Positions 1-64,000 of a stretch of 64,000 nt of DNA are shown one piece after another. The stretch is from NCBI GenBank assembly GCA_900752975.1, contig CAADXH010000018.1:124695-188694 (forward strand), given 5' to 3'. This DNA is from Bacilli bacterium (lineage in GTDB: Bacteria > Bacillota_I > Bacilli_A > ML615J-28 > CAG-313). The number at the start of each line of letters is the position of its first letter. Positions within the stretch are counted from its first letter, which is position 1. The notes beneath the pieces were generated by a model. That model had not been told where the DNA came from. It saw only the letters and a list, made by a program, of their open reading frames with translations, and made no database searches. The position numbers were made by a program, and so were the translations under genes.

Positions 1-938
1 TTATCAGAATCAATCCATACACCTTGACCCATTAAGAAACTCATATTTTTAACTTTACGTTTTGCTTGAATCTCAAATCTTTCAAGAAGTTGTTTCTTGG
101 AGAGTTCTAGATATTTGTCTAATAATTTATAGAATTTTTCTTCATTGCCATCAGCTGTAAGAGCAAGCATTGGAAGATTAATTGTAGTAAAAGACAAATT
201 GCCTCTTCCATAAGCAACTTCTCTTTCAGGATCATATACATTCCCCATTACTCTAGTCCGGCATCCCATACAAGCTACTTCAGTTTCAGGATGTCCTGGT
301 TTATAATATTGCTTATTGAAAGTAGCATCTTCGAAAATATAATTTGGAAAAAGTCGCTTTGCAGTTACTCTATATGATAATTGAAGTAAGTCATGATTAG
401 GATCATGAAGTTTATAATTTACACCATCCTTTACTTTAAAGATTACAATTGGAAAGATAGCTGTTTCTCCATTACCAAGTCCAGCTTCCATAGCAAGTAA
501 CAAATTCTTAGTAACCATTCTACCTGCATTACTTGTATCAGTACCCAGGTTGATCGAACTAAAGGGAACTTGAGCACCTGCACGTGAATGTAAAGTGTTA
601 AGATTATGAACTAATCCTTCCATAGCTTGATAACAAGCTCTTTCTGTATCTTTAACAGAATCTTCTATAATATCAAAATCAGTATCGTCAAAAATTGATC
701 TAAGTCGAACACCACCAAGTAACTCATCTAACACAGAGTTATCAGATTCAATATAGCCATTAATTTTTTCAATAATCTCTTTATGACTCTCACTATAATA
801 TCCATGATCCCAAAAATAATTAAGATGAGACTTATCATAGTCCATATATCTATAAAGGTTATTTTTTAATGCTTTTCTAAACGTCTTATAAATGCCAGGA
901 GCCATGGCGTAATCAAAATTAGGTATTGCCTGCCCACC
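1..938 (-). CDS. nrdD: anaerobic ribonucleoside-triphosphate reductase NrdD, exon 2 (C-terminal part; continues beyond window start)
   Basis: Reverse-strand translation reads GGQAIPNFDYAMAPGIYK...HSRAGAQVPFSSINLGTD...VACMGCRTRVMGN..., typical class III RNR core motifs. It is in frame with exon 1 once 939-1276 is removed. It is absent from the ORF track only because no stop falls inside the window. Confidence 0.8.
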
Positions 939-1276
939 CTGTCAATCACTACAATCAACAGGACTATATCACGAACTTCACCTTCAAGTGGTCAGTTCCC
1001 AACGCACTTCGGAGCTGTATCAATCTCAGCCCTAACGATACTCGGTTACTCGGTCTTCTTATGCAAGACCTACCCTTTTTCTAGTCTCTAGACCTTCAAT
1101 GTATTATTATAATATAAAGCTTGGCACAGGATTCTTGCGGGCTCATTCCCTGTTAGCAAAAGAATTAATATATCATTTCCTATATAAGTCTAAACGATTC
1201 TTTCACACCTCGCTGATAAACGAGTTCACGTTGCTTTGCAATTATATATTTCTATATAATGGCACAGTTATCTTCT
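939..1276 (-). ncRNA. group I self-splicing intron interrupting nrdD (no homing-endonuclease ORF)
   Basis: 338 nt separates two in-frame NrdD halves. The preceding exon ends in U (..CAU) and the intron ends in G (..UUGACAG) directly before exon 2 (GGU GGG CAG). The intron RNA carries R-like (AAGGUCUAGAGACUAG) and S-like (GUGAUAUAGUCC) conserved elements whose AGACUA/UAGUC segments can form P7, plus a P/Q-like pair (CAGGGAAUGAGCC / GAAUCCUGUGCC). No ORF of 60 aa or more on the sense strand. Confidence 0.75.
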
Positions 1277-1969
1277 ATGCTGATCGTTCTGATTACTTTG
1301 AATAGCAATAGCTGCAAGGGTAGCATAAGAACCAATAGAATTTGGTTCTCTTAAATGTCCATGACCAGTATTAAAACCACCTTTAAATAGCTTTAGGCAG
1401 TCAATCTGACAACAAGTAAGTGTTAAAGCATAAAAGTCTAAATCATGAATATAGATAAATCCATCAGTATGTGCTTTTGCAATATCTTTACTAATCATAT
1501 TATTCAGATAGTAATTCTTAGATACATTAGAACCAATCTGTAACATTGTACCCATTGGAGAATCGCCATCAATATTACCATTATCACGTTTAAGGTCACT
1601 GCTATTTGCTTCATGGTTCAACAATTCTGAAATAGATTTAGAGATAGAATCTCTTGTATTTCGAATCTCATTTCTCTTATGTCTATATAAGATATATTCT
1701 TTTGCAGTGTCTGCATATTCACACTTAATAAGAGTTCGTTCAACAATATCTTGAATATCTTCCACATTTATTAAATCTGTAGTATCAGATACACACTTCT
1801 GCTTTGACATAATGGTAATTGCGTTAGTAAGTTTATTACAAATTGATGCATCGAATTTCTCACTATCTGCATGAGAAGCTTCGACTGCTTTCTTAATTGC
1901 ATTGAAGATTTTGGTTTTATCAAAATCCACAATGCTTCCATTCCGTTTTACTACTTTAATCTTATCCAT
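1277..1969 (-). CDS. nrdD: NrdD exon 1 (ATP-cone and N-terminal part)
   Basis: MDKIKVVKRNGSIVDFDKTKI... is an ATP-cone. SD AAAGGAGG lies 6 nt upstream of the ATG at 1969. The ORF-track C-terminus ..NDQHRR* is read-through into the intron; the exon ends after His (CAT, 1277). Confidence 0.8.
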
Positions 1970-2109
1970 ACTATGGACCTCCTTTAATAATTTTACATAT
2001 AAGTTATCATCTAAGTCAATAAAAAATAAGCAAAAAATAAACACCAACGTACATATAACGTACGTTGGTGAATATTCTTAAACTATCTTATACTATCTTT
2101 TGAGATACT

Positions 2110-3204
2110 TTATTTGTCGCATTTATCCTTGTCATCGCAACGACTACAGATAAGATTATTTTTATTTGGAGCAGCTCCATTAGGACAATCCTCATAAAAA
2201 TGATGTTGTTGTTTAGGATAAAAAGGATATTGTTGTGTAGGTGTCAAAGATCTAATTATCTGGTCAATAACATCTATATTCTTATTAACAACATCTGTAT
2301 TCTTACTTTCATCTATATTTATATAGATTCTGTAAATCGTATGCTCATAAGATGTTCCTAAAAATTTTTGAGTAATCGATACATTATCAACAACTAAGTC
2401 TTTAAGCCTTTCACTGATCACCTTATTTTCAATATTTATTTTAGAATAAGCAAGGATATAAGAAACCAAATCAACTTCGTTATATTTACGCTTTAAAATT
2501 AATTTTATTTCAAAAGACTCAATTTTTTGTTTTTCATTGGTTAAATGAATACGTTCTATCGCCTCTTCAACTGATTTACCGATTATATTTGTAATTATAG
2601 GTGTTCCTGCAATTATTTCAGGTACGTCAGATTCTGCGTTTATAGTTTGAGGTTTATTTGTCTTCTCTGGCTTTTGTTTATTCGTCTCAGACTTATCCAA
2701 TTCAGGGAACAATTGTTCAACACAAATTGTTTCCTTAGAGGCTTGATAAATACGTTCCATTGTAACGTTCGATACATCGGAAAGTGTTCCAAATGTAAAG
2801 CCTTTTCCATAGAGCTTATCATTGATTATTCCTGCGATGTTAGCATAACAATGATCTCTTGGAACAATGTTATCTTCAGTTCCATTATATAAAGGAATGA
2901 ATACCTTCATATTATTTGGAAGATACTTAATAGCTTCTTTCAAATCACCGATTGTCATGTTTTTCGATTCCGTAAGGTCTGGAACAAAGTCATTATCCTT
3001 CTTACTCTTTACCTTTACACACAGTGTATCTGGAGAGAAAGGACTAATACCAATCACTTCATGATTCAAATAATCAGAAATGATATTGGTAGTTACTGCT
3101 GTAGCTCCATTCTTGTATTGTTCAGATACAATAATATCTGTACTTTCGATCATTCCACTGTTGATAACGTCCTTCAGTGTTACCATTTTCTTGTTGTTGT
3201 TCAT
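2110..3204 (-). CDS. hypothetical protein, paralog of 3222-3911 (shared N-terminal ~30 aa); Cys-rich C-terminus
   Basis: SD GGAGGAA precedes the third ATG (MNNNKKMVTLKDV...). The N-terminus and the SD region are conserved at DNA level with the next gene. Confidence 0.6.
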   Translation of the reverse strand: MNNNKKMVTLKDVINSGMIESTDIIVSEQYKNGATAVTTNIISDYLNHEVIGISPFSPDTLCVKVKSKKDNDFVPDLTESKNMTIGDLKEAIKYLPNNMKVFIPLYNGTEDNIVPRDHCYANIAGIINDKLYGKGFTFGTLSDVSNVTMERIYQASKETICVEQLFPELDKSETNKQKPEKTNKPQTINAESDVPEIIAGTPIITNIIGKSVEEAIERIHLTNEKQKIESFEIKLILKRKYNEVDLVSYILAYSKINIENKVISERLKDLVVDNVSITQKFLGTSYEHTIYRIYINIDESKNTDVVNKNIDVIDQIIRSLTPTQQYPFYPKQQHHFYEDCPNGAAPNKNNLICSRCDDKDKCDK

Positions 3205-3221
3205 TTTAGTTTCCTCCATTT

Positions 3222-3911
3222 TCATTTTGTTTTATAGGTTTTGTTTACGTATGCGGATAAATATAAAAGTGCTTTATTGAAAGCATCTTTATTTTTATTT
3301 AGATCTACACAAATAAGGTAATCATTTTCAGGAGTTCTATATAATTTATCAACTCCCAAAATATTAACAAGTTTAGTTGTTTCATCAATCACTACTTCAT
3401 CAGAATAAATCTTGGTATCAGTACAATGAAGACTATTAAATAGATAGGAGTATAAATTAACATAATGAGGTATTGGATTATCAACAAATAAGGTTAAGTT
3501 AATATTTTTAGATTTTACCCCACCATCAAGAAGGTATTTTATCATTCCTCTAGCAGTCTCATTGTTATTAAACGACAACGAGATAGAATTATCCATTGTC
3601 CTAGTATAGTAATCACCGTTACTCACTACCATATTCCGAAAATCATCCTCATTAAGATTATTCGTTACACGAAAATTTACGGTTGAAATGTTTATAATTA
3701 ATTCAGCAAATCCAATTGGATTTGGACTAACAATTATAGATATAACTTCACAATCATGAAACTTATCAAAATTAGAAGTAAGATCAAGTGATTCATCTTC
3801 ATAATTTTTTAAGTCAGCATCATAAAGGGAAAACCCGTTTGTCATTTTTTCGATAACACCACTATCAATATAGTCCTTCAGTGTTACCAACTTCTTTTTG
3901 TCGTTGTTCAT
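3222..3911 (-). CDS. hypothetical protein, paralog of 2110-3204
   Basis: MNNDKKKLVTLKDYIDSGVIE... versus MNNNKKMVTLKDVINSGMIE.... SD GGAGGAA. Confidence 0.6.
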   Translation of the reverse strand: MNNDKKKLVTLKDYIDSGVIEKMTNGFSLYDADLKNYEDESLDLTSNFDKFHDCEVISIIVSPNPIGFAELIINISTVNFRVTNNLNEDDFRNMVVSNGDYYTRTMDNSISLSFNNNETARGMIKYLLDGGVKSKNINLTLFVDNPIPHYVNLYSYLFNSLHCTDTKIYSDEVVIDETTKLVNILGVDKLYRTPENDYLICVDLNKNKDAFNKALLYLSAYVNKTYKTK

Positions 3912-3975
3912 TTTAGTTTCCTCCATAAGATAAATATTTAAGACATCTCTGTCTTATTACCTAAATAGTATATAA

Positions 3976-4287
3976 TTAAAGATCAATTTCGGCTTCTTTC
4001 TTTTGTTTCTTGGGTTTACCTAATTCCGAATGAGGTGTATCACCATAATCTTCTAAATCCCGTAAATGCTGACGTTCTATTAAGTCTACTTCTTCTTTCG
4101 TTCGTCTCTTATTACAATATTTATATCGAAAATCACCTATTGAAAGTTCCGGTTCTAAAGATTCAGTAAAAATAAATATGCTTGTTCCCCAATCATCAAT
4201 GCAAAGTATTTCACAATCTAAATATGGCTCATAACCATTAGAAAGGTCTAAACTTAAACACAAACAAAAATTTTCAGCGTATCCCAT
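3976..4287 (-). CDS. hypothetical protein; possibly the 3' part of a frameshifted gene that starts at 4442
   Basis: No SD before the ATG at 4287. An SD-preceded short ORF (MHVNEKMKEIAELFEKRKKEGKK, start 4442) is open in the -1 frame across an A-rich tract (4367-4398) and would fuse to this ORF. Confidence 0.45.
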   Translation of the reverse strand: MGYAENFCLCLSLDLSNGYEPYLDCEILCIDDWGTSIFIFTESLEPELSIGDFRYKYCNKRRTKEEVDLIERQHLRDLEDYGDTPHSELGKPKKQKKEAEIDL

Positions 4288-4530
4288 TTCTCGATTGTGA
4301 GGATCTATTAAATCAACGCCAGTCTCTTCAATTGCATCGAGATAACCGGAATCTTTAAAAAATCTTAGTGTCGTTTTTTGCCTTCTTTCTTTCTTTTTTC
4401 AAACAATTCAGCAATTTCCTTCATTTTTTCATTTACGTGCATAATTCTACACCCTTTCGATAATATATTTATATAAAAGTATCTGATGAAATAAAAAATA
4501 ACAAGGATACAATTAAGTATCCTTGTATTC

Positions 4531-5310
4531 TTATACACAGTACATGATTGGTTGGTTTTCATTTGCAGGGTTTACATATCCGTCACGAAGTGTACTAATA
4601 AAATCATCTCTTCTACTTGCCCAGTTTTCTATATAACTTAGTTTCAAATCTACTCCGGCAAACACTGTTTCCAACCCATCATAATGCTGAAGATAAGCTA
4701 CTAGAAAATTAGCTACATCAGCAGTTGCAAGATTCTCAAAAAGTTCCATTTGGGTAGGCGGTATCGTAGATAAATTTGATGGATGAGTTACAAATACATC
4801 CAATGGAATTTCTCCAAGACCACCAGTAATATCACCATGAGTTGCACTTTGTAGTCTTACCATATTTGGAAATTTAAAGTCAATAAAGATACTATTGTTA
4901 AATACTGATGTAAGGTCAGCTCTTGCTTGTAATAGCATTACATCATCCATAGAATAACTATTATAAGCAGATAAATAGTCATAATATCCGATACCAGATT
5001 GCTGAGCCATACCACCATCGTTTTGCCCATATACATCCCAAGCAATATCTCTAACACCAAGAATTTCAGCACCACCAAGTAAGTCTGTATTGATTACATA
5101 GTAATCACCTTTCTTATTTTTTGGATCTCTTGTATCAATCTTGATTCTTACCATATGAGGAATATATCTAGAAAATGTAAGAAGTGTATCAGGAATAATT
5201 GTCTCATCAACCCATTTATCTTTCGCAATATCTTCGGGAAGCATTAGAGGTTTTGTTCCCAATCTACGCTCAATCTTATTAAGAAGAATATTCATTTTAT
5301 TAAAAGCCAT
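4531..5310 (-). CDS. hypothetical protein
   Basis: SD GGAAGGAG precedes MAFNKMN...; 259-aa ORF. Confidence 0.6.
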   Translation of the reverse strand: MAFNKMNILLNKIERRLGTKPLMLPEDIAKDKWVDETIIPDTLLTFSRYIPHMVRIKIDTRDPKNKKGDYYVINTDLLGGAEILGVRDIAWDVYGQNDGGMAQQSGIGYYDYLSAYNSYSMDDVMLLQARADLTSVFNNSIFIDFKFPNMVRLQSATHGDITGGLGEIPLDVFVTHPSNLSTIPPTQMELFENLATADVANFLVAYLQHYDGLETVFAGVDLKLSYIENWASRRDDFISTLRDGYVNPANENQPIMYCV

Positions 5311-5354
5311 ATATAACACTCCTTCCGTTATATTATAATGATGTTCAAGACAAA

Positions 5355-5390
5355 AAATAAGGGTGGATTTTCATCCACCCCATTTTTTTA
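5355..5390 (-). terminator. rho-independent terminator (symmetric; A-run/T-run on both sides)
   Basis: GGGTGGAT-TTTC-ATCCACCC hairpin flanked by AAAAAATAA and CATTTTTTTA, downstream of the gene ending at 5417. Confidence 0.7.
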
Positions 5391-5416
5391 ATTAATTGAT
5401 ATAAGTTATCTTTATA

Positions 5417-6433
5417 TCAGATATTAGATTCTTGTCTTTCTTGATAAGCAGGATAGATCTTCTTATCATCTGTGAGAATAGCATGCTTAAGTTGAAACTC
5501 ATTCTTAAGAATAATAGAAATCCTATGCTTAACGTCATCTGCTGAATAATGATCAGGTATAAGATACTTAAATGATTGTCTAAACGAATCCATTACAAGT
5601 GTTCCACAAATTTCATATATTTCTTCTTGTGAAACTCCTCTTCCAAAAGATAAAAGCATATTCCTAATTTTCTTAAAGACTATGCTATCCAAAATCTTTT
5701 CATAGTCATACGCGGAATACGTACAATTAACTGTTTCAACAGTTCCTGATGTTCTTGGTATGAGTTCATCATCTGTTGGAATACTGCGTACAGAATACTT
5801 TTGATTTAAAAGACAGGTAGTAAATCCTGGAATCATATAACCATTCATTACATCATATATAGACAAATCTCCGAAAATGATATAACGAATCCGATCAAAC
5901 TCTTTACGAGTAATACACTGGTATCCAAAAATATCTTCAAATTCTATCAAGAATAAATAACTTTCCTTATGGAATTTATCCAATCTATATTGATCGAGTA
6001 ATTTCTGAAGAAAGGTACTATTTGTATCAGAACTAAAAACACCATAATCGATTCTACACTTACTGTATTCCCTTCTGATATCGATGATATCATAATCTTT
6101 TACCAATTCTGGATTATAATCATTGAACGAAAATACAGAAAGCTCTTTAATAATATTTTCTTTGATTGTTTCATCTCCAAGTGAATACTCAGCCAGTTTA
6201 GGAAATGATAACCTCCTTATAGTGTTAGTTAATTCCTTATTCTTACCAATAGTGTTCAAAATAGTCTTTCCATTTTTATCAATGAAATTGAGATGATCAA
6301 TAATAGCTAAAGCTGCAGCATCATACATCTCCTTTAAAGACATATCTTCCTTAATACCATAACGTCTTATTATTGCCGTCATGATTCCATTAAAGATGGT
6401 TGTTGTTCTTGCGTTTCTCTTTGTTGTTTTCAT
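5417..6433 (-). CDS. hypothetical protein, paralog B1; C-terminal 31 aa copied from the DNA polymerase KKxY/thumb region
   Basis: Paralogous to 6499-7422 (MKT[TA]KRNART.TIFN..., YMIPG, ELIP.TSGTV.TVN, KNMLLSFGRG.SQEEIY.ICG). Its tail ILKNEFQLKHAILTDDKKIYPAYQERQESNI is close to identical to the polymerase residues encoded at 55378-55470. Confidence 0.65.
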   Translation of the reverse strand: MKTTKRNARTTTIFNGIMTAIIRRYGIKEDMSLKEMYDAAALAIIDHLNFIDKNGKTILNTIGKNKELTNTIRRLSFPKLAEYSLGDETIKENIIKELSVFSFNDYNPELVKDYDIIDIRREYSKCRIDYGVFSSDTNSTFLQKLLDQYRLDKFHKESYLFLIEFEDIFGYQCITRKEFDRIRYIIFGDLSIYDVMNGYMIPGFTTCLLNQKYSVRSIPTDDELIPRTSGTVETVNCTYSAYDYEKILDSIVFKKIRNMLLSFGRGVSQEEIYEICGTLVMDSFRQSFKYLIPDHYSADDVKHRISIILKNEFQLKHAILTDDKKIYPAYQERQESNI

Positions 6434-6498
6434 AATAATTCTCCAATCTGTGTTTTAACGTCTTTATCACCTGACATATTATTTATTTAACCTTTTCT

Positions 6499-7422
6499 TT
6501 ATATCTCATCTTTGAACAAGTCTCTACCCTTTAATACCGAATAATAATCGGACACAAGATGTTTTAGCGATGGATTGAGTATATACACAAATGATCCACA
6601 AATATCATATATTTCTTCTTGTGAAAGTCCCCTTCCAAAAGATAAAAGCATGTTCTTAATTTTCTTAAAGACTATGCCATTCAGAATCTTTACATAATTA
6701 ACTGTTGAAACAGTTCCTGATGTTTTTGGTATAAGTTCATCATCTATTACTTTAGAGATAACTCCCTTATCACCATATCTAGATGCGATTTTACCATCAT
6801 CATTTGTTGGAATACTGTGTACAAAATACTTTTGCTTTAAAAGGCAGATAACATGTCCTGGAATCATATAACCATTCATTACGTCATATATTACATCATC
6901 ACTAAAAGTGATATAACGGATTCGATCAATTTGCTTACGAGTAAGGAACTGATATCCAAAGATTGTTTCGAAAAGAATCAATGCTCTGTAATTCTTTTCC
7001 TGATGTGCTCTCCGAATATAATCCTTACACAAGTCTCGAATAAAGTAAGATTCAGATAAGTTATCAATTCTATCAATCAGATATGAAATGAATGTATCAT
7101 TATCAAATTGATTGATATCAAATTTGTGGATGTCAATAAAGAACTGTCTAGTTTCAGGATTTATAACTTTGATATAGTTATCAGAATCAACCAAAGATAC
7201 TCTTCTTCCCTTGTTAATCAAGTCCTTATTTGGTCCAAAGGTATTATATATAACCTTTCCGTCTGCATCAAGGAAATGGAATATAAAATCATCCTTTTCT
7301 TCCAAGATGTCGTACACCGAACGCAATTTTCTTTTTCTATAAATACCATACATAGAAGTTACTGCGTGCATAACATTGTTAAAGATGGTTACGGTTCTTG
7401 CGTTTCTCTTTGCTGTTTTCAT
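6499..7422 (-). CDS. hypothetical protein, paralog B2
   Basis: Same family as 5417-6433. The upstream ~45 nt, including a conserved 15-codon mini-ORF, is also duplicated. Confidence 0.65.
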   Translation of the reverse strand: MKTAKRNARTVTIFNNVMHAVTSMYGIYRKRKLRSVYDILEEKDDFIFHFLDADGKVIYNTFGPNKDLINKGRRVSLVDSDNYIKVINPETRQFFIDIHKFDINQFDNDTFISYLIDRIDNLSESYFIRDLCKDYIRRAHQEKNYRALILFETIFGYQFLTRKQIDRIRYITFSDDVIYDVMNGYMIPGHVICLLKQKYFVHSIPTNDDGKIASRYGDKGVISKVIDDELIPKTSGTVSTVNYVKILNGIVFKKIKNMLLSFGRGLSQEEIYDICGSFVYILNPSLKHLVSDYYSVLKGRDLFKDEI

Positions 7423-7532
7423 AATAATTCTCCAATCTGTGTTTTAACGTCCTTACCACCCGACATGTGATTAAAATTTATCAGCATCGTCCTCATCATC
7501 AATGAATACTTTACCTGTCGGTTTCATCTCTT

Positions 7533-7946
7533 TCATTTCAGATTCAAATGATGTTTTTTGAGCTTCTTATTGTAATAGAATGATTCTAAAGGGTTAATCC
7601 AATAAGATTCAACATTTGTATGAATATGAAGGATTTTATGACCACTACAAGGAACATAGTACAAATTACATTTTGTAAAGATTCCTGCAAGTTCTGGTTC
7701 CATTTCCTTTACCCGATAAATGATAAAGGAAATAGCTTCTGTCGAATTTTTGAAAATGTATGATAAAGAATCGCTACATTTCATAAAAACTTCTTCATCA
7801 CCAAACACTTTCATAGCGTCGGTAATCAAATTACTGCGTCCTATCACGCTTTCTAAGTCATAATCAAACACTTTCATAGTACCGGTAATCAAATTACTGT
7901 GTTCTATCATGCTTTCTAGGTCATAGTTCTTGTCAAAAATTTTCAT
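7533..7946 (-). CDS. hypothetical protein with N-terminal tandem ~20-aa repeats
   Basis: SD AAGGAGAGG precedes MKIFDKNYDLESMIEHSNLITGTM / KVFDYDLESVIGRSNLITDAM / KVFGDEEVF; 7790-7930 forms a DNA tandem repeat. Confidence 0.6.
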   Translation of the reverse strand: MKIFDKNYDLESMIEHSNLITGTMKVFDYDLESVIGRSNLITDAMKVFGDEEVFMKCSDSLSYIFKNSTEAISFIIYRVKEMEPELAGIFTKCNLYYVPCSGHKILHIHTNVESYWINPLESFYYNKKLKKHHLNLK

Positions 7947-8014
7947 TTTAACCTCTCCTTTGTTTTGTGTTTCGAATAACATTTTCTTCTGCTATTCATA
8001 TAAATAGTATATAA

Positions 8015-8054
8015 TTTTTTAAAAGATTAATAGGGTAGAATTTAATCTACCCTA
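8015..8054 (-). terminator. rho-independent terminator
   Basis: TAGGGTAGA-loop-TCTACCCTA hairpin, with a T-run on the minus strand, downstream of 8060-8353. Confidence 0.6.
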
Positions 8055-8059
8055 TTATC

Positions 8060-8353
8060 TTATTGCGTAATCTTAATAATCAGTTTATCATTATCTGGCA
8101 TTACGGTTAATACTTTATAAGCATAACCATAAATAATTACATCCTGTTCTTTTGGTAATGTATTAATTATATCTTCTTTCGATACTCCAGAAATATCATA
8201 TACAACACAAGTACCATCTGTACATGCACTAACTGAATATGATGAATTCTTTAGTAATGAATATAGAATCATATTTTGATTAATATAATTAATGACATAA
8301 TCGACGAGGTTAATACCAGATATATTCTTTGTAAAACTCAGTATATCTTCCAT
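8060..8353 (-). CDS. hypothetical protein
   Basis: SD GAAGGAGG; 97 aa. Confidence 0.55.
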   Translation of the reverse strand: MEDILSFTKNISGINLVDYVINYINQNMILYSLLKNSSYSVSACTDGTCVVYDISGVSKEDIINTLPKEQDVIIYGYAYKVLTVMPDNDKLIIKITQ

Positions 8354-8496
8354 TATGGTATTAATCCTCCTTCTTCTAATGCATCTTCCATCTCTTCAGC
8401 CTGAATCTGTTGTTTGCCTTCTTCAGATTTCATCTTTTCATATGCAATTGTATATAAAACCTGAAGCATCGCACAAGGCATTTCATATAATTCCAT
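8353..8496 (-). CDS. small hypothetical protein (47 aa), translationally coupled to 8060-8353
   Basis: MELYEMPCAMLQVLYTIAYEKMKSEEGKQQIQAEEMEDALEEGGLIP*. Its TAA overlaps the downstream ATG (TAATG). Weak SD. Below the ORF-track length cutoff. Confidence 0.3.
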   Translation of the reverse strand: MELYEMPCAMLQVLYTIAYEKMKSEEGKQQIQAEEMEDALEEGGLIP

Positions 8497-8543
8497 TAGA
8501 GTAATTCTACCTTTATAATAGGTTGAAATTTGTTCTAATCTCC

Positions 8544-10220
8544 TTATATCTTTTTCATAAGACCCAGTTGATGACGTGTAAAAAGCATGTTGTCAGGATT
8601 AATTTCTTGCTCGTCAATCTTCTTACCACATTTCGTACATCTACGTTCAGGATAAACATAAGTTACATCTCTAATCAAATCACCATCATCATTCAACTTA
8701 CCACCATCATACTTATCTGTTTCTACAGACAGTGCCATCAATTGGTCAGAAGTCAAAGACTTTAGAATGGTATCAAATGTCTTAATACGACGCTTATAAG
8801 TCAAAGACTTATCTGTTGCTACCGGCTTAGTATCAATCGGAACCAGTTCATTCTTATTATAATCAATCTTATAGATTGCATCGATATAAGACAACAATAG
8901 CAGACGATCTTCATATTTGGAATTAAACTCTTTATTTACTAAAGTAGGTTCAATGTATGTGTTATACAAAGATGGAACTTTAAGAGCAAATACATAGTCA
9001 TCAGATGCCTGATATAGGGATACTTGGTAATCAGAATTTGTAGAGTCGGTGCTACCTTCATGTAGAATCTTCATATATTCTTCCTTGATTTCATCATTTC
9101 TGAATTTAATCATAGAATGAATCGGTACAGATTCCATGAATACATTATTACACTTATCATCGGAGCAAGAGAATGTAATAATATTTGTCAATCCGAATGT
9201 AGCCTTATATGCAGTAAACATATAATCATCGATAACTGTATTTGGAGTAATCATTGCCCATGCTTCAAATGTCTTTGGTTTATTGGCATCTACAATGTGC
9301 TCATAAATAAGCTTCAACTTATTTTCAATATACTTATTATAGTTTCCAGATCTCAATCTAGATGGGTCAATCGATTGGATTTCCATCGGCTTCCATGCAG
9401 ACATTCTTACTGCACGCTTTTGAGCATATAGAACACCATCAGCACATTCAATTGCCTTTGCCTTAATATCATTAATAACCTTAGCTGCATTGATTGGCTT
9501 CTTAGAAATTGTAAACTTACCAAAGTTAATCTTCTTATCCACAGGAACAAAGTTCTTATTCACTTCTTCGCGGATAATACTCTTGATTGCTTCAGTCTTA
9601 GCCTTCTCATCTTCATCTTCCTTTGAATCAGTGTCTTCATCAGAAGAATCCTCATCTAAATATTTGAGGTCTTCATCATCAATACCATCAAACAAATGTT
9701 CATCTTCTTCATCATATACAGAATCATCTTGTACCATTACAATGTTTTCTTTCTTAGTACCAGCAGCTGGTGCAGAAACTTCTACAGTCTTTTCAATAAC
9801 AACAGGTTTTTCTTCAACCTGACGTTCTACAACAACATCTTGTTTCGGCTGTTCTACATAGTCATCAAACTTATGAACAACGACAGTATTAGATGTGCTT
9901 GCATCTAAATCCATATCATCAACATTTGTTGTATCGGAATTAATTGCTTCTTCAATTCTTTGTTCTACACCCTTTTGATAAGTGTCATTCGTTTCATTCT
10001 GAATTCGATTAATAGATTCTTCTACACCAAGAAAAGCCTGGTCTAACATTGGATTACCAGTTCCTTCTACAACCTTCGGCTTAGATGGTTGTACAACCTC
10101 ATTTAAATTAGCTTCCTTTACAGAAGATGCATCCATTTTTGGTCTGACTGGCATTCCTACCGGAGTAGCAGTAGGGATTGCTCCATTTGCAAGATCAGAC
10201 AAAGTTACATTTTCATTCAT
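8544..10220 (-). CDS. hypothetical protein with an acidic D/E-rich central region
   Basis: SD AAGGAGGAAAC; 558 aa. Confidence 0.6.
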   Translation of the reverse strand: MNENVTLSDLANGAIPTATPVGMPVRPKMDASSVKEANLNEVVQPSKPKVVEGTGNPMLDQAFLGVEESINRIQNETNDTYQKGVEQRIEEAINSDTTNVDDMDLDASTSNTVVVHKFDDYVEQPKQDVVVERQVEEKPVVIEKTVEVSAPAAGTKKENIVMVQDDSVYDEEDEHLFDGIDDEDLKYLDEDSSDEDTDSKEDEDEKAKTEAIKSIIREEVNKNFVPVDKKINFGKFTISKKPINAAKVINDIKAKAIECADGVLYAQKRAVRMSAWKPMEIQSIDPSRLRSGNYNKYIENKLKLIYEHIVDANKPKTFEAWAMITPNTVIDDYMFTAYKATFGLTNIITFSCSDDKCNNVFMESVPIHSMIKFRNDEIKEEYMKILHEGSTDSTNSDYQVSLYQASDDYVFALKVPSLYNTYIEPTLVNKEFNSKYEDRLLLLSYIDAIYKIDYNKNELVPIDTKPVATDKSLTYKRRIKTFDTILKSLTSDQLMALSVETDKYDGGKLNDDGDLIRDVTYVYPERRCTKCGKKIDEQEINPDNMLFTRHQLGLMKKI

Positions 10221-10233
10221 GTTTGTTTCCTCC

Positions 10234-10647
10234 TTATTTGAAATCAGCTAGGGTTGCTGTTTTTTGTAATACTTCACCTGTTTCTACATTAATTGGTAAG
10301 TATGCATTTAGCTCTTCTGAAGTAATATAAATCTTAATAACCTTTTGGTCTTCTTCATCACCTAGAATACATCTTACATCAGTTAATGTAAACTGTGGTA
10401 GATAAGTCATAATCTGTTCTTTAATAGAAGCAGCTAGTTTTACCATATCTACACCTGTTGAATATCGAAATCTGGAAACCAAACCAACACCCATTCCTGG
10501 ATGTGTTTGAAATGTACCAGGTTCTAAGAGAATCAATCTAATAAGCATCAATGTAGCATAGTTTTCACCTTTTGCAACAAGAGGCTTATAATATTTGTCT
10601 ACAGATAATAAAGGTTCTGTATTATCTACTTCAATAGATGCTGCCAC
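10234..10647 (-). CDS. hypothetical protein (GTG start)
   Basis: SD AAAGGAGG lies 9 nt before the GTG at 10645-10647. Confidence 0.5.
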   Translation of the reverse strand: MAASIEVDNTEPLLSVDKYYKPLVAKGENYATLMLIRLILLEPGTFQTHPGMGVGLVSRFRYSTGVDMVKLAASIKEQIMTYLPQFTLTDVRCILGDEEDQKVIKIYITSEELNAYLPINVETGEVLQKTATLADFK

Positions 10648-10700
10648 TATAATTGACCTCCTTTAAATATTTTTATAATATTGTTTCTGATATAAAAAAT

Positions 10701-10733
10701 AAACCAAAAAAGAAACCCTGGAAAATTCCAGGG
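10701..10733 (-). terminator. rho-independent terminator
   Basis: CCCTGG-AAAATT-CCAGGG hairpin followed by a T-run on the minus strand, downstream of 10767-11120. Confidence 0.6.
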
Positions 10734-10766
10734 TCCCTTCTTCAGGCGATTGAAATGCTATAAGTA

Positions 10767-11120
10767 TTACTTATAGCATATATCAACCACTGCGTTAATA
10801 GCGGATTCTTTCGAATCAGCATATCCGATTCCGTTTTCAATTGTAACCCCTTCAAACTTCATGGTATCATCGAAGTCAAAGGAATTATTAATCGACGGAA
10901 CAGACATGATACAATAACCATGTCTACTGTTCTTGTAAATATAAAAGGGTATACCAAACTCCATACAGAAATAGAGGAGTTCGGGTCTATACCCCAAATT
11001 GCAAAATGCATAGAAACCTCCATTGGATTCCAAGGCATGGTTCTTTGCCGTATCAATCCGATTTCTTTCCCAGTTTCTGGTTGCATTAAATCTCCGCCGT
11101 ACATTCATTGTTGCCATCAT
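10767..11120 (-). CDS. hypothetical protein
   Basis: SD AAAGGAGG; 117 aa. Confidence 0.55.
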   Translation of the reverse strand: MMATMNVRRRFNATRNWERNRIDTAKNHALESNGGFYAFCNLGYRPELLYFCMEFGIPFYIYKNSRHGYCIMSVPSINNSFDFDDTMKFEGVTIENGIGYADSKESAINAVVDICYK

Positions 11121-11172
11121 TTTAAATGACCTCCTTTTTAAAAATCCTGATTATAATGTACTCATAATCACC

Positions 11173-11205
11173 TCTATAATATATGTATAAATTAGTTTTT
11201 ACCAA
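11173..11205 (+). promoter_or_regulatory. shortened copy of the recurring phage promoter-like motif
   Basis: TCTATAATATATGTATAAATTAGTTTTTACCAA versus the consensus ..TATAATTATATATAArTGAATATA..TAGTTTTACAAA. Lies ~50 nt upstream of the ATG at 11253. Confidence 0.4.
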
Positions 11206-11252
11206 TGTAAAAACTAAACTATAAACATATTCTTATTCATAGGAGGAAAATT

Positions 11253-12035
11253 ATGGGTAAACTTAAGTATACTTTCGATGATTATATTAATAATCCATCT
11301 GGTAAAGGCAGTGCTGTTTTAGCTTCTATCAATAAAGATCAGTTCGAAAAAGAACTTATGACATTAGAAGCGAACAATGCTAAGGCTACATATAAAATTT
11401 ACAAGCAAAACAAATCTGGAGGAAAGTTTACATATTATATTCATTTTCTCATTCCTTCTTCTACAAAAGGATTCTTTAATGATGTCGTTATAGAATTAAA
11501 TTCTAATCCTGACGACAATACAGTTACAAAGACTATCAAAGCTTATTATGTAAAATTCTTTTCAAATGATAGTAACTTTGTTTATACATATGCTTATTCA
11601 TTTAAATCTCACGGTGTTCTTATTACAGAACTAGAAAAGTTACTTCCTTTTAGATGTATCTCTCAAAAACCTGTGATGCGAAATCCAGATAATGCAATGG
11701 GATATAATAAAGGAATTATATATGCATATCTTATAATGGTTAGAGATGGACTGTTCAACAAAGAAACTCTCAATAGAAATTGTAAGTATGCGAATATAAC
11801 TGCTATTAGAAATACAATTCTTCCCTTCGATAAAAAGCTTCAGGAACGTAGAAAAATTGAAGAAGAATTGAAGAAAGCTGGCAAAGAGCAAAAACAAAGA
11901 TCTAGTAAGATTGTGAAGTCTAAAAATCTTCTAGGACCTGATAAAAAACAAGAACCAGCTAAAGTTTCTAAAACTGTTTCGAATGTAAAAACAACTTCTA
12001 GATCTTCAACTGCCAAAAAGGTTAAAAAGCGATAA
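11253..12035 (+). CDS. hypothetical protein with a Lys-rich basic C-terminal tail
   Basis: SD TAGGAGGAAAA. C-terminus KKAGKEQKQRSSKIVKSK...AKKVKKR. Confidence 0.6.
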   Translation: MGKLKYTFDDYINNPSGKGSAVLASINKDQFEKELMTLEANNAKATYKIYKQNKSGGKFTYYIHFLIPSSTKGFFNDVVIELNSNPDDNTVTKTIKAYYVKFFSNDSNFVYTYAYSFKSHGVLITELEKLLPFRCISQKPVMRNPDNAMGYNKGIIYAYLIMVRDGLFNKETLNRNCKYANITAIRNTILPFDKKLQERRKIEEELKKAGKEQKQRSSKIVKSKNLLGPDKKQEPAKVSKTVSNVKTTSRSSTAKKVKKR

Positions 12036-12100
12036 GGTTGTATATTATATTTGTGTATGAAGATTTCTTCATATAAAATTTAATAGGAGGCTAAGAGATA

Positions 12101-13711
12101 ATGGATATAGCAGAAATTTGTCACAGCACAAACTATTGGGTAGAAGTAGATAAATGGACACCACTTCTAGAAGATAGAATTTTTAACGAAACAAAGAATG
12201 CCATAATTCTTCCGGTATCAAAGTTTTATGGTTTAAAAGAAGATTCAATTCTTCTCGATAATTTTATATTGATACCAAAAAGATGCTATAATTCAGATGA
12301 AGTCAGAGGACACATTGTTAAGTATCTGAATTACTTTGAGAGATTTTATGACATAGAGCACGAACTACTATTTTACATCTATCGTATCAAAATCTTAATT
12401 GACATGGGTATTGATTACAAGGATGCAAATGGTAATAAAGTTCACGCTGAATATAGTCTAGAAAATTTCTTGAATGATATCAAGACATATATCTTATCTG
12501 ATAGTATTTACAAGAAAACTTGGAAGATGGTAGAAGATAACTATAGTCTTGAATTGAACTACAAGAACAAAGCAAATGAAGCTCTTCAGTATTGTGATAG
12601 ACATGGTAAGTATCTTATGGAAATTAGTATATTCCAGAATATATTGATTCCATTGTTGATGCACTTTGTTTATAAGAACAAACTGAGCACATCTACAGAT
12701 ACAGTGAACAAAATTATATTCACTGTGTATAATTGGTTGTTTGATGTCTATAAAGATTATAATGTGATGGCAAAGCGTGGATTACAACCTGCTGATATTT
12801 TTCAGAAGTTGTATGAAACTGCTATCACAACAATGAATGCACATTATAAGACAAACAAAATCTTATGGGAAATGTCTAGTATCCGAGGATTTTGTCCAAC
12901 AATCAATGCAAATGATGCAATTGATATTGTCATCATGCAGGTAATCCCGAAATATACCTTTAAAGGAAACGTCATTTCATATAACATTTCTTCTATTAGA
13001 AATAATATCAAGTATAATATTTCTGATATTGGATTTGAATATGATTTTGTTTCCTTATCTTCATCAAAAAGAGATGGTGAAGATAACACATCTCAATTTG
13101 ATAAGTTCGAAGCACATCTTCAAAAGACTGATGAAGGATTAGCACTTCAAAATGACTTTAGAGCAGAAGTTATCATGGATAAGATAACAAAACTCGAAGG
13201 TGGGGTATCTAAGAAAGAAATCGATTTCTATCGAAAAGCTCTGATAAAGAATGGACAATTCTTAGTTAATAAGTTTCAACAGAATCTCGTAAACAATATC
13301 TTTTATAAGTATTTTGGAGATACTGTTTCGATCAATAGTATTAACGCAGATGACTATATTACACTTATTGTAATTGGAAAGAGAATACTTCTTAGAAGTG
13401 GAATGAAACTATTACCGTATATTGTTTCGAGTGCAGTTGTAAAGATTTCTACGAGAACCGGTGTTTGTAAGAAAGAACTTATGAAAATCGAACAGTCAGA
13501 ATATTACTCTGCTTTGAAACGAAAGTATAATGGTAATGAGAAGATTATGAAACAGATTTTCTCACTGATTGCTACAACACTATCTAGCAGCTTTAAAATC
13601 ATCGATTATGATGAAGATAATGAAAAAGCTGGTAAGTATAATGGTAAAGATGTAGTAATGGAAAACGATATTATCATCGATGAGATGATAAGATTTATCA
13701 TTGCAATATAA
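12101..13711 (+). CDS. hypothetical protein
   Basis: SD TAGGAGGC; 536 aa. Confidence 0.6.
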   Translation: MDIAEICHSTNYWVEVDKWTPLLEDRIFNETKNAIILPVSKFYGLKEDSILLDNFILIPKRCYNSDEVRGHIVKYLNYFERFYDIEHELLFYIYRIKILIDMGIDYKDANGNKVHAEYSLENFLNDIKTYILSDSIYKKTWKMVEDNYSLELNYKNKANEALQYCDRHGKYLMEISIFQNILIPLLMHFVYKNKLSTSTDTVNKIIFTVYNWLFDVYKDYNVMAKRGLQPADIFQKLYETAITTMNAHYKTNKILWEMSSIRGFCPTINANDAIDIVIMQVIPKYTFKGNVISYNISSIRNNIKYNISDIGFEYDFVSLSSSKRDGEDNTSQFDKFEAHLQKTDEGLALQNDFRAEVIMDKITKLEGGVSKKEIDFYRKALIKNGQFLVNKFQQNLVNNIFYKYFGDTVSINSINADDYITLIVIGKRILLRSGMKLLPYIVSSAVVKISTRTGVCKKELMKIEQSEYYSALKRKYNGNEKIMKQIFSLIATTLSSSFKIIDYDEDNEKAGKYNGKDVVMENDIIIDEMIRFIIAI

Positions 13712-13774
13712 CTTAGGAGGGGATTTCGATATCCCCTTCTATTTTATAAAGAAAAATTTTATGGAGGTCTTATT

Positions 13775-14791
13775 ATGTTTAATAAGAAAAGAATCGTTAT
13801 CGGAGAAACCTATTTATTCGATGTCCTGAATGAAACAGACATGGCAAATGTTGCTACACTTGTCACCGTTGTAAAGAAAGTGGGACATGATGAATATGCT
13901 GTTATTAGTGTTAACAACAATAGTATATTTAAAGCAAAATCAAAGTATTTAACACCGTATGTTAACAAAGAAGAAGCAGTTGTTATTCGTTGTAAGTATG
14001 GTACAACTGATATTACATCTGATGATGTTTCTCTTTTAAATCATATTCGATCAATCTTATCTACGATATCTGATGAGATTTGCACAACAGATGACCCAAT
14101 CTATAACGAAAAAATCTCTAACGATATTGAAAAGATTTGTCTTCGTGTTGAAGAACTAGAAGACAAGCTCAAACCGTATGCCGAAATCTCAGAGAATATG
14201 AAAAATCTAGAAGTGATTAAGTCATACAAAGAATTTATGCAGGAGGTTACAGAGAAATATAATCAAAACTTAGCGGGTAAAATTGAAAAAGATATAACCA
14301 CTCGAGATCAAATCCTTAACAACAGTCAGTTTAAAGAGAAGTTTGATAAAATTGTAAACGACTATTGCAATGGAAAGGAAACTAAAATAATCTTTATTCA
14401 TAGAGCAATCGCTTGTGTCAAAAAATATTATCCGATCGATTTGTTAAAAAATCGTGAGAATGAACCATTAACGGAAGAAGAAATTTCTGAAGTGTCACAT
14501 ACGATAAATTCTATTGTGCAGCTTGGGAAGATTGTGTTAATTATTATTCCGAAAGAGGATGAAAAAGAAAAAATTGACGTACATGCTTATTTTAATGACC
14601 CATACGATATGCCTAGTATGCTATCTAATAATCCATACAATATGTCTAGTATGTCTGAAGAGGATATTTCTGATTTCATTCATAGCGGATTTCCTGATAT
14701 TCTTGAAGACAATTATATTCCTACATACAAATACAATGTCATTACAATTAATGAGGTTGAAATTGGAAAGGAAGACAAAGAAGATGAATAA
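13775..14791 (+). CDS. hypothetical protein
   Basis: SD TGGAGG; 338 aa. Confidence 0.55.
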   Translation: MFNKKRIVIGETYLFDVLNETDMANVATLVTVVKKVGHDEYAVISVNNNSIFKAKSKYLTPYVNKEEAVVIRCKYGTTDITSDDVSLLNHIRSILSTISDEICTTDDPIYNEKISNDIEKICLRVEELEDKLKPYAEISENMKNLEVIKSYKEFMQEVTEKYNQNLAGKIEKDITTRDQILNNSQFKEKFDKIVNDYCNGKETKIIFIHRAIACVKKYYPIDLLKNRENEPLTEEEISEVSHTINSIVQLGKIVLIIIPKEDEKEKIDVHAYFNDPYDMPSMLSNNPYNMSSMSEEDISDFIHSGFPDILEDNYIPTYKYNVITINEVEIGKEDKEDE

Positions 14792-15062
14792 TACAGATGT
14801 ATATATTCAAGACAAGTTTATCCGTACTAGACTTGCTAATATTCGCAAGTCTAAAAAACTAACACAAAAGCAACTATCAGATATGACTGGATTATCTCAA
14901 GCGACAATCAGCAATATCGAATCTGGTGATAATTCTTATACTTTAAGAAGTCTTATCAGAATTGCAGAAGCACTTGGATATGAAATAAATATTGATAAGA
15001 AAGTCGGTGAAGATAATGATACCGAAACAACAAATCAAGGAGTTTCTCTTACAATCACTTGA
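14784..15062 (+). CDS. XRE-family helix-turn-helix transcriptional regulator
   Basis: KKLTQKQLSDMTGLSQATISNIESGDNSYTLRSLIRIAEALG is a typical Cro/C1 HTH. ATGAATAA overlaps the upstream stop. The ORF-track N-terminal extension is hydrophobic junk. Confidence 0.7.
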   Translation: MNNTDVYIQDKFIRTRLANIRKSKKLTQKQLSDMTGLSQATISNIESGDNSYTLRSLIRIAEALGYEINIDKKVGEDNDTETTNQGVSLTIT

Positions 15063-16071
15063 TGATGCAACTATGGTATCTGGTGGTACAGAAATAGCTG
15101 CACCTTGTCCGATATGTGGAGAAAGAAGAAGAAAACTTTATATAGGTCCATTTGATTCATCAGATGAACCTATTCGATTTAATTGTTTTATCTGTAAAGC
15201 ACACGGTTTTGTAGACCAGTATTTTCTAGATACTTGTGGAATATCATCTGCTATTGATAATAGTGTATTGAAAGCAAATAGAGGTCCAGGATATGCTACG
15301 AAGACAATTTCTGATAGAGATAGACAATACAATTTAAACTATCATTATATCACACAGAATGAGTTAACTGACTTTAAGTTGGCTTATATCAATCAACGGT
15401 TAGGGACAAAGTTAACTTATAAAGATTGTGCTGATAATAAGATTGTATTGAATATCTTTGACCTTTTAAATGCAAATGGAATTTCATATTACTCAAGACC
15501 AGAACAAGCCATGCAACAATTGAATTCTTATTTCATTGGATTCTTGACTCGTAGTTGTTCGGAGGTCAATATGAGAAACCTTGTATTCAATAAACCTGAG
15601 ATAAACAATTCATTTCATGAATCAATGAGATGTAAGTATGTCAATTATAAGGTGTTTAAGAATACAGCTGAAAACGACTTCTATATTCTTCCATGTAATA
15701 TTGATACTACAAGAAAAATAAGTGTTTATATTGCAGAAGGACCAATGGATGTACTTGGTATTAAGTATAATCTAATTAAGAGTACAGATAACTGTCTATA
15801 TATTGCAGGTAGAGGTAAAGCTTATGATAATGCAATCTTGTGGGCAATTAAAAATCTTGTGACTCCTTATTTAGAGATTCATCTATTTCCAGATAAGGAT
15901 GTATCAAACTCTTATATTAGAAATATCATACTAAAGTATAAGACAGTCTTTCCAATGTATCGATTCTTCATTCACAATAATCAATATGGTCATGAAAAAG
16001 ACTATGGTGTTCCTGAATGGAAAATATCTGATTTCATGTGGGAAGAAAAAATAAACAATAATCTCGTATGA
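15016..16071 (+). CDS. DNA primase (zinc ribbon + TOPRIM)
   Basis: CPICGE...FNCFICKAHG zinc ribbon (CxxC..CxxC). TOPRIM EGPMD (YIAEGPMDVLGI) and a DxD-containing FPDKDVSN. Start inferred from GGTGA 5 nt upstream. Confidence 0.65.
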   Translation: MIPKQQIKEFLLQSLDDATMVSGGTEIAAPCPICGERRRKLYIGPFDSSDEPIRFNCFICKAHGFVDQYFLDTCGISSAIDNSVLKANRGPGYATKTISDRDRQYNLNYHYITQNELTDFKLAYINQRLGTKLTYKDCADNKIVLNIFDLLNANGISYYSRPEQAMQQLNSYFIGFLTRSCSEVNMRNLVFNKPEINNSFHESMRCKYVNYKVFKNTAENDFYILPCNIDTTRKISVYIAEGPMDVLGIKYNLIKSTDNCLYIAGRGKAYDNAILWAIKNLVTPYLEIHLFPDKDVSNSYIRNIILKYKTVFPMYRFFIHNNQYGHEKDYGVPEWKISDFMWEEKINNNLV

Positions 16072-16145
16072 TTGGGGGCTGGATTTACATCCAGCCTCTT
16101 TATTTTTTGCTCTTCAACATTAGTATAATAAAGGAGGTATATACA

Positions 16146-17339
16146 ATGGCTGGTAAGTTTATTAATAAATCGTATACAAAAACAATTGATTCTCTTACTT
16201 CTGGTATGATACAGAAGATAAAAACTGCTAACTATGTATTCAACAATAAACCTCCTGTTTTATGTGATTGGTATAATATTGATAAAGATGCCACTACATT
16301 AGATGAGGGTAGTGGATTAGAATATTCAAGTGTTGGTAAGACAAGTCCATTGAGATATAAATTGATTAAAGACGCAGTCTTTTATTCCCAAGGGATTCAA
16401 ATGGAAATTAACCTTGATTATGATGAGGAAGGTTTATCTACATCGCCACCAACAATCAGTGGTATTATTCTTCCAAACACTTGGATTCCTTATCCTGGAG
16501 ACCATTTTTCATTAAAACAGGCAGGAAAAGATTATCTATATAGAATTACTACAGTAAACTATGACACAATAGATAATGACAATAACATATATAGTTTTGA
16601 TGCAGCAATTGATCAAGCTGGTAAAAATTATATTGACAATCAAGTAACAGAAACATATAGAATGATTATCAATAATGTAGGTACAAGTTTCAAACCAATT
16701 ATAAAGGAAACTAGTTATGATTGTATTGATACTTTGGATAATATCCTAGTACAATTGAAAAATAACTTTATTGCTCTATTCTATAATGATGCAGTTCAGA
16801 CATTTACTTATGAAGGATATTATGGTAATTTGTATGATCCTTACATGATTGAGTTCTTGATACGAAATGATATCCTAAATGGTTCAAATGAATATATTTA
16901 TGTACATCATGAAGTTCCAGTTCCAAGAACATTCTCTATTGATTATGCTGATACTTTGTTCAGAGCATTAGAAACGCATTGCATTACAAAGTTCTCTTCT
17001 AATGCTTGTATTGCAAATGAGATTGATAATCAATACTCTTTATTTGCATCTGTTTTGGAAAGTTACTTTATGATTAATTATAATGGAAATGGATTATATA
17101 AATTCAATCCAATTAATTCTGAACTAATTTCTAGAGTCAAGACAAACGAAGAATTTGATGAATATGATGAGAATGCGTATATGAATATTATTATAAGATA
17201 TATGAATGACTCTAAGATAGATTCTTCTATTATACCATTATTAGAGTCTATTAACTTCAAACCTACAGTAGATTTATTCTACTGTATCCCTATGATTATT
17301 TTTTGTTTAGAGAATAGCATCAAAAAATTGATGAGTTAA
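16146..17339 (+). CDS. hypothetical protein
   Basis: Strong SD AAGGAGGT before MAGKFINKSY... Confidence 0.6.
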   Translation: MAGKFINKSYTKTIDSLTSGMIQKIKTANYVFNNKPPVLCDWYNIDKDATTLDEGSGLEYSSVGKTSPLRYKLIKDAVFYSQGIQMEINLDYDEEGLSTSPPTISGIILPNTWIPYPGDHFSLKQAGKDYLYRITTVNYDTIDNDNNIYSFDAAIDQAGKNYIDNQVTETYRMIINNVGTSFKPIIKETSYDCIDTLDNILVQLKNNFIALFYNDAVQTFTYEGYYGNLYDPYMIEFLIRNDILNGSNEYIYVHHEVPVPRTFSIDYADTLFRALETHCITKFSSNACIANEIDNQYSLFASVLESYFMINYNGNGLYKFNPINSELISRVKTNEEFDEYDENAYMNIIIRYMNDSKIDSSIIPLLESINFKPTVDLFYCIPMIIFCLENSIKKLMS

Positions 17340-17373
17340 CATACCAATAAAGTCTATAAAGGAGGGTATGTAT

Positions 17374-17871
17374 ATGTCTGAAGAACTTAAAAATATAGTT
17401 ACACCAGATGATTTAATGGAAGAGTTTGTTACAGACATGGTTGTTGCTGATGATGAACTATCCGATTCTATTTTTACTTGTGTTGATAATTATATTGATG
17501 ACCTCTGCATCGAAATAATGAATGATGAAAAGAGTGTATTTGAAACTGATACAGATGTAGATACACCATTTACATACATCTTAGATAAAGTAATGGAAAA
17601 AGTAGATACAATTGATCAAATTCAATCAGATTCTTATCTTTCTGTAATTAATAAGCAATTTAATAACCCAGATGATGATAAGAATACAGATGACCCCGAT
17701 TATTGTGATGGTGTAGATTTATCGGAAATCACACCAGAAGATTTCCAAGTTTATATTCCGAAAATTGAGCACGATGGCGATTATGAAAATCATTCTGATG
17801 AACAAGAAGCTTCATTAGAAAGATATTTTGATTATGATCAAACTTTTGAAGATTCTATATTCAATGCGTAA
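17374..17871 (+). CDS. acidic hypothetical protein
   Basis: SD AAGGAGGG; D/E-rich. Confidence 0.55.
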   Translation: MSEELKNIVTPDDLMEEFVTDMVVADDELSDSIFTCVDNYIDDLCIEIMNDEKSVFETDTDVDTPFTYILDKVMEKVDTIDQIQSDSYLSVINKQFNNPDDDKNTDDPDYCDGVDLSEITPEDFQVYIPKIEHDGDYENHSDEQEASLERYFDYDQTFEDSIFNA

Positions 17872-17883
17872 GGAGGTATATAC

Positions 17884-18264
17884 ATGTTCCGTGATGTAAC
17901 TGTTGATGAAATCATTACAGATGTTATGGATGCTGGTAGAGATTTGATGGTTGAAAATGCTGTCGATGAGTATCTATTAGCCGAAAGAGATATTATGACT
18001 GAAGCTACTACAACTGCCGATAAAATGGTTGATCTTTCTGTTGATGCAGGCTATGATGATGAATCTCAATATCTCGAAGATGATGAAGAAATCAATGCTT
18101 TGCTTGATGAAGAAATTATTGAAGATATTGATGGTGAAGAAGATATTTTCCAAGATACAATCGATGAACTAAATGAAGACGAAGATATGATTGAAGATAT
18201 CGAAGATATTCTTTGTCCTTATGATGATTTAGATGCATTGATTGATGGAGAATCTATTGATTAA
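17884..18264 (+). CDS. highly acidic hypothetical protein (about 40% Asp/Glu)
   Basis: SD AAGGAGGT; sequence such as ..DEEINALLDEEIIEDIDGEEDIFQDTIDELNEDEDMIEDIEDI.. Confidence 0.6.
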   Translation: MFRDVTVDEIITDVMDAGRDLMVENAVDEYLLAERDIMTEATTTADKMVDLSVDAGYDDESQYLEDDEEINALLDEEIIEDIDGEEDIFQDTIDELNEDEDMIEDIEDILCPYDDLDALIDGESID

Positions 18265-18276
18265 GGAGGTAATATA

Positions 18277-18720
18277 ATGATTACAAAATATATGTGTACA
18301 GTAGAAACTAAGAATTATCCAGTTACGACAATTGCTCCAATGATTCAAAGATATTCTTCTTGTAAGAAAAAATATAATGCTTCTGAAATTGCAAATTGCT
18401 TAGCAGCTTATGCCACAGTAACTTTACATAAGAAGAGTGGTGCTAATGTAAGACTGACAAGAGATAACTTTAAGTCTATCTTACTAGCATATAAGAATGA
18501 ACTAGAAGGATATGAACTGAGAGCAAAGTTCAATCAACAGGTTGAAGAAAATAAAGAAGCAATTGAAGAAATGAAAAAAGAAACGGTTACAATCAAAGAA
18601 CCTACTACTGAAGAAAAAGTTGATCAAGAAACTGTTCTTTCTGAATCTCTAGAAGAATTCCAGGAAGACCCTGAAAATCCTGAGATTGAAGATTATTCTT
18701 ACATCGACACTGAAGAATAA
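18277..18720 (+). CDS. hypothetical protein
   Basis: SD AAGGAGGT; 147 aa. Confidence 0.55.
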   Translation: MITKYMCTVETKNYPVTTIAPMIQRYSSCKKKYNASEIANCLAAYATVTLHKKSGANVRLTRDNFKSILLAYKNELEGYELRAKFNQQVEENKEAIEEMKKETVTIKEPTTEEKVDQETVLSESLEEFQEDPENPEIEDYSYIDTEE

Positions 18721-18729
18721 AAAATAACG

Positions 18730-18765
18730 CCGGTAGGTTATCAAACCTACCGGAATTATTTTCTT
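18730..18765 (+). terminator. rho-independent terminator
   Basis: CCGGTAGGTT-loop-AACCTACCGG hairpin followed by a T-rich run. Confidence 0.7.
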
Positions 18766-18917
18766 AAATCTAATTCTAGATTTTTTAATTTTTCATTAAT
18801 CTAGAATTCCGCCGATGAATCCGTCACCCATGAGTTTCACCTACTTTGTTTATCATTTCCCTTCCTCCTTTCTGACTGATAGAATTTTTTATTCTATCAC
18901 TTTTATAATATGTAATT

Positions 18918-20717
18918 TTAAAATTCTGGATTTACAAATTTAACTGAGTCATCAGGTTGTACAGTTAATTCATATAGACAAAGAATATTTTCTTTAGAAA
19001 TATCTCTTACTGCATAACCATTCATACCCAATACTTGAATTTTAGCATTTGCTTGCTTTTCACATTCTTGATTTGCTTCTATTGTATAGACTGGTTTTAC
19101 AATAGCAGTGTCCCCATCATAGTCCATCCCCATTGCACCTATTAATCCGTTACAAATAGAAAGAGTATCTTCAAACAGAGGAGATGTATTTGAATTTAAA
19201 TCTTTTGCTTCGATAACAGGATACCATTTGTAGAGTTTCATATTATCTTCGAATCCAGATTGAACAACCATAGGACAAGTTTTTACAGTAGATTTGATTC
19301 TAACTTTAGATGGATACTGATTTAAGAATGAGTCAATAGGGAAACGTGTAATTAATACCATCTTATCTTCAGTAACATCACATGCTGCCATATAAAACAA
19401 ATCACACCACGTAAGTCCTCTTTCTATTTTTAAATCAGCTGAGTATTCCTTTTTTGTTTTATTATAATCTTTAGCATTGTTTAATCTATATCCACCAAAA
19501 AACATACCAAATTTTAATGACTTTAAATCAGCTTTCTTTCCAGTAGAAGTTTTTACTTCGTTATTTTTAACTCGCCTTGCAAATTCTTCTTTATCTACAG
19601 GAAGTTCTATTGGAATAAAACGATTAGAATAACCATGAATAAAACGTTCAATCTGTTTCTCTAGTTCTACATCAGAGAATGCTATCTGATAATCGACCAA
19701 GGGAACATAGACAAATTCATTTTCATTAATCGCAATTGGATATTCCATTTTACCAGCAAATCTATTTTCGAAGAAACGTCTTAACCAGAATACAATAAAT
19801 GGTTTGAAACAACACAATGCTGCTGCTAACGGTAATGCAGCATGATTCATATCAATCATTAAATCATCTATTTCTTCTCCTGATACATCTGGTGCAGACA
19901 TTACCAAACGTGCGGAATAGTCTACTGTTTTATACAATGTACCACGTTTAATTAGACCCATTTTACCAGGAAGATTTGCTGGGGTTTCCTGTCCATTAAT
20001 TGTAGTACCGTTACCAAACCAGTCAAAGATTTGAAGTAAGATATTCTGTACTCTCGCTTTAGTAACTTCACTTAAAGTCAAGCCAAAACCAGCAGTCTCT
20101 TTCAATGATTTTGTAGCCATAATCAGACTACTATATAACTTATTAATTTCACCCACACCAATACCGTTATCTCTAGATTCAACGTCACGATAATATGGTG
20201 GAATTACAATGTACTTTGTAATCCATAATTGGTCTTTGCTCTTTTGAATAAAATCGATTCTTTTATTACGAGAAGATGAATCATTCTTCTTAAATTTTAT
20301 TTTACTAAAGTTCTTTCTTAACCAATCAATACCTGTATTACCATCATCAGACTTCACTAATTCTCCGTTACTATCAATGATAAAATACTCAGTACCATTT
20401 ACAATACTTTCAATTTTATTATTTAACTTACATAAAGTCTTATATACAATTGGATGGAAAAAAGAACCTCCTAAATCAATATAAGCAAAGATACCAGAAC
20501 GTTCTGCTTTTGTAATACCAAAGATTTCATTTGATAATAAACCATCTTCTGTTGGTGTTGGACCATTGAAAAATACTGGGTTAGTAACTTCTTTTAGCAT
20601 ATTCACTTTAACAAACTTTTCCATATCCAAAAGAGAAGTTTTTAAGTGTTGTGTACTTGCTTCTGTAAAAAAATCAGTATCGTTTTTAACGATATTAACT
20701 GCTTCATCTATAATCAT
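18918..20717 (-). CDS. multisubunit RNA polymerase beta-prime subunit, N-terminal fragment (contains the catalytic DYDGD loop)
   Basis: VLITRFPIDSFLNQYP....GAMGMDYDGDTAIVKPVY aligns with bacterial beta-prime NRAPTLHRLGIQAF...YNADFDGDQMAVHVPL. N-terminal GLLSNEIFG...IDLG.SFFHPIV resembles the clamp region but lacks the zinc finger. SD GGAAGGAG precedes MIIDEA. Confidence 0.65.
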   Translation of the reverse strand: MIIDEAVNIVKNDTDFFTEASTQHLKTSLLDMEKFVKVNMLKEVTNPVFFNGPTPTEDGLLSNEIFGITKAERSGIFAYIDLGGSFFHPIVYKTLCKLNNKIESIVNGTEYFIIDSNGELVKSDDGNTGIDWLRKNFSKIKFKKNDSSSRNKRIDFIQKSKDQLWITKYIVIPPYYRDVESRDNGIGVGEINKLYSSLIMATKSLKETAGFGLTLSEVTKARVQNILLQIFDWFGNGTTINGQETPANLPGKMGLIKRGTLYKTVDYSARLVMSAPDVSGEEIDDLMIDMNHAALPLAAALCCFKPFIVFWLRRFFENRFAGKMEYPIAINENEFVYVPLVDYQIAFSDVELEKQIERFIHGYSNRFIPIELPVDKEEFARRVKNNEVKTSTGKKADLKSLKFGMFFGGYRLNNAKDYNKTKKEYSADLKIERGLTWCDLFYMAACDVTEDKMVLITRFPIDSFLNQYPSKVRIKSTVKTCPMVVQSGFEDNMKLYKWYPVIEAKDLNSNTSPLFEDTLSICNGLIGAMGMDYDGDTAIVKPVYTIEANQECEKQANAKIQVLGMNGYAVRDISKENILCLYELTVQPDDSVKFVNPEF

Positions 20718-20822
20718 ATATGTTTCTCCTTCCATATTAATTTATAAGATTGTTAAAGAGACAAAAAAAGAAAGCCTAACTCACGTCAGTCTTTCTTTAA
20801 TCCTTACAGATGATGCTTTTGA

Positions 20823-21065
20823 TTAGGGTTCATCATAATAATCTTCATCATCGTCATAGTAATCTTCTTCATAGAAGTTACCAGTTGCTTTCTCAACCTC
20901 CCTTTCGATATATTCTTTATAATCAGAAACAGCCTTTTCAGCTGCTTCTTTGGAGTTGTATTCTCCAATAAGAATAAAATAATCTTCTGGAAGAATACTA
21001 GAGATGCAAATTTCATCGTCGAAATCTTCAGTTGTGTAAGCATAAAAAGTTGTATTTGCGTTCAT
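20823..21065 (-). CDS. small acidic hypothetical protein
   Basis: Immediately downstream of the conserved leader copy A; ends ..EEDYYDDDEDYYDEP. Confidence 0.5.
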   Translation of the reverse strand: MNANTTFYAYTTEDFDDEICISSILPEDYFILIGEYNSKEAAEKAVSDYKEYIEREVEKATGNFYEEDYYDDDEDYYDEP

Positions 21066-21232
21066 GGTAATAGCCTTTTCCCTTCACCCTGGGAACATAG
21101 AATTTCTACGTCTGATGCTTGAGGTTTCAGGTATGCATCAACCTGTTTTCGATATAGAGTAATATTACTATCTCTATTCACTATAATTATATATAAATGA
21201 ATATACATAGTTTTACAAATATATACGCCTTA
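21066..21232. promoter_or_regulatory. bidirectional promoter + conserved 5' leader cassette, copy A (inverted repeat partner of 34505-34672)
   Basis: ~170 bp that is near-identical (with one 10-bp indel) to the reverse complement of 34505-34672. The leader half (21066-21160) abuts the ATG of 20823-21065. The promoter-motif half (21176-21219, ATTCACTATAATTATATATAAATGAATATACATAGTTTTACAAA) faces 21288. Confidence 0.65.
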
Positions 21233-21287
21233 TATAACCCACAACATAACTATAAAATTTTAATATAAAAGATTGGAGTTTTGATAT

Positions 21288-21482
21288 ATGGCTTTAGTAT
21301 GTGAAGAATGTATGAAAGGTGCACCTTACGCTTTCTGTTGCAAAAGAGAATGTGGAGAACATGAATTTTGTAGAGGTTGTACTTATCGAAAATCATTAGA
21401 AGAAACTCAGTGTTTCGATGATTCAATTGGATCAGAAGATTGGTTAAAAAAGTCTTCATCACTATTATCTGATTCATACTAA
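21288..21482 (+). CDS. small Cys-rich hypothetical protein (9 Cys in 64 aa)
   Basis: MALVCEECMKGAPYAFCCKRECGEHEFCRGCTYRK...; SD TGGAG. Confidence 0.5.
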   Translation: MALVCEECMKGAPYAFCCKRECGEHEFCRGCTYRKSLEETQCFDDSIGSEDWLKKSSSLLSDSY

Positions 21483-21504
21483 AATTTTATAAGGAGGTAA
21501 TAAT

Positions 21505-22062
21505 ATGAAAAAGCCTATTTATTATTACGCAGAAGAAACACCTCGGTTTGATGGGTATCATGTAGGACCACCTTGTCCTCCACCATATCCACCGTGCCCA
21601 CCTTGTCCACCACCGAAGCCACCAGTTCCACATTATCACGGTAAAGTAAGTGTTGTTGGACGTACTGTACTTACAGTTAAATATATTGATTGTCATGGAC
21701 ATTACCAAACATTTGATATTAGAGATGGTGAAACATATGAAATCAAAGCAGTATCTTCTACAAGAGGGATTTGTACATTTGCCGGTAGAATTGTGGATTT
21801 TGAATGTAATAAAGGAATCGAAAAGTTAATCGATAAACCACATGAAATCACAATCTCTGCTCTTATCGTAGATTATTCCGATGCATATGAAAGTAAACTA
21901 CTGAGATTATATGTAAATAACATTATCTCTATTAAACCAATTGTATGCTTTGATGGAAGAATGGATTATCCGACTCAGAAAGATTGTGATTGTCATGAGA
22001 GACCTTGTCCTCCCCCACCACATCATCCTGAACACATTTATGATCCATTCGAAGATATCTAA
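21505..22062 (+). CDS. Pro/Cys-rich hypothetical protein (PPCPPPYPPCPPCPPPKPP)
   Basis: SD TAAGGAGGT; N- and C-terminal CPPP-type repeats. Confidence 0.6.
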   Translation: MKKPIYYYAEETPRFDGYHVGPPCPPPYPPCPPCPPPKPPVPHYHGKVSVVGRTVLTVKYIDCHGHYQTFDIRDGETYEIKAVSSTRGICTFAGRIVDFECNKGIEKLIDKPHEITISALIVDYSDAYESKLLRLYVNNIISIKPIVCFDGRMDYPTQKDCDCHERPCPPPPHHPEHIYDPFEDI

Positions 22063-22113
22063 TAAATGGTGAAAGTTTTTACTTTCACCATTATTTATGA
22101 AAGGAGTTGCGTT

Positions 22114-22350
22114 ATGGAATTTTTTGATAATGTCAAAATGAATTCAAACCAATTTATTGACAGTAGATTCGAATTGGTTAGTTCATTACCAACTTCTAAT
22201 CTATTTGTAGGAAGATTAGTATTTAATAGTACTGACAATACACATTATTATTATAATGGAACTGACTGGGTTTCTATTATAGATTCTAAAGTATTTAATG
22301 ATACTATCGGTAATATTTCTGATGTTCTCGCATCTGTTGTGGAGGTGTAA
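22114..22350 (+). CDS. hypothetical protein
   Basis: SD AAGGAG precedes MEFFDN... Confidence 0.5.
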   Translation: MEFFDNVKMNSNQFIDSRFELVSSLPTSNLFVGRLVFNSTDNTHYYYNGTDWVSIIDSKVFNDTIGNISDVLASVVEV

Positions 22351-22353
22351 TTT

Positions 22354-23835
22354 ATGCCTACTATTTCAGATCAATTGACAACATTGATTGTTCAAAAGAA
22401 TAATCTAGTTGATAATTTAAACACAAAGGGTGTAACTGCATCAAGAAGTGAAAAACTCAATACTTTAGTTCCTAAAGTATTACAAATAAATTCTGGTAGT
22501 GGATTAGATACATCAGATGCTACTGCTACATCTAATGATATTTTATTAGATAAAACTGCTTATGTAAAAGGTAGTAAAGTTACAGGTTCAATCAAGTTAA
22601 AAGCAACTGCTACATATGTTCCATCAACAGAGGATCAGATTATATCTTCTGGTCAATATCTTTCCGGTAATCAAACTATAAAAGGTGATGAAAATCTTTT
22701 AGATGAGAATATTAAAACAGGTGTAACTTTATTTGAAAAAGTTGGTACTTTTACTTCAGATGCTACCGCTGCATCTAGTGATATCTTATTAAATAAAACC
22801 GCTTATGTGAATGGAGAAAAGGTAACTGGTATAATTCCATCTAAAGATAAACAAACTTTTACTCCATCTACTGAAAATCAGATTATATCTTCTGGACAAT
22901 ATCTTTCTGGAACACAAACTGTTCTTGGAGATAGTAATTTACTTCCAGAAAATATTAAAACTGATATTACAATATTTGGTGTTACAGGTACTCATGCAGG
23001 TGCTGATGAATTAACTGAAGCAACCGCAACAGAAACTGATATTAAATCAGGTAAGATTGCCTATATAAATGGTGGAGAAAAAGTAACTGGTAATGCATAT
23101 ACTGTAGAAAATGAAACCGGTATTACACCTGGCTTAAAAGATCAATTCTTACAAGCTGGATTTTATAATGGTATTTCTATTTCAGGAGATACTGAACTCG
23201 TTCCTGGAAATATTAGAAAAGGTGTAGAAATATTTGGTATTACTGGTATATATGAAGGTAGTGGCGGAAGTTCTTCTAGTGAACAAGTAGTATTTGAATG
23301 CGATGTTGAGGCATCAGAAGAAACAATTGTTTCTAATTGGAAAGGTTTAATTAAAACAAAAATGGGAACGGCTTATGCTGATATTGGAACTTATGTCTAT
23401 AATACTATATCAGCAATGGCATATAATACTAATAATAGTGATCTAATTAGTGGTATATCATATAAAAACGATAATAGTGATGATAACTACGGATTCTACT
23501 TTACAACACCAATTAATATCACTTCTAGTACAGTATTATTATATATTAGAGGATATGTGTCTTCATGGATTAACACAACATTGAATATTAATTTTATTCA
23601 AGCTGATTCAGTTGATGATATTGAAACCAAAATTAATAATAATGATTTTGTATACTCGTATCAGATACAATTTCCAAATACAATCAATTCTACACATAAT
23701 AATTTAACTAAACTAATTCTATATTTCAACTTAGAAAATATTGCATTGTCTGGAAATTATTATCTATATATTAATACACCACATACAGGTGGTAATGAAG
23801 CAATAATAAATAAGATTGTAATTATAAACAAATAA
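22354..23835 (+). CDS. tail-fibre-like protein with internal ~70-aa tandem repeats
   Basis: Repeats of D(T/A)SDATA.S.DILL.KTAYV.G.KVTG...PSTE.QIISSGQYLSG.QT. Ser/Thr/Gly-rich. Confidence 0.45.
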   Translation: MPTISDQLTTLIVQKNNLVDNLNTKGVTASRSEKLNTLVPKVLQINSGSGLDTSDATATSNDILLDKTAYVKGSKVTGSIKLKATATYVPSTEDQIISSGQYLSGNQTIKGDENLLDENIKTGVTLFEKVGTFTSDATAASSDILLNKTAYVNGEKVTGIIPSKDKQTFTPSTENQIISSGQYLSGTQTVLGDSNLLPENIKTDITIFGVTGTHAGADELTEATATETDIKSGKIAYINGGEKVTGNAYTVENETGITPGLKDQFLQAGFYNGISISGDTELVPGNIRKGVEIFGITGIYEGSGGSSSSEQVVFECDVEASEETIVSNWKGLIKTKMGTAYADIGTYVYNTISAMAYNTNNSDLISGISYKNDNSDDNYGFYFTTPINITSSTVLLYIRGYVSSWINTTLNINFIQADSVDDIETKINNNDFVYSYQIQFPNTINSTHNNLTKLILYFNLENIALSGNYYLYINTPHTGGNEAIINKIVIINK

Positions 23836-23846
23836 GGAGGTATAAT

Positions 23847-24704
23847 ATGAAAAGAATCTATAATAATGATATATCTCCTATAGAGATTACTAAAGTAACA
23901 GAAACAATTTATAAAATTTCATTTAGAGAAAACATCACTGCTATTACTACAAGTAAAGTTAGTTGTGATGAATATGAAATTTTTACAGAAAACTCTACTG
24001 AAGAAACAATTAATAAATTTGTAGAAACTAATAAAGAAATTCTATTAGAATCTGCTATTACACAAGATAAAATTAAAGAGAATCAAAATAAAATTGAAGA
24101 TATGCAAACTAGTCTTGCTAATACTGATTATAAAGTATTAAAGAATCTAGAAAACTTTATGATTGGTATTCCATTTGAAAGCGATCTATCTTCAATCTGT
24201 GCAAATAGACAATTGATGAGAGATTCGATTAATAATATTCAACAGGATATTTCTGATGATAATGATTTGCTAACACAGGCAAAACAAAGAAAAATTAATG
24301 AAGTTAGTCTTATTTCTCAGTCTATGATTATTAATGGTGTAGAATATGGTGGTAAACGATATCGCTTAAATACAACTGATCAAATTAATATATCTGCATT
24401 AAGTGCTATGGCACAATTAGGTAATAAAGTTCCTTATCATGCTGATGGTGAAATTTGTAGAATCTTTGAGCCTGAAGAGATGCTAGCATTAACCAAGACT
24501 GCAACTAGTTGGGTTGTTTATCATACAACATACTTTAATCTTTTAAAGCATCAGATTCTAGAATATGATAATATAGATGATGTCAATAAAGTATATTATG
24601 GAATTGAATTAAAAGACGAGTATCAAAAAATTATAAATACAATTGTATCTAGTAATAGTAAAGCAACTACTACAGGTGGTGATACAAATGAAAGTAATGA
24701 ATAA
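23847..24704 (+). CDS. hypothetical protein
   Basis: SD AAGGAGGT; 285 aa. Confidence 0.55.
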   Translation: MKRIYNNDISPIEITKVTETIYKISFRENITAITTSKVSCDEYEIFTENSTEETINKFVETNKEILLESAITQDKIKENQNKIEDMQTSLANTDYKVLKNLENFMIGIPFESDLSSICANRQLMRDSINNIQQDISDDNDLLTQAKQRKINEVSLISQSMIINGVEYGGKRYRLNTTDQINISALSAMAQLGNKVPYHADGEICRIFEPEEMLALTKTATSWVVYHTTYFNLLKHQILEYDNIDDVNKVYYGIELKDEYQKIINTIVSSNSKATTTGGDTNESNE

Positions 24705-25125
24705 AATATTTGAATATATTGTATTATCTTGGATTGGCGGGTCTACTTATGTAGCACTAGAAGTTTTATTTAGAGGTAGAAGTCATTGGACAATGTTTAT
24801 CTTAGGAGCGATTTGTTTTATTCTGATTGGATTAATTAATGAGATATTACCTTGGAAAACACCAATCGAACTTCAAGCCCTATTAGGTGCAGGATGTATT
24901 ACAATATGTGAATTCATAACCGGATGTATTGTAAATTTATATTTAGACTGGAATATATGGGATTATTCTAATATGCCGTTTAATATTCTAGGACAAATTT
25001 GTTTACCATTTACAATACTCTGGTTCTTTATTAGTATTCTCGCAATTGTATTAGATGATTGGATACGCTATATTATGTTTGATGAAGAAAAGCCTCATTA
25101 TATCTCTATCTTTAGAAAGAGGTGA
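24688..25125 (+). CDS. small membrane protein (about 4 predicted TM segments); holin-like candidate
   Basis: SD AGGTGGTGA; hydrophobic stretches such as IVLSWIGGSTYVALEVLF and MFILGAICFILIGLINEIL. Confidence 0.4.
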   Translation: MKVMNKIFEYIVLSWIGGSTYVALEVLFRGRSHWTMFILGAICFILIGLINEILPWKTPIELQALLGAGCITICEFITGCIVNLYLDWNIWDYSNMPFNILGQICLPFTILWFFISILAIVLDDWIRYIMFDEEKPHYISIFRKR

Positions 25126-25129
25126 TATT

Positions 25130-25816
25130 ATGCAAGTATTAACAAAACTTGACATGACTAAAAACCAAATTTTAAATGTGGTTATTCATAAAGTGGATTC
25201 CGATCCTTCTGTGTCTTCTAAAGATGAAGGCATGATGATTTATAATCGAATTGAAGAAAAATTAAAATACTTCAATGGGAAAGAATGGATTGTCATTGGA
25301 ACAGGTAGTGGAGGAACTACAATTAAGATTGATAGTGTTATTAATGACCAATCTACAAATGATAATGCTGCTGGTTCTAAAGCTGTAGTAGATTATGTGA
25401 CTCTAGCTGTATCTGAATTCAGTGGTATTGTATCTTCGATTAAAAAGATACAAGGAAATTCTGTACTTAAAATTATGTCTGATGGAACAATTGTTGGAGT
25501 TAAGATTGATTCCGAAGTAACAGAATCTTCAAACAATTTAGTTACATCAGCAGCGGTTTATAGTGCAATTAAAACAATTGCTGGTACTGTTACAAAAGCA
25601 GATTATTCTTGCCCTACTATTACTGGAACAGATAACAAATGTGTATGGGAAATTGAACTAGAACATACAACACCAGCAGTTGTTGTACAAGTTTATAATA
25701 ATTCAAATGAGATGATATTTGCTAATATAAAAGATGAAACGAATAAAATTACAATTACATTCAATGGTATTACTAGAATATCTTCTGGAACGTATCATGC
25801 TATTATTATATATTAA
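25130..25816 (+). CDS. hypothetical protein (fibre/structural-like, Ser/Thr-rich)
   Basis: SD AAGAGGTGA; 228 aa. Confidence 0.45.
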   Translation: MQVLTKLDMTKNQILNVVIHKVDSDPSVSSKDEGMMIYNRIEEKLKYFNGKEWIVIGTGSGGTTIKIDSVINDQSTNDNAAGSKAVVDYVTLAVSEFSGIVSSIKKIQGNSVLKIMSDGTIVGVKIDSEVTESSNNLVTSAAVYSAIKTIAGTVTKADYSCPTITGTDNKCVWEIELEHTTPAVVVQVYNNSNEMIFANIKDETNKITITFNGITRISSGTYHAIIIY

Positions 25817-25830
25817 AGGAGGTATTAATT

Positions 25831-26838
25831 ATGAATAATCAAATTCCGACTGTATTCATTGATTCTGATAAACCTGAATTAGTTTGTGGAATTAAAACTT
25901 GTGATTGTCCAAAACCGCAACCACCAGAACCTAAGAAATATCATCAACATCCTACTGTAATTAATAGACCGTATTCTGATATGCCAGTTCCTGGTCCATA
26001 TGTTCCTGATTATGAGACTCTTGGTGCTGAACCAGCATCTCCAATTCCAGTACCAAATACATACTTAGCTCCTGGTCATCATTGTCATAATCATCATAAA
26101 CCAGAATGTCATTGTCACCCAGACCATAACATTCACCCATTTGAATGTCATGATGATGGTCCATATGTAACAAAGCATGAATTAAATCATATTCTTGCTC
26201 ATATCGCAGATGCAGATATCTTCAGAGATTTATCAGAAGAAGGTACTACTGTTTCTGTAGGTGGTATTAAAAAGGGCACTAAATTAGACTCTATGACATT
26301 TGCCAGATTTGTAAAGCTAATGATGTATCCAGACCTCAATATGGATGATGAAGAATATGCTTGTGAAACTGATAGTGGTAGAACTGTATTAAACTCTACA
26401 GTTAAAACTGCTATTGGTGATTTAAAAGTAGGAGATTCTTTAAAAGGAATGACAGTCTCTCAAATTCTAGAAGCTATGTTATGTGGTAAGAATAAATGGG
26501 GTACTTATTTATGGAAGTCTGATGTAACGTCTGTTGAAGCAGGTACTACTACATTAGATGCCGAAGCATTATTCCCTAAGCTTGTAGAAGATTATGATTG
26601 GCGTCATACTTATGAATTGTTAGTGGTTTGTAAGAATGAAGATAAAGAATCCGAAGACAAATTTGTTTATAATGAATTAATAGCAAATATTTATAATAAA
26701 GACCAAAAAACTAATGTATCAATTGAAGGAGTTCCAGCTGACTTGAAATGGAGTTATAATCCTGAAAGTAAGAAGATTACACTTCATACAGATACAGAAA
26801 TCACTACAGCAATTGCTGTTGTTTTAGTAAGAAGATAA
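25831..26838 (+). CDS. His/Cys/Pro-rich hypothetical protein
   Basis: TCDCPKPQPPEP ... GHHCHNHHKPECHCHPDHNIHPFECHDD; SD AAGGAGGT. Confidence 0.55.
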   Translation: MNNQIPTVFIDSDKPELVCGIKTCDCPKPQPPEPKKYHQHPTVINRPYSDMPVPGPYVPDYETLGAEPASPIPVPNTYLAPGHHCHNHHKPECHCHPDHNIHPFECHDDGPYVTKHELNHILAHIADADIFRDLSEEGTTVSVGGIKKGTKLDSMTFARFVKLMMYPDLNMDDEEYACETDSGRTVLNSTVKTAIGDLKVGDSLKGMTVSQILEAMLCGKNKWGTYLWKSDVTSVEAGTTTLDAEALFPKLVEDYDWRHTYELLVVCKNEDKESEDKFVYNELIANIYNKDQKTNVSIEGVPADLKWSYNPESKKITLHTDTEITTAIAVVLVRR

Positions 26839-26924
26839 AACATTAGGAGGGATTTTTATAATCCCTCCTTCCATTTTTACTTCTTTAACATTTCAATAAT
26901 TATAAATGTAAGGAGATGGTATTA

Positions 26925-27647
26925 ATGGATACGCCTAGCTTCATTAAAGTAAAAGGTGATTCATACTTATTTGCTAATGATGGTACATTCAAATTCTATG
27001 TACCTGAAAAGTATTTCTCCAACAAACTTGCTGTATTTGAAGGAGAATGCATTAATTTATTCGGAATGTTATCTTATGCTATCTTTGATAAGAATGACAA
27101 ACCGATTGGAAAATTAAGAACTTTTAAATTCCCAATCTCATTTCTAACAAAACCAGATGAAATTGAAATTGCAAAACAAATTAAGCTTACAACTAATAAC
27201 AAACCTGATGATTATAGAATTTTAAAATATCATAAAGATGGTGTTATTGTTGTAAATTATAATATTGCAGAAGATGCTGAAAATATTCAGCGTTGGTATT
27301 CTGCATTGGACACTGGTGCTTTACCAAATAACTTGCCGTATAATGAATTACAAAACTATTTCATTAGAAATATACAGTTAACTGGAAATAAGTACAGTGT
27401 TTCGTTACAATTAATCGGTGTCGTTGTTAGTGAACTATGTCGCTCTAGAAAAGACATTGATAAACCATTTAGATTGGAAGATTCGAATGATATGAACGCT
27501 TATCAATGGATGTCAATTAAGGATATTCCTAGAAGTACATCTCCATTTACAGCGTTACAAGCAGAAGAGTGGGATAAAGCTGTTATCTCTTCGATTACAG
27601 TAGATTCTCAAAAGGATTCTCCTCTAGAGAAAATTATGATGGATTAA
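26925..27647 (+). CDS. hypothetical protein
   Basis: SD TAAGGAG precedes MDTPSF... Confidence 0.5.
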   Translation: MDTPSFIKVKGDSYLFANDGTFKFYVPEKYFSNKLAVFEGECINLFGMLSYAIFDKNDKPIGKLRTFKFPISFLTKPDEIEIAKQIKLTTNNKPDDYRILKYHKDGVIVVNYNIAEDAENIQRWYSALDTGALPNNLPYNELQNYFIRNIQLTGNKYSVSLQLIGVVVSELCRSRKDIDKPFRLEDSNDMNAYQWMSIKDIPRSTSPFTALQAEEWDKAVISSITVDSQKDSPLEKIMMD

Positions 27648-27770
27648 GGTGGTTATATTTTAACATATTGATAAAGGTCATAGCTAACGCTATAGCCATA
27701 AATACCACATTAAATAACATATAAGATTAACACACACATTTTTAATTTATTTTATAAAGGAGGATAAAAC

Positions 27771-30700
27771 ATGAGTAGATATCCTGGCACTCAATTTAAA
27801 GTGCATGATAATTCTCAGGCTACAGCTGTTGTTCCTGTATCTAATGCCAATACCGCTGATGCAGTGCAATATTTAACTACCTTTGCATCTGTAAAGGGAC
27901 CTGAAGGAATTACTCTTACCTCTGGTGAAGACTTTTACACTAGATATGGTACTCAGGACAACATTGATTTTAAAAAGTATGGTCAACCGTTATTCCAAGC
28001 ATCTATGAATGTAAATAATGGTGCAGCTTTACTTGCAAAAAGAGCAGTGTTAGATGATGCTTCTCTTGGTAATGCTACACTTGGTGTTGTATTAACTAAG
28101 TATAAGAATGCTAAGATTACTGTAGACGAAACATATCCAGAACTTATTAAGTCGATTACATTTGATGATAATAAGACTTCTAAATATTCGATCGCTCCTA
28201 TGGTATTTAGCATTGACAATGTAAATGAATATAAGTATGCTAAGTCTGAAGTTTCTGAATATAAAGAAAGATATGACTTATATAAGAATTATATTGAAGA
28301 CGTTATTGCCAATGAAAATACACCAAATGCTGAATTCTTAAATAAGCTTTATGGTAAAACAGAAAACGATGTAATCCTTAGTGGTTTTACTCAGTCTGTT
28401 TATTATAATAAAGACGGTAAGCTAGTTGATGTTGAAGCTGATGGTAAAGGCGATGTTCGCAAAGTAAGTTCCATTACAACTGGTTTGAACTATCAAGTTC
28501 AAAAGACTTTCTCTAGTAACTTTGATGCAGAAATGGATATCATTGATGCTGGTAAAGGTGTTAAAGGAACTGGAATCGATTCTACTAATCATATCAACGG
28601 ATGGACTATTTATCAACTTAAGAAATCAAAAGAAGAAGATGCTACTGCTGCTAAAATAAAGTTTGAATCTGTTATAACTCAAGTTACTTATAAAATGCCG
28701 GTCGAAAAGAATATTCCGATTGAAAGAATTATTTATTGTAAGGCCAATGAAGCAGAAGCTAAGTTAAAAGAAATTGTTGATGTACATCAAGATTGGTTAG
28801 ATGCTGATTTCGATGCTGATAATGCTAATATCTTTGCTGTTATCATTGATTCGGATGTAGCTACAACAGAAGTTAAGACACACGGTTATACTTCTACAAT
28901 TCGTCTTATGAATGACCTTATGGTTCAGAATAGTGGGTATGTAGAATGTGAATATGTATTCCCGATGTTCACTATCTTTGATAATGGTCGTGGTCAATCT
29001 ATTAAGTCGATTTCTATCGATTATGATGCAGCATCTTCTATGACACTTAAGAAGGCTTTGTATTCATTGTCTGTATATAACTATGCAACTGCTAAGAAAT
29101 TGGAGAAGTTCTCTTTCTCTTTGAATCCATATGCAAGAAACAATAATACTGGTTATTCTTTTGACATTGAATCTGCTGTTAATTATGTATCCAAACAGAT
29201 TTCTGTAAAGACTTATTATGAATCTTATGATGCATTGCTGGAAACATTGCAATTGATTATGGGTTCTAATGACAATACAATTATCGAAAGCAACGATATT
29301 CTGTTTGGTCATAAGTTGAATGGTTCTTATCCTGCATTCAATTCTTATCAGGTTTCTACAATCCTGAAGAGAAATACTTATATTTATGACTATGCACATT
29401 TGGATGTATTTGATAGTGATGTTATTACTGTAAATGCATATTGTGATAGCGATAATATGACACTTCTCCCAACTAAGGATTACGTGCCAAAGGTTAAGTA
29501 CTACTTTTATAACTATATCAGACAACAAAAAGGACTTCTTGAAAGACTTGAAATGGGTACTGATGGTTATTGTCTGTCTAGAACAGCAGATGCTGCAAAG
29601 ACTGAAAAAATTGTTCCATTCATCGTAATTGACGAATCTGATAATGTGTATAGTCAGGATGAATATGAAGCAATCTCAACTTTGATTATGCTTACTGGTC
29701 AGAAGAATGGTACTGTTATTTCTGCAACAGAAGGTGACATTGGTTTAGCACCTGTAGTAGCTAGTAACTTTATTGAAGTTATTCTTGGTTTGCGTGAAGT
29801 TGAATATTATGAGAATGGTACAAAATCTACTGATGGTAAGAAGTATCTGTTATCTCATAATGAAAATACTTTACATAAAGCAAATGTTCTAGAAAATGGT
29901 GCAAATATTCCGACTACATTTACTGGTTATGTATTCACAGCATCCACTGATATTACTCCAGTAACAGTATATGTTCCATATTCTAAGGACTTTATGTATC
30001 AAGAACATTATAGAAGATTCTTCTCTGGTGAATTTGATAAGGATATCTTCAATCTTGACGTATACTTCCCTAATGCAGTTTTCGATGCAAACTATTCTAC
30101 TAGAACAAAGCTTGCTATTCAGAGACTTGCTGCATATAGAGGTGACTTTATGTGCTATATGGATATGGGTATCGGTAATGTAAGTAGCTATGCTGATTGT
30201 TATGATATGATTCCATCTACTTCTGGTGGTTTGGAATTGACTGAAGAAAACAATAGTTATAGCTATGTAAGAGATATGCATATCGCATTGACTTGCTTAT
30301 ATTATAAGATTCGTAACCCATATGATAACAAGGTTATTTCTGTAACAGCAACTTATGGTCTATCGAACTTGTATATCAATCATTTTGCTAATGACGTAAG
30401 TAAGGTATTCGCTGGTATTTCTAACGGTATCACAATTAATAATGCTATCGAAGGTAGTATCAACTATATTCCTAAGATTTATCCAACTAGTGAAATGACA
30501 TCTCTGAATAACATCGGTGGTGTATATCCGTCTGAAGACGAAACTATTATTAATGAAAAGCAGCTTATGTGTGACCTTAAGGTTAACTATGGCTGTTATT
30601 ATGATGATAGATTCTCTATCGAAACTGAATATACCATGAATCCGACTGAAAGCGAATTCTCTTATTGGAATAACGTTGCTCTTGTATGCTTGATGATGCA

Positions 30701-30974
30701 GGCTATTAGAAAGGCTTGTCCATCTGCAAGATATCAGTTTATTACAGCAAATGATTTGTCTGTATATAAGAACGCTGTTGAAGCTGCAATGGAACCTTGG
30801 AAGAACAAGTTTGCTGATGTCAAGTTCAAGTATGTACAAGATGAAAACGCTGTCGAAAGTAAGATTTTCTATGCTGCTATCGAAGTTGTATTTAAGCCAT
30901 TTGCTCAAGCTGAAATCTTTGAACTAACTGCACTTAATTACTCTACTTTGTCTAGCACTATTACAAATGTATAA
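27771..30974 (+). CDS. large hypothetical virion-type protein (1067 aa)
   Basis: SD AAAGGAGGA; long uninterrupted ORF. Confidence 0.6.
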   Translation: MSRYPGTQFKVHDNSQATAVVPVSNANTADAVQYLTTFASVKGPEGITLTSGEDFYTRYGTQDNIDFKKYGQPLFQASMNVNNGAALLAKRAVLDDASLGNATLGVVLTKYKNAKITVDETYPELIKSITFDDNKTSKYSIAPMVFSIDNVNEYKYAKSEVSEYKERYDLYKNYIEDVIANENTPNAEFLNKLYGKTENDVILSGFTQSVYYNKDGKLVDVEADGKGDVRKVSSITTGLNYQVQKTFSSNFDAEMDIIDAGKGVKGTGIDSTNHINGWTIYQLKKSKEEDATAAKIKFESVITQVTYKMPVEKNIPIERIIYCKANEAEAKLKEIVDVHQDWLDADFDADNANIFAVIIDSDVATTEVKTHGYTSTIRLMNDLMVQNSGYVECEYVFPMFTIFDNGRGQSIKSISIDYDAASSMTLKKALYSLSVYNYATAKKLEKFSFSLNPYARNNNTGYSFDIESAVNYVSKQISVKTYYESYDALLETLQLIMGSNDNTIIESNDILFGHKLNGSYPAFNSYQVSTILKRNTYIYDYAHLDVFDSDVITVNAYCDSDNMTLLPTKDYVPKVKYYFYNYIRQQKGLLERLEMGTDGYCLSRTADAAKTEKIVPFIVIDESDNVYSQDEYEAISTLIMLTGQKNGTVISATEGDIGLAPVVASNFIEVILGLREVEYYENGTKSTDGKKYLLSHNENTLHKANVLENGANIPTTFTGYVFTASTDITPVTVYVPYSKDFMYQEHYRRFFSGEFDKDIFNLDVYFPNAVFDANYSTRTKLAIQRLAAYRGDFMCYMDMGIGNVSSYADCYDMIPSTSGGLELTEENNSYSYVRDMHIALTCLYYKIRNPYDNKVISVTATYGLSNLYINHFANDVSKVFAGISNGITINNAIEGSINYIPKIYPTSEMTSLNNIGGVYPSEDETIINEKQLMCDLKVNYGCYYDDRFSIETEYTMNPTESEFSYWNNVALVCLMMQAIRKACPSARYQFITANDLSVYKNAVEAAMEPWKNKFADVKFKYVQDENAVESKIFYAAIEVVFKPFAQAEIFELTALNYSTLSSTITNV

Positions 30975-30991
30975 GAAAGGAGGAATAGTCT

Positions 30992-32107
30992 ATGGCAACT
31001 CATAACACAGCCACTTCTGTAGCAAATAGTGGTGCATTTAAGGGATTGAAGACTCCTAGAGAACTTTTGAACTACAACCTTATGAGAGGCGTTACAGACT
31101 TCAGTAACCTGAAACAATGGGATTTGTATGAAAAAGGTTATCCATTCTTAGTAGTTGTTTCTATTCCTGACTTCTTGAAAGACTTAGCTGCTAGAGATGA
31201 TAATGTAAAAACTATCGTCAACAACTATGTCCATATTCTTGAAAATGACTTCCGTGGTATCGATAACATTGATAATATCACTGGTGAATCTGGTGGTGAA
31301 ATTACCAACGGTATTAGATCGATTCAATTGATTAATAAGGTTACCAAAGCTTCTAACTCTAACTTCTCGTTACAGTACTATGAACGTTCTGGTTCTATCC
31401 TTACTAAGGCACACGAACTATATCTAACTGGTATTAAAGACCCAGACACTCAGGTTAAGCATTATCATGGTCTTATCGACGACTGGGTTTTCAAGGGCAT
31501 TGATGGTCCAAACCGTAGTGGTAGTGACCCAGGTCCACATAGAGAATGCTTCACATTCATGTATTTCATCACTGATAATACAATGACTAAGATTGAACGT
31601 GCATTCTTGATTGCTGCTTGTCAACCTACAACTGCAAACTATGGTGATTTGTATAGTGGTAATAAGGGTGATATTACATTCGCTGAAATCTCCTTGTCGT
31701 TTAACGGATTCTTCATCAACAACGACTATGTATATCAGAAGGCTGAAGATATGTTGTTAGCTATGCGTAATCCTAAGAACCTCACCGATTCTAGAATTAT
31801 CGTTGATAGCAACAACTTTAGATATTCTGCAATTGCTAAAGCTGGTGTTGATGCAGGTAATGAAACTGATAAGTTCGCTACTCCGAATTATTGGAGTGAA
31901 AGTGAAGGTCGTGTTGTTTCTAGCGACGACATGAAGACCGTAATTTCGGATCCGACTGCTGCATATGTAGACTCAACTGATGCTCCTGGTACTTCTAATG
32001 GTAAACCTACCGGTGATTTGGATGTTTATAAGAACGTCGTATCTTCGATGCAAAGCAAAGAACATTTAACTGACGATACTTATAAAACTAGTGGTGATAA
32101 TAATTAA
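30992..32107 (+). CDS. hypothetical protein
   Basis: SD GAAAGGAGGAA; 371 aa. Confidence 0.6.
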   Translation: MATHNTATSVANSGAFKGLKTPRELLNYNLMRGVTDFSNLKQWDLYEKGYPFLVVVSIPDFLKDLAARDDNVKTIVNNYVHILENDFRGIDNIDNITGESGGEITNGIRSIQLINKVTKASNSNFSLQYYERSGSILTKAHELYLTGIKDPDTQVKHYHGLIDDWVFKGIDGPNRSGSDPGPHRECFTFMYFITDNTMTKIERAFLIAACQPTTANYGDLYSGNKGDITFAEISLSFNGFFINNDYVYQKAEDMLLAMRNPKNLTDSRIIVDSNNFRYSAIAKAGVDAGNETDKFATPNYWSESEGRVVSSDDMKTVISDPTAAYVDSTDAPGTSNGKPTGDLDVYKNVVSSMQSKEHLTDDTYKTSGDNN

Positions 32108-32114
32108 AATAAAT

Positions 32115-32148
32115 TCCCAGATGGAGAAATCCATCTGGGATATTTTTA
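32115..32148. terminator. bidirectional rho-independent terminator between convergent genes
   Basis: CCCAGATGGA-GAAA-TCCATCTGGG hairpin followed by TATTTTTATT. Confidence 0.7.
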
Positions 32149-34455
32149 TTCTTCACCACTATCTTCATTTGACTCAGCTGCAACTCGTTGCTTTGCTTTA
32201 TGTGCAATATCTTCAAGTTCAGGGATATTAAGATAAGAACCGAGATTAAATTTATTAATCTCACGAATTACTTCATTCTTTACCGGTTCTTCTTCATCAG
32301 GGTCAAGAATTAACTGTGCGACACTCTGAGAATATTCATTTACGTTTGTCATCATTTGGTTTGTATTTGTAATGTTCAAGAACATTGGAGGTGGTAAAAT
32401 TACAGAAGTTTGAATATTATCATCAAATTCATTATTATAAATTTTATTGAAAATACGAGTAAGATTCATCTGAAACTTACTCTGTCTATTATATACTTTT
32501 CTCAAGAACTTACTAGATGACATTGTTAACTGAGAAGAATAGTCTACAGTATTTCTCATCTGAATCATTTCCATCGGAACATCTGTACTATTTACAGACA
32601 TTTCTTCTAGCATTGTCATAAATTCAGTTTGATATTCTACCGATTGTCCTTGCATAACTTCAAAATCAATTGGAGAATTACCACTAGGACCTCTAGGAAT
32701 AATATAGTCATTAAACATACCTGTGATATTCAAGATATGGTTAATATTTTCAATTTGTCTGATACCAAAGTTACCTTTTTTAATTTGATTAATGGTATTA
32801 AGAAGTGTTTTAGATATATTTGTATCAACAGTCTGATTTACATAGTATACTCTTTTATCCTGTGCTCTAGTCATATTCCAAATTGCATGAGTAATATAAT
32901 TTGCACAATATAATGTAGCTGGGAACATTGCTTTATCTAAATCGGAAATACCTCTATGGGTATCTTCATTCATTTTGAAATAGACATGTTCCATATCATC
33001 TGGTGGGATAAATGTAACTCGAACCTTATTCATATGGGAACTATTATTATCATAATTAAACTTAAGAACTGTATAAATTTCGTTTCTTAAGTCTTGATTT
33101 GCATTGATAAATTTTGCATCGATGAAATTAGAAATTTGGTTTGCAATATAACGAATAATATTGTTTTGTTTTGTAGACTGGTCAAGCATACTATTTGTAG
33201 ACAAAATAGAATTAGAACCTTTTAAAGACATTGTAGGGTCTTGCATCTTATCATAATCACCTACCGGATTATATGGACCATCTACTTCAATATAATAATA
33301 TCCAAAACAATAATTTTCAATATAAATTGGAATAACATGTTTTCTTTCCAAAATCTTTACAATTGTACCTGGGACATTAATATATCTATCGTCTTTTGAT
33401 TTCTTCTTTGCTTTATTCTTATCTACTAATCCTTCTTGACCTCTGTCATCAAATCCTTCAAAAGACAAATCGTCTTTAATTGTCTTCTGGAATCTTCCCT
33501 TTACGACATCTCGTATATTATTAGCTGATTCTTCGATTGTTTCCTCAGAAAAATCTGCACCTTCGTAATTTAACGACATCTCGTTTAATGAACGAGATGC
33601 TTTTTCAAATCGCATAATATTTTCTACAACAGAATTAATTGCACCTGTATAACATTCAAGTTGTATATTGTTTAATCCAGCTTGTTCAAACATTTCTGGT
33701 GTAATTTCTTTTGGTAATTTATCCATTTCAATATTACCAGATTCTGTAATAATTGTGTGCTCTTTAATATCCAATTCAGCACGAGTATTATTCTTTTGCT
33801 TTAATAATCTTGCTACGGCTTTCTTATATGGAACAATATATACAAATGCTTCTCCATACTTAGAAGCCTGGTCATAGATTTCATCAGTTAAATCCTGGAA
33901 TTTATATGTTTCCTTAATAAACTTAATATGTTCATTATAAGTTTCAGAATCATTTGTAATACTTGAAGAAGTCACATTGATAAAGTCTTTAGAAAAATGG
34001 TCAGCAGATAATACATTATCTTTTCTAGTATCCAACGCTTCTTGTAATCTTGGCATATATTTAAGAATCGTATCAATCTTATTATCATAATCAAATACAG
34101 TAGTTGTATCATTAATAAAGCCCATTAATCCAGCTTCAATAACTTGACTGTCGTTAATAAGAGATTCAAGACTTTGTCCACCTTCTTTATTTCCAGGTTT
34201 AATAGAACTTCCTTGTTGTTGCATTCTAGAATAGAGTGTACTCATTGTACCTCTACCAGTATTATCCATATTAACCGATACAATATTATCTATAGAAGAG
34301 TCTAGTTTATTCTTAATCGATTCAAGGTCTTGTTTATTAGATGCTTGTGAATAGTATGTTTTACTATATAGATTATCTAGACTATTTTGAATTGTATTAG
34401 AAAGTCTATTGATAATACTAGTAGATGATCTTTTCTTTTCATCCTTTTTAGCCAT
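32146..34455 (-). CDS. large hypothetical protein (769 aa); structural candidate
   Basis: SD AAAAGGAGGT; driven by the promoter-motif half of cassette copy B. Confidence 0.55.
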   Translation of the reverse strand: MAKKDEKKRSSTSIINRLSNTIQNSLDNLYSKTYYSQASNKQDLESIKNKLDSSIDNIVSVNMDNTGRGTMSTLYSRMQQQGSSIKPGNKEGGQSLESLINDSQVIEAGLMGFINDTTTVFDYDNKIDTILKYMPRLQEALDTRKDNVLSADHFSKDFINVTSSSITNDSETYNEHIKFIKETYKFQDLTDEIYDQASKYGEAFVYIVPYKKAVARLLKQKNNTRAELDIKEHTIITESGNIEMDKLPKEITPEMFEQAGLNNIQLECYTGAINSVVENIMRFEKASRSLNEMSLNYEGADFSEETIEESANNIRDVVKGRFQKTIKDDLSFEGFDDRGQEGLVDKNKAKKKSKDDRYINVPGTIVKILERKHVIPIYIENYCFGYYYIEVDGPYNPVGDYDKMQDPTMSLKGSNSILSTNSMLDQSTKQNNIIRYIANQISNFIDAKFINANQDLRNEIYTVLKFNYDNNSSHMNKVRVTFIPPDDMEHVYFKMNEDTHRGISDLDKAMFPATLYCANYITHAIWNMTRAQDKRVYYVNQTVDTNISKTLLNTINQIKKGNFGIRQIENINHILNITGMFNDYIIPRGPSGNSPIDFEVMQGQSVEYQTEFMTMLEEMSVNSTDVPMEMIQMRNTVDYSSQLTMSSSKFLRKVYNRQSKFQMNLTRIFNKIYNNEFDDNIQTSVILPPPMFLNITNTNQMMTNVNEYSQSVAQLILDPDEEEPVKNEVIREINKFNLGSYLNIPELEDIAHKAKQRVAAESNEDSGEE

Positions 34456-34504
34456 ATAGTATACCTCCTTTTAATATTTACTAAATTGTTGAAATGAGTA
34501 AATT

Positions 34505-34672
34505 GTAATGACTTTGTAAAACTGCGTATATTCACTTATATATAATTATAGTGAATAGAGATAGTAATATAAGCTATATTCTATATCGAAAACAGGTTGA
34601 TGCATACCTGAAACCTCAAGCATCAGACGTAGAAACTCTACGTTCCCAGGGTGAAGGGAAAAGGCTATTATC
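34505..34672. promoter_or_regulatory. bidirectional promoter + conserved 5' leader cassette, copy B
   Basis: Reverse complement matches 21066-21232. The motif half (34514-34557) faces 32146-34455. The leader half (34576-34672) abuts the ATG of 34673. Confidence 0.65.
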
Positions 34673-35122
34673 ATGACCAACACAACTACTGCAACAAACA
34701 ATGCAATCGCTTCCGCTACGACAAACGGCTTTACCTTTGAAGCTGTGCTGAATGAAGTATCAGTTACTGATACAATGCACGCTACAATGGTAGAAACAAT
34801 GTTCAACATTGTTGTCACCAACACAGTAAGAAAGGGGGTACATGTTACCGAAAACTATCTCAAAAGAATGAACGAAACGTTCGAAAAGTTTTTAAAAGCA
34901 ACCAAAATCAAATATGTCAAGTCGGATATCGATCTTGACAGAACATTTGATGAAAAAACATTCATCTTTGAAGCAGACAAAGATGAATGGGAAGAAAATG
35001 CAATCAGCTTGATTGCATTATTAAAGAAAGAAAGAATCACATTTGACGAAAATACAGAAGAAGGATTTATCTGCTATGATGAATCTCAGAATTCTGAAAA
35101 AGATTTAATTATCGTCGAATAA
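34673..35122 (+). CDS. hypothetical protein (Thr/Ala-rich N-terminus)
   Basis: Directly follows the conserved leader; 149 aa. Confidence 0.5.
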   Translation: MTNTTTATNNAIASATTNGFTFEAVLNEVSVTDTMHATMVETMFNIVVTNTVRKGVHVTENYLKRMNETFEKFLKATKIKYVKSDIDLDRTFDEKTFIFEADKDEWEENAISLIALLKKERITFDENTEEGFICYDESQNSEKDLIIVE

Positions 35123-35143
35123 GAATTTCAACTGAAAAAGATA

Positions 35144-35178
35144 AGAACGCACTATTGCCAAGTGCGTTCTTTTTTTGT
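35144..35178. terminator. rho-independent terminator
   Basis: AGAACGCACT-ATTGCCA-AGTGCGTTCT hairpin followed by TTTTTTT. Confidence 0.7.
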
Positions 35179-35801
35179 TATAAACATAAAAATTTCATAA
35201 AGGTTCTTACGTCTTTAGATTTGTGGGATATGAATTCTACTAGAAAATACGAATTACCATTTGTATAATATATCTTAGCATCTAAGTCTGTCTTCTTAGT
35301 TCCAGGAAGCATATTCGGAGCCAAGTAGATAGCTCGATTATCTAAAATATATTTTGATACTCCATCAGCAGCTTTGTTTAATAATACATTGTTGTAAAAC
35401 ATTTCGTCATTATTAAGACCAGATATATTTTTTATATCATTAGCAGTTGCGATGTCCATAACAATCGATTTTAAAGAATTCAAAGCTTTCTCGAATAACT
35501 GGATTGCATTAAACTTTGTGATATAATCCATATTCTCAAGAACCCCAACTTCTGTTTCATATCCAACTGTCTTTCCTAAGATTGCATTAACTGAATACAT
35601 CTTGTTTAGATACTTCTCATGAATGTTATCACAATTAATCAAAATCACACTTCCAGGATTATTAACAAACAAAACATCTCCAAGTGTATTATCTCTTATG
35701 ATATAGAAATATTCGTTGGTAGATTTTAGTTTCATATCTTTTATATATGGTATAAAAATCTTCCCACTATTTTTCAGTTCTTCTCCAAATATGTTATCCA
35801 T
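35178..35801 (-). CDS. hypothetical protein
   Basis: SD TAAGGAG; 207 aa. Confidence 0.55.
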   Translation of the reverse strand: MDNIFGEELKNSGKIFIPYIKDMKLKSTNEYFYIIRDNTLGDVLFVNNPGSVILINCDNIHEKYLNKMYSVNAILGKTVGYETEVGVLENMDYITKFNAIQLFEKALNSLKSIVMDIATANDIKNISGLNNDEMFYNNVLLNKAADGVSKYILDNRAIYLAPNMLPGTKKTDLDAKIYYTNGNSYFLVEFISHKSKDVRTFMKFLCL

Positions 35802-35804
35802 TTA

Positions 35805-37841
35805 TTATGCTCCAATCTCCTTAGGCTTACTATACAAATAACCATCCTTAAGACTATTATAGATTTCAGTAAAGTTATTAAAATCAGACTTATCGAAATC
35901 AAATTTAGGTTGTTCAAATACAGACTTATCTCCACAAGCCATTGCATTAACAATCTTCAAATCTCGTTTATTTTTACAATTAATAAACAATCCACGATTA
36001 TCAACTTCTGGTTTTCTGGATACATCGTCAAAATCATGATACGTCAATATACCATTCGGTCGTCTTACTGTTGTGAAATACTCAATGATGTCATCATACA
36101 TTTCTTCATAACCAGCAAAATGGAACCAACGACTAAAGAATTCAATCCAGTTATGTGACTGTAAATCATCCATGAATTGAGCTTCTCTTCTCCATTTGAT
36201 TTCATCTCTATGAAATCTATTTTCAAATTCATATACCTTTTCTGGGATATTAACATGCCCAATCAATGTCGTCTGCGACATGTTAAATTCAGATGTGATT
36301 GATGGATACAAAGACTTATAATCAAAGTCATCCAGATTATTAAAGATAGATACTGGAATACCATTAATTCTCATCTTAGAATAATCACTATTATATTTCG
36401 GGTCTGCAACAAATGCACCTGGGAATTTTTCTTTCGGTGTATTCTGATTTGTATTATTACCCATAATCATTCCATATCTATAATATGACTTTGCTGCTCG
36501 ATTCTTAAGATATACAGTTTGACGATATATTTTTGACCAACGAGTATTGTCTAACAATACATTATTATATGCAGAGTCAATATCATTTACTTTAAACTCT
36601 ATACAATACTGTACAATTGTATCCATAATATTATAGAATACGAATGTTTCATAATCTTTATATGGTAATTCTGCAAGTTTCGTTGTAATATGACTATAAT
36701 CAAGTTTCTTTACACCACAAGTAATCTGTCCGATATAATCCAACTTATAATTCTCAATCGCTTTTTGTCCCTTTCGTCTAGACGCAAAATGAATCATCTG
36801 ATCAAGATACACCGAATATGAACTAATCTTTGCGAAGTCATTTCTTTCTTCATAATTAAACTTATTCTTCTCATCAATAAAGTAATTTACTTCTTTATAT
36901 CTGAAATCTGGATGACACATAATATCCTTTGGATTATATCCAAGATTGATAATTCGTTGGATGATATACGGAATATCGAATGCCATGTTCCATGCTAGCA
37001 CAGTATCTGGTTTGATATTGTTAATATAATTGAATAGGTGTTTTAATAAAACAATCTCATCTTCTTCATCATAGAAATGAAATTGAACAGTCATCTTATC
37101 AATCTTATACTTACAAGCTTGTTTCTCTCCACCAACCGCATCGATTAAGAATTGTCGTAATCGCATATTCAATGATGGTTTATTACATTCTTTTTCAAAT
37201 TTCTCAATCAATGGATTCTCTTTATTTCGTAATAAGAATGAATGAACAACCAAGGACTGATCATCAATAAATGATACTGCATTGATTGGACATTCACCAA
37301 GTTCTACGAATTCACCCTTACAATCAATTGTATCAGCTTCAATATCAAGAAATGATTTCGATGGTTTGGTATAACTATTCTCATATGAGTTCGCAAATTG
37401 AAACCTGATGTTATCTTCAATATCCATATCAGACATCAGGATCGCTGGGTTATAATTACATAACACTTTATTTGCAGCTCGATTCCGATTACGAATGTTT
37501 TCAAAGAACTCATTTGTTTTTCCTAATCGGTCTGCAATGTCTTTTTGAAGAGATATAAACGGCGTGATGATTCGTTTACAATCTTCTTTCATTGCATATT
37601 CCAAAGTATATCTTGGAACTTCTTTTCCATCAAGTAGCATATAATATTCATACTCAGGATTAATTATTGTTTCCAAAAACTTTTCACCTGACCGAATATC
37701 TTTGATAATCAAATCAATTGCCGGTGATAACCATTTCCCATTCGGATCTTTCTTTGGGTAATGGTAAATCGTGTTTAATAAAGATAACGGATATCCTTTT
37801 GGATATTGACCTATCAAAAAATCATCTTCGTAATATTTCAT
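35805..37841 (-). CDS. family B DNA polymerase, N-terminal part (3'-5' exonuclease domain + polymerase motif A)
   Basis: Exo I FLDIEAD; Exo II AWNMAFDIPY; motif A DFDYKSLYPSI. The ORF stops about 170 aa after motif A, and motifs B and C are absent. SD TAGGAGGC. Confidence 0.75.
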   Translation of the reverse strand: MKYYEDDFLIGQYPKGYPLSLLNTIYHYPKKDPNGKWLSPAIDLIIKDIRSGEKFLETIINPEYEYYMLLDGKEVPRYTLEYAMKEDCKRIITPFISLQKDIADRLGKTNEFFENIRNRNRAANKVLCNYNPAILMSDMDIEDNIRFQFANSYENSYTKPSKSFLDIEADTIDCKGEFVELGECPINAVSFIDDQSLVVHSFLLRNKENPLIEKFEKECNKPSLNMRLRQFLIDAVGGEKQACKYKIDKMTVQFHFYDEEDEIVLLKHLFNYINNIKPDTVLAWNMAFDIPYIIQRIINLGYNPKDIMCHPDFRYKEVNYFIDEKNKFNYEERNDFAKISSYSVYLDQMIHFASRRKGQKAIENYKLDYIGQITCGVKKLDYSHITTKLAELPYKDYETFVFYNIMDTIVQYCIEFKVNDIDSAYNNVLLDNTRWSKIYRQTVYLKNRAAKSYYRYGMIMGNNTNQNTPKEKFPGAFVADPKYNSDYSKMRINGIPVSIFNNLDDFDYKSLYPSITSEFNMSQTTLIGHVNIPEKVYEFENRFHRDEIKWRREAQFMDDLQSHNWIEFFSRWFHFAGYEEMYDDIIEYFTTVRRPNGILTYHDFDDVSRKPEVDNRGLFINCKNKRDLKIVNAMACGDKSVFEQPKFDFDKSDFNNFTEIYNSLKDGYLYSKPKEIGA

Positions 37842-38107
37842 ATTTAGCCTCCTAATCATCAACGAACGTAATACGTTCTTTCAATCTATTTATATATTTG
37901 TTTTCTCTGATGTAAAAGAAAAAATTATCTCCACAGAATGAACTGTGGAGATATCCAAATAAAATTAACAAGAGGAAAACAAACAAACTTCACAAGAGGA
38001 AAATCATGTCAACCAGATTTAAGGTCTTCCAACCTTATTTAAATGTTAACAAATATTAACGATTTATAAGAAAAACATCTCTATAAAATCACAAAGGAGG
38101 AAATAAC

Positions 38108-39055
38108 ATGGCTATCTTAAACGATGATGTTCTTAAACGAGGCTCTTCTAATAATACTACTTTATCTACTCAATCTACTACTTCTGATGAAACTCCATCA
38201 GAATCTACTCCACCGAAAAGAAAAAGAGGAAGACCTAGAAAAAGTGAACAACAATCAACCGAAGTTATTGAAATAACACCAAGTCATCATAAACAACAAT
38301 CTGACATTCCTATGTGTCAATCATCCGAACCATATGAAAACACTTATGATGAAACAAATAATATGCTTAAATACTCTATTATGCAATTGGATGTATTAGC
38401 AAATGATATTAAGAATGAACTTGATACAATTAGAAAATCTAAGACACTTAAGGGAAAATATCAGTTCATTTCTGATTTATGTTCTACTGCAAGTAACTTA
38501 GTAAGTTCTAAAATTTCTGCAATAAAGGAGATTAATGCTGTTAAGACAAATTGTCATAAGCTCGAATTACAGCGAGTTAAGGACATTAAGAACTCTGCAG
38601 CAAACCAACAAGATGATGATAAATTTATTACTGATATGTACAATGCTTATATTAATACTCCTGTAAATGCTGGCTCTAATCCAATGATGCAATATACATC
38701 TTCTAACATTGGTGGAAATATGAATGCATATATGAATGGAGTAAATACTTCTCAAGTTAATGAGGAACAAAATTTTCAAAACTATATGAGCAATCTATCT
38801 CCTGAACAAAACAGAATGATTTTGGGTGATAATCCTAATATTGAAACTGTTGTAGTGTATGATCCAAATACAGGAGAAAAGGCTTTTGAAGTAATTGATT
38901 CTAGTACAGGTCTATCTGTACCAAACTATCCTAGACCAAGTAATTCATTATTAGACGATACAAGTGTTGATATATCTACTGGTATTGCATCTAATACAAA
39001 TATTGGTCAGAGTTGGAAAGTTGTTGTTCTCGGAGATATGATAAATAAGTTCTAA
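38108..39055 (+). CDS. hypothetical protein with an AT-hook-like PKRKRGRPRK segment
   Basis: SD AAAGGAGGAAA; S/T-rich N-terminus then KRKRGRPRKSEQQ. Confidence 0.55.
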   Translation: MAILNDDVLKRGSSNNTTLSTQSTTSDETPSESTPPKRKRGRPRKSEQQSTEVIEITPSHHKQQSDIPMCQSSEPYENTYDETNNMLKYSIMQLDVLANDIKNELDTIRKSKTLKGKYQFISDLCSTASNLVSSKISAIKEINAVKTNCHKLELQRVKDIKNSAANQQDDDKFITDMYNAYINTPVNAGSNPMMQYTSSNIGGNMNAYMNGVNTSQVNEEQNFQNYMSNLSPEQNRMILGDNPNIETVVVYDPNTGEKAFEVIDSSTGLSVPNYPRPSNSLLDDTSVDISTGIASNTNIGQSWKVVVLGDMINKF

Positions 39056-39113
39056 TTATATACTATTATAATGATTACAATGTAATCAAATAAAAATAAA
39101 GGAGTTTTGAAAA

Positions 39114-39446
39114 ATGAACGGAATTGACAAAATTGGACAATGGTTCTTTGAAGATGAGAATCTTTGCAGAAAAGAACCAGTAATGTTATCAATGGGTGAA
39201 GAGTGTTATGTACTTGACCTTGACATCTTTGATGAGGTTAATGAAACTTACACATTTATTCCTTGTATTGTTGTAAGGATAGACCAATCTAGTATACCTG
39301 GTAGATGGTATTATGTATTACAGGCTAAGGACAGTGTAAATGACGAACAACTTAACTCGAACTATGATGCAGGTATAAGATTTTATAAATATTTGGAGAA
39401 TACATCTCCTTATCTTTATAAGATTAATCATGTAGAAGATAGATAA
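39114..39446 (+). CDS. hypothetical protein
   Basis: SD AAAGGAG; 110 aa. Confidence 0.5.
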   Translation: MNGIDKIGQWFFEDENLCRKEPVMLSMGEECYVLDLDIFDEVNETYTFIPCIVVRIDQSSIPGRWYYVLQAKDSVNDEQLNSNYDAGIRFYKYLENTSPYLYKINHVEDR

Positions 39447-39523
39447 ATGTATTATCTATAATTTAAAGAAAAAGAAGGATGAGTCGAAAGGCTCATTCTT
39501 TTTTGTAAGAAAAGGAGGTAACT

Positions 39524-40828
39524 ATGGCTTATAGAGAAATTAAGATTCAAGATGTTACTGTAGATACGCAATTGAATCGAAATATCACAGTAGCACCATT
39601 ACATCAAAGCTATGCATTGTGTGTAGAATATATGAAGCATTGGTTTCTTAAAAAGTTTGAAAAAGATTTCTTTTCTTGGATTCATATTGACGGTAGCCAT
39701 GTCTTTGGTGAGATTATGAAATATGATAAGAAGGCAATCATGTCTCATCTTAGTGACGATAAAGCTGCTCTAACAATTATACCAACGATTGACGATGATT
39801 ATAATAGAGACCGACTTGACCAAAATCTATTCGGACTTGACCAATTTATTAACACAACAAAGATTGATAAAGCTTTCTTTCAAGATCCAGTTAATAAAAA
39901 ATATATTATGATGCAAATGGATATGATGTTATTAAATTTCACTTACAGAGTAAAAGTTCCATCCAGAGCAATGCAACTAGATTTACAGAAATACATGAAG
40001 TTAGCATTTCGAACAAATCTATCTGAATCACAAGATGTTGATTTGGACTATGTAATGCCATATCCAATGATGCTATTTATGGCAAGAGATTTAGGATTTA
40101 AAATTAAAGATGATAGAATCTGTGAGCCAATAAAATTTCTAACTTATTTGAATAGTCGGTCTTATATTCCAATTACTTATAAGCGTTCGAATGTCAATGC
40201 TCGAGAAGAATACTTTGTTAGAGTAGACCATTTACCAGTACGTTTATTAATTAAAGACGTTACAAAAGATGATGGAAATAAATACGGTCATATTGCTGAT
40301 GACTTCAATATTGAAATGCAAGTAGAGGTTCGATTCCCATCTATGCAATTATACGTATACTTTACAAAAGAAGAATTTACAAGTATTTCTGTTGGTAAAG
40401 AAGCTTATAATATCGATAATACATTAATGATGTCATTGCATTATTATGATGACCCACCTGCTGTAAATGATCGTGGTTGGAAGTTAACAATTAATGCCCA
40501 ATGGGAAGAAGATAAACCTGGAGAAATCAATATTGATTTGAATGAATTATTTGATGGGGAGTTATCTCAGATTGCGAATTATCTTACATCTAAATTTATT
40601 TCTCCTAGTACCTTTATAGATGTACAGATATACAGTAATGGAATAAAACTAAAAGATGTTAATATTGATTGGGGAAGTATGAAACTCTCTGCATTTAATC
40701 CTACTGAAAAACTTGTATCAACCTTAGCAATTTATATTGACCTTGAATATCTAAATAGTGTAAGAGTAGAAAGTTACGGTAATAAGTCTAGTAAAGTTAT
40801 GCCCAGCGACCCTAATAGGTCTTACTAA
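39524..40828 (+). CDS. hypothetical protein
   Basis: SD AAAAGGAGGT; 434 aa. Confidence 0.6.
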   Translation: MAYREIKIQDVTVDTQLNRNITVAPLHQSYALCVEYMKHWFLKKFEKDFFSWIHIDGSHVFGEIMKYDKKAIMSHLSDDKAALTIIPTIDDDYNRDRLDQNLFGLDQFINTTKIDKAFFQDPVNKKYIMMQMDMMLLNFTYRVKVPSRAMQLDLQKYMKLAFRTNLSESQDVDLDYVMPYPMMLFMARDLGFKIKDDRICEPIKFLTYLNSRSYIPITYKRSNVNAREEYFVRVDHLPVRLLIKDVTKDDGNKYGHIADDFNIEMQVEVRFPSMQLYVYFTKEEFTSISVGKEAYNIDNTLMMSLHYYDDPPAVNDRGWKLTINAQWEEDKPGEINIDLNELFDGELSQIANYLTSKFISPSTFIDVQIYSNGIKLKDVNIDWGSMKLSAFNPTEKLVSTLAIYIDLEYLNSVRVESYGNKSSKVMPSDPNRSY

Positions 40829-40865
40829 GAACTTTATTATAAATTACTAAAAGGAGGTCGGTATA

Positions 40866-43457
40866 ATGCTTACATATGGTGATATAATTACACGTCAAAG
40901 AAATCTTCTATCCGGAGAACCAAAATGTAATATCAATGTTAATCAAGTATATGAATCATTAAAAGAAAACTATTCATACCAAAAAGCTAAACTTGTATTA
41001 GAAAATTGGACTGGATTTAAGAATGAAGATATTGCTATTGACAAAGTATTAGAAGTATTCACAATCATTGCAGATAATGACAATGATTCAAACATCAGAA
41101 ATGCTTCTAATATTATTGAAGGTAAAATTATCCCAAAATTACGTAATGCTAAGCAGACAAACAAACTGAATCATTATAAACGTGGTTGGATTAAACATAG
41201 ACATACAGCTATGCTTAATGATACAAAAGATAATGAAAATGCAGTTTCAAAAGCGAAAGCAAATGGTGGATATCTTGGAAATTCTCTACACCCAAATAGA
41301 AAATATAAACGGGATATTTATGGTCGTAAGATGGGAGAAGTCAAAAAATCAAATGGAGATGAGAATAAGCAGTCTGAATCAGATACTGAGAAAAAAGATG
41401 TTGCTACCGAGTGTTTCGATAGATTCATTCATATTGCATTTGTAAATGAACAATGTGACAGAGTTTTAACTAACCATTCTAAACTCACAAAACGATTTAA
41501 CCTTGATAATATGGTTAGAAAATGCCCATTAACAGAAGCAGCATTAAAGGATTGCGTGTATAATATCTGTGATTTAATCAATACATATGAATCTGCTTTT
41601 GGTGTAAGATATGATATTGCATTAGAAAATATCATGTATTTAATGTCAAAAAACTGTGTTCCTGTGGACAACAAATTTATTCTTGAAACGGTTACAGATT
41701 ATTTTTTAATGACTGAGCTTAATGAAGAAACTGCAGATGCAAAACTTCATGATATGATTTATATTATAGAAAATTCTAAATTCTTTAGTCCAGAAGAATT
41801 AAGTATTGTATCTTATCTTTATGAAGATGAACAAGCCATTATCGAAGCAGTAGAGAATGAAGAAGATATTGAACAGATTCCTTTGGAAGAAAACAAAGTT
41901 CATGATATGTTCATGAAATATAAGAAAAAGAAAATAGTTACAATCAAGAAAAAGAACAAGTTAGAATCATTAAAAATCAAAAAGATTATTCATGACTTTA
42001 AGAAAGAACACAATAAATCGATTGAAAAGTTTAAGATTGCAATTTCTAGAATCTTTGTAAATAGTCCAGAAGGAATTATCAATGAACTTCCTGATATCTT
42101 TGAATTTGTAAGACTTGGTATTGTTCTAGGTGGATTTGCTATTAATCCTATTCTAGGTATTATTACATTAATTACTGGATTCTTTTTAAGAATGAAAGTA
42201 GCAAGAGAAAGAATGGAAAAAGTATGTGAACAATACGAAAAAGAACGTGATCGTTATAAGAAGAAAATGAATGAAACTGATGATGAAAAGAAGAAAGAAA
42301 AATACAAGGCTCTATATAATCAATATAAGAATGATTTATATAAATTAGAAAGTTATAGAGATGATCTATATACAGAGGCAGAAAATGATAAACGTATGGA
42401 AGAGAAATATGCAAAAGAAGCTGAAGCAAGTAGTGATGATTTCAACTTTGATATAGATTTTAATTTCGATGAACAAGCTGCTATTAATTATACCGAATTA
42501 CTCTCCACTTTATATGAACAATTGTCTTATACAAGAGGAGATTTAATGGTAGCGATTTCTAATAATATCAAGGATATGGATAGTGATGATATCTATAATA
42601 TAACTGAAGCTATAAAAGTTTGTAATGATATAGTAGATTGTCCAAGATATATCACAATTCTTGAAAATGAATTAGAACGAGTAAGAAATAATAAACAATC
42701 CTCTTTCATAGCATCTCTCCAAAAAATTGATACAATCAAAACTTGTATCTCTGATATCAATAGTGTAAAGTACAATAGCCTATTAGAAACAGCATATATA
42801 TCTAATGATACTGACTTACCGGATATAGAAACTGTATATGAAACAATGAAATATAAATATGATATTATTGATGATATAATTGATTATATAGCAGAATCAA
42901 AAGACGAAAAATCTGGGATGTCATTCTTAAGTAAAGTAAAAATTGCAGGGGAAAACTTAAGACGTTCTATGCTAAAAGCAAAGGATAAAGATAAGCAACT
43001 TAGTATGAAGTTAGATAGTGAATTGAATCGAACAATGAAATCTGCTAAGAAAGCAATGATTAGTGATAGTAGAGAAAGCATTATTCGAGGTTCTTTTTTA
43101 CCTTCTGCTTCTAAATGTATCCACCTTGCACTTGCAAGTGGAGTAGTTGCATTGTTTAGTCCTGTTGCAGCTGTAGTTGCATTGATTGGCTTTATTGGTT
43201 CATCTAAAGTATTAACTGAAAAAGAACGTAATCTTATACTAGATGATATTGATATAGAAATCAAAATGTGTGATAAATATCTTAAAGCTGCCGAAGATAA
43301 AGATGACTTAGTTGCAGTAAGAGAAATTATGAAAACAAAACGTGACTTAGAAAGACAACGTGCTAGAATTCTTTATAACAAGAATTATATCTTTAAAGGA
43401 AAGAAGCAGTATGATATGCCAGATAAGTCTAGAAAAAAGAACAATGATGATGATTGA
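40866..43457 (+). CDS. large coiled-coil protein with two hydrophobic Gly/Ala-rich segments
   Basis: GIVLGGFAINPILGIITLITGFFL and LALASGVVALFSPVAAVVALIGFIGSS; K/E-rich heptad-like stretches. Confidence 0.55.
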   Translation: MLTYGDIITRQRNLLSGEPKCNINVNQVYESLKENYSYQKAKLVLENWTGFKNEDIAIDKVLEVFTIIADNDNDSNIRNASNIIEGKIIPKLRNAKQTNKLNHYKRGWIKHRHTAMLNDTKDNENAVSKAKANGGYLGNSLHPNRKYKRDIYGRKMGEVKKSNGDENKQSESDTEKKDVATECFDRFIHIAFVNEQCDRVLTNHSKLTKRFNLDNMVRKCPLTEAALKDCVYNICDLINTYESAFGVRYDIALENIMYLMSKNCVPVDNKFILETVTDYFLMTELNEETADAKLHDMIYIIENSKFFSPEELSIVSYLYEDEQAIIEAVENEEDIEQIPLEENKVHDMFMKYKKKKIVTIKKKNKLESLKIKKIIHDFKKEHNKSIEKFKIAISRIFVNSPEGIINELPDIFEFVRLGIVLGGFAINPILGIITLITGFFLRMKVARERMEKVCEQYEKERDRYKKKMNETDDEKKKEKYKALYNQYKNDLYKLESYRDDLYTEAENDKRMEEKYAKEAEASSDDFNFDIDFNFDEQAAINYTELLSTLYEQLSYTRGDLMVAISNNIKDMDSDDIYNITEAIKVCNDIVDCPRYITILENELERVRNNKQSSFIASLQKIDTIKTCISDINSVKYNSLLETAYISNDTDLPDIETVYETMKYKYDIIDDIIDYIAESKDEKSGMSFLSKVKIAGENLRRSMLKAKDKDKQLSMKLDSELNRTMKSAKKAMISDSRESIIRGSFLPSASKCIHLALASGVVALFSPVAAVVALIGFIGSSKVLTEKERNLILDDIDIEIKMCDKYLKAAEDKDDLVAVREIMKTKRDLERQRARILYNKNYIFKGKKQYDMPDKSRKKNNDDD

Positions 43458-43471
43458 TGGAGGTGATAAGA

Positions 43472-44491
43472 ATGGATTATCTAGAAGGATTGAGAAGTAT
43501 CTTAAACGAAATTAATGTCGGTTCTGATCAACCATCTGCTGATAATACAACCGACGATTCCGAAGATGATGGAGATCAGAATTTCATGGACGATGGTGGT
43601 GGGGACGATACTACTACAGATGCTCCAGAAGAAACCACAGATGATTCCGAAGATGATGGTGACCAAAACTTCATGGACGACGGTGGTGGAGAAGATACTG
43701 GAGAAGATACAACACCTCCAGCTGACAACACTGCAGATGAAGATGATGGAGATCAGAATTTTATGGATGACGGTGGTGGAGACGATACTACTACAAATGA
43801 TACAGCAGATGCTTCCGAAGAAACCACAGATGATTCCGGAGATGATGATGCTGGCCAAAACTTCATGGACGACGGTAGTGGAGGAGACACTGGAGAAGGT
43901 GGAGGAGACGATGCTTCAGGTGGTGATGGAGGAGAAGAAACCACTGATGATTCTGAAGGAGAAAATAGTGAAGAATCCGAAGAAGGCTCTGATGAAAATG
44001 GATATGATATTAATAAAATTGAAGAGGAACTTTTCTCTAGTCTAACCCCTGAGCAAATTGCAATCAAGAATCATGAATTAAAGAATCAATTTATCGAATT
44101 ATATTCTATTATTGGAAGTACATTGGTCCGAATCAATGACATTTCTAAAACAAATGAAAATATCAATGTACTAAAATTTATTACAGAAAAATTATTGGAA
44201 TTAAGAGAAATGATTGACTTTAATATTACAACAGCATATCAAACTAGAACGTACATTGAGAATAACATCATCTATCAACAGTGTATTGCTACGTTAAATG
44301 CAATTGCAGAAATCATCGATAATATTCCAAAATTAGATGGAAGAGACGATTCAGAAGAAGAATCTGAAGAAGATAAGAATGGTATCCCAGTAGATAATGA
44401 AGATGAGGAAGAAACTCATACCTTAAATATATCTGACACAACATCTGGTAGTACTTATCAGGAAGAATCTGCGTTCAATTCCTTATTTTAA
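43472..44491 (+). CDS. acidic tandem-repeat protein (4 x ~25-aa (T/A)DDSEDDGDQNFMDDGGGDDTT units)
   Basis: SD GGAGGTGA precedes MDYLEG. DNA tandem repeat about 43540-43900. Confidence 0.6.
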   Translation: MDYLEGLRSILNEINVGSDQPSADNTTDDSEDDGDQNFMDDGGGDDTTTDAPEETTDDSEDDGDQNFMDDGGGEDTGEDTTPPADNTADEDDGDQNFMDDGGGDDTTTNDTADASEETTDDSGDDDAGQNFMDDGSGGDTGEGGGDDASGGDGGEETTDDSEGENSEESEEGSDENGYDINKIEEELFSSLTPEQIAIKNHELKNQFIELYSIIGSTLVRINDISKTNENINVLKFITEKLLELREMIDFNITTAYQTRTYIENNIIYQQCIATLNAIAEIIDNIPKLDGRDDSEEESEEDKNGIPVDNEDEEETHTLNISDTTSGSTYQEESAFNSLF

Positions 44492-44627
44492 ATTTATTAA
44501 TGGAATATCATAACAATATAATAAAATAGTGAAGAAAATATGTTGCTTACACTATTATTTTTTAATAACAGCAATTATCATCTCTAAACATTTATAAAAT
44601 TAATATTCCAAAAGGAGGATACTAAAT

Positions 44628-46658
44628 ATGCCAGTAATCGGTAATACAACAAGCCGTAAACCTGGTTCGTCCGGTTATTCGCACGACCCAATGGCGGCTT
44701 ATGCTAAAGAATTTTTGAATCTTACCCAATCTTTCCTTGAAGAAGCAAGATTGGATTTATATCAAGAACCTTTTAAGGTTTTTAGAACTCCGTTGACAGA
44801 TGAAACTGTAAAGAATTTCTTTATGGAAAATTCTGCTGACCCTCGTGGCATGACAACTGAAGAATATGAAGACCACATGCTTATGATGGAACAGATGTAT
44901 GAAAATGATAAGATAGCTGTTCTTGAACACTGTGGTATGGGTCAGTATAACCCAGTTATCGGTATGACTTTCCCAATTCATAAGAACATTATGCTTAATA
45001 ATATCTTTGATAAGGGTGCTATTCCGAAGTTTGTTGCTGAAGCACCAAGATTCACCGTTTCTATGGAAACAAGATGGATGATTGATCCTGAAACTGGTGA
45101 AAAGATCGATATGTGGAGAGAACAATACAAGATGACCGATGCTATTGATAAAGCAGCACCGTTGAAGTCTATGTATTTGCCACTTCCTGAAGCAGAAAAC
45201 ACTAATATTCTGGAAACTATGTTCGGCGTACCGGAAGATCAGAATAACAATCTTTCTATCGAATCTCATGTTTCTGGTCTAGTTGGTGCAAGAGTTGTAT
45301 ATCCAGGTCAGACCGTTCAAATCGTTGTTAAGAATTCTGATGCTGCTACTGCTCCTGCAACTGTTACTTACACAATCCAGAATTACACAAACACTACAGC
45401 ACAAGCATATGTAATTCCTACTGATTCTCCAACTGATTTAAAGGCTCAGCTTCCTAAGGTAGAAGCTACAGTAACACAGACTGTAACTGGTGCTATCTTT
45501 AATTGGAGAGGTCCGTTCGCTCCAGCTTACGGTGGTTATGACCGTCAGATTTGTGAACAGTATGCTCTTCCGATTGTAAAGACTGTAGCTGCTGGTACTC
45601 TTCCAGGTACTTGGAAGTTGACTGTAGAATTGGCAGATGGTACTACTCAAGAAATTGATAATACCACTGATGAAAATGCAATTCCAGGTCAGTACAGAAC
45701 TGTAGGTTTCGTTTCTGGTTTTGCTAAGGATAATAGATTTGGTATGACATCTTCTAATGCTAAGGTTGCAGGTGTTATCCTAACTTCTAGAATTGATACT
45801 TCTTCTGCAATGCTGAAAACTGCATCTGCTACTTGGAGTGTTCGTACTGATATCATCGAAATTCCGAATGCAGTTCCAATGAATGTAACTATCAGCCCTG
45901 AAGAAGTTAAGGATATTGCAGCTCTGTATCAGATTAACCAGTTGACTAAGGTTATGTCTTTGATGAAGATTTCTTTGGCTAACTATAAAGATGATAAGAT
46001 TAGAAGATATCTGGATAAGAGCTTCTTGGAAATGCCAGATGATTCTAAGATTGCACGTCAGTTTGACTTTGCTCCGTCTAACAACTATGCTTTGGATCCG
46101 ATTGAATGGCGTCATAAGACCTTTATGGATAGTCTTGATACTCATGCTACTCAGTTGCTCCATGTATTGAATGACCCGAACGTTACATTCAATATCATTG
46201 GTCGTGATGACTTGATTAGAAAGATTACTCCTACTGATTATACATATCAGTCTCCGTCTTCTATTGGTCCAGTTCAGCTTGACTTTGTTAAGACAATCGT
46301 TACATCTGATAAGAGAACTTACCAGTTCATTAGTTCTGATAAGCTCCGTGATTGTAACAACCTGATGATTATTGTTTGCCCGAGAAACTCTGAAAGATTC
46401 ATTTATCGTATTTATGATTATCAGATGTATTTGAGCAATGAAATCAGAAATATTTCTAACCCAGCACTGCCAGCTGTACATGCATTTGAACGTTGGGTTG
46501 TTAAGGAATATCAGCCGGTTCAGGGACGTATCCGCATCTTGAACCCGACTGGCCTGCGTAACTATGGTACAGATTATGCATTTAACAATGACCCGACTGG
46601 TCGTGGTGATGGTGTAAGAAGCATTGGTAAGAACGATTTCAATATCGATGCTATCTAA
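44628..46658 (+). CDS. candidate major capsid protein / abundant virion protein
   Basis: Very strong SD AAAAGGAGGA. Codon choice is biased to GGT/GCT/CGT/ACT. Followed by a strong terminator. 676 aa. The assignment to capsid is an inference from expression-type signals only. Confidence 0.35.
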   Translation: MPVIGNTTSRKPGSSGYSHDPMAAYAKEFLNLTQSFLEEARLDLYQEPFKVFRTPLTDETVKNFFMENSADPRGMTTEEYEDHMLMMEQMYENDKIAVLEHCGMGQYNPVIGMTFPIHKNIMLNNIFDKGAIPKFVAEAPRFTVSMETRWMIDPETGEKIDMWREQYKMTDAIDKAAPLKSMYLPLPEAENTNILETMFGVPEDQNNNLSIESHVSGLVGARVVYPGQTVQIVVKNSDAATAPATVTYTIQNYTNTTAQAYVIPTDSPTDLKAQLPKVEATVTQTVTGAIFNWRGPFAPAYGGYDRQICEQYALPIVKTVAAGTLPGTWKLTVELADGTTQEIDNTTDENAIPGQYRTVGFVSGFAKDNRFGMTSSNAKVAGVILTSRIDTSSAMLKTASATWSVRTDIIEIPNAVPMNVTISPEEVKDIAALYQINQLTKVMSLMKISLANYKDDKIRRYLDKSFLEMPDDSKIARQFDFAPSNNYALDPIEWRHKTFMDSLDTHATQLLHVLNDPNVTFNIIGRDDLIRKITPTDYTYQSPSSIGPVQLDFVKTIVTSDKRTYQFISSDKLRDCNNLMIIVCPRNSERFIYRIYDYQMYLSNEIRNISNPALPAVHAFERWVVKEYQPVQGRIRILNPTGLRNYGTDYAFNNDPTGRGDGVRSIGKNDFNIDAI

Positions 46659-46694
46659 GTGATTTTTAATTCATATTAATTCAGTCTTTATATT

Positions 46695-46729
46695 CGCCTA
46701 GTGTCTTGATTAGGCACTAGGCGTTTTTA
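46695..46729 (+). terminator. rho-independent terminator
   Basis: CGCCTAGTG-loop-CACTAGGCG hairpin followed by TTTTTAT. Confidence 0.75.
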
Positions 46730-46750
46730 TAAGTGAGAAAGGAGGATAAC

Positions 46751-47959
46751 ATGATTAGACAAATTTCTTATGACTTTAGTGACCTTGAACTAGCATGTGC
46801 CGAAATTATTGATACAGATGGTAAAAAGGGCTTAGATAAATTAAAGAAAGAACTTAATAAATTCTTTAAGGACAGTAGATGTCGAGAAGTATTGTTTACT
46901 CGTTCTGATAAAATGTTCTTTGGTATGTGTGTATACCCTCATGTTACAAAAGAACTTGTTACAGAAATTCTACAAGATGATAAGCCTGTAAGATTCCATG
47001 AATTCAGTATTGAAATTGACTCTAAGATTCTTCATCCGGCATTACAGATTTCTCCTAGAGAAATGACAGCGATGGTATTACATGAAGTTGGTCATATTGT
47101 TAATGATACTACACCAGTTGATGAAGTAAGAAAAGTAATTGCTTTACAACTTACAAAAAATGGTGATTCTTTGAATATTCCAAAGACTGCACAGTATTAT
47201 ACAATTTTAAGCTATGGTATTAAAGATACTGTAAGAAAATTAACTTCGATGTTATATGTATATAAAGATAGTGAAGTACTTGCTGATGAATTTGTTCATA
47301 TGTGTGGATATGGAGAAGAACTTAATTCTATTTTCAATAAGATTTGTAAATCTGGTATGAAAATTAATGATACTTCTGTAAATAAACTAACTTCTTTAGC
47401 ATGGACATTATCTGTATACAGACAGATTAAGATTAAGAGAATCCCAGCATTACGGTTACTAGATAAGATGTATAAGATTTCTGGTTCACAATTAGAAAAA
47501 CGTGAAATGGAAATCATGACAAATGCAATCAATACAATTGATGACTCGAATATTGAAGAGAGTTGTGATTACACGAATCATGATAATTACTTTGTTTTCA
47601 ATGAATCTAAGTCTGAAGTCAAACAAAGTAAGTATGCTCGATTGAGAAAGAATGCTGCTATAAAAAATATAAAAAAATTTGAACAAGACTTATATGAATA
47701 TAAAATGCGTATTCGCCATGTATCAGACGAAGATGATGCTTATTATCTTATGAGAATGATTAATACTCGTATTTCTGTAATTGAAGATTTTCTAGATCAT
47801 GAACGATTAACAGAAACAGAACATAAACGCTGGTGGGCATTACTAGAAAAGTATTATTCACTGCGTGATGAACTAGCAGATGTGACTACTTATCGTTACG
47901 ATTATAGTAATAGTCTTATTGTTGTTAAGTATCCAGAGATTAAACCTGGACGTATGTAA
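46751..47959 (+). CDS. putative zinc metallopeptidase (HExxH motif)
   Basis: MTAMVLHEVGHIVND contains HEVGH. SD AAAGGAGGA. Lies immediately downstream of the capsid-candidate gene. Confidence 0.4.
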   Translation: MIRQISYDFSDLELACAEIIDTDGKKGLDKLKKELNKFFKDSRCREVLFTRSDKMFFGMCVYPHVTKELVTEILQDDKPVRFHEFSIEIDSKILHPALQISPREMTAMVLHEVGHIVNDTTPVDEVRKVIALQLTKNGDSLNIPKTAQYYTILSYGIKDTVRKLTSMLYVYKDSEVLADEFVHMCGYGEELNSIFNKICKSGMKINDTSVNKLTSLAWTLSVYRQIKIKRIPALRLLDKMYKISGSQLEKREMEIMTNAINTIDDSNIEESCDYTNHDNYFVFNESKSEVKQSKYARLRKNAAIKNIKKFEQDLYEYKMRIRHVSDEDDAYYLMRMINTRISVIEDFLDHERLTETEHKRWWALLEKYYSLRDELADVTTYRYDYSNSLIVVKYPEIKPGRM

Positions 47960-47967
47960 CAAAAAAA

Positions 47968-48030
47968 ACAACTACATTCTGAGAACATAGTTGCTTTTCG
48001 GTAAAGGATACTGGAATCCAGTATCCTTAT
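47968..48030. terminator. terminator region between convergent genes (two hairpins)
   Basis: CAACTA..TAGTTG followed by CTTTTCGG, and AAGGATACTGG-AATC-CAGTATCCTT. Confidence 0.4.
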
Positions 48031-48042
48031 ACCTTTACAATT

Positions 48043-48555
48043 TTAAACAATTGGTTTGATTCCAAGAGCTGAGATTTGTGCCCTTAAACTTTCAACTTGA
48101 CTATTTAAAACTGTGTTCGCTGTAATCAAATCATTCACATTAATGAATGCTTGATTTACATCTGGTTGACCACCGTTAGAAGAATTTCTAGTTAATTCTT
48201 TAACCTTCTCCAAGAGTTCCTCCGGACTCTTTAAGCCATAGGCTTTCACCAATGCTTCCACTGCCAGATAAACTACTTGATCTGTTGGATCTTTGTCATT
48301 TTGCTGGGAATTAATTCCAGCAAAATCAGCAATGATTTTCTTAAACTTAGAAATTCTATCTAGAAAAATGTCATAATTAACATATATTTTAGAATTATTA
48401 TCTACATATGAATTGAGATAACATATTCCATGTTCGTTTTTTATTTTCTCCAAATGTTTAAGAATATCGGGTAAGTTAATACCCTTATTATAGCAGATAA
48501 AAATACTGTCGATTGCACTAGCAGTGTAATAAAGTCCTTCTTTTTCAGTAAACAT
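48043..48555 (-). CDS. hypothetical protein
   Basis: SD CAGGAGGG precedes MFTEKEG. Confidence 0.5.
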   Translation of the reverse strand: MFTEKEGLYYTASAIDSIFICYNKGINLPDILKHLEKIKNEHGICYLNSYVDNNSKIYVNYDIFLDRISKFKKIIADFAGINSQQNDKDPTDQVVYLAVEALVKAYGLKSPEELLEKVKELTRNSSNGGQPDVNQAFINVNDLITANTVLNSQVESLRAQISALGIKPIV

Positions 48556-48575
48556 AATAAAACCCTCCTGTAGGT

Positions 48576-48611
48576 CAAACAAAAATTTAGAGGATAACTC
48601 ACGTTATCCTC
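48576..48611 (-). terminator. rho-independent terminator
   Basis: GAGGATAAC-TCAC-GTTATCCTC hairpin followed by a T-run on the minus strand. Confidence 0.6.
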
Positions 48612-48651
48612 TTCGTACACATCAATAATATACAATACAAATATTATTTGG

Positions 48652-49362
48652 TCAATCTAAAATAGACTTGTTCGGTTTTCCATTAAAAGTTCTTCCAGTA
48701 GAACCTGATGCTTTACTCTGGTCTTCTTGAATTGATTGAGTTTGGACAGTTTCCGATGGAGAACTATAATCAGTTCGATTCACCGGAGTATCTCTAAGCA
48801 TCATAAATGTTAAAGATGTATTTGCATAATTCAACATATCTAGTGTTGATAATACATAATACATTCCTTTAAAAGTTTCTACTGATATTTGTACAGGTTC
48901 TGGTGTATTCAAATACATATTCAGACACATACAATCTCCAGATTCTTTCTTAAAGATTCCTGGAGATATCTTTATAACTTTATCTAACGGTAATTTTATT
49001 ACAAAACTTTCTTCATTTGTAATATAAAGACCATTATTCAAATAAGCATAAATATGTGATGAACCGGATTCAAACCAAGTCTTTTTCGCTCGATCAAACA
49101 TGTCCAACAAATCAAACATGTTTTCTGGATAAATACAAATCTTTTCTGTTTTACCAGTTCGTCTATCATCTATGAAAAGGTAATAGCTCAAACTACGTCG
49201 TATCATAGTATTACAACTAGGTTCTGATTTTATTTTAAATTCAGAACAATTCGAATAGACTTTATTATTAACTCGAAAAGATGCGATTACATGAAATACA
49301 ATCTTGATATCTTCATTGATTGTATAAATAATATCATTCATATACATATAATCTGATTGCAT
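48652..49362 (-). CDS. hypothetical protein
   Basis: SD AAAGGTGGTGG; 236 aa. Confidence 0.55.
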   Translation of the reverse strand: MQSDYMYMNDIIYTINEDIKIVFHVIASFRVNNKVYSNCSEFKIKSEPSCNTMIRRSLSYYLFIDDRRTGKTEKICIYPENMFDLLDMFDRAKKTWFESGSSHIYAYLNNGLYITNEESFVIKLPLDKVIKISPGIFKKESGDCMCLNMYLNTPEPVQISVETFKGMYYVLSTLDMLNYANTSLTFMMLRDTPVNRTDYSSPSETVQTQSIQEDQSKASGSTGRTFNGKPNKSILD

Positions 49363-49398
49363 ATTACCACCACCTTTTCATAAATGTAAAGTCTGGTA

Positions 49399-50949
49399 TT
49401 ACCACCAGACTTTATTTCCATTTTCATCCATCCTTTCAAATGGCATTCCACCATGATTTATTAATCTGTTATACATCACGTTAAAAGCTGTATTCTTCAA
49501 TTGTCTCACTGTGAATACAATCTCTTTCGTATCTAATGCATACTTGTCAAACATTGGTAGAGACTTCTTGTAGTAATTATAGATTGGTTTTACAGAAGTA
49601 TCAACCAAATCTATATAGAAAGAATTGTATTGTCTCGTTCTACCAAATCGTTGTTGATTCTGTGGTAATGACTTTGTTGGTTCTGCCATATTAACACAAA
49701 CCATAAGATCACTAATATCTAAGCATGCTCCAGCAGACTTAGAAGTGGTTAAAATGATTGTATTATTCTTAGCAGATTCTTTATCAGGATTGATAGAGGT
49801 ATATATGCCAATATCATCTGCATACTCAGAATAATTATATCGCAACCAATTATAAAAGAATACAATAGAATTGTTTGTAGAAAAGAAGAATAGCTTCTTT
49901 CCTGGAATCTTACTAATCATATCAAGTACGATTCTAGCAATATAGTCAAAGTTTTCTTTCATAACAAGGAAGTCACAATAAGTCATCTTATTAAACCCAT
50001 GTGTTGTTAAACAACTTGATAATTCATTGTTCGAGATGCCACTTTTATACAACATTGCAATATAATGCGTATGTGGGTCTGATTCTGGGTCAAATAAAGA
50101 TAGCATTGGGACATTGCAGAAGTAATTCTTATAGATTCGATTCTGTGCATCATCACCTCTTGACGGAGTTGCTGACAGGTACAGAGTCTTATAGACTGGA
50201 GAAGCATAATCTATATTACAGATATTCTCAAAATTTAGATGTGCTTCATCTATAATCTTAAGTCCAATTCCCAAAGTCTGAAATAACTCATCGATACGTT
50301 CCCAGCTATTATTGCTTGCATAAGATAATAGTGTATCATGAGTTACCATATACACTTTATACTTATCTTGATTAAATCTTTGAGATAGTATTTTATCAAT
50401 CATCTTAGAACCAGATATAAATAATATCTCAGAAGATATTACATTGGTGTGATAAAGATAACTATCTTTCCATTGATTCAACCATCCGACTGAATTTGTT
50501 ATAATAACTGTCTTTACATTCAACAATGCAGAGTAAACAATTCCTAAATATGTTTTACCTGCACCTGTATTCAATGCCAAAAACAATTGATTATATTTTT
50601 TCGTATAACTATATTCTCCCTTACCAGATAAGAACTTAAGTGCTAACTCTTGTTTCTCATCTTTTGGTGGGAACTTAATCAATATCTGATTAGAATTTGT
50701 TGCTGGTTTGTTATATTTGTTATCATAAAAAGCATAACTACCAACAAGTCTTTCAACCTTTTTGATATCGATTCCTCTCGGAATTGTATAAGTCTTTTCT
50801 TGACGGTTATATACACTTCCGATTGTTTTAAACCTGAAATAAGCTTTATCCCATAAATCAAACATTTTCTCTAACTCTGGGATATCATTTTGCTTATAGT
50901 TGTTAATCACGATTTTGTTATGATAAACAACAATCTTACGGTTATCCAT
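49399..50949 (-). CDS. SF2 DNA/RNA helicase (DEAH-type)
   Basis: Motif I LNTGAGKT; motif II IIDEAH; motif III SATP; motif VI QQRFGRTRQ. SD TAGGAGCG. Confidence 0.7.
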   Translation of the reverse strand: MDNRKIVVYHNKIVINNYKQNDIPELEKMFDLWDKAYFRFKTIGSVYNRQEKTYTIPRGIDIKKVERLVGSYAFYDNKYNKPATNSNQILIKFPPKDEKQELALKFLSGKGEYSYTKKYNQLFLALNTGAGKTYLGIVYSALLNVKTVIITNSVGWLNQWKDSYLYHTNVISSEILFISGSKMIDKILSQRFNQDKYKVYMVTHDTLLSYASNNSWERIDELFQTLGIGLKIIDEAHLNFENICNIDYASPVYKTLYLSATPSRGDDAQNRIYKNYFCNVPMLSLFDPESDPHTHYIAMLYKSGISNNELSSCLTTHGFNKMTYCDFLVMKENFDYIARIVLDMISKIPGKKLFFFSTNNSIVFFYNWLRYNYSEYADDIGIYTSINPDKESAKNNTIILTTSKSAGACLDISDLMVCVNMAEPTKSLPQNQQRFGRTRQYNSFYIDLVDTSVKPIYNYYKKSLPMFDKYALDTKEIVFTVRQLKNTAFNVMYNRLINHGGMPFERMDENGNKVWW

Positions 50950-50961
50950 ATAATATCACGC

Positions 50962-51003
50962 TCCTATATAAAACAGGACTACTCCCAAATAGAGAGTAGT
51001 CCC
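50962..51003 (-). terminator. rho-independent terminator
   Basis: GGACTACTC-loop-GAGTAGTCC hairpin followed by TGTTTTATATA on the minus strand. Confidence 0.6.
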
Positions 51004-51010
51004 GAAATTT

Positions 51011-53227
51011 TTAATCACCCATATACTTAAACAACTCATCTGATGTTCCCTGAGATTGAACAACTGGTTCATTCGCAAGGAACTTCTGTGGCTGTACCAT
51101 ATACAGCAAATCATATCCTGAAGGTTCATGCTTCTTGAAACTCAATGGTGAATATAACATTCTAGCAATATCCTCAGATTGAAGAGATATAGAAATACTT
51201 GGGTGGGTAGCAACTGCTTTCTTCAATGTGAGAATCTTATATTTCTGATTATCAGGAATTGACCAATCTGGAACTTCAATAATATTATCAATCGAACGAA
51301 GCTGATTCATAATAATTACTTCCAGATGAACACTCATGATATTATCAAGACCAATATCATTCAGCTTATTACTCAATGTTTCCAAGAATGTTTCAGCTGT
51401 ATAATTATCTGTATTTGCCTTGAGATTGATAATATTGATAACAGCTTGAAGTCTTTCAGACATATCATCATTATGAATATTATTCAAGTCGAACAAAGGA
51501 TAATCAGAACCAATAATATTGTTTACTGGAATAATGATATCTTCATCTACTGTATTAATATTCTTAAGTTTCAGATATTCCAAAAGCCAATCACTCAACT
51601 GGAAGTTATCAAGGTTTGATGAACGAATTGGATAATCTTCTCCAGTAGATTCATTTCTAAGATAAAATACATTTACATACTTTATCACATCTTCAAAACT
51701 TGTATCTACGTCATCATCGTTTTCGTCGTTTTCTACAGAAGCGAATATTTCTTCCTGAATGTCTCCTTCTCTGATGACAAACTTCCATTTCTTTCCATCT
51801 CTGAATTCCGGATTAATATAAATTGTACCGTCATCTAATGTGATAAGACGTTCAATTTGTTCCTTCGGAAGTACAGTTGTATCAAAGGTCACTTCATTAA
51901 TCTTAGCTTCAAGAAGATGTTTTGCAGATAGCATCATCTGAGTCAATGGTTCAGTAAGATTCGTTACACTATAAATACCAATGTTTACAGCTGGTATAAT
52001 ATTGTATAACTCGCCCATACATTTTCTACAAATACCAAGTCCCATTGCTGCTGATTTACACTTGATTGGGCTTCTAAGATATATCTCTTGTCCAATAAGA
52101 TCAGAATTCTTCTTTACGATATTATATACATCGCTTGTCCGATATTCCATTCCTCTTGGGTTGGTACGATAGTATCTATCTGCAATCTTTCTCAATGCAG
52201 TTTCATCCGTAACTTTATATTTCAAGAAGTTACGAGTTCCACAATCAAAATACGGGTCGATTGTATTCGTATACGGTTTTGTATACTTCTTTGTTCTAGA
52301 ACAATTCAATATCATAATTCTACTAAACTGTCCAGAACGAGCAGTATTTTTCTTTGACAGAATCTGTGCAATTCTAGCAATCAAAGATTCAAGAATATGA
52401 AATGCAACATTATTAGCACCACCGCTAATATAATTCGTGTCTACTACATATGGGAAAATACTACCTTCCCCATTCGGTTTGACACCAATATTAATATACA
52501 TTTCACGAGCTTGTTTTGGTTTGACGCCTTCTTTTGCTCTAAAGGCATCTGATAGACAATGGTCTCTACCGATATACTGTTTCGCATTAACGATATAATC
52601 AATTAATCGATTCATATCTTTTAATGCTTCTGCGTTCATCTGTTCTGGTGGAAACTGAGAATAATAATGATTCTTATGTCTATCCATGATTTCTTTAAAT
52701 CCTGGACAATTGTTATACATAAGAATGAAATCTTCATTGTTAATGGAGTTGTTGAAGAACCACGCAAATCCATCTACAAACTTAAGATTTCTCAAAGTAT
52801 CATAGATAATGCGATTCAAATTATGAATAATCATAATGTTATTGTCTTTACCACAACGTTCTCTTGTTGGGATAATCGCAAAATTATCAATATACTTTTT
52901 GATATAGCTGTTAGTAATACCAGCCTTATTGAAGAAAACATGATATGGTTTAATTCTTTGACCGGTCTTAATAACAAACTGCCACACAATAATGTTTATG
53001 AGAGCATATGCTAGTGGTAAAATAACTATCATATTGTTCTCAAATACAAATTGTATCTTTGTATTTTGTACTCTCGGAACCTCAATGTAATCCAAGAATA
53101 CATCCTTCAAATCTTTCACATAATCATCAATGGTTTCTTCATTAATATCAATCGTATTGATTGAAATGGGATTGCCATTAATGACTGGTGTAAACACACC
53201 ATAGTCGTACACTGCGAGTGCGTTCAT
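51011..53227 (-). CDS. multisubunit RNA polymerase beta-prime subunit, C-terminal fragment (contains the trigger-loop region)
   Basis: YLRSPIKCKSAAMGLGICRKCMGE resembles beta-prime VRSVVSC...GVCAHCYGRD. SVTNLTEPLTQMMLSAKH resembles the trigger-loop GEPGTQLTMRTFH. SD TAGGAGGT. Confidence 0.6.
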   Translation of the reverse strand: MNALAVYDYGVFTPVINGNPISINTIDINEETIDDYVKDLKDVFLDYIEVPRVQNTKIQFVFENNMIVILPLAYALINIIVWQFVIKTGQRIKPYHVFFNKAGITNSYIKKYIDNFAIIPTRERCGKDNNIMIIHNLNRIIYDTLRNLKFVDGFAWFFNNSINNEDFILMYNNCPGFKEIMDRHKNHYYSQFPPEQMNAEALKDMNRLIDYIVNAKQYIGRDHCLSDAFRAKEGVKPKQAREMYINIGVKPNGEGSIFPYVVDTNYISGGANNVAFHILESLIARIAQILSKKNTARSGQFSRIMILNCSRTKKYTKPYTNTIDPYFDCGTRNFLKYKVTDETALRKIADRYYRTNPRGMEYRTSDVYNIVKKNSDLIGQEIYLRSPIKCKSAAMGLGICRKCMGELYNIIPAVNIGIYSVTNLTEPLTQMMLSAKHLLEAKINEVTFDTTVLPKEQIERLITLDDGTIYINPEFRDGKKWKFVIREGDIQEEIFASVENDENDDDVDTSFEDVIKYVNVFYLRNESTGEDYPIRSSNLDNFQLSDWLLEYLKLKNINTVDEDIIIPVNNIIGSDYPLFDLNNIHNDDMSERLQAVINIINLKANTDNYTAETFLETLSNKLNDIGLDNIMSVHLEVIIMNQLRSIDNIIEVPDWSIPDNQKYKILTLKKAVATHPSISISLQSEDIARMLYSPLSFKKHEPSGYDLLYMVQPQKFLANEPVVQSQGTSDELFKYMGD

Positions 53228-53310
53228 AATTTTCTACCTCCTATAAAATACATTCTTTATAGTAATAGTTTTCGGGCGAGTCAAATCCTATTACTATCTT
53301 AATAGTATAC

Positions 53311-53352
53311 AGAAGAAAAAGAAATTGGTCAGTAGAACAATCTACTGACCAA
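53311..53352 (-). terminator. rho-independent terminator
   Basis: TTGGTCAGTAGA-loop-TCTACTGACCAA hairpin followed by a T-run on the minus strand. Confidence 0.65.
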
Positions 53353-53363
53353 CTTTTGTTAAC

Positions 53364-53822
53364 TTAGTGACGAGTTTTACTCATTTCTCTAGGCTGCAGT
53401 TTAGGGGTGTTTACATGTTTCTGACCCTGTCCAGAAACATACATACGCTGACCCTGTCTAGCAACGATCTGAGCCTTATTTGCATACTTCTTCTTAATAG
53501 CAGCAAGTAACTTACGTTCTTGAATACGATTCTTTACAAGCTTATTCCAAAGAGCATCATGATTGTCTTTAGCTAACTGTAAAGCAGCCATACCAGTACG
53601 ACGAGTCAAATCATCATTCTTATTCAACTTTACAATTGTTCTACGACTAATCTTCTTTGCTTCCATAAGTACATCTGCTTCTTCCAAAAGTTCACGCTTT
53701 TCAGAATCAGAATCTGCGTAATGATCATCATAGAAGAATGCTTCTTGCAATTCATCCATGTTTAAAGAAACTTGTGTTTCTCTCAAATCCTGAGAGAGTC
53801 TTTCATTTGTATAAAGTCCCAT
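53364..53822 (-). CDS. basic hypothetical protein
   Basis: SD AAAGGAGGAT; K/R-rich C-terminal half. Confidence 0.55.
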   Translation of the reverse strand: MGLYTNERLSQDLRETQVSLNMDELQEAFFYDDHYADSDSEKRELLEEADVLMEAKKISRRTIVKLNKNDDLTRRTGMAALQLAKDNHDALWNKLVKNRIQERKLLAAIKKKYANKAQIVARQGQRMYVSGQGQKHVNTPKLQPREMSKTRH

Positions 53823-54002
53823 AGGATATATCCTCCTTTAAAAAAAATAAAATTTAATTGCAATTAAAGTTTATTATATTTTGCATACTAATCCCAGTCT
53901 TTTATATAATTGTTATGTTTTTAAAGCATGAATAACAATCTGATAAATAATTAATAAGATTACGTATTACGTAGTCTGAGAGAATATTGGAGGTAATTAA
54001 AA

Positions 54003-56102
54003 ATGGATATCACACAAATGGTTAACAGTCCGACAGTAGATATATATAAGAATGAGATGTTGGATGCTCTGAAACTATCATTTCCTGGTTTGACAGAATT
54101 TGATTTGAGAGAAGCAATCGATTATTCTATTGTAAAGAGAGGTAAGGATAGTAAAGCATATCTAGATAATAACTACAAAAAAGTAAGGGAAAAGAGAACT
54201 CTGTTTGAGATTACAGATTATATCATTCAAAGAGAACCGATTATTACAGTATCTGGTGTTATGTTTAAGAAACATGGTTCTTGTCCAAACCCATTCGTAA
54301 GATTAATTCAAGAGTTCTTGGAACAAAGAGGAATCTATAAAAAAACAATGTTCAAGTATCCGAAAGGTTCAGAAGAATTTGAAAAGTATAATATTCTTCA
54401 ACTTTCGGAAAAAGTTTCTGGTAATGCAATGTATGGTGCATCTGGTAATCATACAAGTGTCTTCTATAATCTTTATGTAGCAAGAAGCATTACAATGCAA
54501 GGTAGAAGTTGTATTGCAGCTGCTATTATGCTGTTTGAAGCTACAATGGCAAATAATGTAAAACTTCTCAGTTTAAACGATGTTGTTACATTTATCAATA
54601 ATGTAAGAAGAGAACCAATTGGAAAATATCCTGATGAGATTATTCTTGATAAAGATAAGTATGTGACAGCAGAAGAATGTTTCTTTAAAATCTTATACAG
54701 TTGTGGATTCTATTGGATTCCAACTGAAAAAGAAATGACTCTGATTTGGGATATTATTAATCAATGTAGTCAGCATGAGTTGAACAAATTGTTTTATAAA
54801 AACAATCTATTCTGGTTTGTAGATAATAGCGTCGTAATGAATAAAATTTTAAGTATTTTGTCTACTCTTGATGCACCATTTATTGACCCGAATGAACCAC
54901 CGGAATCTATCAAAGGAATGATGGATGAATTATATGATATGATATTTGAATGGGTTTATTATGATAAACAGTATATGGATAGAATCGATAGAACTGAGAA
55001 TATGTATCGTTGCGTATCTATGCTTACAGATACAGATAGTTGTTTCATTTCATTTGATGGATGGTATCGTTATATTCTAGATAAAACATTCAATATTCCA
55101 ATGAAGATTAAAGAACTTGAAATCGAAGAAAAAACTGGTGAAATAAAAGAAGCTTTTGATATTTCATATGACTATGATTTCTATACAGATGAAATTATTG
55201 AAAGTCAGAACATTATTAGACCTGACGTTATCACACCTCAAGTAGGATTCCGTTGTAGTATTATCAATATTCTTGCTAGTATTATGGGGAAACTTGCAAT
55301 TGACTATATGGGTAAGTATTCTGATAACTCTAATTCTACAACTTGTTATGACGGTTCAAAGCGTAAGAGTTTCTTCATTCTTAAGAATGAGTTTCAACTT
55401 AAACGTGCTCTTATTACGGATGGTAAAAAGAACTATTGTGCATATCAAGAAAGACAAGAATCTAATATCATCCCAAAAGAAAAAGCATTATCAATTACAG
55501 GTATGCCGATTAAAAAAGTTGGTGTTCCGGAATCTACTAAGATTAGATTACAGAGAATTTTACTCGACCAAGTACTTGATAATCCTGGAGAAATCTCTCA
55601 AGTAGAAATTGTAAAGCAACTAGCTGTGTTGGAAAAACAAATCATTGAAGCAATCGAAAATGGTAGTAAGGATTATTTCAAGCCTGAAAGAATTAAAGCA
55701 TTCAGTGCATATGATACTCCGATGAGAGAATCTGGTATTAAAGCATCTGTTGCATTTAATTTCTTGAAAGATGATAATATGGAAGCAATTGACCTAGACC
55801 AAAGAAACAGTATTCTAAATATCAAAGTAAACATTGACAAAAAGAATGTTGATGGGTTGAAAGAAAAGTATCCACAGATTTATGAAAAAGCGGTAGAGCT
55901 GATGACTACAAAAAAAGAATTCGCTAAGGGAATTACAGGTATTGCAATTCTTGATAATATGCAAGTTCCGGAATGGGTAAAAGATTATATTGATTATGCA
56001 ACAATTGTAAATGATAATCTTCGTTCATTCCCATGTGAAGCATTAGGTATAGACCGTATTGAAAATAAGTATATAAACTATACGAATATTTTGAAGTTCT
56101 AA
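54003..56102 (+). CDS. family B DNA polymerase, C-terminal part (motifs B, C, KKxY; palm/fingers/thumb)
   Basis: Motif B KVSGNAMYG; motif C LTDTDSCFISF; KKxY region GKKNYCAYQ. SD TTGGAGGT. Begins about 130 aa before motif B and has no exonuclease domain or motif A. Confidence 0.75.
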   Translation: MDITQMVNSPTVDIYKNEMLDALKLSFPGLTEFDLREAIDYSIVKRGKDSKAYLDNNYKKVREKRTLFEITDYIIQREPIITVSGVMFKKHGSCPNPFVRLIQEFLEQRGIYKKTMFKYPKGSEEFEKYNILQLSEKVSGNAMYGASGNHTSVFYNLYVARSITMQGRSCIAAAIMLFEATMANNVKLLSLNDVVTFINNVRREPIGKYPDEIILDKDKYVTAEECFFKILYSCGFYWIPTEKEMTLIWDIINQCSQHELNKLFYKNNLFWFVDNSVVMNKILSILSTLDAPFIDPNEPPESIKGMMDELYDMIFEWVYYDKQYMDRIDRTENMYRCVSMLTDTDSCFISFDGWYRYILDKTFNIPMKIKELEIEEKTGEIKEAFDISYDYDFYTDEIIESQNIIRPDVITPQVGFRCSIINILASIMGKLAIDYMGKYSDNSNSTTCYDGSKRKSFFILKNEFQLKRALITDGKKNYCAYQERQESNIIPKEKALSITGMPIKKVGVPESTKIRLQRILLDQVLDNPGEISQVEIVKQLAVLEKQIIEAIENGSKDYFKPERIKAFSAYDTPMRESGIKASVAFNFLKDDNMEAIDLDQRNSILNIKVNIDKKNVDGLKEKYPQIYEKAVELMTTKKEFAKGITGIAILDNMQVPEWVKDYIDYATIVNDNLRSFPCEALGIDRIENKYINYTNILKF

Positions 56103-56150
56103 ACAAAAAAGAAGAATGGATGTAGAGTCCATTCTTCTTATTCTGTCTTT
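56103..56150. terminator. bidirectional rho-independent terminator
   Basis: AAGAAGAATGGA-loop-TCCATTCTTCTT hairpin flanked by an A-run and a T-run. Confidence 0.7.
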
Positions 56151-56671
56151 TAGCAAGCTTTGCAGTCAAGACCAAACATTCCGATTAAATCTAATGCCCA
56201 GCTAACATTCAGCTGACGTTCTGCATAAGGTTCAATTCCGATTGTTTCACAATTATGATTATTACAGAATTCTATTAAAGCTTCAGACGCATCGTCACGT
56301 TCTACGATTTCCATCTCAAATAACTTTTCAAGAATTTCATGTAAATAAACCCAATCGCTAATATACTGCATTACCTGAGATGCATCTTCAGCAGACATGC
56401 CACCGAACATGCCGATCAAATCTTCAACCAGGCTAATATTCAGCTGACGTTCTGCGTAAGGTTCAATTCCGATTGTTTCAGAATCGTGTTCATTCATCCA
56501 AGATACGAATGCACCATTCATGTCTTCCAGATTAGCTGTATCCATTCCGAAGCCAAACAGCTTTTCGGAAATTTCACACAGATAAATGTAGTCATTCAAG
56601 TAAGAGATAACTTCCTGTGCGTTGTTAGCGGTTGCGATTGCAATATTGTTCATCATTTTAGCGTTCATCAT
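56150..56671 (-). CDS. hypothetical protein made of two ~80-aa internal repeats
   Basis: The segment ..ETIGIEPYAERQLN.S...DLIGMFG occurs twice. SD GGAGGC precedes MMNAKMMN. The ORF-track N-terminal extension is leader sequence. Confidence 0.55.
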   Translation of the reverse strand: MMNAKMMNNIAIATANNAQEVISYLNDYIYLCEISEKLFGFGMDTANLEDMNGAFVSWMNEHDSETIGIEPYAERQLNISLVEDLIGMFGGMSAEDASQVMQYISDWVYLHEILEKLFEMEIVERDDASEALIEFCNNHNCETIGIEPYAERQLNVSWALDLIGMFGLDCKAC

Positions 56672-56833
56672 AATAAGCCTCCAAAGTTTCCGGAACATAG
56701 TGAACTATCAATATAGGTTTGTTCCAATAACCATATAATGATATTGTACATTGTTGTACGGCTCAGTTTTAAGTCATCCAAGCGTCCAGACTAAATAGAC
56801 CTTTCTAAGGATAATACTATAATACTATCTTCT

Positions 56834-56877
56834 ATTCATTATAATTATATATAAGTGAATATAGGTAGTTTTACAAA
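56834..56877 (+). promoter_or_regulatory. third copy of the recurring promoter-like motif
   Basis: ATTCATTATAATTATATATAAGTGAATATAGGTAGTTTTACAAA, about 65 nt upstream of the ATG at 56942. A diverged leader-like sequence (GGAACATAG...) lies on the other side, upstream of 56150-56671. Confidence 0.55.
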
Positions 56878-56941
56878 GTCCGATATATTCTACTATCTTT
56901 AACATATCTATAATTGTGTAAATGAAAGGAGGATATTATAT

Positions 56942-59900
56942 ATGGCTGTTTCAGTTCAGAAATATATTAAAAATATGGCAAAATCTGTAGCTTATACAAC
57001 TTCAGATGTATTACAAACTAAGTTTGAATATGTTAAAGAATTTAAAGACGAGAATAAAGAAGTCTTTAAAGAAGTTTATCATTCTGTACATGATTATAGA
57101 ACTACATTTGCCAGAGTGAAAAAAGCTATTACAAATAATAAAATAATAGACGCTGCCAGAGTAGGGTATGATTCTGTTCTATATAGTATTACTACCGGTG
57201 ATTTCTATGCAAAGAATAGAGAAAATGAAATATCTGAAAAATATGGCGGTTCCATAATGGCAGATCTTGATATCGATGATGACGATTTCAACTGGGATAA
57301 TGAAGATATTTCTACTGGTGAAAAGGTTATTGCTACGGCTGTTAAAAAGAATAGTAAGATTAATACTGCTCTAACAGTTGAAGCAATTGCAAAAACTGGT
57401 AAAGCACAAATGGATGTTGCAAAAGAAAACACTATGCTGTTATATACTCAAAACGAACGTATGCTAAATAAGTTAGATACTGGGTTTGAGAATGTATTAG
57501 GTTTTCTTAAGCAGAATGGTGAACAAACTGCCAAGATTCAAAATCAAATGAATGAGAATCTTAATAAGTTTATGACCAATGTGGATAATAATGTAGCGAA
57601 ATTAACTGCACAAATGGATGAACTTCTTAAGATGCAGAGAAACATGTATAATCCTCAGAAACAAGAAGAACAAAATAAAAGAGCTGGATACGACGATCTT
57701 ATTAGTCGTGGTGGTGTATTGAATATCAGAGAGTATGCGAAGCATGTTAAAAGACAAGCTTTTAATACGTTAAATAGTTTGACAGGTAATGGTCTTAGTA
57801 TGTTACTTGGTGATACAACAGGTGAAAATTCTAACTTGTTAGCACAGTTTGCTGCTACACCATTTAGAAGTACAATGGCTACGTTAATGAATAAAGCACT
57901 TGGTGCTAGATTCGATAAAGCAGCTGCTGAATTAAATACTACATTAGCAGGAATTATTCCATCATTAATTGCAAAGATGAATAATGCTGGTAAGAAAAGT
58001 GATAATGGTATTATGGGTTTCTTAGGTAAGATTTTTGGTATCAAAGATAAATCTAATGAAACTATTAATCCAGGAGCATATAATAAGGGTGCTATTCCGT
58101 TTGATGGAATAACTAAACGTGCGATTACAGATGTAATCCCATACTATTTAAGAAAGATGACGTCTGCATTAACTGGTGGACAAGAAATGACATATAACTA
58201 TGAATCTGGTAGATGGATGACTGTACGTTCATTATTAGCAGAACATAAGAATGTCAATGAGTCTGCATTAAATAGCACTACTTCAACATTACTTAGTATT
58301 CTTGAAAGTAATATGAATGGACGTAGACTAAGTAATTCTTTTGAAAATAAAAAAGATTATGATAGTTTCATGAATGCTCTAAGACAGTATGCTAGTCGTG
58401 TTCAAAATGCTGGTGGTGATGTTGGTTCTATTAAAGAATCAGATCTTAGAGGTGCTGAAAGAGAAGTTCATAATGCGTTACGACATGTTCTTCAAATATC
58501 TTATGGTGGATATAATAATGCAGCTTATAACGGTGATAGAAGATATGTAGAAAGAAATGGAAAAAGAGTTGAATCTGGTCTAGGAAGAAGTGCAATTAGT
58601 ACTTTAAGTACTACTGTCAGAGAACAAATCAAATCTCAAAATTCTACTATTAAGAGTATTAATGCTGGTAACTCTATCTTATATCAAATTGATGCTGAAG
58701 GATTAGCAGGCGTTGATCCTAAGAACTTCATAGGAAAAGCAATGCAATATAATCAACATGGTGATATGACAGATAGATATGTTCAAGAATTACCAATGTC
58801 TCAATCTTTACTTCGTGCAAAGGATGAATATGGTTATACAATCTATAACTATTTAAGAGATATGGGTGGAAGTCTTAGATTCATTAAAGCCAATTCTATC
58901 TATCTTGCTGGTATTGAAGCTCTTGGAAATCTAGTAGCTGCAGGTAATAGCTCAAAACGTGGTAAAAAAAGAAGAAAATCTAATTCAAGTCCATCTCAAG
59001 AAAATTGGGATAGACTATTTAATGCATCTTCTAATCAAGATGTAAAATATGATAATAAGAAAGATGAAAAGTATTCTCATACTTATTATCAAGATCAATA
59101 TAAAAAGAGTGTTGATAATTCAGAGGTATCTTATAAGAAAAATATTCAGAATGCTAAAAAGAGAGCTGCTGAAAAAGGAAAAAGCTTCGAAACTGCTACT
59201 AGTACTGATTTTCGTAGTTCTGATGATGAAATCGGATTAGCAAGAATCATGATGGGTGCAGAAAGCGATATTGTCGCTGGTGCAATTGTAGAAGAAGAAA
59301 AGAGAAAGAAAAAGGAATCTGATGAAAGATGGAAGAAGTTAGAAGATATCTTTGGTTCAGATCGTGCTAAGAAATTTAGAGAAGCATCAGAAAAATTCAA
59401 TAAAGAACAAACTTTAAGTAAGAATATGGAGAAAGTAAAAGACCAAGGCTTTGGTGCAAACTTAGTAATGTTTACTAAGTGGGCAAGCGATAAAGTAGGT
59501 AAGCCTGGAGATCTGATGGCAGATAATATTCTCAAAATAGATTATTGGTTACAGAAAGTAATTTATGGTGAAGACTTACGACCAGAAGATCAAAAAACGT
59601 CTTTCTTCGGACATATCAAAAAAGAAATCAGAGATGGCTTTACTTTAGTATCTGATAAGATTTCTGAAACCTTTGAAAAAGTAAGAGATAAGATAAAACC
59701 TTATCTTGAAAAACCAATGAACTTCTTATTTGGTAAACCAAATTCTGAAGGAATTCGAGAAGGCGGTGTATTCGGTGGATTCATTGGAGGAATGCAAAAA
59801 GGTCTTCGAAAGAATGCTGAAGATGTAGCAAAATATGTAAAAGAACAAGCTGCTGAAAAAGCAAGAAAACTAAAGTCCTCTCTTAAGCCAGAAGACCGTG

Positions 59901-62900
59901 AAGACGACGATGATACCAGTTCTTCTAGTAATAGTGGTTCTTCCAGTAGCCCAACTCATCGGTCAAAACCGAGAAGATTTATAGATTCTGATACAAGACA
60001 ATATATTTATAATGAAAATACTAATTTAAGATATAACCCCGACACAGCAACTACTTCAGAACAATATGCAACTAAACGAGAAAATTTTATAAATCATTTT
60101 AAATATAGACAAACTAGAGATAGATGGACTTGGGGTGAGGTCCAAGCAACCAATTCGTTGGCAAATTATCAAAAAATGCGTAATCACCAAAAAAATCAAT
60201 ATGAAGTAATACGTCAAGGAGATGAATATGTAAAAATTACTTCAGATGCAGAAAGAGCAAAATCAAAACAAAATTTAATTAACGAATTATCTGCTAAGAT
60301 TCAAAATCAAGAAAATGCTATTACTCAATATAATAAAATGCAAGAAAGAAAAGAAGAATTAGAAAATAGATTAGAAGAAATACGTGAAGAATTGGCAGAT
60401 ACTGATCCAACTGATGTTGTAACTAGACATAAACTTGAAAAAGAAAAAAGTGATGTTATCAGTCAACTCAATAGTACAACTGGATGGATAAGTAAACAAA
60501 AAAGCAATATAGTCAAAACTAAAAATAATCTGGAAGCAAATAAAAATAAGTTACAAAAGATTCAAAATTCTGTAACTAGAATAAAGAGAATGGCCGTTGG
60601 TGGTATTAATAAAACTGGACGACCATTCCAATCTGTATTATCTGCTGGTGAATTACATAACGGTGTGCCTGTTCCATCTATGGGTATTTATACTGTTAAT
60701 CCTGGTGATGTTATTGTTAACCCAGCCAATAGTTCTACTAGAATGAAACAAGCAACGGCAGAAAAAAATTATCTTAATAATATTAGAAGAAATGCAGAAG
60801 CAAATGATAAATTAACTGCAGCTCCAGAAGAAGCATCAAAGAAAGATGATAAAAACACTGAAAAAGATGCTAATAAAATGGCAGAGCTAATGACAAATAG
60901 AGACTGGACTACATTAACCAGTAAAGAACAAAGAGCAGAATTCTTAGGAAATGTTGCTTCTAGAGGTCTTATTGGTGGTGGATTAGGTCTTCTCGTTGGT
61001 GGTCCTTTATTAGGTGCAGCTGTTGGTGCAGCATCTTCATTGACAAAATCTACTGATGCTTTCTCTAGTCTATTATTCGGTAAAGCAATCAAGGATAAAG
61101 ATGGAAATGTAAAAGTAGATGAAAAAGGAAATATCGAAAGAGAAGATAATGGACTTATTAGTAAAGAAATTATGAAGGCAATGCCAGATGTAAAGAAATT
61201 TAGTCTTGGCGGTGCACTTGCTGGATTGATAACTCCTCTTGGTCCAATCGGTGGTATTATTGCTGGTTCTGCATTAGGTTTCGCTAAGAATTCTGAAATG
61301 TTCCAAGGTTCTCTGTTTGGTGACGGTGGTGTATTCTCAGATAAAAATATCAATAAGATTAAGAAAGGTGCTAAGAATATTGGTGCTGGTGCAATCATTG
61401 GTGCTCTTGCATTACCTGGTCCATTTGGTATTTTAGGTAACGCTCTTATTGGTGCTACTGCAGGCTATATTACTTCTACTGATAAATTTAAAGATGCTTT
61501 ACTTGGTGAAAAGATTGACCCTAATGATCCTAATAGTAAACGTAAAGGTGGTATTGTTGGTAGAATCAAAATGGAAATGGTTCCATTAAAGGATTTCGGA
61601 ATGCATCTTCGTGATAATATTATGGATGAAATATTCGGTAAAGATGAAGGTGAAGGACGTAAAGGTGGATTATTTGGTGCTATCAGAGATAATATGGTTA
61701 CACCACTTATTGAAGGTAGTAAATCTGTATTCCAATCTTTATCAAATAGTGTTTCTGATATGGCTCATTTACTTGGTGATACATATAAGAAACTTAGGGC
61801 AAGATGGGTTGGAAATGATTTCTTTGGTGGAGCAATTGAAAAGCTTGATTCTCTATCAGGTGGTCTTATTAAAGGTGCTGGTAGTATTGGTAGAGCAATG
61901 ACAAAACCATTTAGACTTCTCGGTGAAGATGGTATTGGTGGTGCACTTACTGCCGGTAGAATTAGAAAAGGTACAGAAATCGGTAAGACCGCTAGAGAAA
62001 GAATGATTTTCAGAACAAAACATAAGTTAGGTCAAGATGATAAATTCTATAACTCTGATAAAGCGATGTCTAATATGTCTCAAGATGACTTAATGGTAGC
62101 TCAGACTCTATTACAATTTGGTGATAGTAGAGACAATATTGATAAAGCTAGAGATGAAGATTATAGAGTTCTTGGACAAACTTTAAGAGAAAATCTAAAT
62201 AGATCTGATTCTAAAAAGATTGTCAAGATGATCAAAGAAGGAGATATTGCTGGTGCTCAAAGATTTGCTAGAACTAGAAAAGCATCTGATGAAGCAAAAT
62301 CAAATGTAGCATCTATGATAGCTAGGCATCAGAATAAACTTGAACAGTATAAGAAAGCTAGTGACAGAATTAATAATTCTGGTAAAACAGCTCAAGAGTT
62401 ATTAAACGAAATTGGCTTAAATGTAGATACAAGTGATGCTTCTTCTGTAAGATATATGCAGAAGCAATTGCAAAGAGAAATTGCTCATAACAATGCTGGT
62501 TTAACAGATGAAGAAATCGAATATGATAAGGTTAGAGAAATTTGGGCTGACCCAGATAAATCTCCTTTGAAGAATGTAAATACTGGTGTATCTGGAATTC
62601 TTGATCAATTAAAAGGTATTTATGCTGAAATTAAATTAGGAAATGAATATGACAAACTATCAAATTCTGAGAAAGCAGAATATAATAGTAAAGATGATTA
62701 TATTAATAAGAATAAAGCAAAACTGGCAGCTGAGCCTGAATCTGAATCTGTCGAAAAAACAAATATCGGTAAAGCTGGTAATTTAGCAGATGCTGTTCAT
62801 GTTAATCCACAGACGAATCTGTATCAAAAAATGAAAGCTGTAAAAGACCAAGAAAAGATTAAACATCTTCGTGAGATTGCTGATAGAGGTGTTAGAATGT

Positions 62901-64000
62901 TTAACAACGCTATCATTGCAGAACTTAATGATCCTGAGAAAGTAAAGGTTGATATTGAAGAACAATTTGGAGAAGGTAAAGACGAATACTCTCCTGCAAA
63001 AGCAATTAAAAGAGAAATGACTATTGAAAAGTTTGAGAAAACTTATACTTTCACAGTTTCTTATATATGCACGAATAAAGGTGATATTAAAGTTCCAACT
63101 GATCAAGAAGAAGATTTTGAACAAAACAGAGATCAATTTGTAAGTGATTATATGGAACGCTTTATGCCAAAAGAAACCGCTATCGATAGAGCATTTGATA
63201 AGATTCCTAGTCTTACATTCGGAAATATTATTAAGAGTTCTATTAAAGCTGCTGGTGTATTAGGTATTGCTAGTTTGTTCCCTCTTGGTGCAGTGGTTGG
63301 ACTTCCTGCATTAGGTGCTCTCAAAGTTGGTAAATGGGCAGCTAAGAAATTCGATGTTAAAGGAAAAATAAAGCGTGCTAAAAATAAATTAGTTCGTGGT
63401 ATTAAACATAAACTAGGTTCTCATGAACTAGATATGGATTCAAAACATCAACAAAAGAAAGATGAAAAATATAGAAGCAAAGCTAGAAAAGAACTATTAA
63501 AAGCTATTGACAATGATGATCCAGCATTGAATGATTTATCAAATGAAATGTATGGTTCTGATTATCAAGACCTAAGTGAAGATGAAAAGAAGGAAGTTAA
63601 TCATCAATTCATTGAAAACTATGTATCTGGTAAGCGTTCTAAACAATTAAGTGGTCACGGACTTGTTGGTAATATAAAAGCTGCTGGTCGAAACATTAAG
63701 TCTGGTGTTAAAAATGCAGTTGCTGGTAGTTTGAAATTCGTTAAAGCTAAGAAAGAAAAAGCTCAGCAAGAAGAAACATTCCTTGGAAAGTTTTTTGATA
63801 GACTTGATAAATGGAACTTAAAGAGAGAAAGAAAACTTGTAGATGGTAAGAAAGACAGTAAACTAGCAAAGATTCTGAAATGGTTATTTGTTGGTGGTAT
63901 TGCTGCTCCAATTATCGTAGGTTTCGTAAAAAATAAAATAGTTCCAGCCGTTCAAGAAAAAATTGCTCCATTCTTAAAGAAAGTCGGACAGAAAGTTATC
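56942..64000 (+). CDS. giant protein of more than 2350 aa, truncated by the window end; tape-measure-like / giant virion protein
   Basis: SD AAAGGAGGA precedes MAVSVQKYIKNMAKS.... No complete + strand ORF of 60 aa or more is listed in this frame from 56942 to the end, which implies one continuous frame. It carries coiled-coil K/E-rich stretches and Gly-rich hydrophobic blocks (GLIGGGLGLLVGGPLLGAAVGAAS; IGAGAIIGALALPGPFGILGNALIGATAG) typical of tape-measure proteins. Confidence 0.6.
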   Translation, partial: MAVSVQKYIKNMAKSVAYTTSDVLQTKFEYVKEFKDENKEVFKEVYHSVHDYRTTFARVKKAITNNKIIDAARVGYDSVLYSITTGDFYAKNRENEISEKYGGSIMADLDIDDDDFNWDNEDISTGEKVIATAVKKNSKINTALTVEAIAKTGKAQMDVAKENTMLLYTQNERMLNKLDTGFENVLGFLKQNGEQTAKIQNQMNENLNKFMTNVDNNVAKLTAQMDELLKMQRNMYNPQKQEEQNKRAGYDDLISRGGVLNIREYAKHVKRQAFNTLNSLTGNGLSMLLGDTTGENSNLLAQFAATPFRSTMATLMNKALGARFDKAAAELNTTLAGIIPSLIAKMNNAGKKSDNGIMGFLGKIFGIKDKSNETINPGAYNKGAIPFDGITKRAITDVIPYYLRKMTSALTGGQEMTYNYESGRWMTVRSLLAEHKNVNESALNSTTSTLLSILESNMNGRRLSNSFENKKDYDSFMNALRQYASRVQNAGGDVGSIKESDLRGAEREVHNALRHVLQISYGGYNNAAYNGDRRYVERNGKRVESGLGRSAISTLSTTVREQIKSQNSTIKSINAGNSILYQIDAEGLAGVDPKNFIGKAMQYNQHGDMTDRYVQELPMSQSLLRAKDEYGYTIYNYLRDMGGSLRFIKANSIYLAGIEALGNLVAAGNSSKRGKKRRKSNSSPSQENWDRLFNASSNQDVKYDNKKDEKYSHTYYQDQYKKSVDNSEVSYKKNIQNAKKRAAEKGKSFETATSTDFRSSDDEIGLARIMMGAESDIVAGAIVEEEKRKKKESDERWKKLEDIFGSDRAKKFREASEKFNKEQTLSKNMEKVKDQGFGANLVMFTKWASDKVGKPGDLMADNILKIDYWLQKVIYGEDLRPEDQKTSFFGHIKKEIRDGFTLVSDKISETFEKVRDKIKPYLEKPMNFLFGKPNSEGIREGGVFGGFIGGMQKGLRKNAEDVAKYVKEQAAEKARKLKSSLKPEDREDDDDTSSSSNSGSSSSPTHRSKPRRFIDSDTRQYIYNENTNLRYNPDTATTSEQYATKRENFINHFKYRQTRDRWTWGEVQATNSLANYQKMRNHQKNQYEVIRQGDEYVKITSDAERAKSKQNLINELSAKIQNQENAITQYNKMQERKEELENRLEEIREELADTDPTDVVTRHKLEKEKSDVISQLNSTTGWISKQKSNIVKTKNNLEANKNKLQKIQNSVTRIKRMAVGGINKTGRPFQSVLSAGELHNGVPVPSMGIYTVNPGDVIVNPANSSTRMKQATAEKNYLNNIRRNAEANDKLTAAPEEASKKDDKNTEKDANKMAELMTNRDWTTLTSKEQRAEFLGNVASRGLIGGGLGLLVGGPLLGAAVGAASSLTKSTDAFSSLLFGKAIKDKDGNVKVDEKGNIEREDNGLISKEIMKAMPDVKKFSLGGALAGLITPLGPIGGIIAGSALGFAKNSEMFQGSLFGDGGVFSDKNINKIKKGAKNIGAGAIIGALALPGPFGILGNALIGATAGYITSTDKFKDALLGEKIDPNDPNSKRKGGIVGRIKMEMVPLKDFGMHLRDNIMDEIFGKDEGEGRKGGLFGAIRDNMVTPLIEGSKSVFQSLSNSVSDMAHLLGDTYKKLRARWVGNDFFGGAIEKLDSLSGGLIKGAGSIGRAMTKPFRLLGEDGIGGALTAGRIRKGTEIGKTARERMIFRTKHKLGQDDKFYNSDKAMSNMSQDDLMVAQTLLQFGDSRDNIDKARDEDYRVLGQTLRENLNRSDSKKIVKMIKEGDIAGAQRFARTRKASDEAKSNVASMIARHQNKLEQYKKASDRINNSGKTAQELLNEIGLNVDTSDASSVRYMQKQLQREIAHNNAGLTDEEIEYDKVREIWADPDKSPLKNVNTGVSGILDQLKGIYAEIKLGNEYDKLSNSEKAEYNSKDDYINKNKAKLAAEPESESVEKTNIGKAGNLADAVHVNPQTNLYQKMKAVKDQEKIKHLREIADRGVRMFNNAIIAELNDPEKVKVDIEEQFGEGKDEYSPAKAIKREMTIEKFEKTYTFTVSYICTNKGDIKVPTDQEEDFEQNRDQFVSDYMERFMPKETAIDRAFDKIPSLTFGNIIKSSIKAAGVLGIASLFPLGAVVGLPALGALKVGKWAAKKFDVKGKIKRAKNKLVRGIKHKLGSHELDMDSKHQQKKDEKYRSKARKELLKAIDNDDPALNDLSNEMYGSDYQDLSEDEKKEVNHQFIENYVSGKRSKQLSGHGLVGNIKAAGRNIKSGVKNAVAGSLKFVKAKKEKAQQEETFLGKFFDRLDKWNLKRERKLVDGKKDSKLAKILKWLFVGGIAAPIIVGFVKNKIVPAVQEKIAPFLKKVGQKVI

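Follow-up and report, generated by a model that had tools for sequence, protein, structure and literature searches.

A very probable ORF-less group I intron in the anaerobic ribonucleotide reductase gene nrdD of an AT-rich phage

The anaerobic ribonucleotide reductase gene nrdD at the edge of the window (the whole 64,000-nucleotide stretch of DNA analyzed here) is very probably interrupted by a functional, ORF-less group I intron on the minus strand at 939–1276, whose catalysis and in vivo splicing are predicted from sequence comparison. This reading, first proposed from the letters of the DNA alone, was borne out by a P1 helix with a U·G pair at the splice site, a terminal guanosine, helices that covary beyond controls and homologous copies that bear an endonuclease. 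In PHROGs, the window matched RNA polymerase beta-subunit families, a DNA polymerase, a virion protein and the major head protein, a gene content that marks this AT-rich DNA as that of a jumbo phage encoding a multisubunit RNA polymerase of its own.

As the sequence-only reading had described, two minus-strand NrdD halves are separated by 338 nt (Table 1), and within this insert (1276 to 939) the sense strand has no ORF reaching 50 codons. The product of exon 1 comprises an ATP-cone and, after it, the first part of the NRDD domain (NRDD profile positions 1–103 in Pfam), ending in …QSNQNDQH, where CAU at 1279–1277 specifies His231; exon 2, read in frame from 938 downward as GGQAIPNFDYAMAPG…, resumes the Pfam NRDD match at profile position 104. 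The boundary bases that had been reported, U as the last base of exon 1 and G (939) as the last base of the insert, were read directly from the sequence. The frame of exon 1 is stopped two codons into the insert (…QHRR, then stop). Removal of the insert restores ...QNDQH^GGQAIP... exactly (^ marks the junction) and renders the conserved coding sequence continuous, with …GAUCAGCAU^GGUGGGCAGG… as the predicted spliced RNA junction and …NDQHGGQAIPNFDYAMAPGIYK as the predicted junction peptide of NrdD. Three comparisons agree on this in-frame join at H^GGQ, which had been called from the sequence: the spliced protein aligned without a gap at His^Gly-Gly-Gln to the solved NrdD of PDB 8p23 (QNEMHGGQAIPAFD versus QNDQHGGQAIPNFD), an alignment suggested at the outset as a check; NRDD profile positions 103 and 104 adjoin at the junction; and two intron-less relatives, L002 and L010, read CAT^GGTGG uninterrupted at the insertion site (…CAACAT^GGTGGACAA… and …TGTCAT^GGTGGGCAA…, respectively, at the nucleotide level). 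The 68-aa ORF antisense to this region, earlier dismissed as spurious, indeed gave no match in a Pfam search, and among relatives three W-type variants lack its ATG and several stops disrupt its frame in the lineages of L009, L007, and L017.

A naturally split nrdD, whose halves would be translated separately and assemble into the enzyme with the 338 nt as a spacer, is suggested by the GenBank treatment of the Clostridium phage CS01 locus as two NrdD CDSs and an HNH gene, and by the existence of intron-less split RNR genes in phages (PMC3653736). Such an arrangement is nevertheless highly improbable here: exon 2 is preceded by neither a start codon nor a Shine-Dalgarno sequence and has an in-frame TGA two codons upstream, its first in-frame ATG lies 11 codons in, within the conserved GGQAIPNFDYA motif, the break interrupts one contiguous Pfam domain between neighboring profile positions, and the supposed spacer holds a conserved, covarying RNA structure with a guide that tracks the exon. 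Other kinds of intervening element, namely an intein, a group II intron or a translational-bypass element, are scarcely credible. One relative, L011, does possess a genuine intein elsewhere in nrdD (…CMG^C…SHN^CRTRV), and since relatives carry an intein at another site, nrdD can be said to attract several kinds of element; the present insert, however, cannot be an intein because it contains stops in the exon frame, the local region lacks a group II domain V/VI signal, 338 nt far exceeds known bypass gaps, and all hallmarks of a group I intron are present.

Table 1. Coordinates of nrdD, the predicted intron and its structural elements in the window (intron nt n = window position 1277 − n; helices and other intron elements are predicted).
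Feature	Window position	Strand	Intron nt	Remarks
nrdD exon 1	1969..1277	−		231 codons; ATG at 1969; translation, Pfam, PDB 8p23 alignment
nrdD insert, putative ORF-less group I intron	1276..939	−		338 nt
nrdD exon 2	938..1	−		begins GGU GGG CAG (GGQ); runs past window edge; translation
68-aa antisense ORF, spurious	1099..1305	+		no Pfam match; not conserved among relatives
P1 5′ strand	1275..1280	−		exon GCAU + intron A1 G2; pairs with 1262–1267
Internal guide sequence CUGUGC	1262..1267	−	10–15	
P2 hairpin, GAAA loop	1241..1260	−	17–24 / 29–36	5 of 8 pairs double-changed; 100 % paired
P3 5′ strand CAACG	1229..1233	−	44–48	followed by conserved UGAA
Extra hairpin H1	1209..1224	−	53–56 / 65–68	loop UAUCAG, nt 59–64 (1213–1218)
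Extra stem Z, encloses H2	1156..1206	−	71–80 / 112–121	
Hairpin H2 (inside Z)	within 1156..1206	−	91–95 / 104–108	loop AGGAAAUG; 3 double-changed pairs
J3/4 (UAA) and P4-P5-P4′ (P and Q elements)	1127..1155	−	J3/4: 122–124	Rfam alignment
P4		−	125–129 / 146–150	A-U to G-C double change
P6/P6a	1092..1125	−	152–185	tip nt 168–170 (1107–1109); alignment with relatives
R element UCUAGAGACUAG	1092–1081	−		P7 5′ strand GACUA at 1082–1086; invariant in all lineages
P7		−	191–195 / 311–315	R/S pairing GACUA/UAGUC
P7.1 hairpin	1052..1070	−	207–212 / 220–225	2 double-changed pairs
P7.2 hairpin	1012..1032	−	245–250 / 260–265	loop AGAUUGAUA; nt 254–259 = 1018–1023
P3 3′ strand CGUUG	1000..1004	−	273–277	preceded by conserved GAAGUG
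P8	973..998	−	279–282 / 301–304 and 287–289 / 296–298	3 double-changed pairs
J8/7 GUGAUA and S element	961..972	−	J8/7: 305–310	P7 3′ strand UAGUC at 962–966
S element GAUAUAGUCC	970–961	−		pairs with R element
P9 hairpin	941..959	−	318–323 / 331–336	2 double-changed pairs; other sequences in other lineages
Terminal guanosine (omega-G)	939	−	338	3′ splice site; conserved in all copies

The predicted structure of the insert comprises a group I core, with P3–P8, the P3/P7 pseudoknot and the P, Q, R, and S elements, in which P3, P4, P8, and P9 covary. The near-consensus R and S elements noted from the sequence were found and can pair to form P7. P5, a putative helix, is very short, and P10 amounts to 2–3 bp. 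Two hairpins, P7.1 and P7.2, lie between P7 and the 3′ strand of P3, a trait of subgroup IA2, and P7.2 corresponds in position to P7.2 of the T4 nrdD intron; P7.1 differs in sequence in CS01 and is absent in the L012-type lineage. The extended P9 domain (P9.0–P9.2) is absent, a single 6-bp P9 hairpin standing between P7′ and the terminal AG. Approximately 69 nt between the 5′ strand of P3 and J3/4 form two additional hairpins (H1 and Z/H2). GC content over 901–1100, the 3′ half of the insert, is 0.455 as compared to ∼0.30 in the surroundings. On this architecture, the guide would pair with the end of exon 1, setting U1277 as the splice-site U of a U·G wobble in P1, and the core would be built from P3–P8 through the P3/P7 pseudoknot, the P4–P6 domain and P7.1/P7.2. 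Exogenous guanosine bound in P7 would attack the 5′ splice site, the terminal G would then replace it, and the freed exon 1 would attack the 3′ splice site, so that exon ligation would yield ...CAU^GGU... and a continuous NrdD (…QNDQH-GGQAIP…).

The Rfam group I intron model RF00028, suggested from the outset as a check, did not reach its threshold. Nothing was returned from the 64-kb window at the gathering threshold or in a permissive scan; in the 551-nt local region there was a match, weak by itself, that scored 19.9 bits where the gathering cutoff is 50 (E = 0.009), spanning the full model (1–253) over window positions 1212 to 939 and ending at its 3′ side exactly on the terminal G. By the rule that the sequence-only reading had set for its own refutation (no covariance-model hit together with transcripts retaining the 338 nt), this outcome would have counted as half-negative, and the positive evidence is the comparative analysis. 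Because its RF00028 score is so far below threshold, routine Rfam scans would miss the nrdD intron. By minimum free energy, the fold of the intron did not stand out from shuffled controls (z = −0.21). Among deposited phages, megablast with this region had no match; a sensitive blastn picked up a single stretch of 64 nt, shared with 25 Clostridium phages, and nothing else. A second copy was not detected within the 64-kb window by nhmmer with a profile of the family.

Covariation was assessed over 73 pairs in an alignment of eight distinct nrdD-lineage sequences, from which endonuclease ORFs were excised and in which 10-nt exon flanks were kept. Base pairing was found in 98.4 % of cells (90.1 % in shuffled controls, 35–42 % with slid partners), and 21 pairs were changed on both sides (13.4 shuffled, 0–4 slid). 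Cells changed on both sides numbered 53 (17.7 shuffled, 0–7 slid), a count that overstates independent events, as the eight sequences represent approximately four independent types. The covariation score was 0.305 (0.138 shuffled, 0.04–0.07 slid). On all four of these measures, every one of 500 shuffles stayed below the observed value. A fifth measure, further standard pair types, showed no excess (29 observed, 33.1 shuffled; 493 of 500 shuffles at least as high). P7 and the inner stem of P7.2 were uninformative because they never vary. P1 is the most telling helix: exon and guide covary (GCAU/GUGC versus GCCAU/GUGGC), with one pair changed at both bases, from G-C to C-G, in step with the exon, while the U·G wobble is invariant, and the same U·G rule holds in two other lineages and exon contexts (GGGU/GCCC and AAUUUGGU/GCCAAAUU). 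The H1 stem likewise covaries (CUCG/CGAG, CCUG/CAGG, CACG/CGUG, and CCUA/UAGG).

These comparisons bear on whether the insert might be a decayed, splicing-dead relic, in which case nrdD would be a pseudogene or yield only a truncated protein. The absence of an endonuclease ORF, the low Rfam score, the lack of a thermodynamic signal, the tiny P5 and the weak P10 are each compatible with decay. Against it, every helix is intact with compensatory changes between lineages, a combination that calls for selection acting on the RNA fold; neither exon is disrupted, and among W-type relatives both keep 92–100 % protein identity with no frameshifts; and the ORF-less form recurs in several distinct phage contigs. 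We consider a relic improbable, and a functional intron the far better account.

The P3 helix of the nrdD intron, as assigned by comparative analysis, is formed by nt 44–48 and 273–277. Six complementary variants of this pairing were observed in three lineages (CAACG/CGUUG, CGGCG/CGUCG, CCAGG/CCUGG, CGACG/CGUCG, UGCAG/CUGCA, and CCACG/CGUGG). An alternative P3 implied by the Rfam alignment (nt 113–121 with 213–221) was rejected: it showed no double changes, 86 % pairing and two mismatched positions, clashed with stem Z and P7.1, both of which covary, and was not matched by any helix in CS01 or the L012-type lineage. Also discarded was a local helix joining nt 45–48 to 81–84, which is broken in L007, whose long-range P3 persists. 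A wider sample was obtained by scanning viral contigs (IMG/VR) for AGGAAAUG-N8-30-GCUAACAGGG, a motif located elsewhere in the core; the scan recovered at least 119 stretches, and tests on this class used 107 parsed, non-redundant and diverse phage introns. In 75 of 92 of these, the 5-mer preceding UGAAC had an exact Watson-Crick complement 8–120 nt upstream of the S element, as compared to a mean of 7.8 and a maximum of 16 when strands were swapped between introns. Among the cases listed, the complement nearly always followed GAAG(U/C)G and was itself followed by the P8 hairpin, J8/7 and UAGUC. The assignment of P3 thus rests on the lineage variants, the class-wide complements and the order of elements in the 3′ part of the T4 intron. 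Stem Z had at least nine contiguous base pairs in 105 of the 107 class introns, with 80 distinct strand sequences. The window intron is one member of this widespread phage class, whose mark is a pair of additional hairpins separating P3 from J3/4.

The loops of H1 and P7.2 probably engage in a kissing tertiary contact, to judge from their complementarity. In the nrdD intron, UAUCAG in H1 (nt 59–64) is complementary to UUGAUA in P7.2 (nt 254–259) over 6 bp, and neither loop differs between the nrdD lineage and a distant one residing in another gene. The 18-mer GGGCUGAGAUUGAUACAG at P7.2 is perfectly conserved, an invariance that such a contact would explain. Scanning genome and metagenome collections for this 18-mer gave numerous chance matches, which nhmmer filtering removed. 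In class members with a large H1 loop, the two loops co-change, as in UGACGAA/UUCGUCA, UAUCUA/UAGAUA, UAACCA/UGGUUA, and UAUCCA/UGGAUA, and further in UAUCA/UGAUA, GCUCA/UGAGC, AUCAA/UUGAU, and GUCUA/UAGAC, which makes eight distinct pairs in all. The mean longest loop complement was 4.0, higher than in each of 500 swaps of the loops (3.11 ± 0.15). Class members with a 4-nt H1 loop, CS01 included, exhibited no loop-loop complementarity signal.

The distribution of the intron among relatives is reminiscent of a mobile element. A protein-guided scan of viral contigs identified 11 related nrdD loci on contigs of 113–225 kb, nine of which are interrupted at the exact site by tblastn with the same boundaries (CAU^AG…CAG^GGUGG), while L002 and L010 are uninterrupted; intron-plus and intron-minus alleles therefore coexist. 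Six of the inserts are ORF-less and 337–338 nt long (L001, L004, L005, L006, L008, and L011), and one, also ORF-less, is 326 nt (L017). Inserts of 883 nt in L003 and 866 nt in L007 each encode an ORF of ∼175 aa with a Pfam HNH_3 match (E = 2.5e-9 and 2.1e-10, respectively), and the 462-nt insert of L009 retains an internally deleted remnant of the HNH ORF. An HNH_3 ORF is also found at the tip of P6a in L043 and L054, and a remnant in L050. A perfect stem of 13 bp (UAUUAUCGAAUUC…GAAUUCGAUAAUA) encloses the L003 HNH ORF; the same tip in the window copy is UAUUAU-A-AUAAUA, 1 loop nucleotide taking the place of 546 nt in L003. As had been read from the sequence, the window copy is ORF-less, and the ORF scan of the insert revealed no encoded endonuclease of the kind expected of a homing intron. 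Full, decayed and ORF-less introns together with empty sites form the pattern expected of the homing endonuclease life cycle, and the most likely origin is a mobile intron with an HNH homing endonuclease at the tip of P6a. The window copy would be either a form that lost the ORF or one that preceded its arrival. The locus can serve to illustrate the gain and loss of a homing endonuclease at a single site, and nrdD appears as a hotspot, with up to two introns and an intein in the nrdD genes of relatives.

It is possible, though doubtful, that the intron represents a large and hitherto undescribed class of phage group I introns, one with an IA2-like 3′ half, H1 and Z/H2 between P3 and J3/4, the H1–P7.2 kissing contact in one subclass, at least 119 IMG/VR matches far below the Rfam threshold, and copies left unannotated in GenBank phage records. 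A literature search for a name of the extra hairpins (“P3.1”) found nothing relevant; the class-wide insertion between P3 and J3/4 and the loop-loop contact would matter to ribozyme structural biology only if not described before. For annotation, the two nrdD fragments should be treated as one CDS and the 68-aa antisense ORF dropped. The genomes of 25 Clostridium phages, as deposited, contain an annotation error of the same kind, and RF00028 under-detects a widespread class of phage introns; given the Rfam miss and these 25 misannotated genomes, pipelines probably under-call the class and over-call “split” RNR genes.

That phage RNR genes harbor group I introns is textbook knowledge, T4 having them in td, nrdB, and nrdD, and since introns in phage nucleotide-metabolism genes are well known, the finding of one in nrdD is in itself ordinary. 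The parallel to T4 nrdD that the sequence-only reading had drawn held as to kind, both being group I introns in a phage nrdD; it did not extend to the insertion site or to detectable profile similarity, a profile search of the T4 nrdD gene giving no match to the intron family. The T4 nrdD (sunY) intron, a group IA intron with I-TevII, shares the 3′ order P7, P7.1, P7.2, CGAAAC/GAAGUG linker, P3′, P8, J8/7 (GAUA), and UAGUC, its 3′ half reading …GGGUCAAGCGACCCGAAAC-GGCAGA-C-[P8]-GAAGAUA-UAGUC. In T4, however, the 5′ strand of P3 (UCUGCC) adjoins J3/4, where the window intron has its ∼69 nt; the P9 region is extended rather than a single hairpin; and the gene is uninterrupted at HQYGG, the intron lying near residue 338–340 in the numbering of the window protein. 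A homing endonuclease is present in at least some copies on both sides, as a GIY-YIG ORF downstream of the core in T4 and as the HNH ORF in P6a in relatives of the window intron, whereas the window copy has none.

IA2 is the commonest subgroup of viral group I introns. Its criteria include P7.1/P7.2 and an extended P9.0–P9.2 (PMC4227781). The window intron shares with this subgroup the hairpins between P7 and P3′, the phage context and typical R and S sequences, and departs from it in lacking the P9.0/P9.1/P9.2 extension and in having the extra H1 and Z/H2. The nearest deposited relative is an unannotated nrdD intron in Clostridium phages CS01–CS37 (PV788061 and 24 further records), in which GenBank shows the HNH gene between two nrdD CDSs and no intron. 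The CS01 intron has the same helix-for-helix architecture built from different base pairs (P3 CCACG/CGUGG; Z GUACAACUA/UAGUUGUGC), including H1, H2, P7.1, P7.2, P8, and P9, and its P4–P6 segment is 79 % identical. It differs in its insertion site, one codon downstream (FG^GF versus H^GG), in lacking P2, in a 4-nt H1 loop and a different P7.2 loop without kissing complementarity, and in an HNH ORF within P6. Two further reported systems involve the same gene: in Lactococcus phage 949 a non-coding intron splits nrdD (PMC3653736), and in the gut “Jug” jumbo phages, whose genomes are 360–402 kb as compared to the 113–225 kb contigs of the window relatives, group I introns break up nrdD in 95 of 104 genomes, with splicing supported by RNA-seq (PMC12880540).

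The terminal loops of two hairpins in the nrdD intron, H1 (UAUCAG) and P7.2 (UUGAUA), are complementary. Because both loops covary across the class of phage introns that share extra hairpins between P3 and J3/4, a kissing tertiary contact between them is suggested from sequence comparison. When the window's ORF-less intron was compared with the HNH-carrying form at L003, a locus on a viral contig, 1 nt was found in place of 546 nt, and the point of exchange was the exact tip of the 13-bp P6a stem (UAUUAUCGAAUUC…GAAUUCGAUAAUA). By alignment, it looks as if the endonuclease module had been cleanly lost or gained. A scan of viral contigs with the motif AGGAAAUG-N8-30-GCUAACAGGG, comprising the H2 loop, the Z 3′ strand, J3/4, and P4, returned at least 119 stretches in IMG/VR contigs (loci L073–L187), indicating that introns with hairpins between P3 and J3/4 are common in phages.

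A related intron was detected in a second gene, PAPS-reductase-like and split at …GYSRCGC|NIACPF…. Its H1 loop, P7.2 loop, and 18-mer (the invariant stretch of the P7.2 region) are identical to those of the nrdD intron, while the sequences of P1, P3, and Z differ. P6 of this intron carries a GIY-YIG ORF, P7.1 is absent, and P8 is branched.

The nrdD genes of relatives are interrupted at further sites, numbered by the window's spliced NrdD. A second insert, of a sequence family different from the window's intron, follows residue 355 and ranges from 369 to ∼1228 nt, with a possible P1 of AGGU/GCCU; its long forms contain a LAGLIDADG-type ORF (…YFLGFFLADGC…). The window's nrdD is uninterrupted at this site. 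Around residue 457, L011 contains a 375-codon in-frame insert with intein hallmarks (…ACMG|CVQKD……IISHN|CRTRV), such that nrdD of this one relative holds two introns and one intein. In L002, the insert at this site is instead 822 nt long and contains an ORF as well as a group I S element (GUGAUAUAGUC).

Elsewhere in the window, the two ORFs directly upstream of nrdD (371 and 234 aa) have near-identical N termini (M(K M)EETKMNN-KK-VTLKD-I-SG-IE) and seem to be paralogs arranged in tandem. Two separate DNA-polymerase-like ORFs on opposite strands and three RNA-polymerase (beta-subunit-like) ORFs were also observed; this polymerase gene content is that of a jumbo phage encoding a multisubunit RNA polymerase of its own. 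A sub-threshold match to Rfam RF04356 (group II intron domain-5; 25.8 bits versus 61, E = 0.14), in the gap separating ORFs 38108–39055 and 39524–40828, is probably due to chance.

Locations of features in the window, in related loci, and in Clostridium phage CS01
Feature	Location
H1 loop	window 1213–1218 (−)
P7.2 loop	window 1018–1023 (−)
P6a tip, ORF-less form	window 1107–1109
P6a tip, HNH-carrying form	L003:2299–2845
Intron in PAPS-reductase-like gene	L012:about 1660–2812; also L020, L024, L029, L046, L048, L051, L058
Second nrdD insert	L005:4404–4772; L011:4404–5625; L009:3313–4540
Third nrdD site	L011:5932–7056; L002:4363–5184
ORFs upstream of nrdD	window 2110–3225 (−); 3222–3926 (−)
Polymerase-like ORFs	window 35805–37862 (−); 54003–56102 (+); 18918–20735 (−); 51011–53227 (−); 12101–13711 (+)
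RF04356 match	window 39463–39510 (+)
CS01 nrdD region (L071)	PV788061.1 30077–32952

The record of Clostridium phage CS01 and 24 sibling records (CS02–CS37) list nrdD as two separate CDSs, between which lies a CDS labelled “HNH endonuclease”. The RNA between the two nrdD CDSs is an unannotated group I intron with an architecture matching that of the window's nrdD intron. Its insertion point (…QQFG|GFTIPEID…) lies one codon downstream of that in the window.

Follow-up and report, generated by a model that had tools for sequence, protein, structure and literature searches.

Exon co-conversion is a familiar companion of group I introns in phages, as in the td and nrdB genes of T4 and the DNA polymerase introns of SPO1 and SP82. 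Homing endonucleases have also split phage genes, gp43 and nrdA of T4-like phages being 'genes in pieces', and the mobile ORF element of Allomyces atp6 is a mitochondrial example of a duplicated host-gene fragment. In fungal mitochondria, e.g. those of Tremella fuciformis, duplication of host-gene fragments through intron mobility has been described (PMC8393795). For jumbo phages, an intron (gp210) is present in the RNAP beta gene of PhiPA3, and it has been shown experimentally that intron endonucleases cut jumbo-phage RNAP beta and act in competition between phages (PMC11620839).

The locus analysed here lies in a stretch of 64,000 nt (the window) from an uncultured jumbo phage of a ~215-kb AR9-like clade. 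An ORFan gene of this phage, p338, ends in a tail homologous to a segment of polB, the gene for the catalytic subunit of its DNA polymerase. Our preferred reading, to which we assign a probability of about 0.6, is that the tail is a passenger fragment of polB, taken up ectopically by an ORFan array prone to recombination and carried there in frame. The situation resembles phage group I intron mobility in that the targets are the most conserved catalytic polymerase motifs of large lytic phages, relatives of the window phage carry introns with HNH ORFs in polB, and the copied tracts are short (~100 bp around the site). It is different in that the tract of the window phage sits in frame in an unrelated gene 50 kb off and has neither an intron nor an endonuclease as a neighbour, and that close relatives of the phage have no known intron. 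As in the mitochondrial duplicates, a partial in-frame copy of a conserved host-gene segment persists as a gene piece; the mitochondrial copies, however, adjoin the invaded gene and the mobile ORF, whereas the window copy lies ectopically, joined to an ORFan that shows no endonuclease signature. With the split genes of T4-like phages it shares a phage polymerase encoded as separate ORFs and the presence of mobile endonuclease genes in the lineage, but the split of polB in the window is ancestral, as seen from AR9; its halves are not separated by an endonuclease, and the split has no tie to the tail.

The window has a G+C content of 32% and encodes pieces of a multisubunit RNA polymerase and a major head protein (Pfam, PHROGs). 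Related contigs are 212-225 kb long and have tubulin-like and RecA-like genes adjoining the RNAP beta gene; the nearest cultured phages are the Bacillus phages AR9 and PBS1, at 27-31% identity. The similarity of polB to the 'DNA-polymerase catalytic subunit' of AR9 extends over residues 15-699. Since the two halves of polB are separate genes ~16 kb apart in the window and in AR9/PBS1 alike, the split is ancestral and unconnected with the tail, contrary to a suggestion in the initial annotation that the tail might bear on how polB became divided. In Listeria phage LPJP1 polB is split near motif C, at a site other than the tail segment. A protein search with the polB segment gave 3 matches, and a candidate for a separate downstream polB exon (P0122 in L056) proved to be a polB with an in-frame TAA. 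p338 is not itself a family B DNA polymerase: neither PF00136 nor PF20286 matches it, and its tail corresponds to codons 450-489 only, not to the full set of palm motifs A/B/C and KKxY. The features of the locus and of the donor gene are listed in Table 1.

Table 1. Features of the paralog array, its surroundings and the two polB genes in the window.
Feature	Position	Strand	Evidence or remark
Conserved virion structural gene bounding the slot on the downstream side	4531..5319	-	phrog_18911 2e-23; synteny
Intrinsic terminator hairpin directly 3' of the tail	5360..5381	-	9-bp stem, then T-run
p338, ORFan paralog: N-module (aa 1-215), truncated RNAP-beta remnant, mid-module, polB tail	5417..6433	-	
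polB-derived C-terminal tail of p338, 40 codons (core 5420-5512; stop 5417-5419)	5420..5539	-	Homology to polB
Truncated RNAP-beta remnant in p338, RSIPTDDELIPRTSGTVE	5735..5788	-	~20 codons deleted relative to p307
Duplicated 5' leader and first codons of the paralogs	6390..6483	-	Second copy 7379-7472, 90% identical
p307, ORFan paralog: N-module, full RNAP-beta scrap, mid-module, without polB tail	6499..7422	-	
RNAP-beta-derived scrap in p307, SIPTNDDGKIASRYGDKGVISKVIDDELIPKTSGT	6713..6816	-	Beta gene of relative L008; donor gene outside the window
N-terminal (exonuclease-side) polB gene, separately encoded	35805..37862	-	phrog_3011 1e-54; 31.5% to AR9 'DNA polymerase'
polB catalytic subunit, divergent family B DNA polymerase, 699 aa	54003..56102	+	PF20286 4e-28, PF00136 2e-13 (Pfam); 27% to AR9
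Donor segment, polB codons 450-489, KKxY region	55350..55469	+	Intron site of relatives between 55382 and 55383

A repeat search of the window yielded an inverted repeat of 111 nt, with arms at 5420-5530 and 55359-55469 that are 83% complementary and 49,828 nt apart, in keeping with the inverted copies 50 kb apart reported initially. It was recovered again when the window was compared with itself, a check proposed in the initial annotation: by blastn the tail is 84.8% identical to its counterpart over 112 columns (E=2.8e-29), the runner-up match having E=0.13. At the protein level (tblastn of the protein against the window), residues 299-338 of p338 match polB at 55350-55469 (67.5% of 40 aa identical, E=2.8e-10). 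The 338-aa product of p338 ends in ...DDVKHRISIILKNEFQLKHAILTDDKKIYPAYQERQESNI, followed by the stop codon, and polB carries DGSKRKSFFILKNEFQLKRALITDGKKNYCAYQERQESNI in the donor segment. In the core of the repeat (ILKNEF...QESNI; 5420-5512 versus 55377-55469) 81 of 93 nt and 25 of 31 aa are identical, the latter being the count already given for the last 31 codons, and in the extended alignment of 40 codons (5420-5539 versus 55350-55469) 95 of 120 nt and 27 of 40 aa. Some details of the initial description had to be corrected. The polB segment had been recognised but placed one base out of frame, at 55378-55470; two flanking runs of identity are present, but the first is 26 rather than 22 nt long, the second being 27 nt as stated; and the extent of 5417-5510 took in the stop codon (5417-5419) and left out a weaker similarity over 9 codons farther upstream. 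The locus had no blastn match among GenBank phages. Antisense pairing of the p338 and polB mRNAs was ruled out, because each copy is sense in its own transcript.

All 12 mismatches in the core are confined to its central ~40 nt, a clustering for which the capture model gives no explanation. A ~110-nt repeat that closes a target ORF at its 3' end and has central mismatches is reminiscent of a diversity-generating retroelement, but the 'template' in the window would be an essential coding region. Such an element was ruled out because the mismatches involve all four bases and are not adenine-specific; no reverse transcriptase was detected among the 20 window ORFs scanned (Pfam, PHROGs).

The recipient gene belongs to a family whose proteins consist of a conserved N-module (aa 1-~215), for which AlphaFold gave confident models (pTM 0.72-0.74 for p338 and p307), and a C-terminal third that is a mosaic. 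Residues 284-338 of p338, which include the polB tail, have pLDDT <50, as does the RNAP-beta scrap of p307, and both pieces are predicted to be disordered. When p307 was searched against 5.8 billion proteins, 118 matches were obtained, all unnamed, all metagenomic and many from ~215-kb contigs, and of 1.84 billion cluster representatives searched with a profile only 8 matched, all of them family members. The ORFan family, which is fast-evolving, was found only in the ~215-kb AR9-like phage clade. Searches of p338 and p307 for nuclease folds, proposed in the initial annotation, revealed no nuclease or DNA-binding signature and no known fold in Pfam, PHROGs, NCBIfam, PADLOC, PDB sequence and profile searches, or Foldseek searches of PDB and BFVD. 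The two copies of the 5' leader mark the unit of tandem duplication, and the terminator is the fixed 3' end of the array.

A polB-like tail ends 66 protein clusters in ENA, JGI and Logan assemblies and occurs in at least 31 sequence variants. KH is found in 66/66 tails where polB has KR, and since it is common to all of them the tail goes back to a single capture. The centre of the tail reads DDKKIYPAY or the polB-like DGKKNYCAY, or is an intermediate mixing both; in some tails KK has become EK, which breaks the KKxY motif, P0036 and P0038 retain only ...AYQERQESNI, and three types of junction occur upstream of the core. No polB allele with the YPAY variant of the tail was found in 241 million metagenome records, and thus the central divergence of the tail arose in place; a foreign polB allele as its source was rejected on the same scan. 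Ongoing concerted evolution with the phage's own polB was likewise discarded, as the tail of L034 ignores two synonymous changes in its own polB (L010). Tails share 78-81 of 93 nt with polB alleles of the window clade and 67-79 of 93, mostly 67-74, with more distant ones, and it is the window-clade alleles that match them best at synonymous sites, which points to polB of this clade itself as the source.

The direction of transfer, from polB into the paralog, is as first proposed. The polB segment is common to all polB relatives down to 40% identity, being invariant in protein sequence across 17 orthologues (75-100% identity) and conserved in relatives of 40-49% identity, with pN/pS of 0-0.06. 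The tail has pN/pS of 0.23-0.54 against polB and of 0.3-0.45 among tails, similar to the values for the paralog outside the tail (0.3-0.77). Since the polB segment is constrained, the tail relaxed and the outer clades tail-less, polB is the donor. A constrained donor, a relaxed copy and the limitation of the copy to one subclade are what is expected of a gene-fragment duplicate. The sister paralog p307 lacks the tail, as had been noted, and stops at ...LFKDEI, exactly where the tail starts in relatives.

In every genome examined the array occupies one slot between a small variable gene and the virion structural gene; polB is ~50 kb away and the beta gene ~90 kb. The slot holds 1 or 2 tandem paralogs in L033-L036 and the window (polB ~97-100%, as measured on the L033 and L034 contigs only) and 2 tandem paralogs in L054, whose virion gene is 92% identical. 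It contains one distant, scrap-free member in L041/L042 (polB 88%) and an unrelated ORF in L043 (polB 85%), and is empty in L044/L045 (polB 84%) and L067-L069 (polB 79-80%). The L041/L042 member (343 aa) is the most distant of the family; its lack of a tail, and the empty slot in the outer clades, likewise bear out the proposed direction of transfer. In 5/6 loci of the close clade the tail is on the last gene of the array, on the terminator side. An assembly chimera, which the initial annotation had regarded as a way in which the similarity could be explained away, is excluded, since the tail occurs in all 66 clusters, from many samples and assemblers, and its locus is syntenic in 4 independent IMG/VR contigs. 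The tail is also in frame and differs from polB at 12/93 positions of its core, so that we give artefacts of assembly or sequencing practically no weight.

The paralogs contain a second piece of foreign coding sequence, which had been overlooked in p307. It is a scrap of 104 nt with 89.4% identity to the RNAP beta gene of L008 around its GxKG motif (E=1e-36). The scrap also matches phrog_3295 'RNA polymerase beta subunit' (E=5.6e-4). The paralog is not a genuine RNAP beta fragment, because the match is limited to the 104 nt and the true beta gene continues differently. The scrap is missing from many family members, and in the P0098 subfamily a degenerate polB-like scrap is followed by the beta scrap as the C-terminus, so that subfamilies do not agree in scrap order. 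In addition to the runs of 26 and 27 nt shared with polB, runs of 32-34 nt identical to donor genes were seen. One of them, of 34 nt, is where the beta gene is joined to the paralog, as by a 90-kb deletion, in P0103/L001, a contig of 2x coverage that could be chimeric and is the one instance speaking for an artefact. Further donors, for the mid-module or the N-module, were not found in the window and 69 loci, covering about a third of the genome.

Both donor regions coincide approximately with sites of introns or endonuclease genes in relatives. In distant relatives polB is interrupted, by three insertions in L032 and two in L030, and in both one insertion lies between the equivalents of L460 and K461, 6 nt inside the copied core, the 5' splice site being preceded by U and the 3' one by ACGG. 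In L032, group I intron matches (E=1.3e-4 and 6.5e-7, below the Rfam gathering score) flank a mini-exon of 135 nt, and the intron ORFs match the HNH endonuclease phrog_2081 (1e-44 and 1e-39). In Bacillus phage Internexus an ORF for an HNH/homing endonuclease (phrog_559, 3e-57) splits the beta gene 17 codons downstream of the region matching the beta scrap. The window itself gave no group I intron match at E<=1 in an Rfam scan of its whole length, for which L032 and L030 served as positive controls (RF00028, E=4e-8 to 1e-4), and in close relatives the donor sites carry neither intron nor endonuclease, 17/17 polB and 7/7 beta genes being uninterrupted (clades of 63-100% identity).

The preferred reading, capture of a passenger fragment, can be put as follows. 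Ectopic recombination or gene conversion would have placed a copy of ~115 bp of polB from the phage itself (codons 450-489) at the 3' end of a lineage-specific ORFan, whose slot is variable and lies upstream of a virion structural gene. This would have happened a single time within the window clade, later than its divergence from the clade of 88% polB identity but earlier than the radiation of the present strains. Since then the copy would have been retained in frame as a disordered C-terminal extension in slow decay, while tandem duplication, unequal crossing-over and deletion in the array would have given rise to the tail-less p307 and to junctions of several types. A second fragment, equal in size and taken from the GxKG region of RNAP beta, would have entered the same family by the same route. 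That the tail is purely a passenger may be questioned, since pN/pS of ~0.3-0.5 and near-universal intactness of the ORF could mean some selection. As to the trigger, the breaks may have been made at conserved motifs by homing endonucleases of co-infecting relatives, and, given the capture, we consider the odds roughly even that it resulted from repair of such double-strand breaks. The uninterrupted donor sites of close relatives speak against this and would fit illegitimate or microhomology-mediated recombination that occurred by chance, without homing endonucleases having a part in it; so would the fact that the scrap boundaries do not exactly match the insertion sites, as the coincidence is approximate (the polB copy spans the intron site and the beta scrap is 17 codons off the Internexus insertion). 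The intron matches in L032, moreover, are below the gathering score, and conserved motifs, besides being typical targets of endonucleases, decay the slowest, so that ascertainment bias, i.e. the survival of slow motifs, could produce a false association. The array is recombination-prone in any case, with duplication, unequal crossing-over and the possible beta-paralog hybrid of L001. Nevertheless, chance capture seems rather unlikely to us, given that the two scraps are nearly alike in size (104-112 nt) and similar in divergence (85-89%) and that each lies within ~50 nt of HNH-bearing insertion sites in relatives, and given the lack of scraps of other genes in the sequence searched.

The initial annotation had seen in the tail the footprint of a homing-type mobile gene that once sat in or next to polB and left with flanking exon sequence. 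The link to homing is plausible, the intron site of L030 and L032 being within the core, but the paralog as the homing gene itself finds no backing, no nuclease having been matched. It could be that the paralog is, or descends from, a homing gene with a novel nuclease fold that left polB and beta carrying flanking exon: the family is fast-evolving and ORFan, both scraps derive from motifs with HNH-bearing insertions in relatives, and the slot, a fixed locus, is polymorphic in presence/absence and copy number (empty, an unrelated ORF, or 1-2 paralogs), as is typical for free-standing homing genes. One would, however, expect a nuclease or DNA-binding signature, a ribozyme in the window and an exon flank on one side. 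The polB copy instead continues across the intron site, from -10 to +29 codons, without a boundary there, which disagrees with the removal of a flanking exon; the paralog is never beside polB or the beta gene but always in its one slot, and the most distant family member is scrap-free. We therefore hold this origin to be improbable. Less probable still is that the scraps are functional, as intron-less decoys of homing sites, cleavage-resistant repair templates or peptide mimics of polymerase segments. The intact tail ORF in 66 clusters with pN/pS <1, the position of the polB copy across a known intron homing site with divergence on one side, the long donor-identical runs, which could act as homology arms, and the derivation of two independent scraps from endonuclease-prone motifs would all suit such a role. 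On the other hand, no tail-to-polB conversion was seen in 17 orthologues or 241 million metagenome records, some tails have a broken KKxY, p338 has lost part of the beta scrap and many members have none of it, both scraps are predicted to be disordered and their order is shuffled between subfamilies; besides, an additional copy of the target would bring another break rather than avert one. That the family as such is a store of intron-less homing-site copies, taken from the essential polymerase genes to serve as templates or decoys in competition with co-infecting relatives that bear endonucleases, or a homing nuclease of novel fold bearing pieces of its targets, is in our estimate likewise a long shot.

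As it stands, the case is a well-documented curiosity and adds no new mechanism or system. It illustrates how ORFan accessory genes grow by taking in pieces of core genes, and that a compact phage genome keeps runs of 26-34 nt identical to essential genes, though recombination there would be lethal. Should the family be a decoy or template store or a novel homing nuclease, it would represent a new type of player in interference between phages. If, as on the capture reading, the fragments do originate from break repair, in-frame scraps of this kind would be molecular fossils of the attack sites of homing endonucleases, even in intron-free genomes, and would allow past intron-mediated interference competition among uncultured phages to be mapped from sequence alone.

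The tail of p338, one of the two tandem ORFan paralogs (p338 and p307) that share a variable slot, is best explained as a captured polB fragment, and a further piece of a polymerase gene lies in the same family. A 104-nt stretch of p307 matches the GxKG motif region of RNA polymerase beta in this clade at 89% identity, and a truncated copy of this fragment is present in p338; the donor gene is located outside the window. The RNAP-beta piece is a second captured fragment within the p307/p338 gene family. In contig L001, the 5′ part of RNAP beta runs into a p307-like paralog, of which it has the 3′ part (L001 2963-4390), with the junction falling within a 34-nt identical run. The contig is 5.2 kb long with 2x coverage; it is either a chimera of the assembly or a genuine recombinant that has lost 90 kb by deletion.

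As for the donor of the p338 tail, polB in the window consists of two separate genes on opposite strands, ~16 kb apart (35805-37862 and 54003-56102), which is the same arrangement as in Bacillus phage AR9/PBS1. In the distant relatives L030 and L032, polB carries two and three insertions, respectively; in L032 a mini-exon of 135 nt around the KKxY motif remains between them. HNH endonuclease ORFs are found inside two of the L032 insertions, and group I intron matches at the interrupted polB of these relatives are sub-threshold. In another relative, L056, polB is called as two proteins (cluster P0122) owing to an in-frame TAA at ~codon 443 (around L056 5490); an intron was rejected as the cause of this split, the TAA being a nonsense mutation or a sequencing error.

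Coordinates of repeat copies, polB insertions and the p338 RNAP-beta fragment
Feature	Coordinates	Remark
Intergenic repeat	window 21062-21219, 34513-34676, 56831-56880	both orientations
L032 polB insertions	3436-5006, 5928-7385, 7521-7912	
L030 polB insertions	3565-3912, 4273-4593	
RNAP-beta fragment, p338 copy	5735-5788	same captured fragment as p307 6713-6816

Several other duplications were observed in the window. The 149-aa gene adjoining the paralogs has an internal 63-nt tandem repeat (7795-7920), ORF 56150-56698 an internal 93-nt repeat with 231-nt spacing (56171-56494), and ORF 43454-44491 four to six copies of an acidic ~90-nt tandem repeat (DDGDQNFMDDGGG..., 43540-43982). Just downstream of the virion gene is a second tandem paralog pair (2110-3926; 371 and 234 aa), which shares the N-terminal start MEETKMNN..KK.VTLKD and is also variable in number and length among relatives. 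Between genes, a repeat of 50-160 nt (TCTATTCACTATAATTATATATAA.TGAATATA..GTTTTACAAA) occurs in copies that are 94-96% identical, and it may serve the phage as a promoter or other regulatory element.

The paralog slot is occupied in one relative, L043, by an unrelated 363-aa ORF (L043 4821-5912), whose C-terminus matches phrog_10678 (unknown function) and whose N-terminus weakly matches phrog_3233, annotated as RNA polymerase beta subunit (E=1e-3). This ORF may be another gene of the slot that was assembled partly from polymerase pieces.

Follow-up and report, generated by a model that had tools for sequence, protein, structure and literature searches.

Two β' fragment genes in a 64-kb stretch of phage DNA probably encode subunits of different RNA polymerases in an AR9-like jumbo phage

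The window, by which we mean the whole 64-kb stretch of DNA analyzed here, has two open reading frames (ORFs) on the minus strand, at positions 18918–20717 and 51011–53227, that are separated by 30.3 kb. A first-pass annotation had recorded this arrangement correctly and had ascribed the ORFs to a highly diverged, split RNA polymerase of the type found in AR9/PBS1-like jumbo phages. PHROG and PDB profile matches, much stronger than chance would produce, bear out that ascription, and on sequence grounds both ORFs are confirmed as fragments of the β' subunit of jumbo-phage RNA polymerases.

The N-terminal fragment of β' (β'N) was called as an ORF at 18918–20735 (minus strand, 605 amino acids). 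The start at 20717, which yields a protein of 599 amino acids, is preferred because it is preceded, at a distance of 8 nt, by an AAGGAG ribosome-binding site and because relatives have the identical start, MxIDEAVNI. A Pfam search of the 599-amino acid protein gave no match, and its match to phrog_2986 has an E value of 2.6e-83. The family profile matches PDB entries for AR9 gp270 (1.3e-15), bacterial β' (~1e-12), and the cyanobacterial γ subunit (3e-11), with E values against gp270 and bacterial β' spanning 1e-15 to 1e-9. Three universal β' blocks, VIPPYYRD, GKMGLIKRGTLYKTVDYSARLV, and LPLAAALCCFKPF (19797–20207, minus strand), align with residues ~314–458 of bacterial β'; the second has the pattern GKxGLIKRxxxYKTVDYSARLV. 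The catalytic Mg-binding loop, DYDGD (amino acids 532–536; 19110–19124, minus strand), corresponds to bacterial NADFDGD in the family and bacterial alignments. It lines up with the DFDGD of bacterial β', as previously proposed, and is invariant in all relatives spanning the region, down to 37% identity. The protein ends 63 amino acids past DYDGD (amino acid 536 of 599), and in these alignments the β' split lies just after the catalytic double-psi β-barrel. The first 300 residues contain a single cysteine (C96) and no CxC...CxxC pattern, in agreement with the earlier observation that a zinc finger is lacking. The 599-amino acid fragment would hold the clamp and the active-site double-psi β-barrel, with DYDGD binding the catalytic magnesium. 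By PHROG, tblastn, and family profile, the gene appears to be the ortholog of AR9 g145, which encodes β'N of the virion RNA polymerase (vRNAP).

The C-terminal fragment (β'C; 51011–53227, minus strand) is 738 amino acids in length. PHROG, PDB profile, and gene order identify it as a probable ortholog of AR9 gp154 and phiKZ gp74, the β'C subunits of the non-virion RNA polymerases (nvRNAPs). It matches phrog_3015 (4.2e-49) and the AR9 gp154 chain (PDB 7S00_D; 6e-23 with the single sequence, 1.1e-72 with the family profile, which covers gp154 residues 118–628). The family profile also matches phiKZ gp74 (7OGP_D; 9.7e-20), from the bridge helix through the zinc site to the trigger loop, and it matches cyanobacterial β' (RpoC2; 9e-6). 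The only Pfam match is Rpb1_5, below threshold. Profile comparison with RpoC and with the phiKZ and AR9 subunits had been suggested in the first-pass annotation, and the E values for gp270, gp154, and gp74 are its outcome.

The N-terminus of β'C lies upstream of the bridge helix, SLIARIAQILSKKNTARSGQFSRIMIL (amino acids 281–307; 52307–52387, minus strand), which was recognized by its invariant residues (R285, A287, K292, N294, S298, G299, and R303) and by alignment to cyanobacterial β'. A four-cysteine zinc site (C329, C390, C400, and C403; 52013–52246, minus strand) follows. Its counterpart in bacterial β' is the second zinc site. The site lines up with SPLTCEAARSVCQKCYG of β', and its four cysteines are kept in all 16 family members. 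The N-terminal arm of the trigger loop, NIGIYSVTNLTEPLTQMMLSAKHLLE (amino acids 415–440; 51908–51985, minus strand), is invariant from T429 to E440. Together with ICRKCMG (amino acids 399–405), the arm matches GVCRKCYG...LTDPLTQRLLSAKHLLE of AR9 gp154 residue for residue, which substantiates the CxxCYG-like and trigger-loop-like segments described previously. Beyond the arm is an insert of low conservation that aligns with the trigger-loop insertion domain of gp154 (residues 400–508; PMC9209446). The alignment suggests that the corresponding domain in β'C extends over approximately amino acids 441–585. The protein runs on past the trigger loop and is 107 amino acids longer than gp154; the vRNAP β'C (AR9 g264; L074:9992–11206 in a relative described below) stops shortly after the trigger-loop arm. 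The 738-amino acid protein would hold the bridge helix, zinc site, and trigger loop with its insertion domain.

The gene order around β'C is helicase, β'C, small virion protein, and DNA polymerase, as in AR9 g156–g152. The adjoining superfamily II helicase gene (49399–50949, minus strand) is a homolog of AR9 g156 (tblastn 1e-49, phrog_16, Pfam ResIII) and serves as a synteny marker, and the DNA polymerase gene lies at 54003–56102 on the plus strand (tblastn 2e-60, phrog_2927, Pfam DNA_pol_B).

The first-pass annotation had presented the two ORFs as the N- and C-terminal fragments of one split β'; on that reading they would assemble into a single phage RNA polymerase. The ORFs do jointly span the N-terminal region to the trigger loop without large overlap, they share a strand, and in both enzyme sets β' is divided at one common site, following the catalytic barrel (PMC7598289). 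However, their best matches in AR9 belong to different enzymes. Against the whole AR9 genome, β'N has summed tblastn scores of 260 bits to g145 (virion, over three exons) and 40 bits to g270 (non-virion), whereas β'C scores 110 bits to g154 (non-virion) and 37 bits to g264 (virion), margins of ~3- to 6-fold; the AR9 GenBank record designates g145 virion and g154 non-virion. In addition, β'C matches the solved nvRNAP chains of AR9 and phiKZ, the β'N single sequence matches no nvRNAP chain in the PDB, and the motifs upstream of the two ORFs differ in class (see below). The records of other phages label the matching proteins correspondingly: that of phage OBP has "virion-associated," and that of Staphylococcus phage Madawaska distinguishes "viral" from "non-viral." In AR9, gp154, gp270, gp105, gp089, and gp226 co-purify as the nvRNAP (PMC5449584), and the same five are the chains of PDB 7S00.

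Each fragment also has a better-matched partner within the same genome lineage. The sequence read comprised the 64-kb window and ~70 kb of the genome of a relative, IMGVR_UViG_3300045988_128423 (94.8% nucleotide identity over 21.8 kb), and partner genes were found by alignment-based scans of IMG/VR; the second copies of the subunits are located in this relative rather than in the window molecule. In the relative, the two partners are adjacent to one another, outside the region equivalent to the window. The virion β'C (L074:9992–11206) scores 224 bits against AR9 g264, and the non-virion β'N (L074:7784–9373), which ends 76 amino acids past its ADFDGD, matches g270 only (122 bits, with g145 scoring 0). 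A search for β fragments beyond the window, also suggested earlier, located all four of them in this genome, which carries four β' and four β fragments, making up the vRNAP and nvRNAP sets, all intact. The earlier annotation had left open whether the two window ORFs belong to one common enzyme; with a g145 ortholog on one side, a gp154/gp74 ortholog on the other, and a separate partner for each, neither that possibility nor the pairing as halves of one β' is upheld, and we consider a single β' highly improbable. Instead, sequence comparisons indicate that 18918–20717 very probably encodes β'N of a vRNAP and 51011–53227 β'C of an nvRNAP, two separate enzymes in an AR9-like phage with two RNA polymerases. 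As subunits of different enzymes, the two products would not assemble with each other.

A decaying system, with one or other window gene reduced to a nonfunctional relic and a single enzyme effectively in use, might account for the extreme divergence from bacterial β' (with Pfam failing or below threshold), the loss of the N-terminal zinc ribbon, and the degenerate β-derived ORFs nearby at 5417–7422. Such decay is scarcely credible, as both ORFs are intact and are kept in many metagenomic relatives from 99% to ~30% identity, the catalytic aspartates and the bridge-helix, zinc-site, and trigger-loop residues are invariant, and the relative has intact copies of all eight β and β' fragment genes and of a gp226 homolog.

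Two classes of promoter-like motif occur in the window. A late-type motif, AACAATCTTATA (AACA-N6-TA; 20743–20754, minus strand), is situated 25 nt upstream of the β'N ATG at 20717 and follows a terminator-like hairpin. Early-type motifs (RTATAYTAT-N6-R) are found 67 nt upstream of the β'C start (GTATACTATTAAGATA; 53295–53310, minus strand) and 45 nt upstream of a gp226 homolog (GTATATTATATTTGTG; 12040–12055, plus strand). Both motifs are short, and in intergenic regions the late class has 13 sense-strand matches versus 3.3 expected and the early class 7 versus 0.43 expected, with no antisense matches for either. This significant, strand-specific enrichment corroborates the non-sigma-70 promoter motifs reported in the first-pass annotation. 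AACA-N6-TA is located 20–28 nt before the start codon in all three vRNAP genes for which a start could be placed, and the early-like motif precedes the nvRNAP β'C and gp226-like genes; an early promoter is likewise annotated for AR9 g226. The late motif is identical to the AR9 late consensus (PMC5312081), and the early motif resembles the AR9 early consensus AAATATATATTAT-N6-G, with a similar core in AR9 (ATATATTAT-N6-G) and the window lineage (TATAYTAT-N6-R). The overall pattern may be of the AR9 type, which combines an early motif (AT-rich and extended, with N6 and then a purine start) and a late motif (AACA-N6-T(A/G)), each preceding its own class of genes. The exact AR9 early core, TATATTAT, occurs in the window no more often than expected (16 occurrences against 16 expected). 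A match to AACA-N6-TA also occurs upstream of two DNA polymerase genes, which are early in AR9, and neither motif is directly upstream of three nvRNAP genes in the relative, two of which are inside operons. Over-represented 10-mers (TAAGAATGAA and similar) were rejected as promoters, being coding K-N-E repeats.

Whether the virion and non-virion labels can be carried over from AR9 depends on orthology at 23–34% identity, and packaging into virions is not readable from sequence. In particles of Staphylococcus phage DC4, just one RNA polymerase subunit was detected (PMC10638138); the β'N ortholog is not reported in that virion proteome, and DC4 therefore gives no independent evidence on packaging. 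Both enzymes might be made after infection, or subunits might have been exchanged between them. We regard this as very unlikely, as the paralogous sets are ancient and distinct in every case examined (PMC7598289), and the motif distribution, with the late type preceding three of three assignable vRNAP genes and the early type preceding two nvRNAP genes, matches the logic of AR9. The assignment to separate virion and non-virion enzymes is retained, with virion packaging, expression timing, and the pairing of motifs to enzymes proposed by analogy.

The gp226 homolog (12101–13711, plus strand; 536 amino acids) is a putative fifth, sigma-like nvRNAP subunit conferring promoter specificity, as identified by tblastn, PHROG, and synteny. 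It matches AR9 g226 (tblastn 7e-12, 23% identity over 465 amino acids) and phrog_25005, "RNA polymerase" (1e-12). Its upstream neighbor (11253–12035) matches AR9 g227, so that gene order is kept. In the deoxyuridine-dependent promoter recognition of AR9, which involves the template strand, a conserved valine of gp226, V206, excludes thymine. This valine is aligned with isoleucine in the window homolog, in an alignment of 23% identity that has an 8-residue gap beside the position. Deoxyuridine-containing genomes have been reported for several of the nearest cultured relatives, namely AR9/PBS1, Yersinia phage phiR1-37, and Staphylococcus phage S6. The late motif does not differ from that of AR9, the window has a gp226 homolog, and several of the nearest cultured relatives reportedly have deoxyuridine; for these reasons we let stand, as a tentative and rather doubtful suggestion, that the lineage uses the full AR9 mechanism, with the gp226-like subunit reading the template strand of AACA-N6-TA and needing deoxyuridine. 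If true, uracil would replace thymine in the DNA of a phage that is common in the human microbiome.

An infection cycle may be proposed by analogy with AR9. The vRNAP would be packaged in the virion and would enter the cell with the injected DNA. Its subunits would be the window β'N together with β'C, a large βN, and a small βC, the genes for the latter three being located elsewhere in the genome. It would transcribe early genes from RTATAYTAT-N6-R, including the nvRNAP β'C and gp226-like genes of the window. The nvRNAP, composed of β'N, the window β'C, βN, βC, and the gp226-like specificity subunit, would then transcribe late genes from AACA-N6-TA, comprising virion genes and the genes for vRNAP subunits.

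In AR9/PBS1 (Takahashivirus), the vRNAP is formed by g145, g264, g189, and g078, and the nvRNAP by gp270, gp154, gp105, gp089, and gp226. All nine of these RNA polymerase genes have one-to-one orthologs here, at only 23–34% identity. The β' split site is shared, as are local gene orders (g152–g156, g226–g227, and g264 near g270). AR9 g145 has three exons, whereas the two window genes are without introns or homing endonucleases, and the nvRNAP β'N of the lineage has a CxC...CxxC zinc ribbon, unlike AR9 gp270, in which none was seen. Listeria phage LPJP1 and the Staphylococcus jumbo phages S6, PALS2, DC4, and Madawaska provide the top GenBank matches of β'N (34% and 31% identity) and are among the best matches of β'C; they share the organization with two RNA polymerases but are still only ~30% identical. 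The phiKZ nvRNAP (gp55, gp74, gp71/73, gp123, and gp68; PDB 7OGP) is much further from the window phage than is AR9. It likewise has five subunits, one of the gp68/gp226 type (PMC5449584), but the phiKZ late promoter is TATG and not AACA-N6-TA (PMC5312081).

The β' of cyanobacteria and plastids shares the split position of the phage subunits, beyond the catalytic barrel, and is divided into RpoC1 (γ) and RpoC2 (PMC7598289), both of which are matched by the phage profiles, at the E values given above. However, the cyanobacterial and plastid polymerase is a cellular enzyme with α, ω, and σ subunits, whereas the phage vRNAP is without the N-terminal zinc ribbon and the phage proteins are without most of the lineage-specific domains. 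The likeness is one of resemblance, not membership.

The source of the window is best explained as an uncultivated jumbo phage of ~212 kb, from human-associated metagenomes and distantly related to AR9/PBS1 and to the jumbo phages of Staphylococcus and Listeria. It forms a separate metagenomic clade in which relatives have 58–99% identity, beyond which identity falls to 34–44%, and its β'C is indexed in 71 blocks of a metagenome collection. Public annotation of these proteins is almost nil, with no Pfam domains and the label "hypothetical protein." Separately, exact-sequence look-up of the ORFs at 6499–7422 and 4531–5319 returned no record, and a search of the whole window against Rfam at the gathering threshold gave no match. 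A diversity-generating retroelement was considered as the cause of 100-nt patches and rejected, as the mismatches are not adenine-specific.

The phage is an ordinary member of a known system with two RNA polymerases, at ~30% identity to AR9-like phages, and not a new kind of system. The results correct the gene pairing, with each ORF to be assigned to its own enzyme in annotation, and supply candidate promoters for the ~212-kb clade. The diverged sequences are useful for finding the truly constrained residues of minimal RNA polymerases that are without α and σ. On this assignment, the AR9-type program of two RNA polymerases and two promoter classes would extend to a diverged ~212-kb phage clade that is recurrent in human-associated assemblies.

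Both genes lie at the positions given in the first-pass annotation, but on the minus strand, the N fragment (beta'N) in an ORF at 18918–20735 (605 amino acids from the first ATG) and the C fragment (beta'C) at 51011–53227 (738 amino acids). The ATG at 20717, the end coordinate in that annotation, is the better start for the N fragment, because an AAGGAG ribosome-binding site is located 8 nt upstream and relatives share the start MxIDEAVNI at this ATG; the product is therefore 599 amino acids in length. Its DYDGD motif (amino acids 532–536; 19110–19124, minus strand) was confirmed, as was the absence of a beta-prime-type zinc ribbon, since residues 1–300 contain a single cysteine. The CxxC-like and trigger-loop-like segments described in the C fragment were located as ICRKCMG (amino acids 399–405) and NIGIYSVTNLTEPLTQMMLSAKHLLE (amino acids 415–440).

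Pfam is almost blind to both fragments. Against PHROG, the N fragment matched phrog_2986 (2.6e-83) and the C fragment phrog_3015 (4.2e-49), both annotated as RNA polymerase (RNAP) subunit families. In a single-sequence search, bacterial beta-prime aligned with VIPPxxR, GKxGxxRxxxLxKxVDYSxR, and LPxxxALxxFKPF of the N fragment, with DYDGD opposite DFDGD. A profile of nine N-fragment relatives (37–85% identity to the window protein), among which DYDGD is invariant, matched gp270 of Bacillus phage AR9 (1.3e-15), bacterial beta-prime (~1e-12), and cyanobacterial gamma (3e-11). The C fragment as a single sequence matched chain D (gp154) of 7S00, the structure of AR9's non-virion RNAP (nvRNAP), at 6e-23. 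Its 16-member profile matched gp154 (1.1e-72), phiKZ gp74 (9.7e-20), and cyanobacterial beta-prime (9e-6), with the bridge helix, CxxC zinc site, and trigger loop all within the alignments; C329, C390, C400, C403, bridge-helix R285–R303, and T429–E440 are invariant in this family. Phage-specific and profile methods thus assign both predicted proteins unambiguously to the RNAP family, in agreement with the initial call of jumbo-phage beta-prime fragments.

The implied pairing of the two ORFs as one beta-prime, however, was wrong. When compared with the whole annotated AR9 genome by local tblastn, the N fragment matched g145, the annotated virion RNAP beta-prime N-terminus, with 260 bits across all three exons, and the non-virion beta'N g270 with only 40 bits. 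The C fragment matched the non-virion beta'C g154 with 110 bits over 561 amino acids, and the virion beta'C g264 with 37 bits. Purification of the AR9 non-virion enzyme yielded gp154, gp270, gp105, gp089, and gp226 in one preparation (PMC5449584), and these five proteins supply the chains of 7S00. In other phages, GenBank labels agree with a virion N fragment and a non-virion C fragment: the N-fragment match in phage OBP is labelled 'virion-associated', and two matches in Staphylococcus phage Madawaska are labelled 'viral' and 'non-viral'. Gene order around the C fragment also follows AR9 g156, g154, g153, g152, with a helicase (49399–50949), beta'C, a small virion-protein homolog (53364–53822), and the catalytic part of DNA polymerase (54003–56102).

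The exact C-fragment protein sequence occurs on many ENA contigs of 212–216 kb. Partner genes were located by alignment-based scans in a relative, IMGVR_UViG_3300045988_128423 (214,829 bp; 94.8% nucleotide identity to the window across 21.8 kb). At its locus L074, orthologs of g264 (virion beta'C, 9992–11206, 404 amino acids, 224 bits, 9e-67) and g270 (non-virion beta'N with ADFDGD, 7784–9373, 529 amino acids, 122 bits, 3e-31) are adjacent and divergent. The beta homologs sought in the genome were likewise found in this relative: non-virion betaC (L198:9926–12229; g089, 1e-69) and betaN (L198:16178–17920; g105, 1e-36), and virion betaC (L198:6150–6869; g078, 4e-18) and betaN (L293, ~6001–9789; g189, 2e-53). 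A gene in the window itself (12101–13711, plus strand, 7e-12), adjoined by a g227 homolog, is homologous to gp226, the subunit that confers promoter specificity on the non-virion enzyme. The lineage therefore holds both complete RNAP sets, and for both window fragments the better partner lies elsewhere.

In AR9 gp226, V206, critical to promoter recognition that depends on deoxyuridine, keeps thymine out of the -10 pocket; it is opposite Ile in the window homolog, in an unreliable local alignment with an 8-residue gap. The non-virion beta'N of the relative has a CxC...CxxC cluster (C108, C110, C123, C126) like the bacterial beta-prime N-terminal zinc ribbon, which was not seen in the AR9 gp270 translation and is absent from the window virion beta'N. 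Two gut-metagenome contigs with a related nvRNAP betaC have an RVT_1 reverse-transcriptase gene two genes downstream (L112:7438–8769, L113:4567–5898); Staphylococcus jumbo phages of the same group are likewise reported to encode reverse transcriptase.

In AR9, the early promoter consensus is AAATATATATTAT-N6-G and the late one AACA-N6-T(A/G) (PMC5312081). In window intergenic regions, RTATAYTAT-N6-R has 7 matches on the gene-leading strand (0.43 expected; 0/300 shuffles reach 7) and AACA-N6-TA has 13 (3.3 expected; 0/300 shuffles), and neither occurs on the antisense strand. The C fragment (53295–53310) and the gp226 homolog (12040–12055) have the early-like motif in front of them. The N fragment is instead preceded by the late motif (20743–20754, 25 nt ahead of the ATG), as are the virion beta'C and betaC genes of the relative, with spacings of 28 and 20 nt to the start, respectively. 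By AR9 logic, an injected virion enzyme would lead to the non-virion enzyme, whose activity would in turn supply virion components and, among them, the virion RNAP of the following generation. As short candidate motifs, with AACA-N6-TA matching also at two DNA polymerase genes, these are only suggestive of a fit to that logic.

The family-B DNA polymerase is in two parts 16 kb apart, exonuclease-containing (35805–37862, minus strand; g132 homolog) and catalytic (54003–56102, plus strand; g152 homolog), a split that is a core trait of RNAP-encoding jumbo phages. Tandem paralogous ORFs at 5417–6433 and 6499–7422 (minus strand; 45% identical, upstream regions duplicated) have no family match. The second holds ASRYGDKGVISKV, a beta-subunit active-site motif, and its patch 6713–6812 has 90% nucleotide identity to the relative's nvRNAP betaC gene (L198:11109–11208); the first lacks 20 amino acids of this patch and ends in a 93-nt patch (5420–5512) 87% identical to the DNA polymerase gene (55377–55469). 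A diversity-generating retroelement was rejected, as the mismatches are not adenine-specific. Logan contigs are interrupted within this region, and one possibility is that the ORFs are remnants of mobile-element junctions carrying exon flanks.

An anaerobic ribonucleotide reductase gene (NrdD-like, ~880–2047, minus strand) is interrupted: exon 1 (1268–2047) encodes the ATP-cone and start of the NRDD domain, and the frame resumes below ~880. The gap has a full-length, sub-threshold group I intron match (939–1212; 19.9 bits, E 0.013) and probably represents a group I intron without an ORF, comparable to that in T4 nrdD.

A 100-nt inverted repeat (21062–21161/34577–34676; 96% complementary, moderately structured, z -2.2, no Rfam match) forms identical leaders and first codons of small ORFs at 20823–21065 (minus) and 34673–35122 (plus). 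An AT-rich segment next to it is repeated upstream of both the portal gene (32146–34455) and the relative's vRNAP betaC (L198), and the arrangement resembles a bidirectional intergenic module that has been reused. ORF 43454–44491, immediately upstream of the gene for the major head protein (44628–46658), contains four in-frame copies of a ~90–100-nt acidic repeat (EDDGDQNFMDDGGGD...; 43562–43936, plus strand; 61–81% identity to the reference copy). The segment 56942–64000 seems almost gene-free in the ORF listing because a giant plus-strand ORF (>2353 codons) overruns the window end and is hence unlisted; in identical ENA contigs it spans ~5100 amino acids, with Peptidase_C39_2 and Phage_lysozyme2 domains.

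Known family features include the split just past the catalytic barrel, common to both sets and to cyanobacterial RpoC1/RpoC2 (PMC7598289), the trigger-loop insertion domain of non-virion beta'C (PMC9209446), and a virion beta'C ending just past the first trigger-loop arm, in AR9 g264 and L074:9992–11206 alike. The window phage differs from AR9 in its low identity (23–34%), the lack of introns in the two window genes, a longer C fragment, and a zinc ribbon kept in its lineage's non-virion beta'N. It is an uncultivated phage and a new representative of an already known type of system.

Follow-up and report, generated by a model that had tools for sequence, protein, structure and literature searches.

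The 64,000-nt stretch of DNA analysed here (the window) is, judging from its genes, part of an uncultured gut jumbo phage, a distant relative of AR9 and PBS1 that encodes a multisubunit RNA polymerase. It carries an RNA polymerase beta-subunit gene (phrog_2986, E = 2.6e-83 in PHROGs; the match does not distinguish between the virion and non-virion enzyme sets), and its portal protein matches the portals of AR9, PBS1, S6 and phiR1-37, being only ~24% identical to its AR9-type relative. The portal gene, a 207-aa ORF and the DNA polymerase gene all face the same way, an arrangement shared with AR9. At the centre of the locus is a block of virion genes, so described in an earlier note on this DNA and now assigned to tail-fibre-like and virion structural PHROGs in addition to the portal protein. 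Each end of the block is followed by one copy of a repeat and a small ORF (Table 1). The second of these ORFs, an insertion on the opposite strand, separates the portal gene from the 207-aa ORF that adjoins the DNA polymerase gene, and synteny places a DnaQ-like exonuclease gene at this position in AR9. The ORFs beside the two arms are unrelated to each other, as the earlier note had held (BLASTP E = 3.4 between them), and PHROGs and Pfam scans of the small ORFs found no known family.

Table 1. Features of the three module copies and the enclosed virion block, in window coordinates
Feature	Position	Strand	Basis or remarks
Terminator-like hairpin plus T-run ending the copy 1 transcription unit	20762-20798	-	Read from the sequence
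Small ORF 1, putatively early	20823-21065	-	80 aa, very acidic; AF2 model pLDDT 62
Copy 1 type A leader, 114-nt predicted 5′UTR	21066-21179	-	Predicted +1 G at 21179; ends immediately before the ATG
Copy 1 predicted early (virion-RNAP type) promoter	21180-21219	-	Repeat I3, AR9 consensus match, conservation in homologues
Copy 1 promoter parts	TTTGTAAAAC 21210-21219; 13-mer ATTTATATATAAT 21186-21198; TATAGT 21180-21185	-	11-nt spacer between TTTGTAAAAC and 13-mer
AR9-type late promoter motif AACATAACTATA	21243-21254	+	Outside repeat; 34 nt upstream of ATG at 21288
Enclosed block of virion genes, putatively late	21288-34455	both
Plus-strand part of block	21288-32107	+	Cys-rich 64-aa ORF; tail-fibre-like, virion structural and 1067-aa proteins
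Portal protein gene (minus-strand part of block)	32146-34455	-
AR9-type late promoter motif AACAATTTAGTA	34479-34490	-	Outside repeat; 35 nt upstream of portal ATG (34455)
Copy 2 predicted early promoter	34513-34552	+	Repeat search, alignment, AR9 matrix
Copy 2 promoter parts	TTTGTAAAAC 34513-34522; 13-mer ACTTATATATAAT 34534-34546; TATAGT 34547-34552	+	11-nt spacer between TTTGTAAAAC and 13-mer
Copy 2 type A leader, 120-nt predicted 5′UTR	34553-34672	+	From predicted +1 G at 34553
Small ORF 2, putatively early	34673-35122	+	149 aa; unrelated to ORF 1
Terminator ending the copy 2 unit	35143-35178	+	11-bp stem plus T-run, bidirectional
Small ORF 3, putatively early	56150-56671	-	173 aa from ATG behind GGAGG; internal duplication
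Copy 3 type B leader, 166-nt predicted 5′UTR	56672-56837	-	Different sequence class; first 7 nt, GAAUAGA, shared
Copy 3 predicted early promoter	56838-56877	-	One mismatch in 29-nt core
AR9-type late promoter motif AACATATCTATA	56901-56912	+	Upstream of very long ORF starting at 56943

The repeat and its dispersed copies

The two arms form a genuine inverted repeat, far beyond chance. Global alignment of 21062-21219 with the reverse complement of 34513-34676 gives 151 identities in 158 positions (95.6%) for arms of 158 and 164 nt, with seven mismatches, all of them transitions, and a single 6-nt indel (34571-34576), where the earlier note had counted about four mismatches and a 10-bp indel. 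The repeat search of the window recovered the same arms as two segments, I1 (21062-21161 with 34577-34676; 100 nt, 96%) and I3 (21162-21219 with 34513-34570; 58 nt, 95%). The ends first given for the promoter side, 21232 and 34505, also needed correction: homology stops there at 21219 and 34513, and on the other side it begins 4 nt inside the small ORFs, at 21062 and 34676. Since the upstream promoter element and the start codon are its limits, the repeated unit would be exactly a promoter plus its 5′UTR. The arms would be inverted only because the two early units, one at each end of a late-gene block, use opposite strands.

The pair belongs to a larger family. A third copy of the promoter part, absent from the earlier note, is found at 56831-56880, with one mismatch in its 29-nt core (chance expectation, 0 matches). 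About 40 more copies occur in related human-gut jumbo-phage contigs of ~213-219 kb: besides the three copies in the window, we count as true family members 16 matches in IMG/VR and ~28 in metagenome contigs. One 215-kb contig carries at least seven, and both orientations are represented. Each unit is self-contained, with its own promoter, leader, small unrelated ORF and terminator. We therefore read the two arms as a regulatory building block reused many times for small early genes, and not as a DNA-flipping switch.

An assembly artefact, or a very recent functionless segmental duplication, would also give arms of high identity, but this explanation is refuted by assemblies made independently from several samples, in which the same copies recur at matching positions, and its probability is close to nil; only the regulatory region, moreover, is common to the arms, and the neighbouring genes are not.

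It had also been suggested that the arms could recombine, by a homologous or a site-specific route, and invert the enclosed 13.3-kb block, giving two genome isomers. Arms of ~160 nt in inverted orientation and with such identity would suit this, as would the exchange of leader sequences between copies described below, which indicates that copies can recombine. We nevertheless regard inversion as very improbable. Five relatives with 93.5-98% identity are collinear across the copy 1 or copy 2 junction, in a single orientation, and the portal-side flank adjoins the copy at the G2 locus (the one before orthologues of the copy 2 ORF) in every relative seen; genes at the portal end, moreover, are oriented as in AR9. 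None of this points to an inversion. Scans of 20 ORFs (PHROGs) or 8 ORFs (Pfam) in and around the block detected no integrase or invertase family, and the ends of the repeat coincide with a promoter and a start codon rather than with a crossover core. The invertible segments of Mu (G) and P1 (C), and the Hin/Gin/Cin systems, resemble this locus in that inverted repeats flank a block with tail-fibre-like genes, but here no invertase was found and no alternative orientation was seen, the repeats are generic regulatory modules also present elsewhere in the genome (at least seven copies, in both orientations), and the block consists of 13 kb of core virion genes.

Promoter type and direction

The AT-rich part of the repeat resembles the early promoters used by the virion RNA polymerases of AR9 and other phiKZ-related jumbo phages (Lavysh et al. 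2017, PMC5312081). When read toward the small gene, the core is ACTTATATATAAT-TATAGT-G, compared with AAATATATATTAT-N6-G for AR9: 10 of 13 positions agree, with equal spacing and a G start. Approximately one quarter of AR9 early promoters also carry the element cCGTATtAAA with GTA at -37 to -35 (PMC5312081), and in this phage a GTA lies at -37 to -35 upstream of the core, within tGTAAAAC. A position-weight matrix built from mapped AR9 early promoters places the copy 1 start site at 21179. The three copies are its 3rd, 5th and 8th best matches in the window, and seven of its nine top matches are intergenic and correctly oriented. The copies' scores (11.8-12.5 bits) do not rise above the best scores of shuffled windows (mean 13.2), so that the scan carries little weight by itself. 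The long motif occurs at only three sites in 64 kb, compared with 41 early promoters in the 251 kb of AR9, and it may therefore represent a special subclass. What the sequences show directly is the repeat, its copy number, the direction of its conservation, the collinearity of relatives and the motif matches; polymerase specificity, start sites and timing of the modules are predicted from their likeness to AR9, and the function of the leader is likewise inferred.

The motif contains a 7-bp inverted repeat, TATTCAC-N15-GTGAATA, which would suit a promoter that fires both ways. The earlier note had the promoter facing outward, away from the leader; we instead predict that it points through the leader at the small gene. 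In the outward direction only 6 of 13 positions agree with the AR9 early 13-mer, and in the ~40 homologous copies the invariant part consists of the core plus the sequence downstream of it, toward the small gene. The far arm of the palindrome and TTTGTAAAAC are missing in copies L008, L012, L013, L014, L016, L018 and L020, all of which retain the core, leader, Shine-Dalgarno sequence and ORF. That such functional-looking copies lack the outward arm, together with the poor outward match, makes it quite unlikely that the palindrome acts as a bidirectional promoter that would serve the virion genes in addition to the small gene. Moreover, a separate late motif belongs to each of the flanking virion genes, and its distance from the repeat varies (4-36 nt).

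These late motifs follow the AR9 late promoter consensus, AACA-N6-TA/G (PMC5312081). Among 52 genes of the window, 12 have AACA-N6-T[AG] at a distance of 20-75 nt upstream, where 5% would be expected (p = 1e-5); the portal gene and the giant ORF are among the 12. The motif also precedes the 64-aa ORF at 21288. We predict that the virion genes flanking the repeats are driven separately by their own AR9-type late promoters (AACA-N6-TA); because these lie outside the repeat, the intergenic region would be divergent and the repeat itself would not be a bidirectional promoter. The same arrangement is known from experiments on AR9, where early promoters diverge from late virion genes at g120/g121 and g152/g153 (PMC5312081).

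A host sigma-A/sigma-70 promoter (TTGTAA and TATATA or TATATT, spaced by 17-18 nt) recognised by the host polymerase, as in the early promoters of T4-type phages, seems unlikely. One scan call, TTGTAA-18-TATATT at 34503-34532, has 9 of 12 matches, but sigma-70-like matches in both regions are no more frequent than in shuffles, and there is no call at the copy 1 motif. The conserved stretch reaches +8, far beyond the -35 and -10 hexamers; the AR9 consensus and its spacing give a better fit, and phages of the AR9 type transcribe independently of host RNA polymerase (PMC5312081).

Leader classes, folding and exchange

At least four leader classes, unrelated in sequence, begin with GAAUAG(A). In 4/4 classes this 5′ end can pair with a downstream complement, (U)CUAUUC or CUCUAU, 20-45 nt away, a 5′-terminal stem that by itself is found in 10-25% of shuffles per class. 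A helix at or within ~2 nt of the predicted +1 is seen in 4/4 classes and at four other predicted early starts in the window, where the hairpins have 6-8 bp (P = 0.003-0.019 each). The experimentally mapped early transcripts of AR9 are not enriched for a +1 hairpin, so this feature, if real, would be specific to the clade. For the copy 1 leader, four hairpins followed by AAAAGG as Shine-Dalgarno sequence are predicted (fold, and RNAalifold with 18 homologues); the six additional nucleotides of copy 2 sit in the loop of the first hairpin. The folding of the leaders, described as structured in the earlier note, is only moderately better than that of shuffles (z = -1.0 and -2.0 for copies 1 and 2, respectively). 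Leader indels are located in hairpin loops, and base changes in stems are wobble-compatible. RNAalifold found no compensatory double changes in 28 pairs of type A (18 sequences) or 32 pairs of type B (10 sequences); one type B hairpin, judged by eye, has GUAC/GUAC in some copies and GCAC/GUGC in others.

Rather than generic stabilisers, the leaders might be specific cis-regulatory RNAs (for instance bound by a phage nuclease or translational repressor, or sensing a ligand) or processed small RNAs. The two long classes are highly conserved over unrelated ORFs, beyond what a 5′ hairpin needs, types B and C have a common internal module, and the AR9 authors too predicted unexplained motifs in early 5′UTRs. 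The lack of compensatory covariation argues against this reading, as do the Rfam searches, which returned no match at gathering score in the whole window and none for the leaders even at E <= 5-10, and we consider it doubtful.

Leaders also appear to have been exchanged occasionally between loci, leaving mosaic variants. In sample ERZ1034976, 2 differences separate the leader at G3 (the third ORF-defined type A locus) from its G2 counterpart, against 10-14 from other G3 orthologues, and the G2 copy of ERZ773224.18 has the insertion in the loop of the third hairpin (P3) that is typical of G3 leaders. The near identity of the arms is probably kept by selection, and by such exchange between copies. 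Of what the earlier note proposed, a regulatory module preceding unrelated small genes and held similar by selection is thus retained, and the outward promoter and the invertible block are not.

A probable early transcription module and its parallels

Our preferred reading, with a probability of roughly 70%, is that an AR9/PBS1-like jumbo phage of the human gut carries a family of early transcription modules scattered over its genome, and that the arms are two of these, oppositely oriented. Each module would start with an extended AT-rich promoter (GTA at -37 to -35, 13-mer, 6 nt, G) for the virion-packaged multisubunit RNA polymerase, followed by a conserved 5′ leader of 110-170 nt in which GAAUAG and its downstream complement form a 5′-terminal stem, and then by the Shine-Dalgarno sequence and start codon of a small unrelated early ORF, with the unit's own terminator at the end. 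The promoter would fire through the leader into the small gene, and the leader would most likely serve to shield the 5′ ends of early mRNAs and to keep their ribosome-binding sites accessible. Current understanding is not overturned by this. An apparent signal of genome rearrangement becomes a regulatory map of this uncultured AR9-like gut phage, with predicted early starts, late promoters and terminators, and both AR9 promoter grammars, AT-rich early and AACA-N6-TA late, appear to reach very distant relatives.

The modules share with AR9 early promoters an extended, highly conserved AT-rich element with a 6-nt spacer and a G start, the upstream GTA-containing element (in a subset), an initial transcribed sequence beginning GA(A)UA, and many copies per genome, placed before small non-structural genes and often divergent from late virion genes with AACA-N6-TA promoters. 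They differ from them in that conservation around the predicted promoter spans ~60 nt, +1 to +8 included, beyond the 10/13 match of the 13-mer, in the long leader classes joined to the promoter (114-166 nt, against 26-50 nt for the majority of early UTRs in AR9), and in the predicted +1 hairpin, which AR9 early RNAs lack. The predicted transcripts also resemble the 5′UTRs of ompA and papA, whose 5′-terminal stem-loops stabilise mRNA (Emory, Bouvet and Belasco 1992; reviewed in PMC3997798): like these, they are predicted to start with a helix at or nearly at +1, followed by an accessible ribosome-binding site, although here the start site is itself a prediction from the sequence.

A further parallel is with the PeSL (promoter-early plus stem-loop) cassettes of T4-type phages (Arbiol et al. 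2010, PMC2839356; PMC4122927), which are likewise repeated composites of early promoter and hairpin, intergenic and mostly before ORFans, found also inside virion and replication modules and with signs of recombination between copies. PeSLs, however, use host sigma-70 promoters rather than AR9-like ones, and their stem-loop terminates upstream transcription, whereas the hairpins here lie downstream of the start, in a long 5′UTR; what is seen here is leader exchange, and not mini-circles or ORF shuffling. More tentatively, a subset of the virion-RNAP promoters in this clade of host-RNAP-independent gut jumbo phages may be hard-wired to a few long structured leaders, as exchangeable PeSL-like cassettes moved by recombination to positions before new ORFans. 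If so, the leaders would represent a novel type of cis-acting phage RNA. They might, for example, shield the 5′ end from host or phage nucleases or, alternatively, be the operator through which a phage-encoded post-transcriptional regulator sets the time of early-gene shut-off. The conserved and exchanged leader classes offer testable modular promoter-leader cassettes in phages with their own multisubunit RNA polymerases, and could serve as expression parts in such systems.

Two further late-type motifs lie close to the modules: AACAATCTTATA, that of the RNAP beta-like gene, comes after the copy 1 terminator-like hairpin, and AACAAACCTATA, starting at 56723, is internal to the copy 3 leader.

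The repeat and its predicted early promoter

A repeat search and a global alignment bore out the inverted repeat described in an earlier note on this window: 21062-21161 pairs with 34577-34676 (100 nt, 96% identity) and 21162-21219 with 34513-34570 (58 nt, 95%). The two arms, here copies 1 (-) and 2 (+), are 95.6% identical (151 of 158 positions), with 7 mismatches and one 6-nt indel (34571-34576) rather than the roughly 4 mismatches and 10-bp indel originally counted. All seven substitutions are transitions. The outer limits proposed there (21232 and 34505) also need trimming: homology starts 4 nt into each small ORF (20823-21065 (-), 80 aa; 34673-35122 (+), 149 aa) and ends abruptly after ...GTTTTACAAA at 21219 and 34513. 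The two small genes are indeed unrelated (pairwise protein comparison, E = 3.4). The AT-rich part has a third copy, at 56831-56880, that had been overlooked (copy 3 (-), ahead of a small ORF at 56150-56671 (-)); a 29-nt core, allowing at most 1 mismatch, occurs at exactly three sites in the window, with 0 expected by chance. We read the repeat as an early promoter plus 5′UTR; its homology reaches from an upstream promoter element as far as the start codon, exactly the limits of such a unit. On the sequence evidence, an early promoter of AR9 type would here be joined to conserved leader classes and used repeatedly as a cassette.

AR9-type phages have two multisubunit RNA polymerases each; in AR9, the virion enzyme uses early promoters of the form AAATATATATTAT-N6-G and the non-virion enzyme uses late promoters of the form AACA-N6-TA/G (PMC5312081). 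Towards the small gene, the cassette reads TTTGTAAAAC, 11 nt, ACTTATATATAAT, TATAGT, G, AATAGAG, which matches the AR9 early promoter at 10 of 13 positions and shares its 6-nt spacer and G start, whereas the opposite reading direction matches at 6 of 13. About a quarter of AR9 early promoters carry cCGTATtAAA upstream, with GTA at -37 to -35 (PMC5312081, Table S2), and the GTA of TTTGTAAAAC lies at the same distance. The usual 5′ start of AR9 early RNAs is GAUA or GAAU, and the predicted cassette RNAs would begin likewise.

When a position-weight matrix made from 37 mapped AR9 promoters was scanned over the whole window, the three copies ranked 3rd, 5th and 8th among all positions, and 7 of the 9 top matches lay between genes, upstream of ORFs and in the right orientation. 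Since the copies' scores (11.8-12.5 bits) are not above the best of shuffled windows, the scan is consistent with the early-promoter reading but not decisive. A sigma-70 scan gave matches no commoner than in shuffled sequence.

Several more candidate AR9-type early promoters lie directly upstream of ORFs (table), and three of them would yield RNAs opening with a perfect hairpin of 5-6 bp from +1. Another, in the intergenic region 18721-18917, would give an RNA whose 5′ end is a perfect 8-bp hairpin (GAUAGAAU/AUUCUAUC), followed by a strong Shine-Dalgarno sequence, a mini-ORF of 10 codons, further hairpins and a terminator; this region may yield a short early RNA or a small RNA. The promoter region also holds a palindrome with 7-bp arms, TATTCAC-N15-GTGAATA, the right arm of which spans the predicted start. 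A dimeric regulator could use this palindrome as an operator; the left arm is missing in several homologues.

Predicted transcription signals and leader classes
Feature	Position	Strand	Details
Matrix-predicted +1, copy 1	21179	-	
Matrix-predicted +1, copy 2	34553	+	
Matrix-predicted +1, copy 3	56837	-	
Palindrome, copy 1	21175-21203		
Palindrome, copy 2	34529-34557		
Palindrome, copy 3	56833-56861		
Predicted start, AR9-like early promoter	18898	-	stem from +1 8 bp; background probability 0.003
Predicted start, candidate early promoter	39073	+	stem from +1 6 bp; background probability 0.019
Predicted start, candidate early promoter	11169	-	stem from +1 6 bp; background probability 0.019
Predicted start, candidate early promoter	7997	-	stem from +1 5 bp; background probability 0.055
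Candidate early promoter	3958	-	
Candidate early promoter	4453	-	
Late-type motif, portal gene	34490-34479	-	AACA-N6-T[AG] scan
Late-type motif, giant ORF	56901-56912	+	AACA-N6-T[AG] scan
Late-type motif, 64-aa ORF at 21288	21243-21254	+	AACA-N6-T[AG]
Terminator, copy-1 unit	20762-20798	-	
Terminator, copy-2 unit	35143-35178	+	
Bidirectional hairpin, copy 3	about 56100-56145		
Leader class A			114-120 nt; window copies 1 and 2
Leader class B			166 nt; window copy 3
Leader class C			about 140 nt; sister clade; internal module common to B
Leader class D			about 85 nt; related stretches L013, L018

The cassette family, its leaders and its small ORFs

Exact-pattern scans with three queries (the palindromic core, a leader segment, the 21-nt core TATATAATTATARTGAATAGA) gave 18 stretches from IMG/VR plus 32 from metagenome contigs. 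Some 40 of them belong to the family proper and lie in contigs of ~213-219 kb, some labelled human gut, with seven members within one 215-kb contig; a handful were dismissed as chance matches, all being the R = A variant and all in unrelated contigs. In all true members, a leader comes after the core, and then a Shine-Dalgarno sequence and a small ORF with its ATG. On the far side, by contrast, L008, L012, L013, L014, L016, L018 and L020 are without the second palindrome arm TATTCAC and TTTGTAAAAC; in L010, found via the leader alone, the AT-rich stretch has diverged and TTATAGTGAATAGAG is kept. Because core, leader and ORF are always kept while the far side is missing in several members, the conserved unit reads towards the small gene. 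This agrees with the better AR9 match in that direction, and the outward-facing promoter proposed in the earlier note is to be turned round.

At least four leader classes follow the same promoter. For type A, RNAalifold predicts four hairpins from 18 distinct sequences; stem changes are all wobble-compatible, and the length differences, among them the indel between window copies 1 and 2, lie in the loops of hairpins 1 and 3. RNAalifold found no compensatory pairs in the type A (n=18) or type B leaders, the latter giving the same picture with one variable hairpin misaligned by MAFFT. Single-sequence folding is modestly better than that of shuffles (z = -1.0 and -2.0 for copies 1 and 2), and Rfam held nothing relevant, either at gathering score on the whole window or at permissive E-values on all three copies.

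All classes begin GAAUAG(A), with the complement CUCUAU, UCUAUU or CUAUUC 20-45 nt downstream, and the two would close a 5′-terminal stem; against shuffles, this stem is not significant for any single class (10-25% of shuffles equal it). Such a hairpin at +1 is not a general feature of AR9 early RNAs (mean stem 2.18 versus a background of 2.41 for 38 mapped AR9 starts), so that, if real, it belongs to this clade. Unexplained motifs in AR9 early 5′UTRs were also noted by the AR9 authors. By analogy with the ompA leader and its 5′-terminal stem-loop (reviewed in PMC3997798), the cassette leader would most likely protect the 5′ end and keep the ribosome-binding site open. Most type A leaders also contain a uORF-like ATG-NNN-ACC-TGA (21125-21136 (-) in copy 1) in which the middle codon alone varies; it is probably coincidental, since no convincing Shine-Dalgarno sequence precedes it.

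The small ORFs match no family in Pfam or PHROGs. The extreme acidity of the 80-aa product and its Tyr/Asp/Glu tail suggest a DNA mimic. Just 5 close homologues turned up in the protein database and no sequence match in PDB, and its AF2 model is of low confidence (pLDDT 62). A Ugi-like uracil-DNA-glycosylase inhibitor was considered and set aside, the similarity to AR9 Ugi being insignificant (E = 0.03 over 19 aa). The ORFs at 34673-35122 and 56150-56671, together with their counterparts in L001-L052 (homologous stretches from related contigs), have Asn/Thr-rich, NN(A/T)IA(S/T)AT-like N-termini, though they are otherwise unrelated. These ORFs sit behind both type A and type B leaders, and the common N-terminus could be a shared signal or a translation-initiation preference.

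Predicted divergent early and late transcription

Megablast against 50,697 phage records found no match to known phage DNA for 20000-36000. Three lines point to a distant AR9 relative. A 769-aa protein (32146-34455 (-)) matches the portals of Bacillus phages AR9 and PBS1, Staphylococcus S6-like phages and Yersinia phiR1-37 (~24% identity, E = 1e-41); 18918-20735 (-) matches a phage RNAP beta-subunit family (E = 3e-83); and the portal gene, a 207-aa ORF (35178-35801) and the DNA polymerase gene (35805-37862), all (-), have the order and orientation of the AR9 portal, DnaQ-like exonuclease and polymerase. The 207-aa ORF itself matches no family. Family matches also uphold the view that the enclosed block, 21288-34455, carries virion genes.

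Of 52 genes, 12 have the late-type motif AACA-N6-T[AG] 20-75 nt upstream, versus 5% expected (p = 1e-5), the portal gene and the giant ORF among them; the motif also precedes the 64-aa ORF at 21288. The motifs of these three genes lie outside the repeat, at 4 to 36 nt from it among homologues, so that the intergenic regions appear divergent, each with an early promoter facing one side and a late promoter facing the other; this layout is also frequent in AR9, between early promoters and late virion genes (PMC5312081). As far as its sequence tells, the repeat itself is early promoter and 5′UTR. Relative to AR9, the copy-2 unit looks like an opposite-strand insertion between the portal gene and the ORFs before the DNA polymerase.

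AACAGGTTGATG, within the type A leader, resembles a late promoter but was rejected, as homologues read GACA or TACA. Inside the type B leader, 56712-56723 (-) is an invariant late-promoter-type AACAAACCTATA within an early 5′UTR. Antisense to the type A leader, at 21128-21145 (+) and 34593-34610 (-), lies a terminator-like hairpin, CAGGTATGCATCAACCTG and then TTTTCG, which points towards the late promoters and could keep read-through out of the late genes.

Evidence on inversion and on exchange between copies

Type A copies were sorted by the ORF behind each into four loci, G1-G4, of which G1 is copy 1 and G2 copy 2. The earlier note had raised inversion of the enclosed block, and several observations argue against it. 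Relatives are collinear through the repeats (L010 with 7418-21292, across copy 1; L003, L037, L040 and L025 across copy 2), the portal-side flank adjoins every G2 copy seen, and in contig 128423 the two copies, likewise oriented relative to each other, are separated by 13,474 nt. The window keeps the AR9 co-orientation of portal, 207-aa ORF and polymerase, and no recombinase was found among the ORFs scanned (PHROGs, Pfam). The collinearity is that of assembled sequences, and rare flipping within populations may occur. Of the overall reading in that note, a regulatory module under selection stands, while the promoter direction is wrong and inversion is improbable.

The window is 93.5-98% identical to its relatives overall, and the paralogous arms are as alike as orthologues, despite the unrelated genes that they serve. 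Leader variants are mosaic among G1-G4: within sample ERZ1034976, the G3 and G2 leaders differ at 2 positions, against 10-14 between this G3 leader and the other G3 orthologues; the loop insertion in the third hairpin that typifies G3 leaders occurs in the G2 copy of ERZ773224.18; and window copy 1 is separated from copy 2 by 4 events and from its own orthologue by 5. The identity of the arms would thus reflect selection on the cassette together with occasional exchange between copies. The PeSL cassettes of T4-type phages behave similarly but, unlike those here, comprise host sigma-70 promoters and terminator hairpins (PMC2839356).

The window has no tRNAs and contains other repeated sequences. 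The genes at 5417-6433 and 6499-7422 (-) are tandem paralogues (78-91% identity across several segments), and 5420-5530 has a 111-nt inverted match (83%) at 55359-55469, in a 699-aa ORF (54003-56102), probably a shared coding domain. Within the ORF at 43454-44491, four tandem repeats of 87-102 nt (43562-43936) encode acidic, Asp/Glu/Gly-rich sequence.
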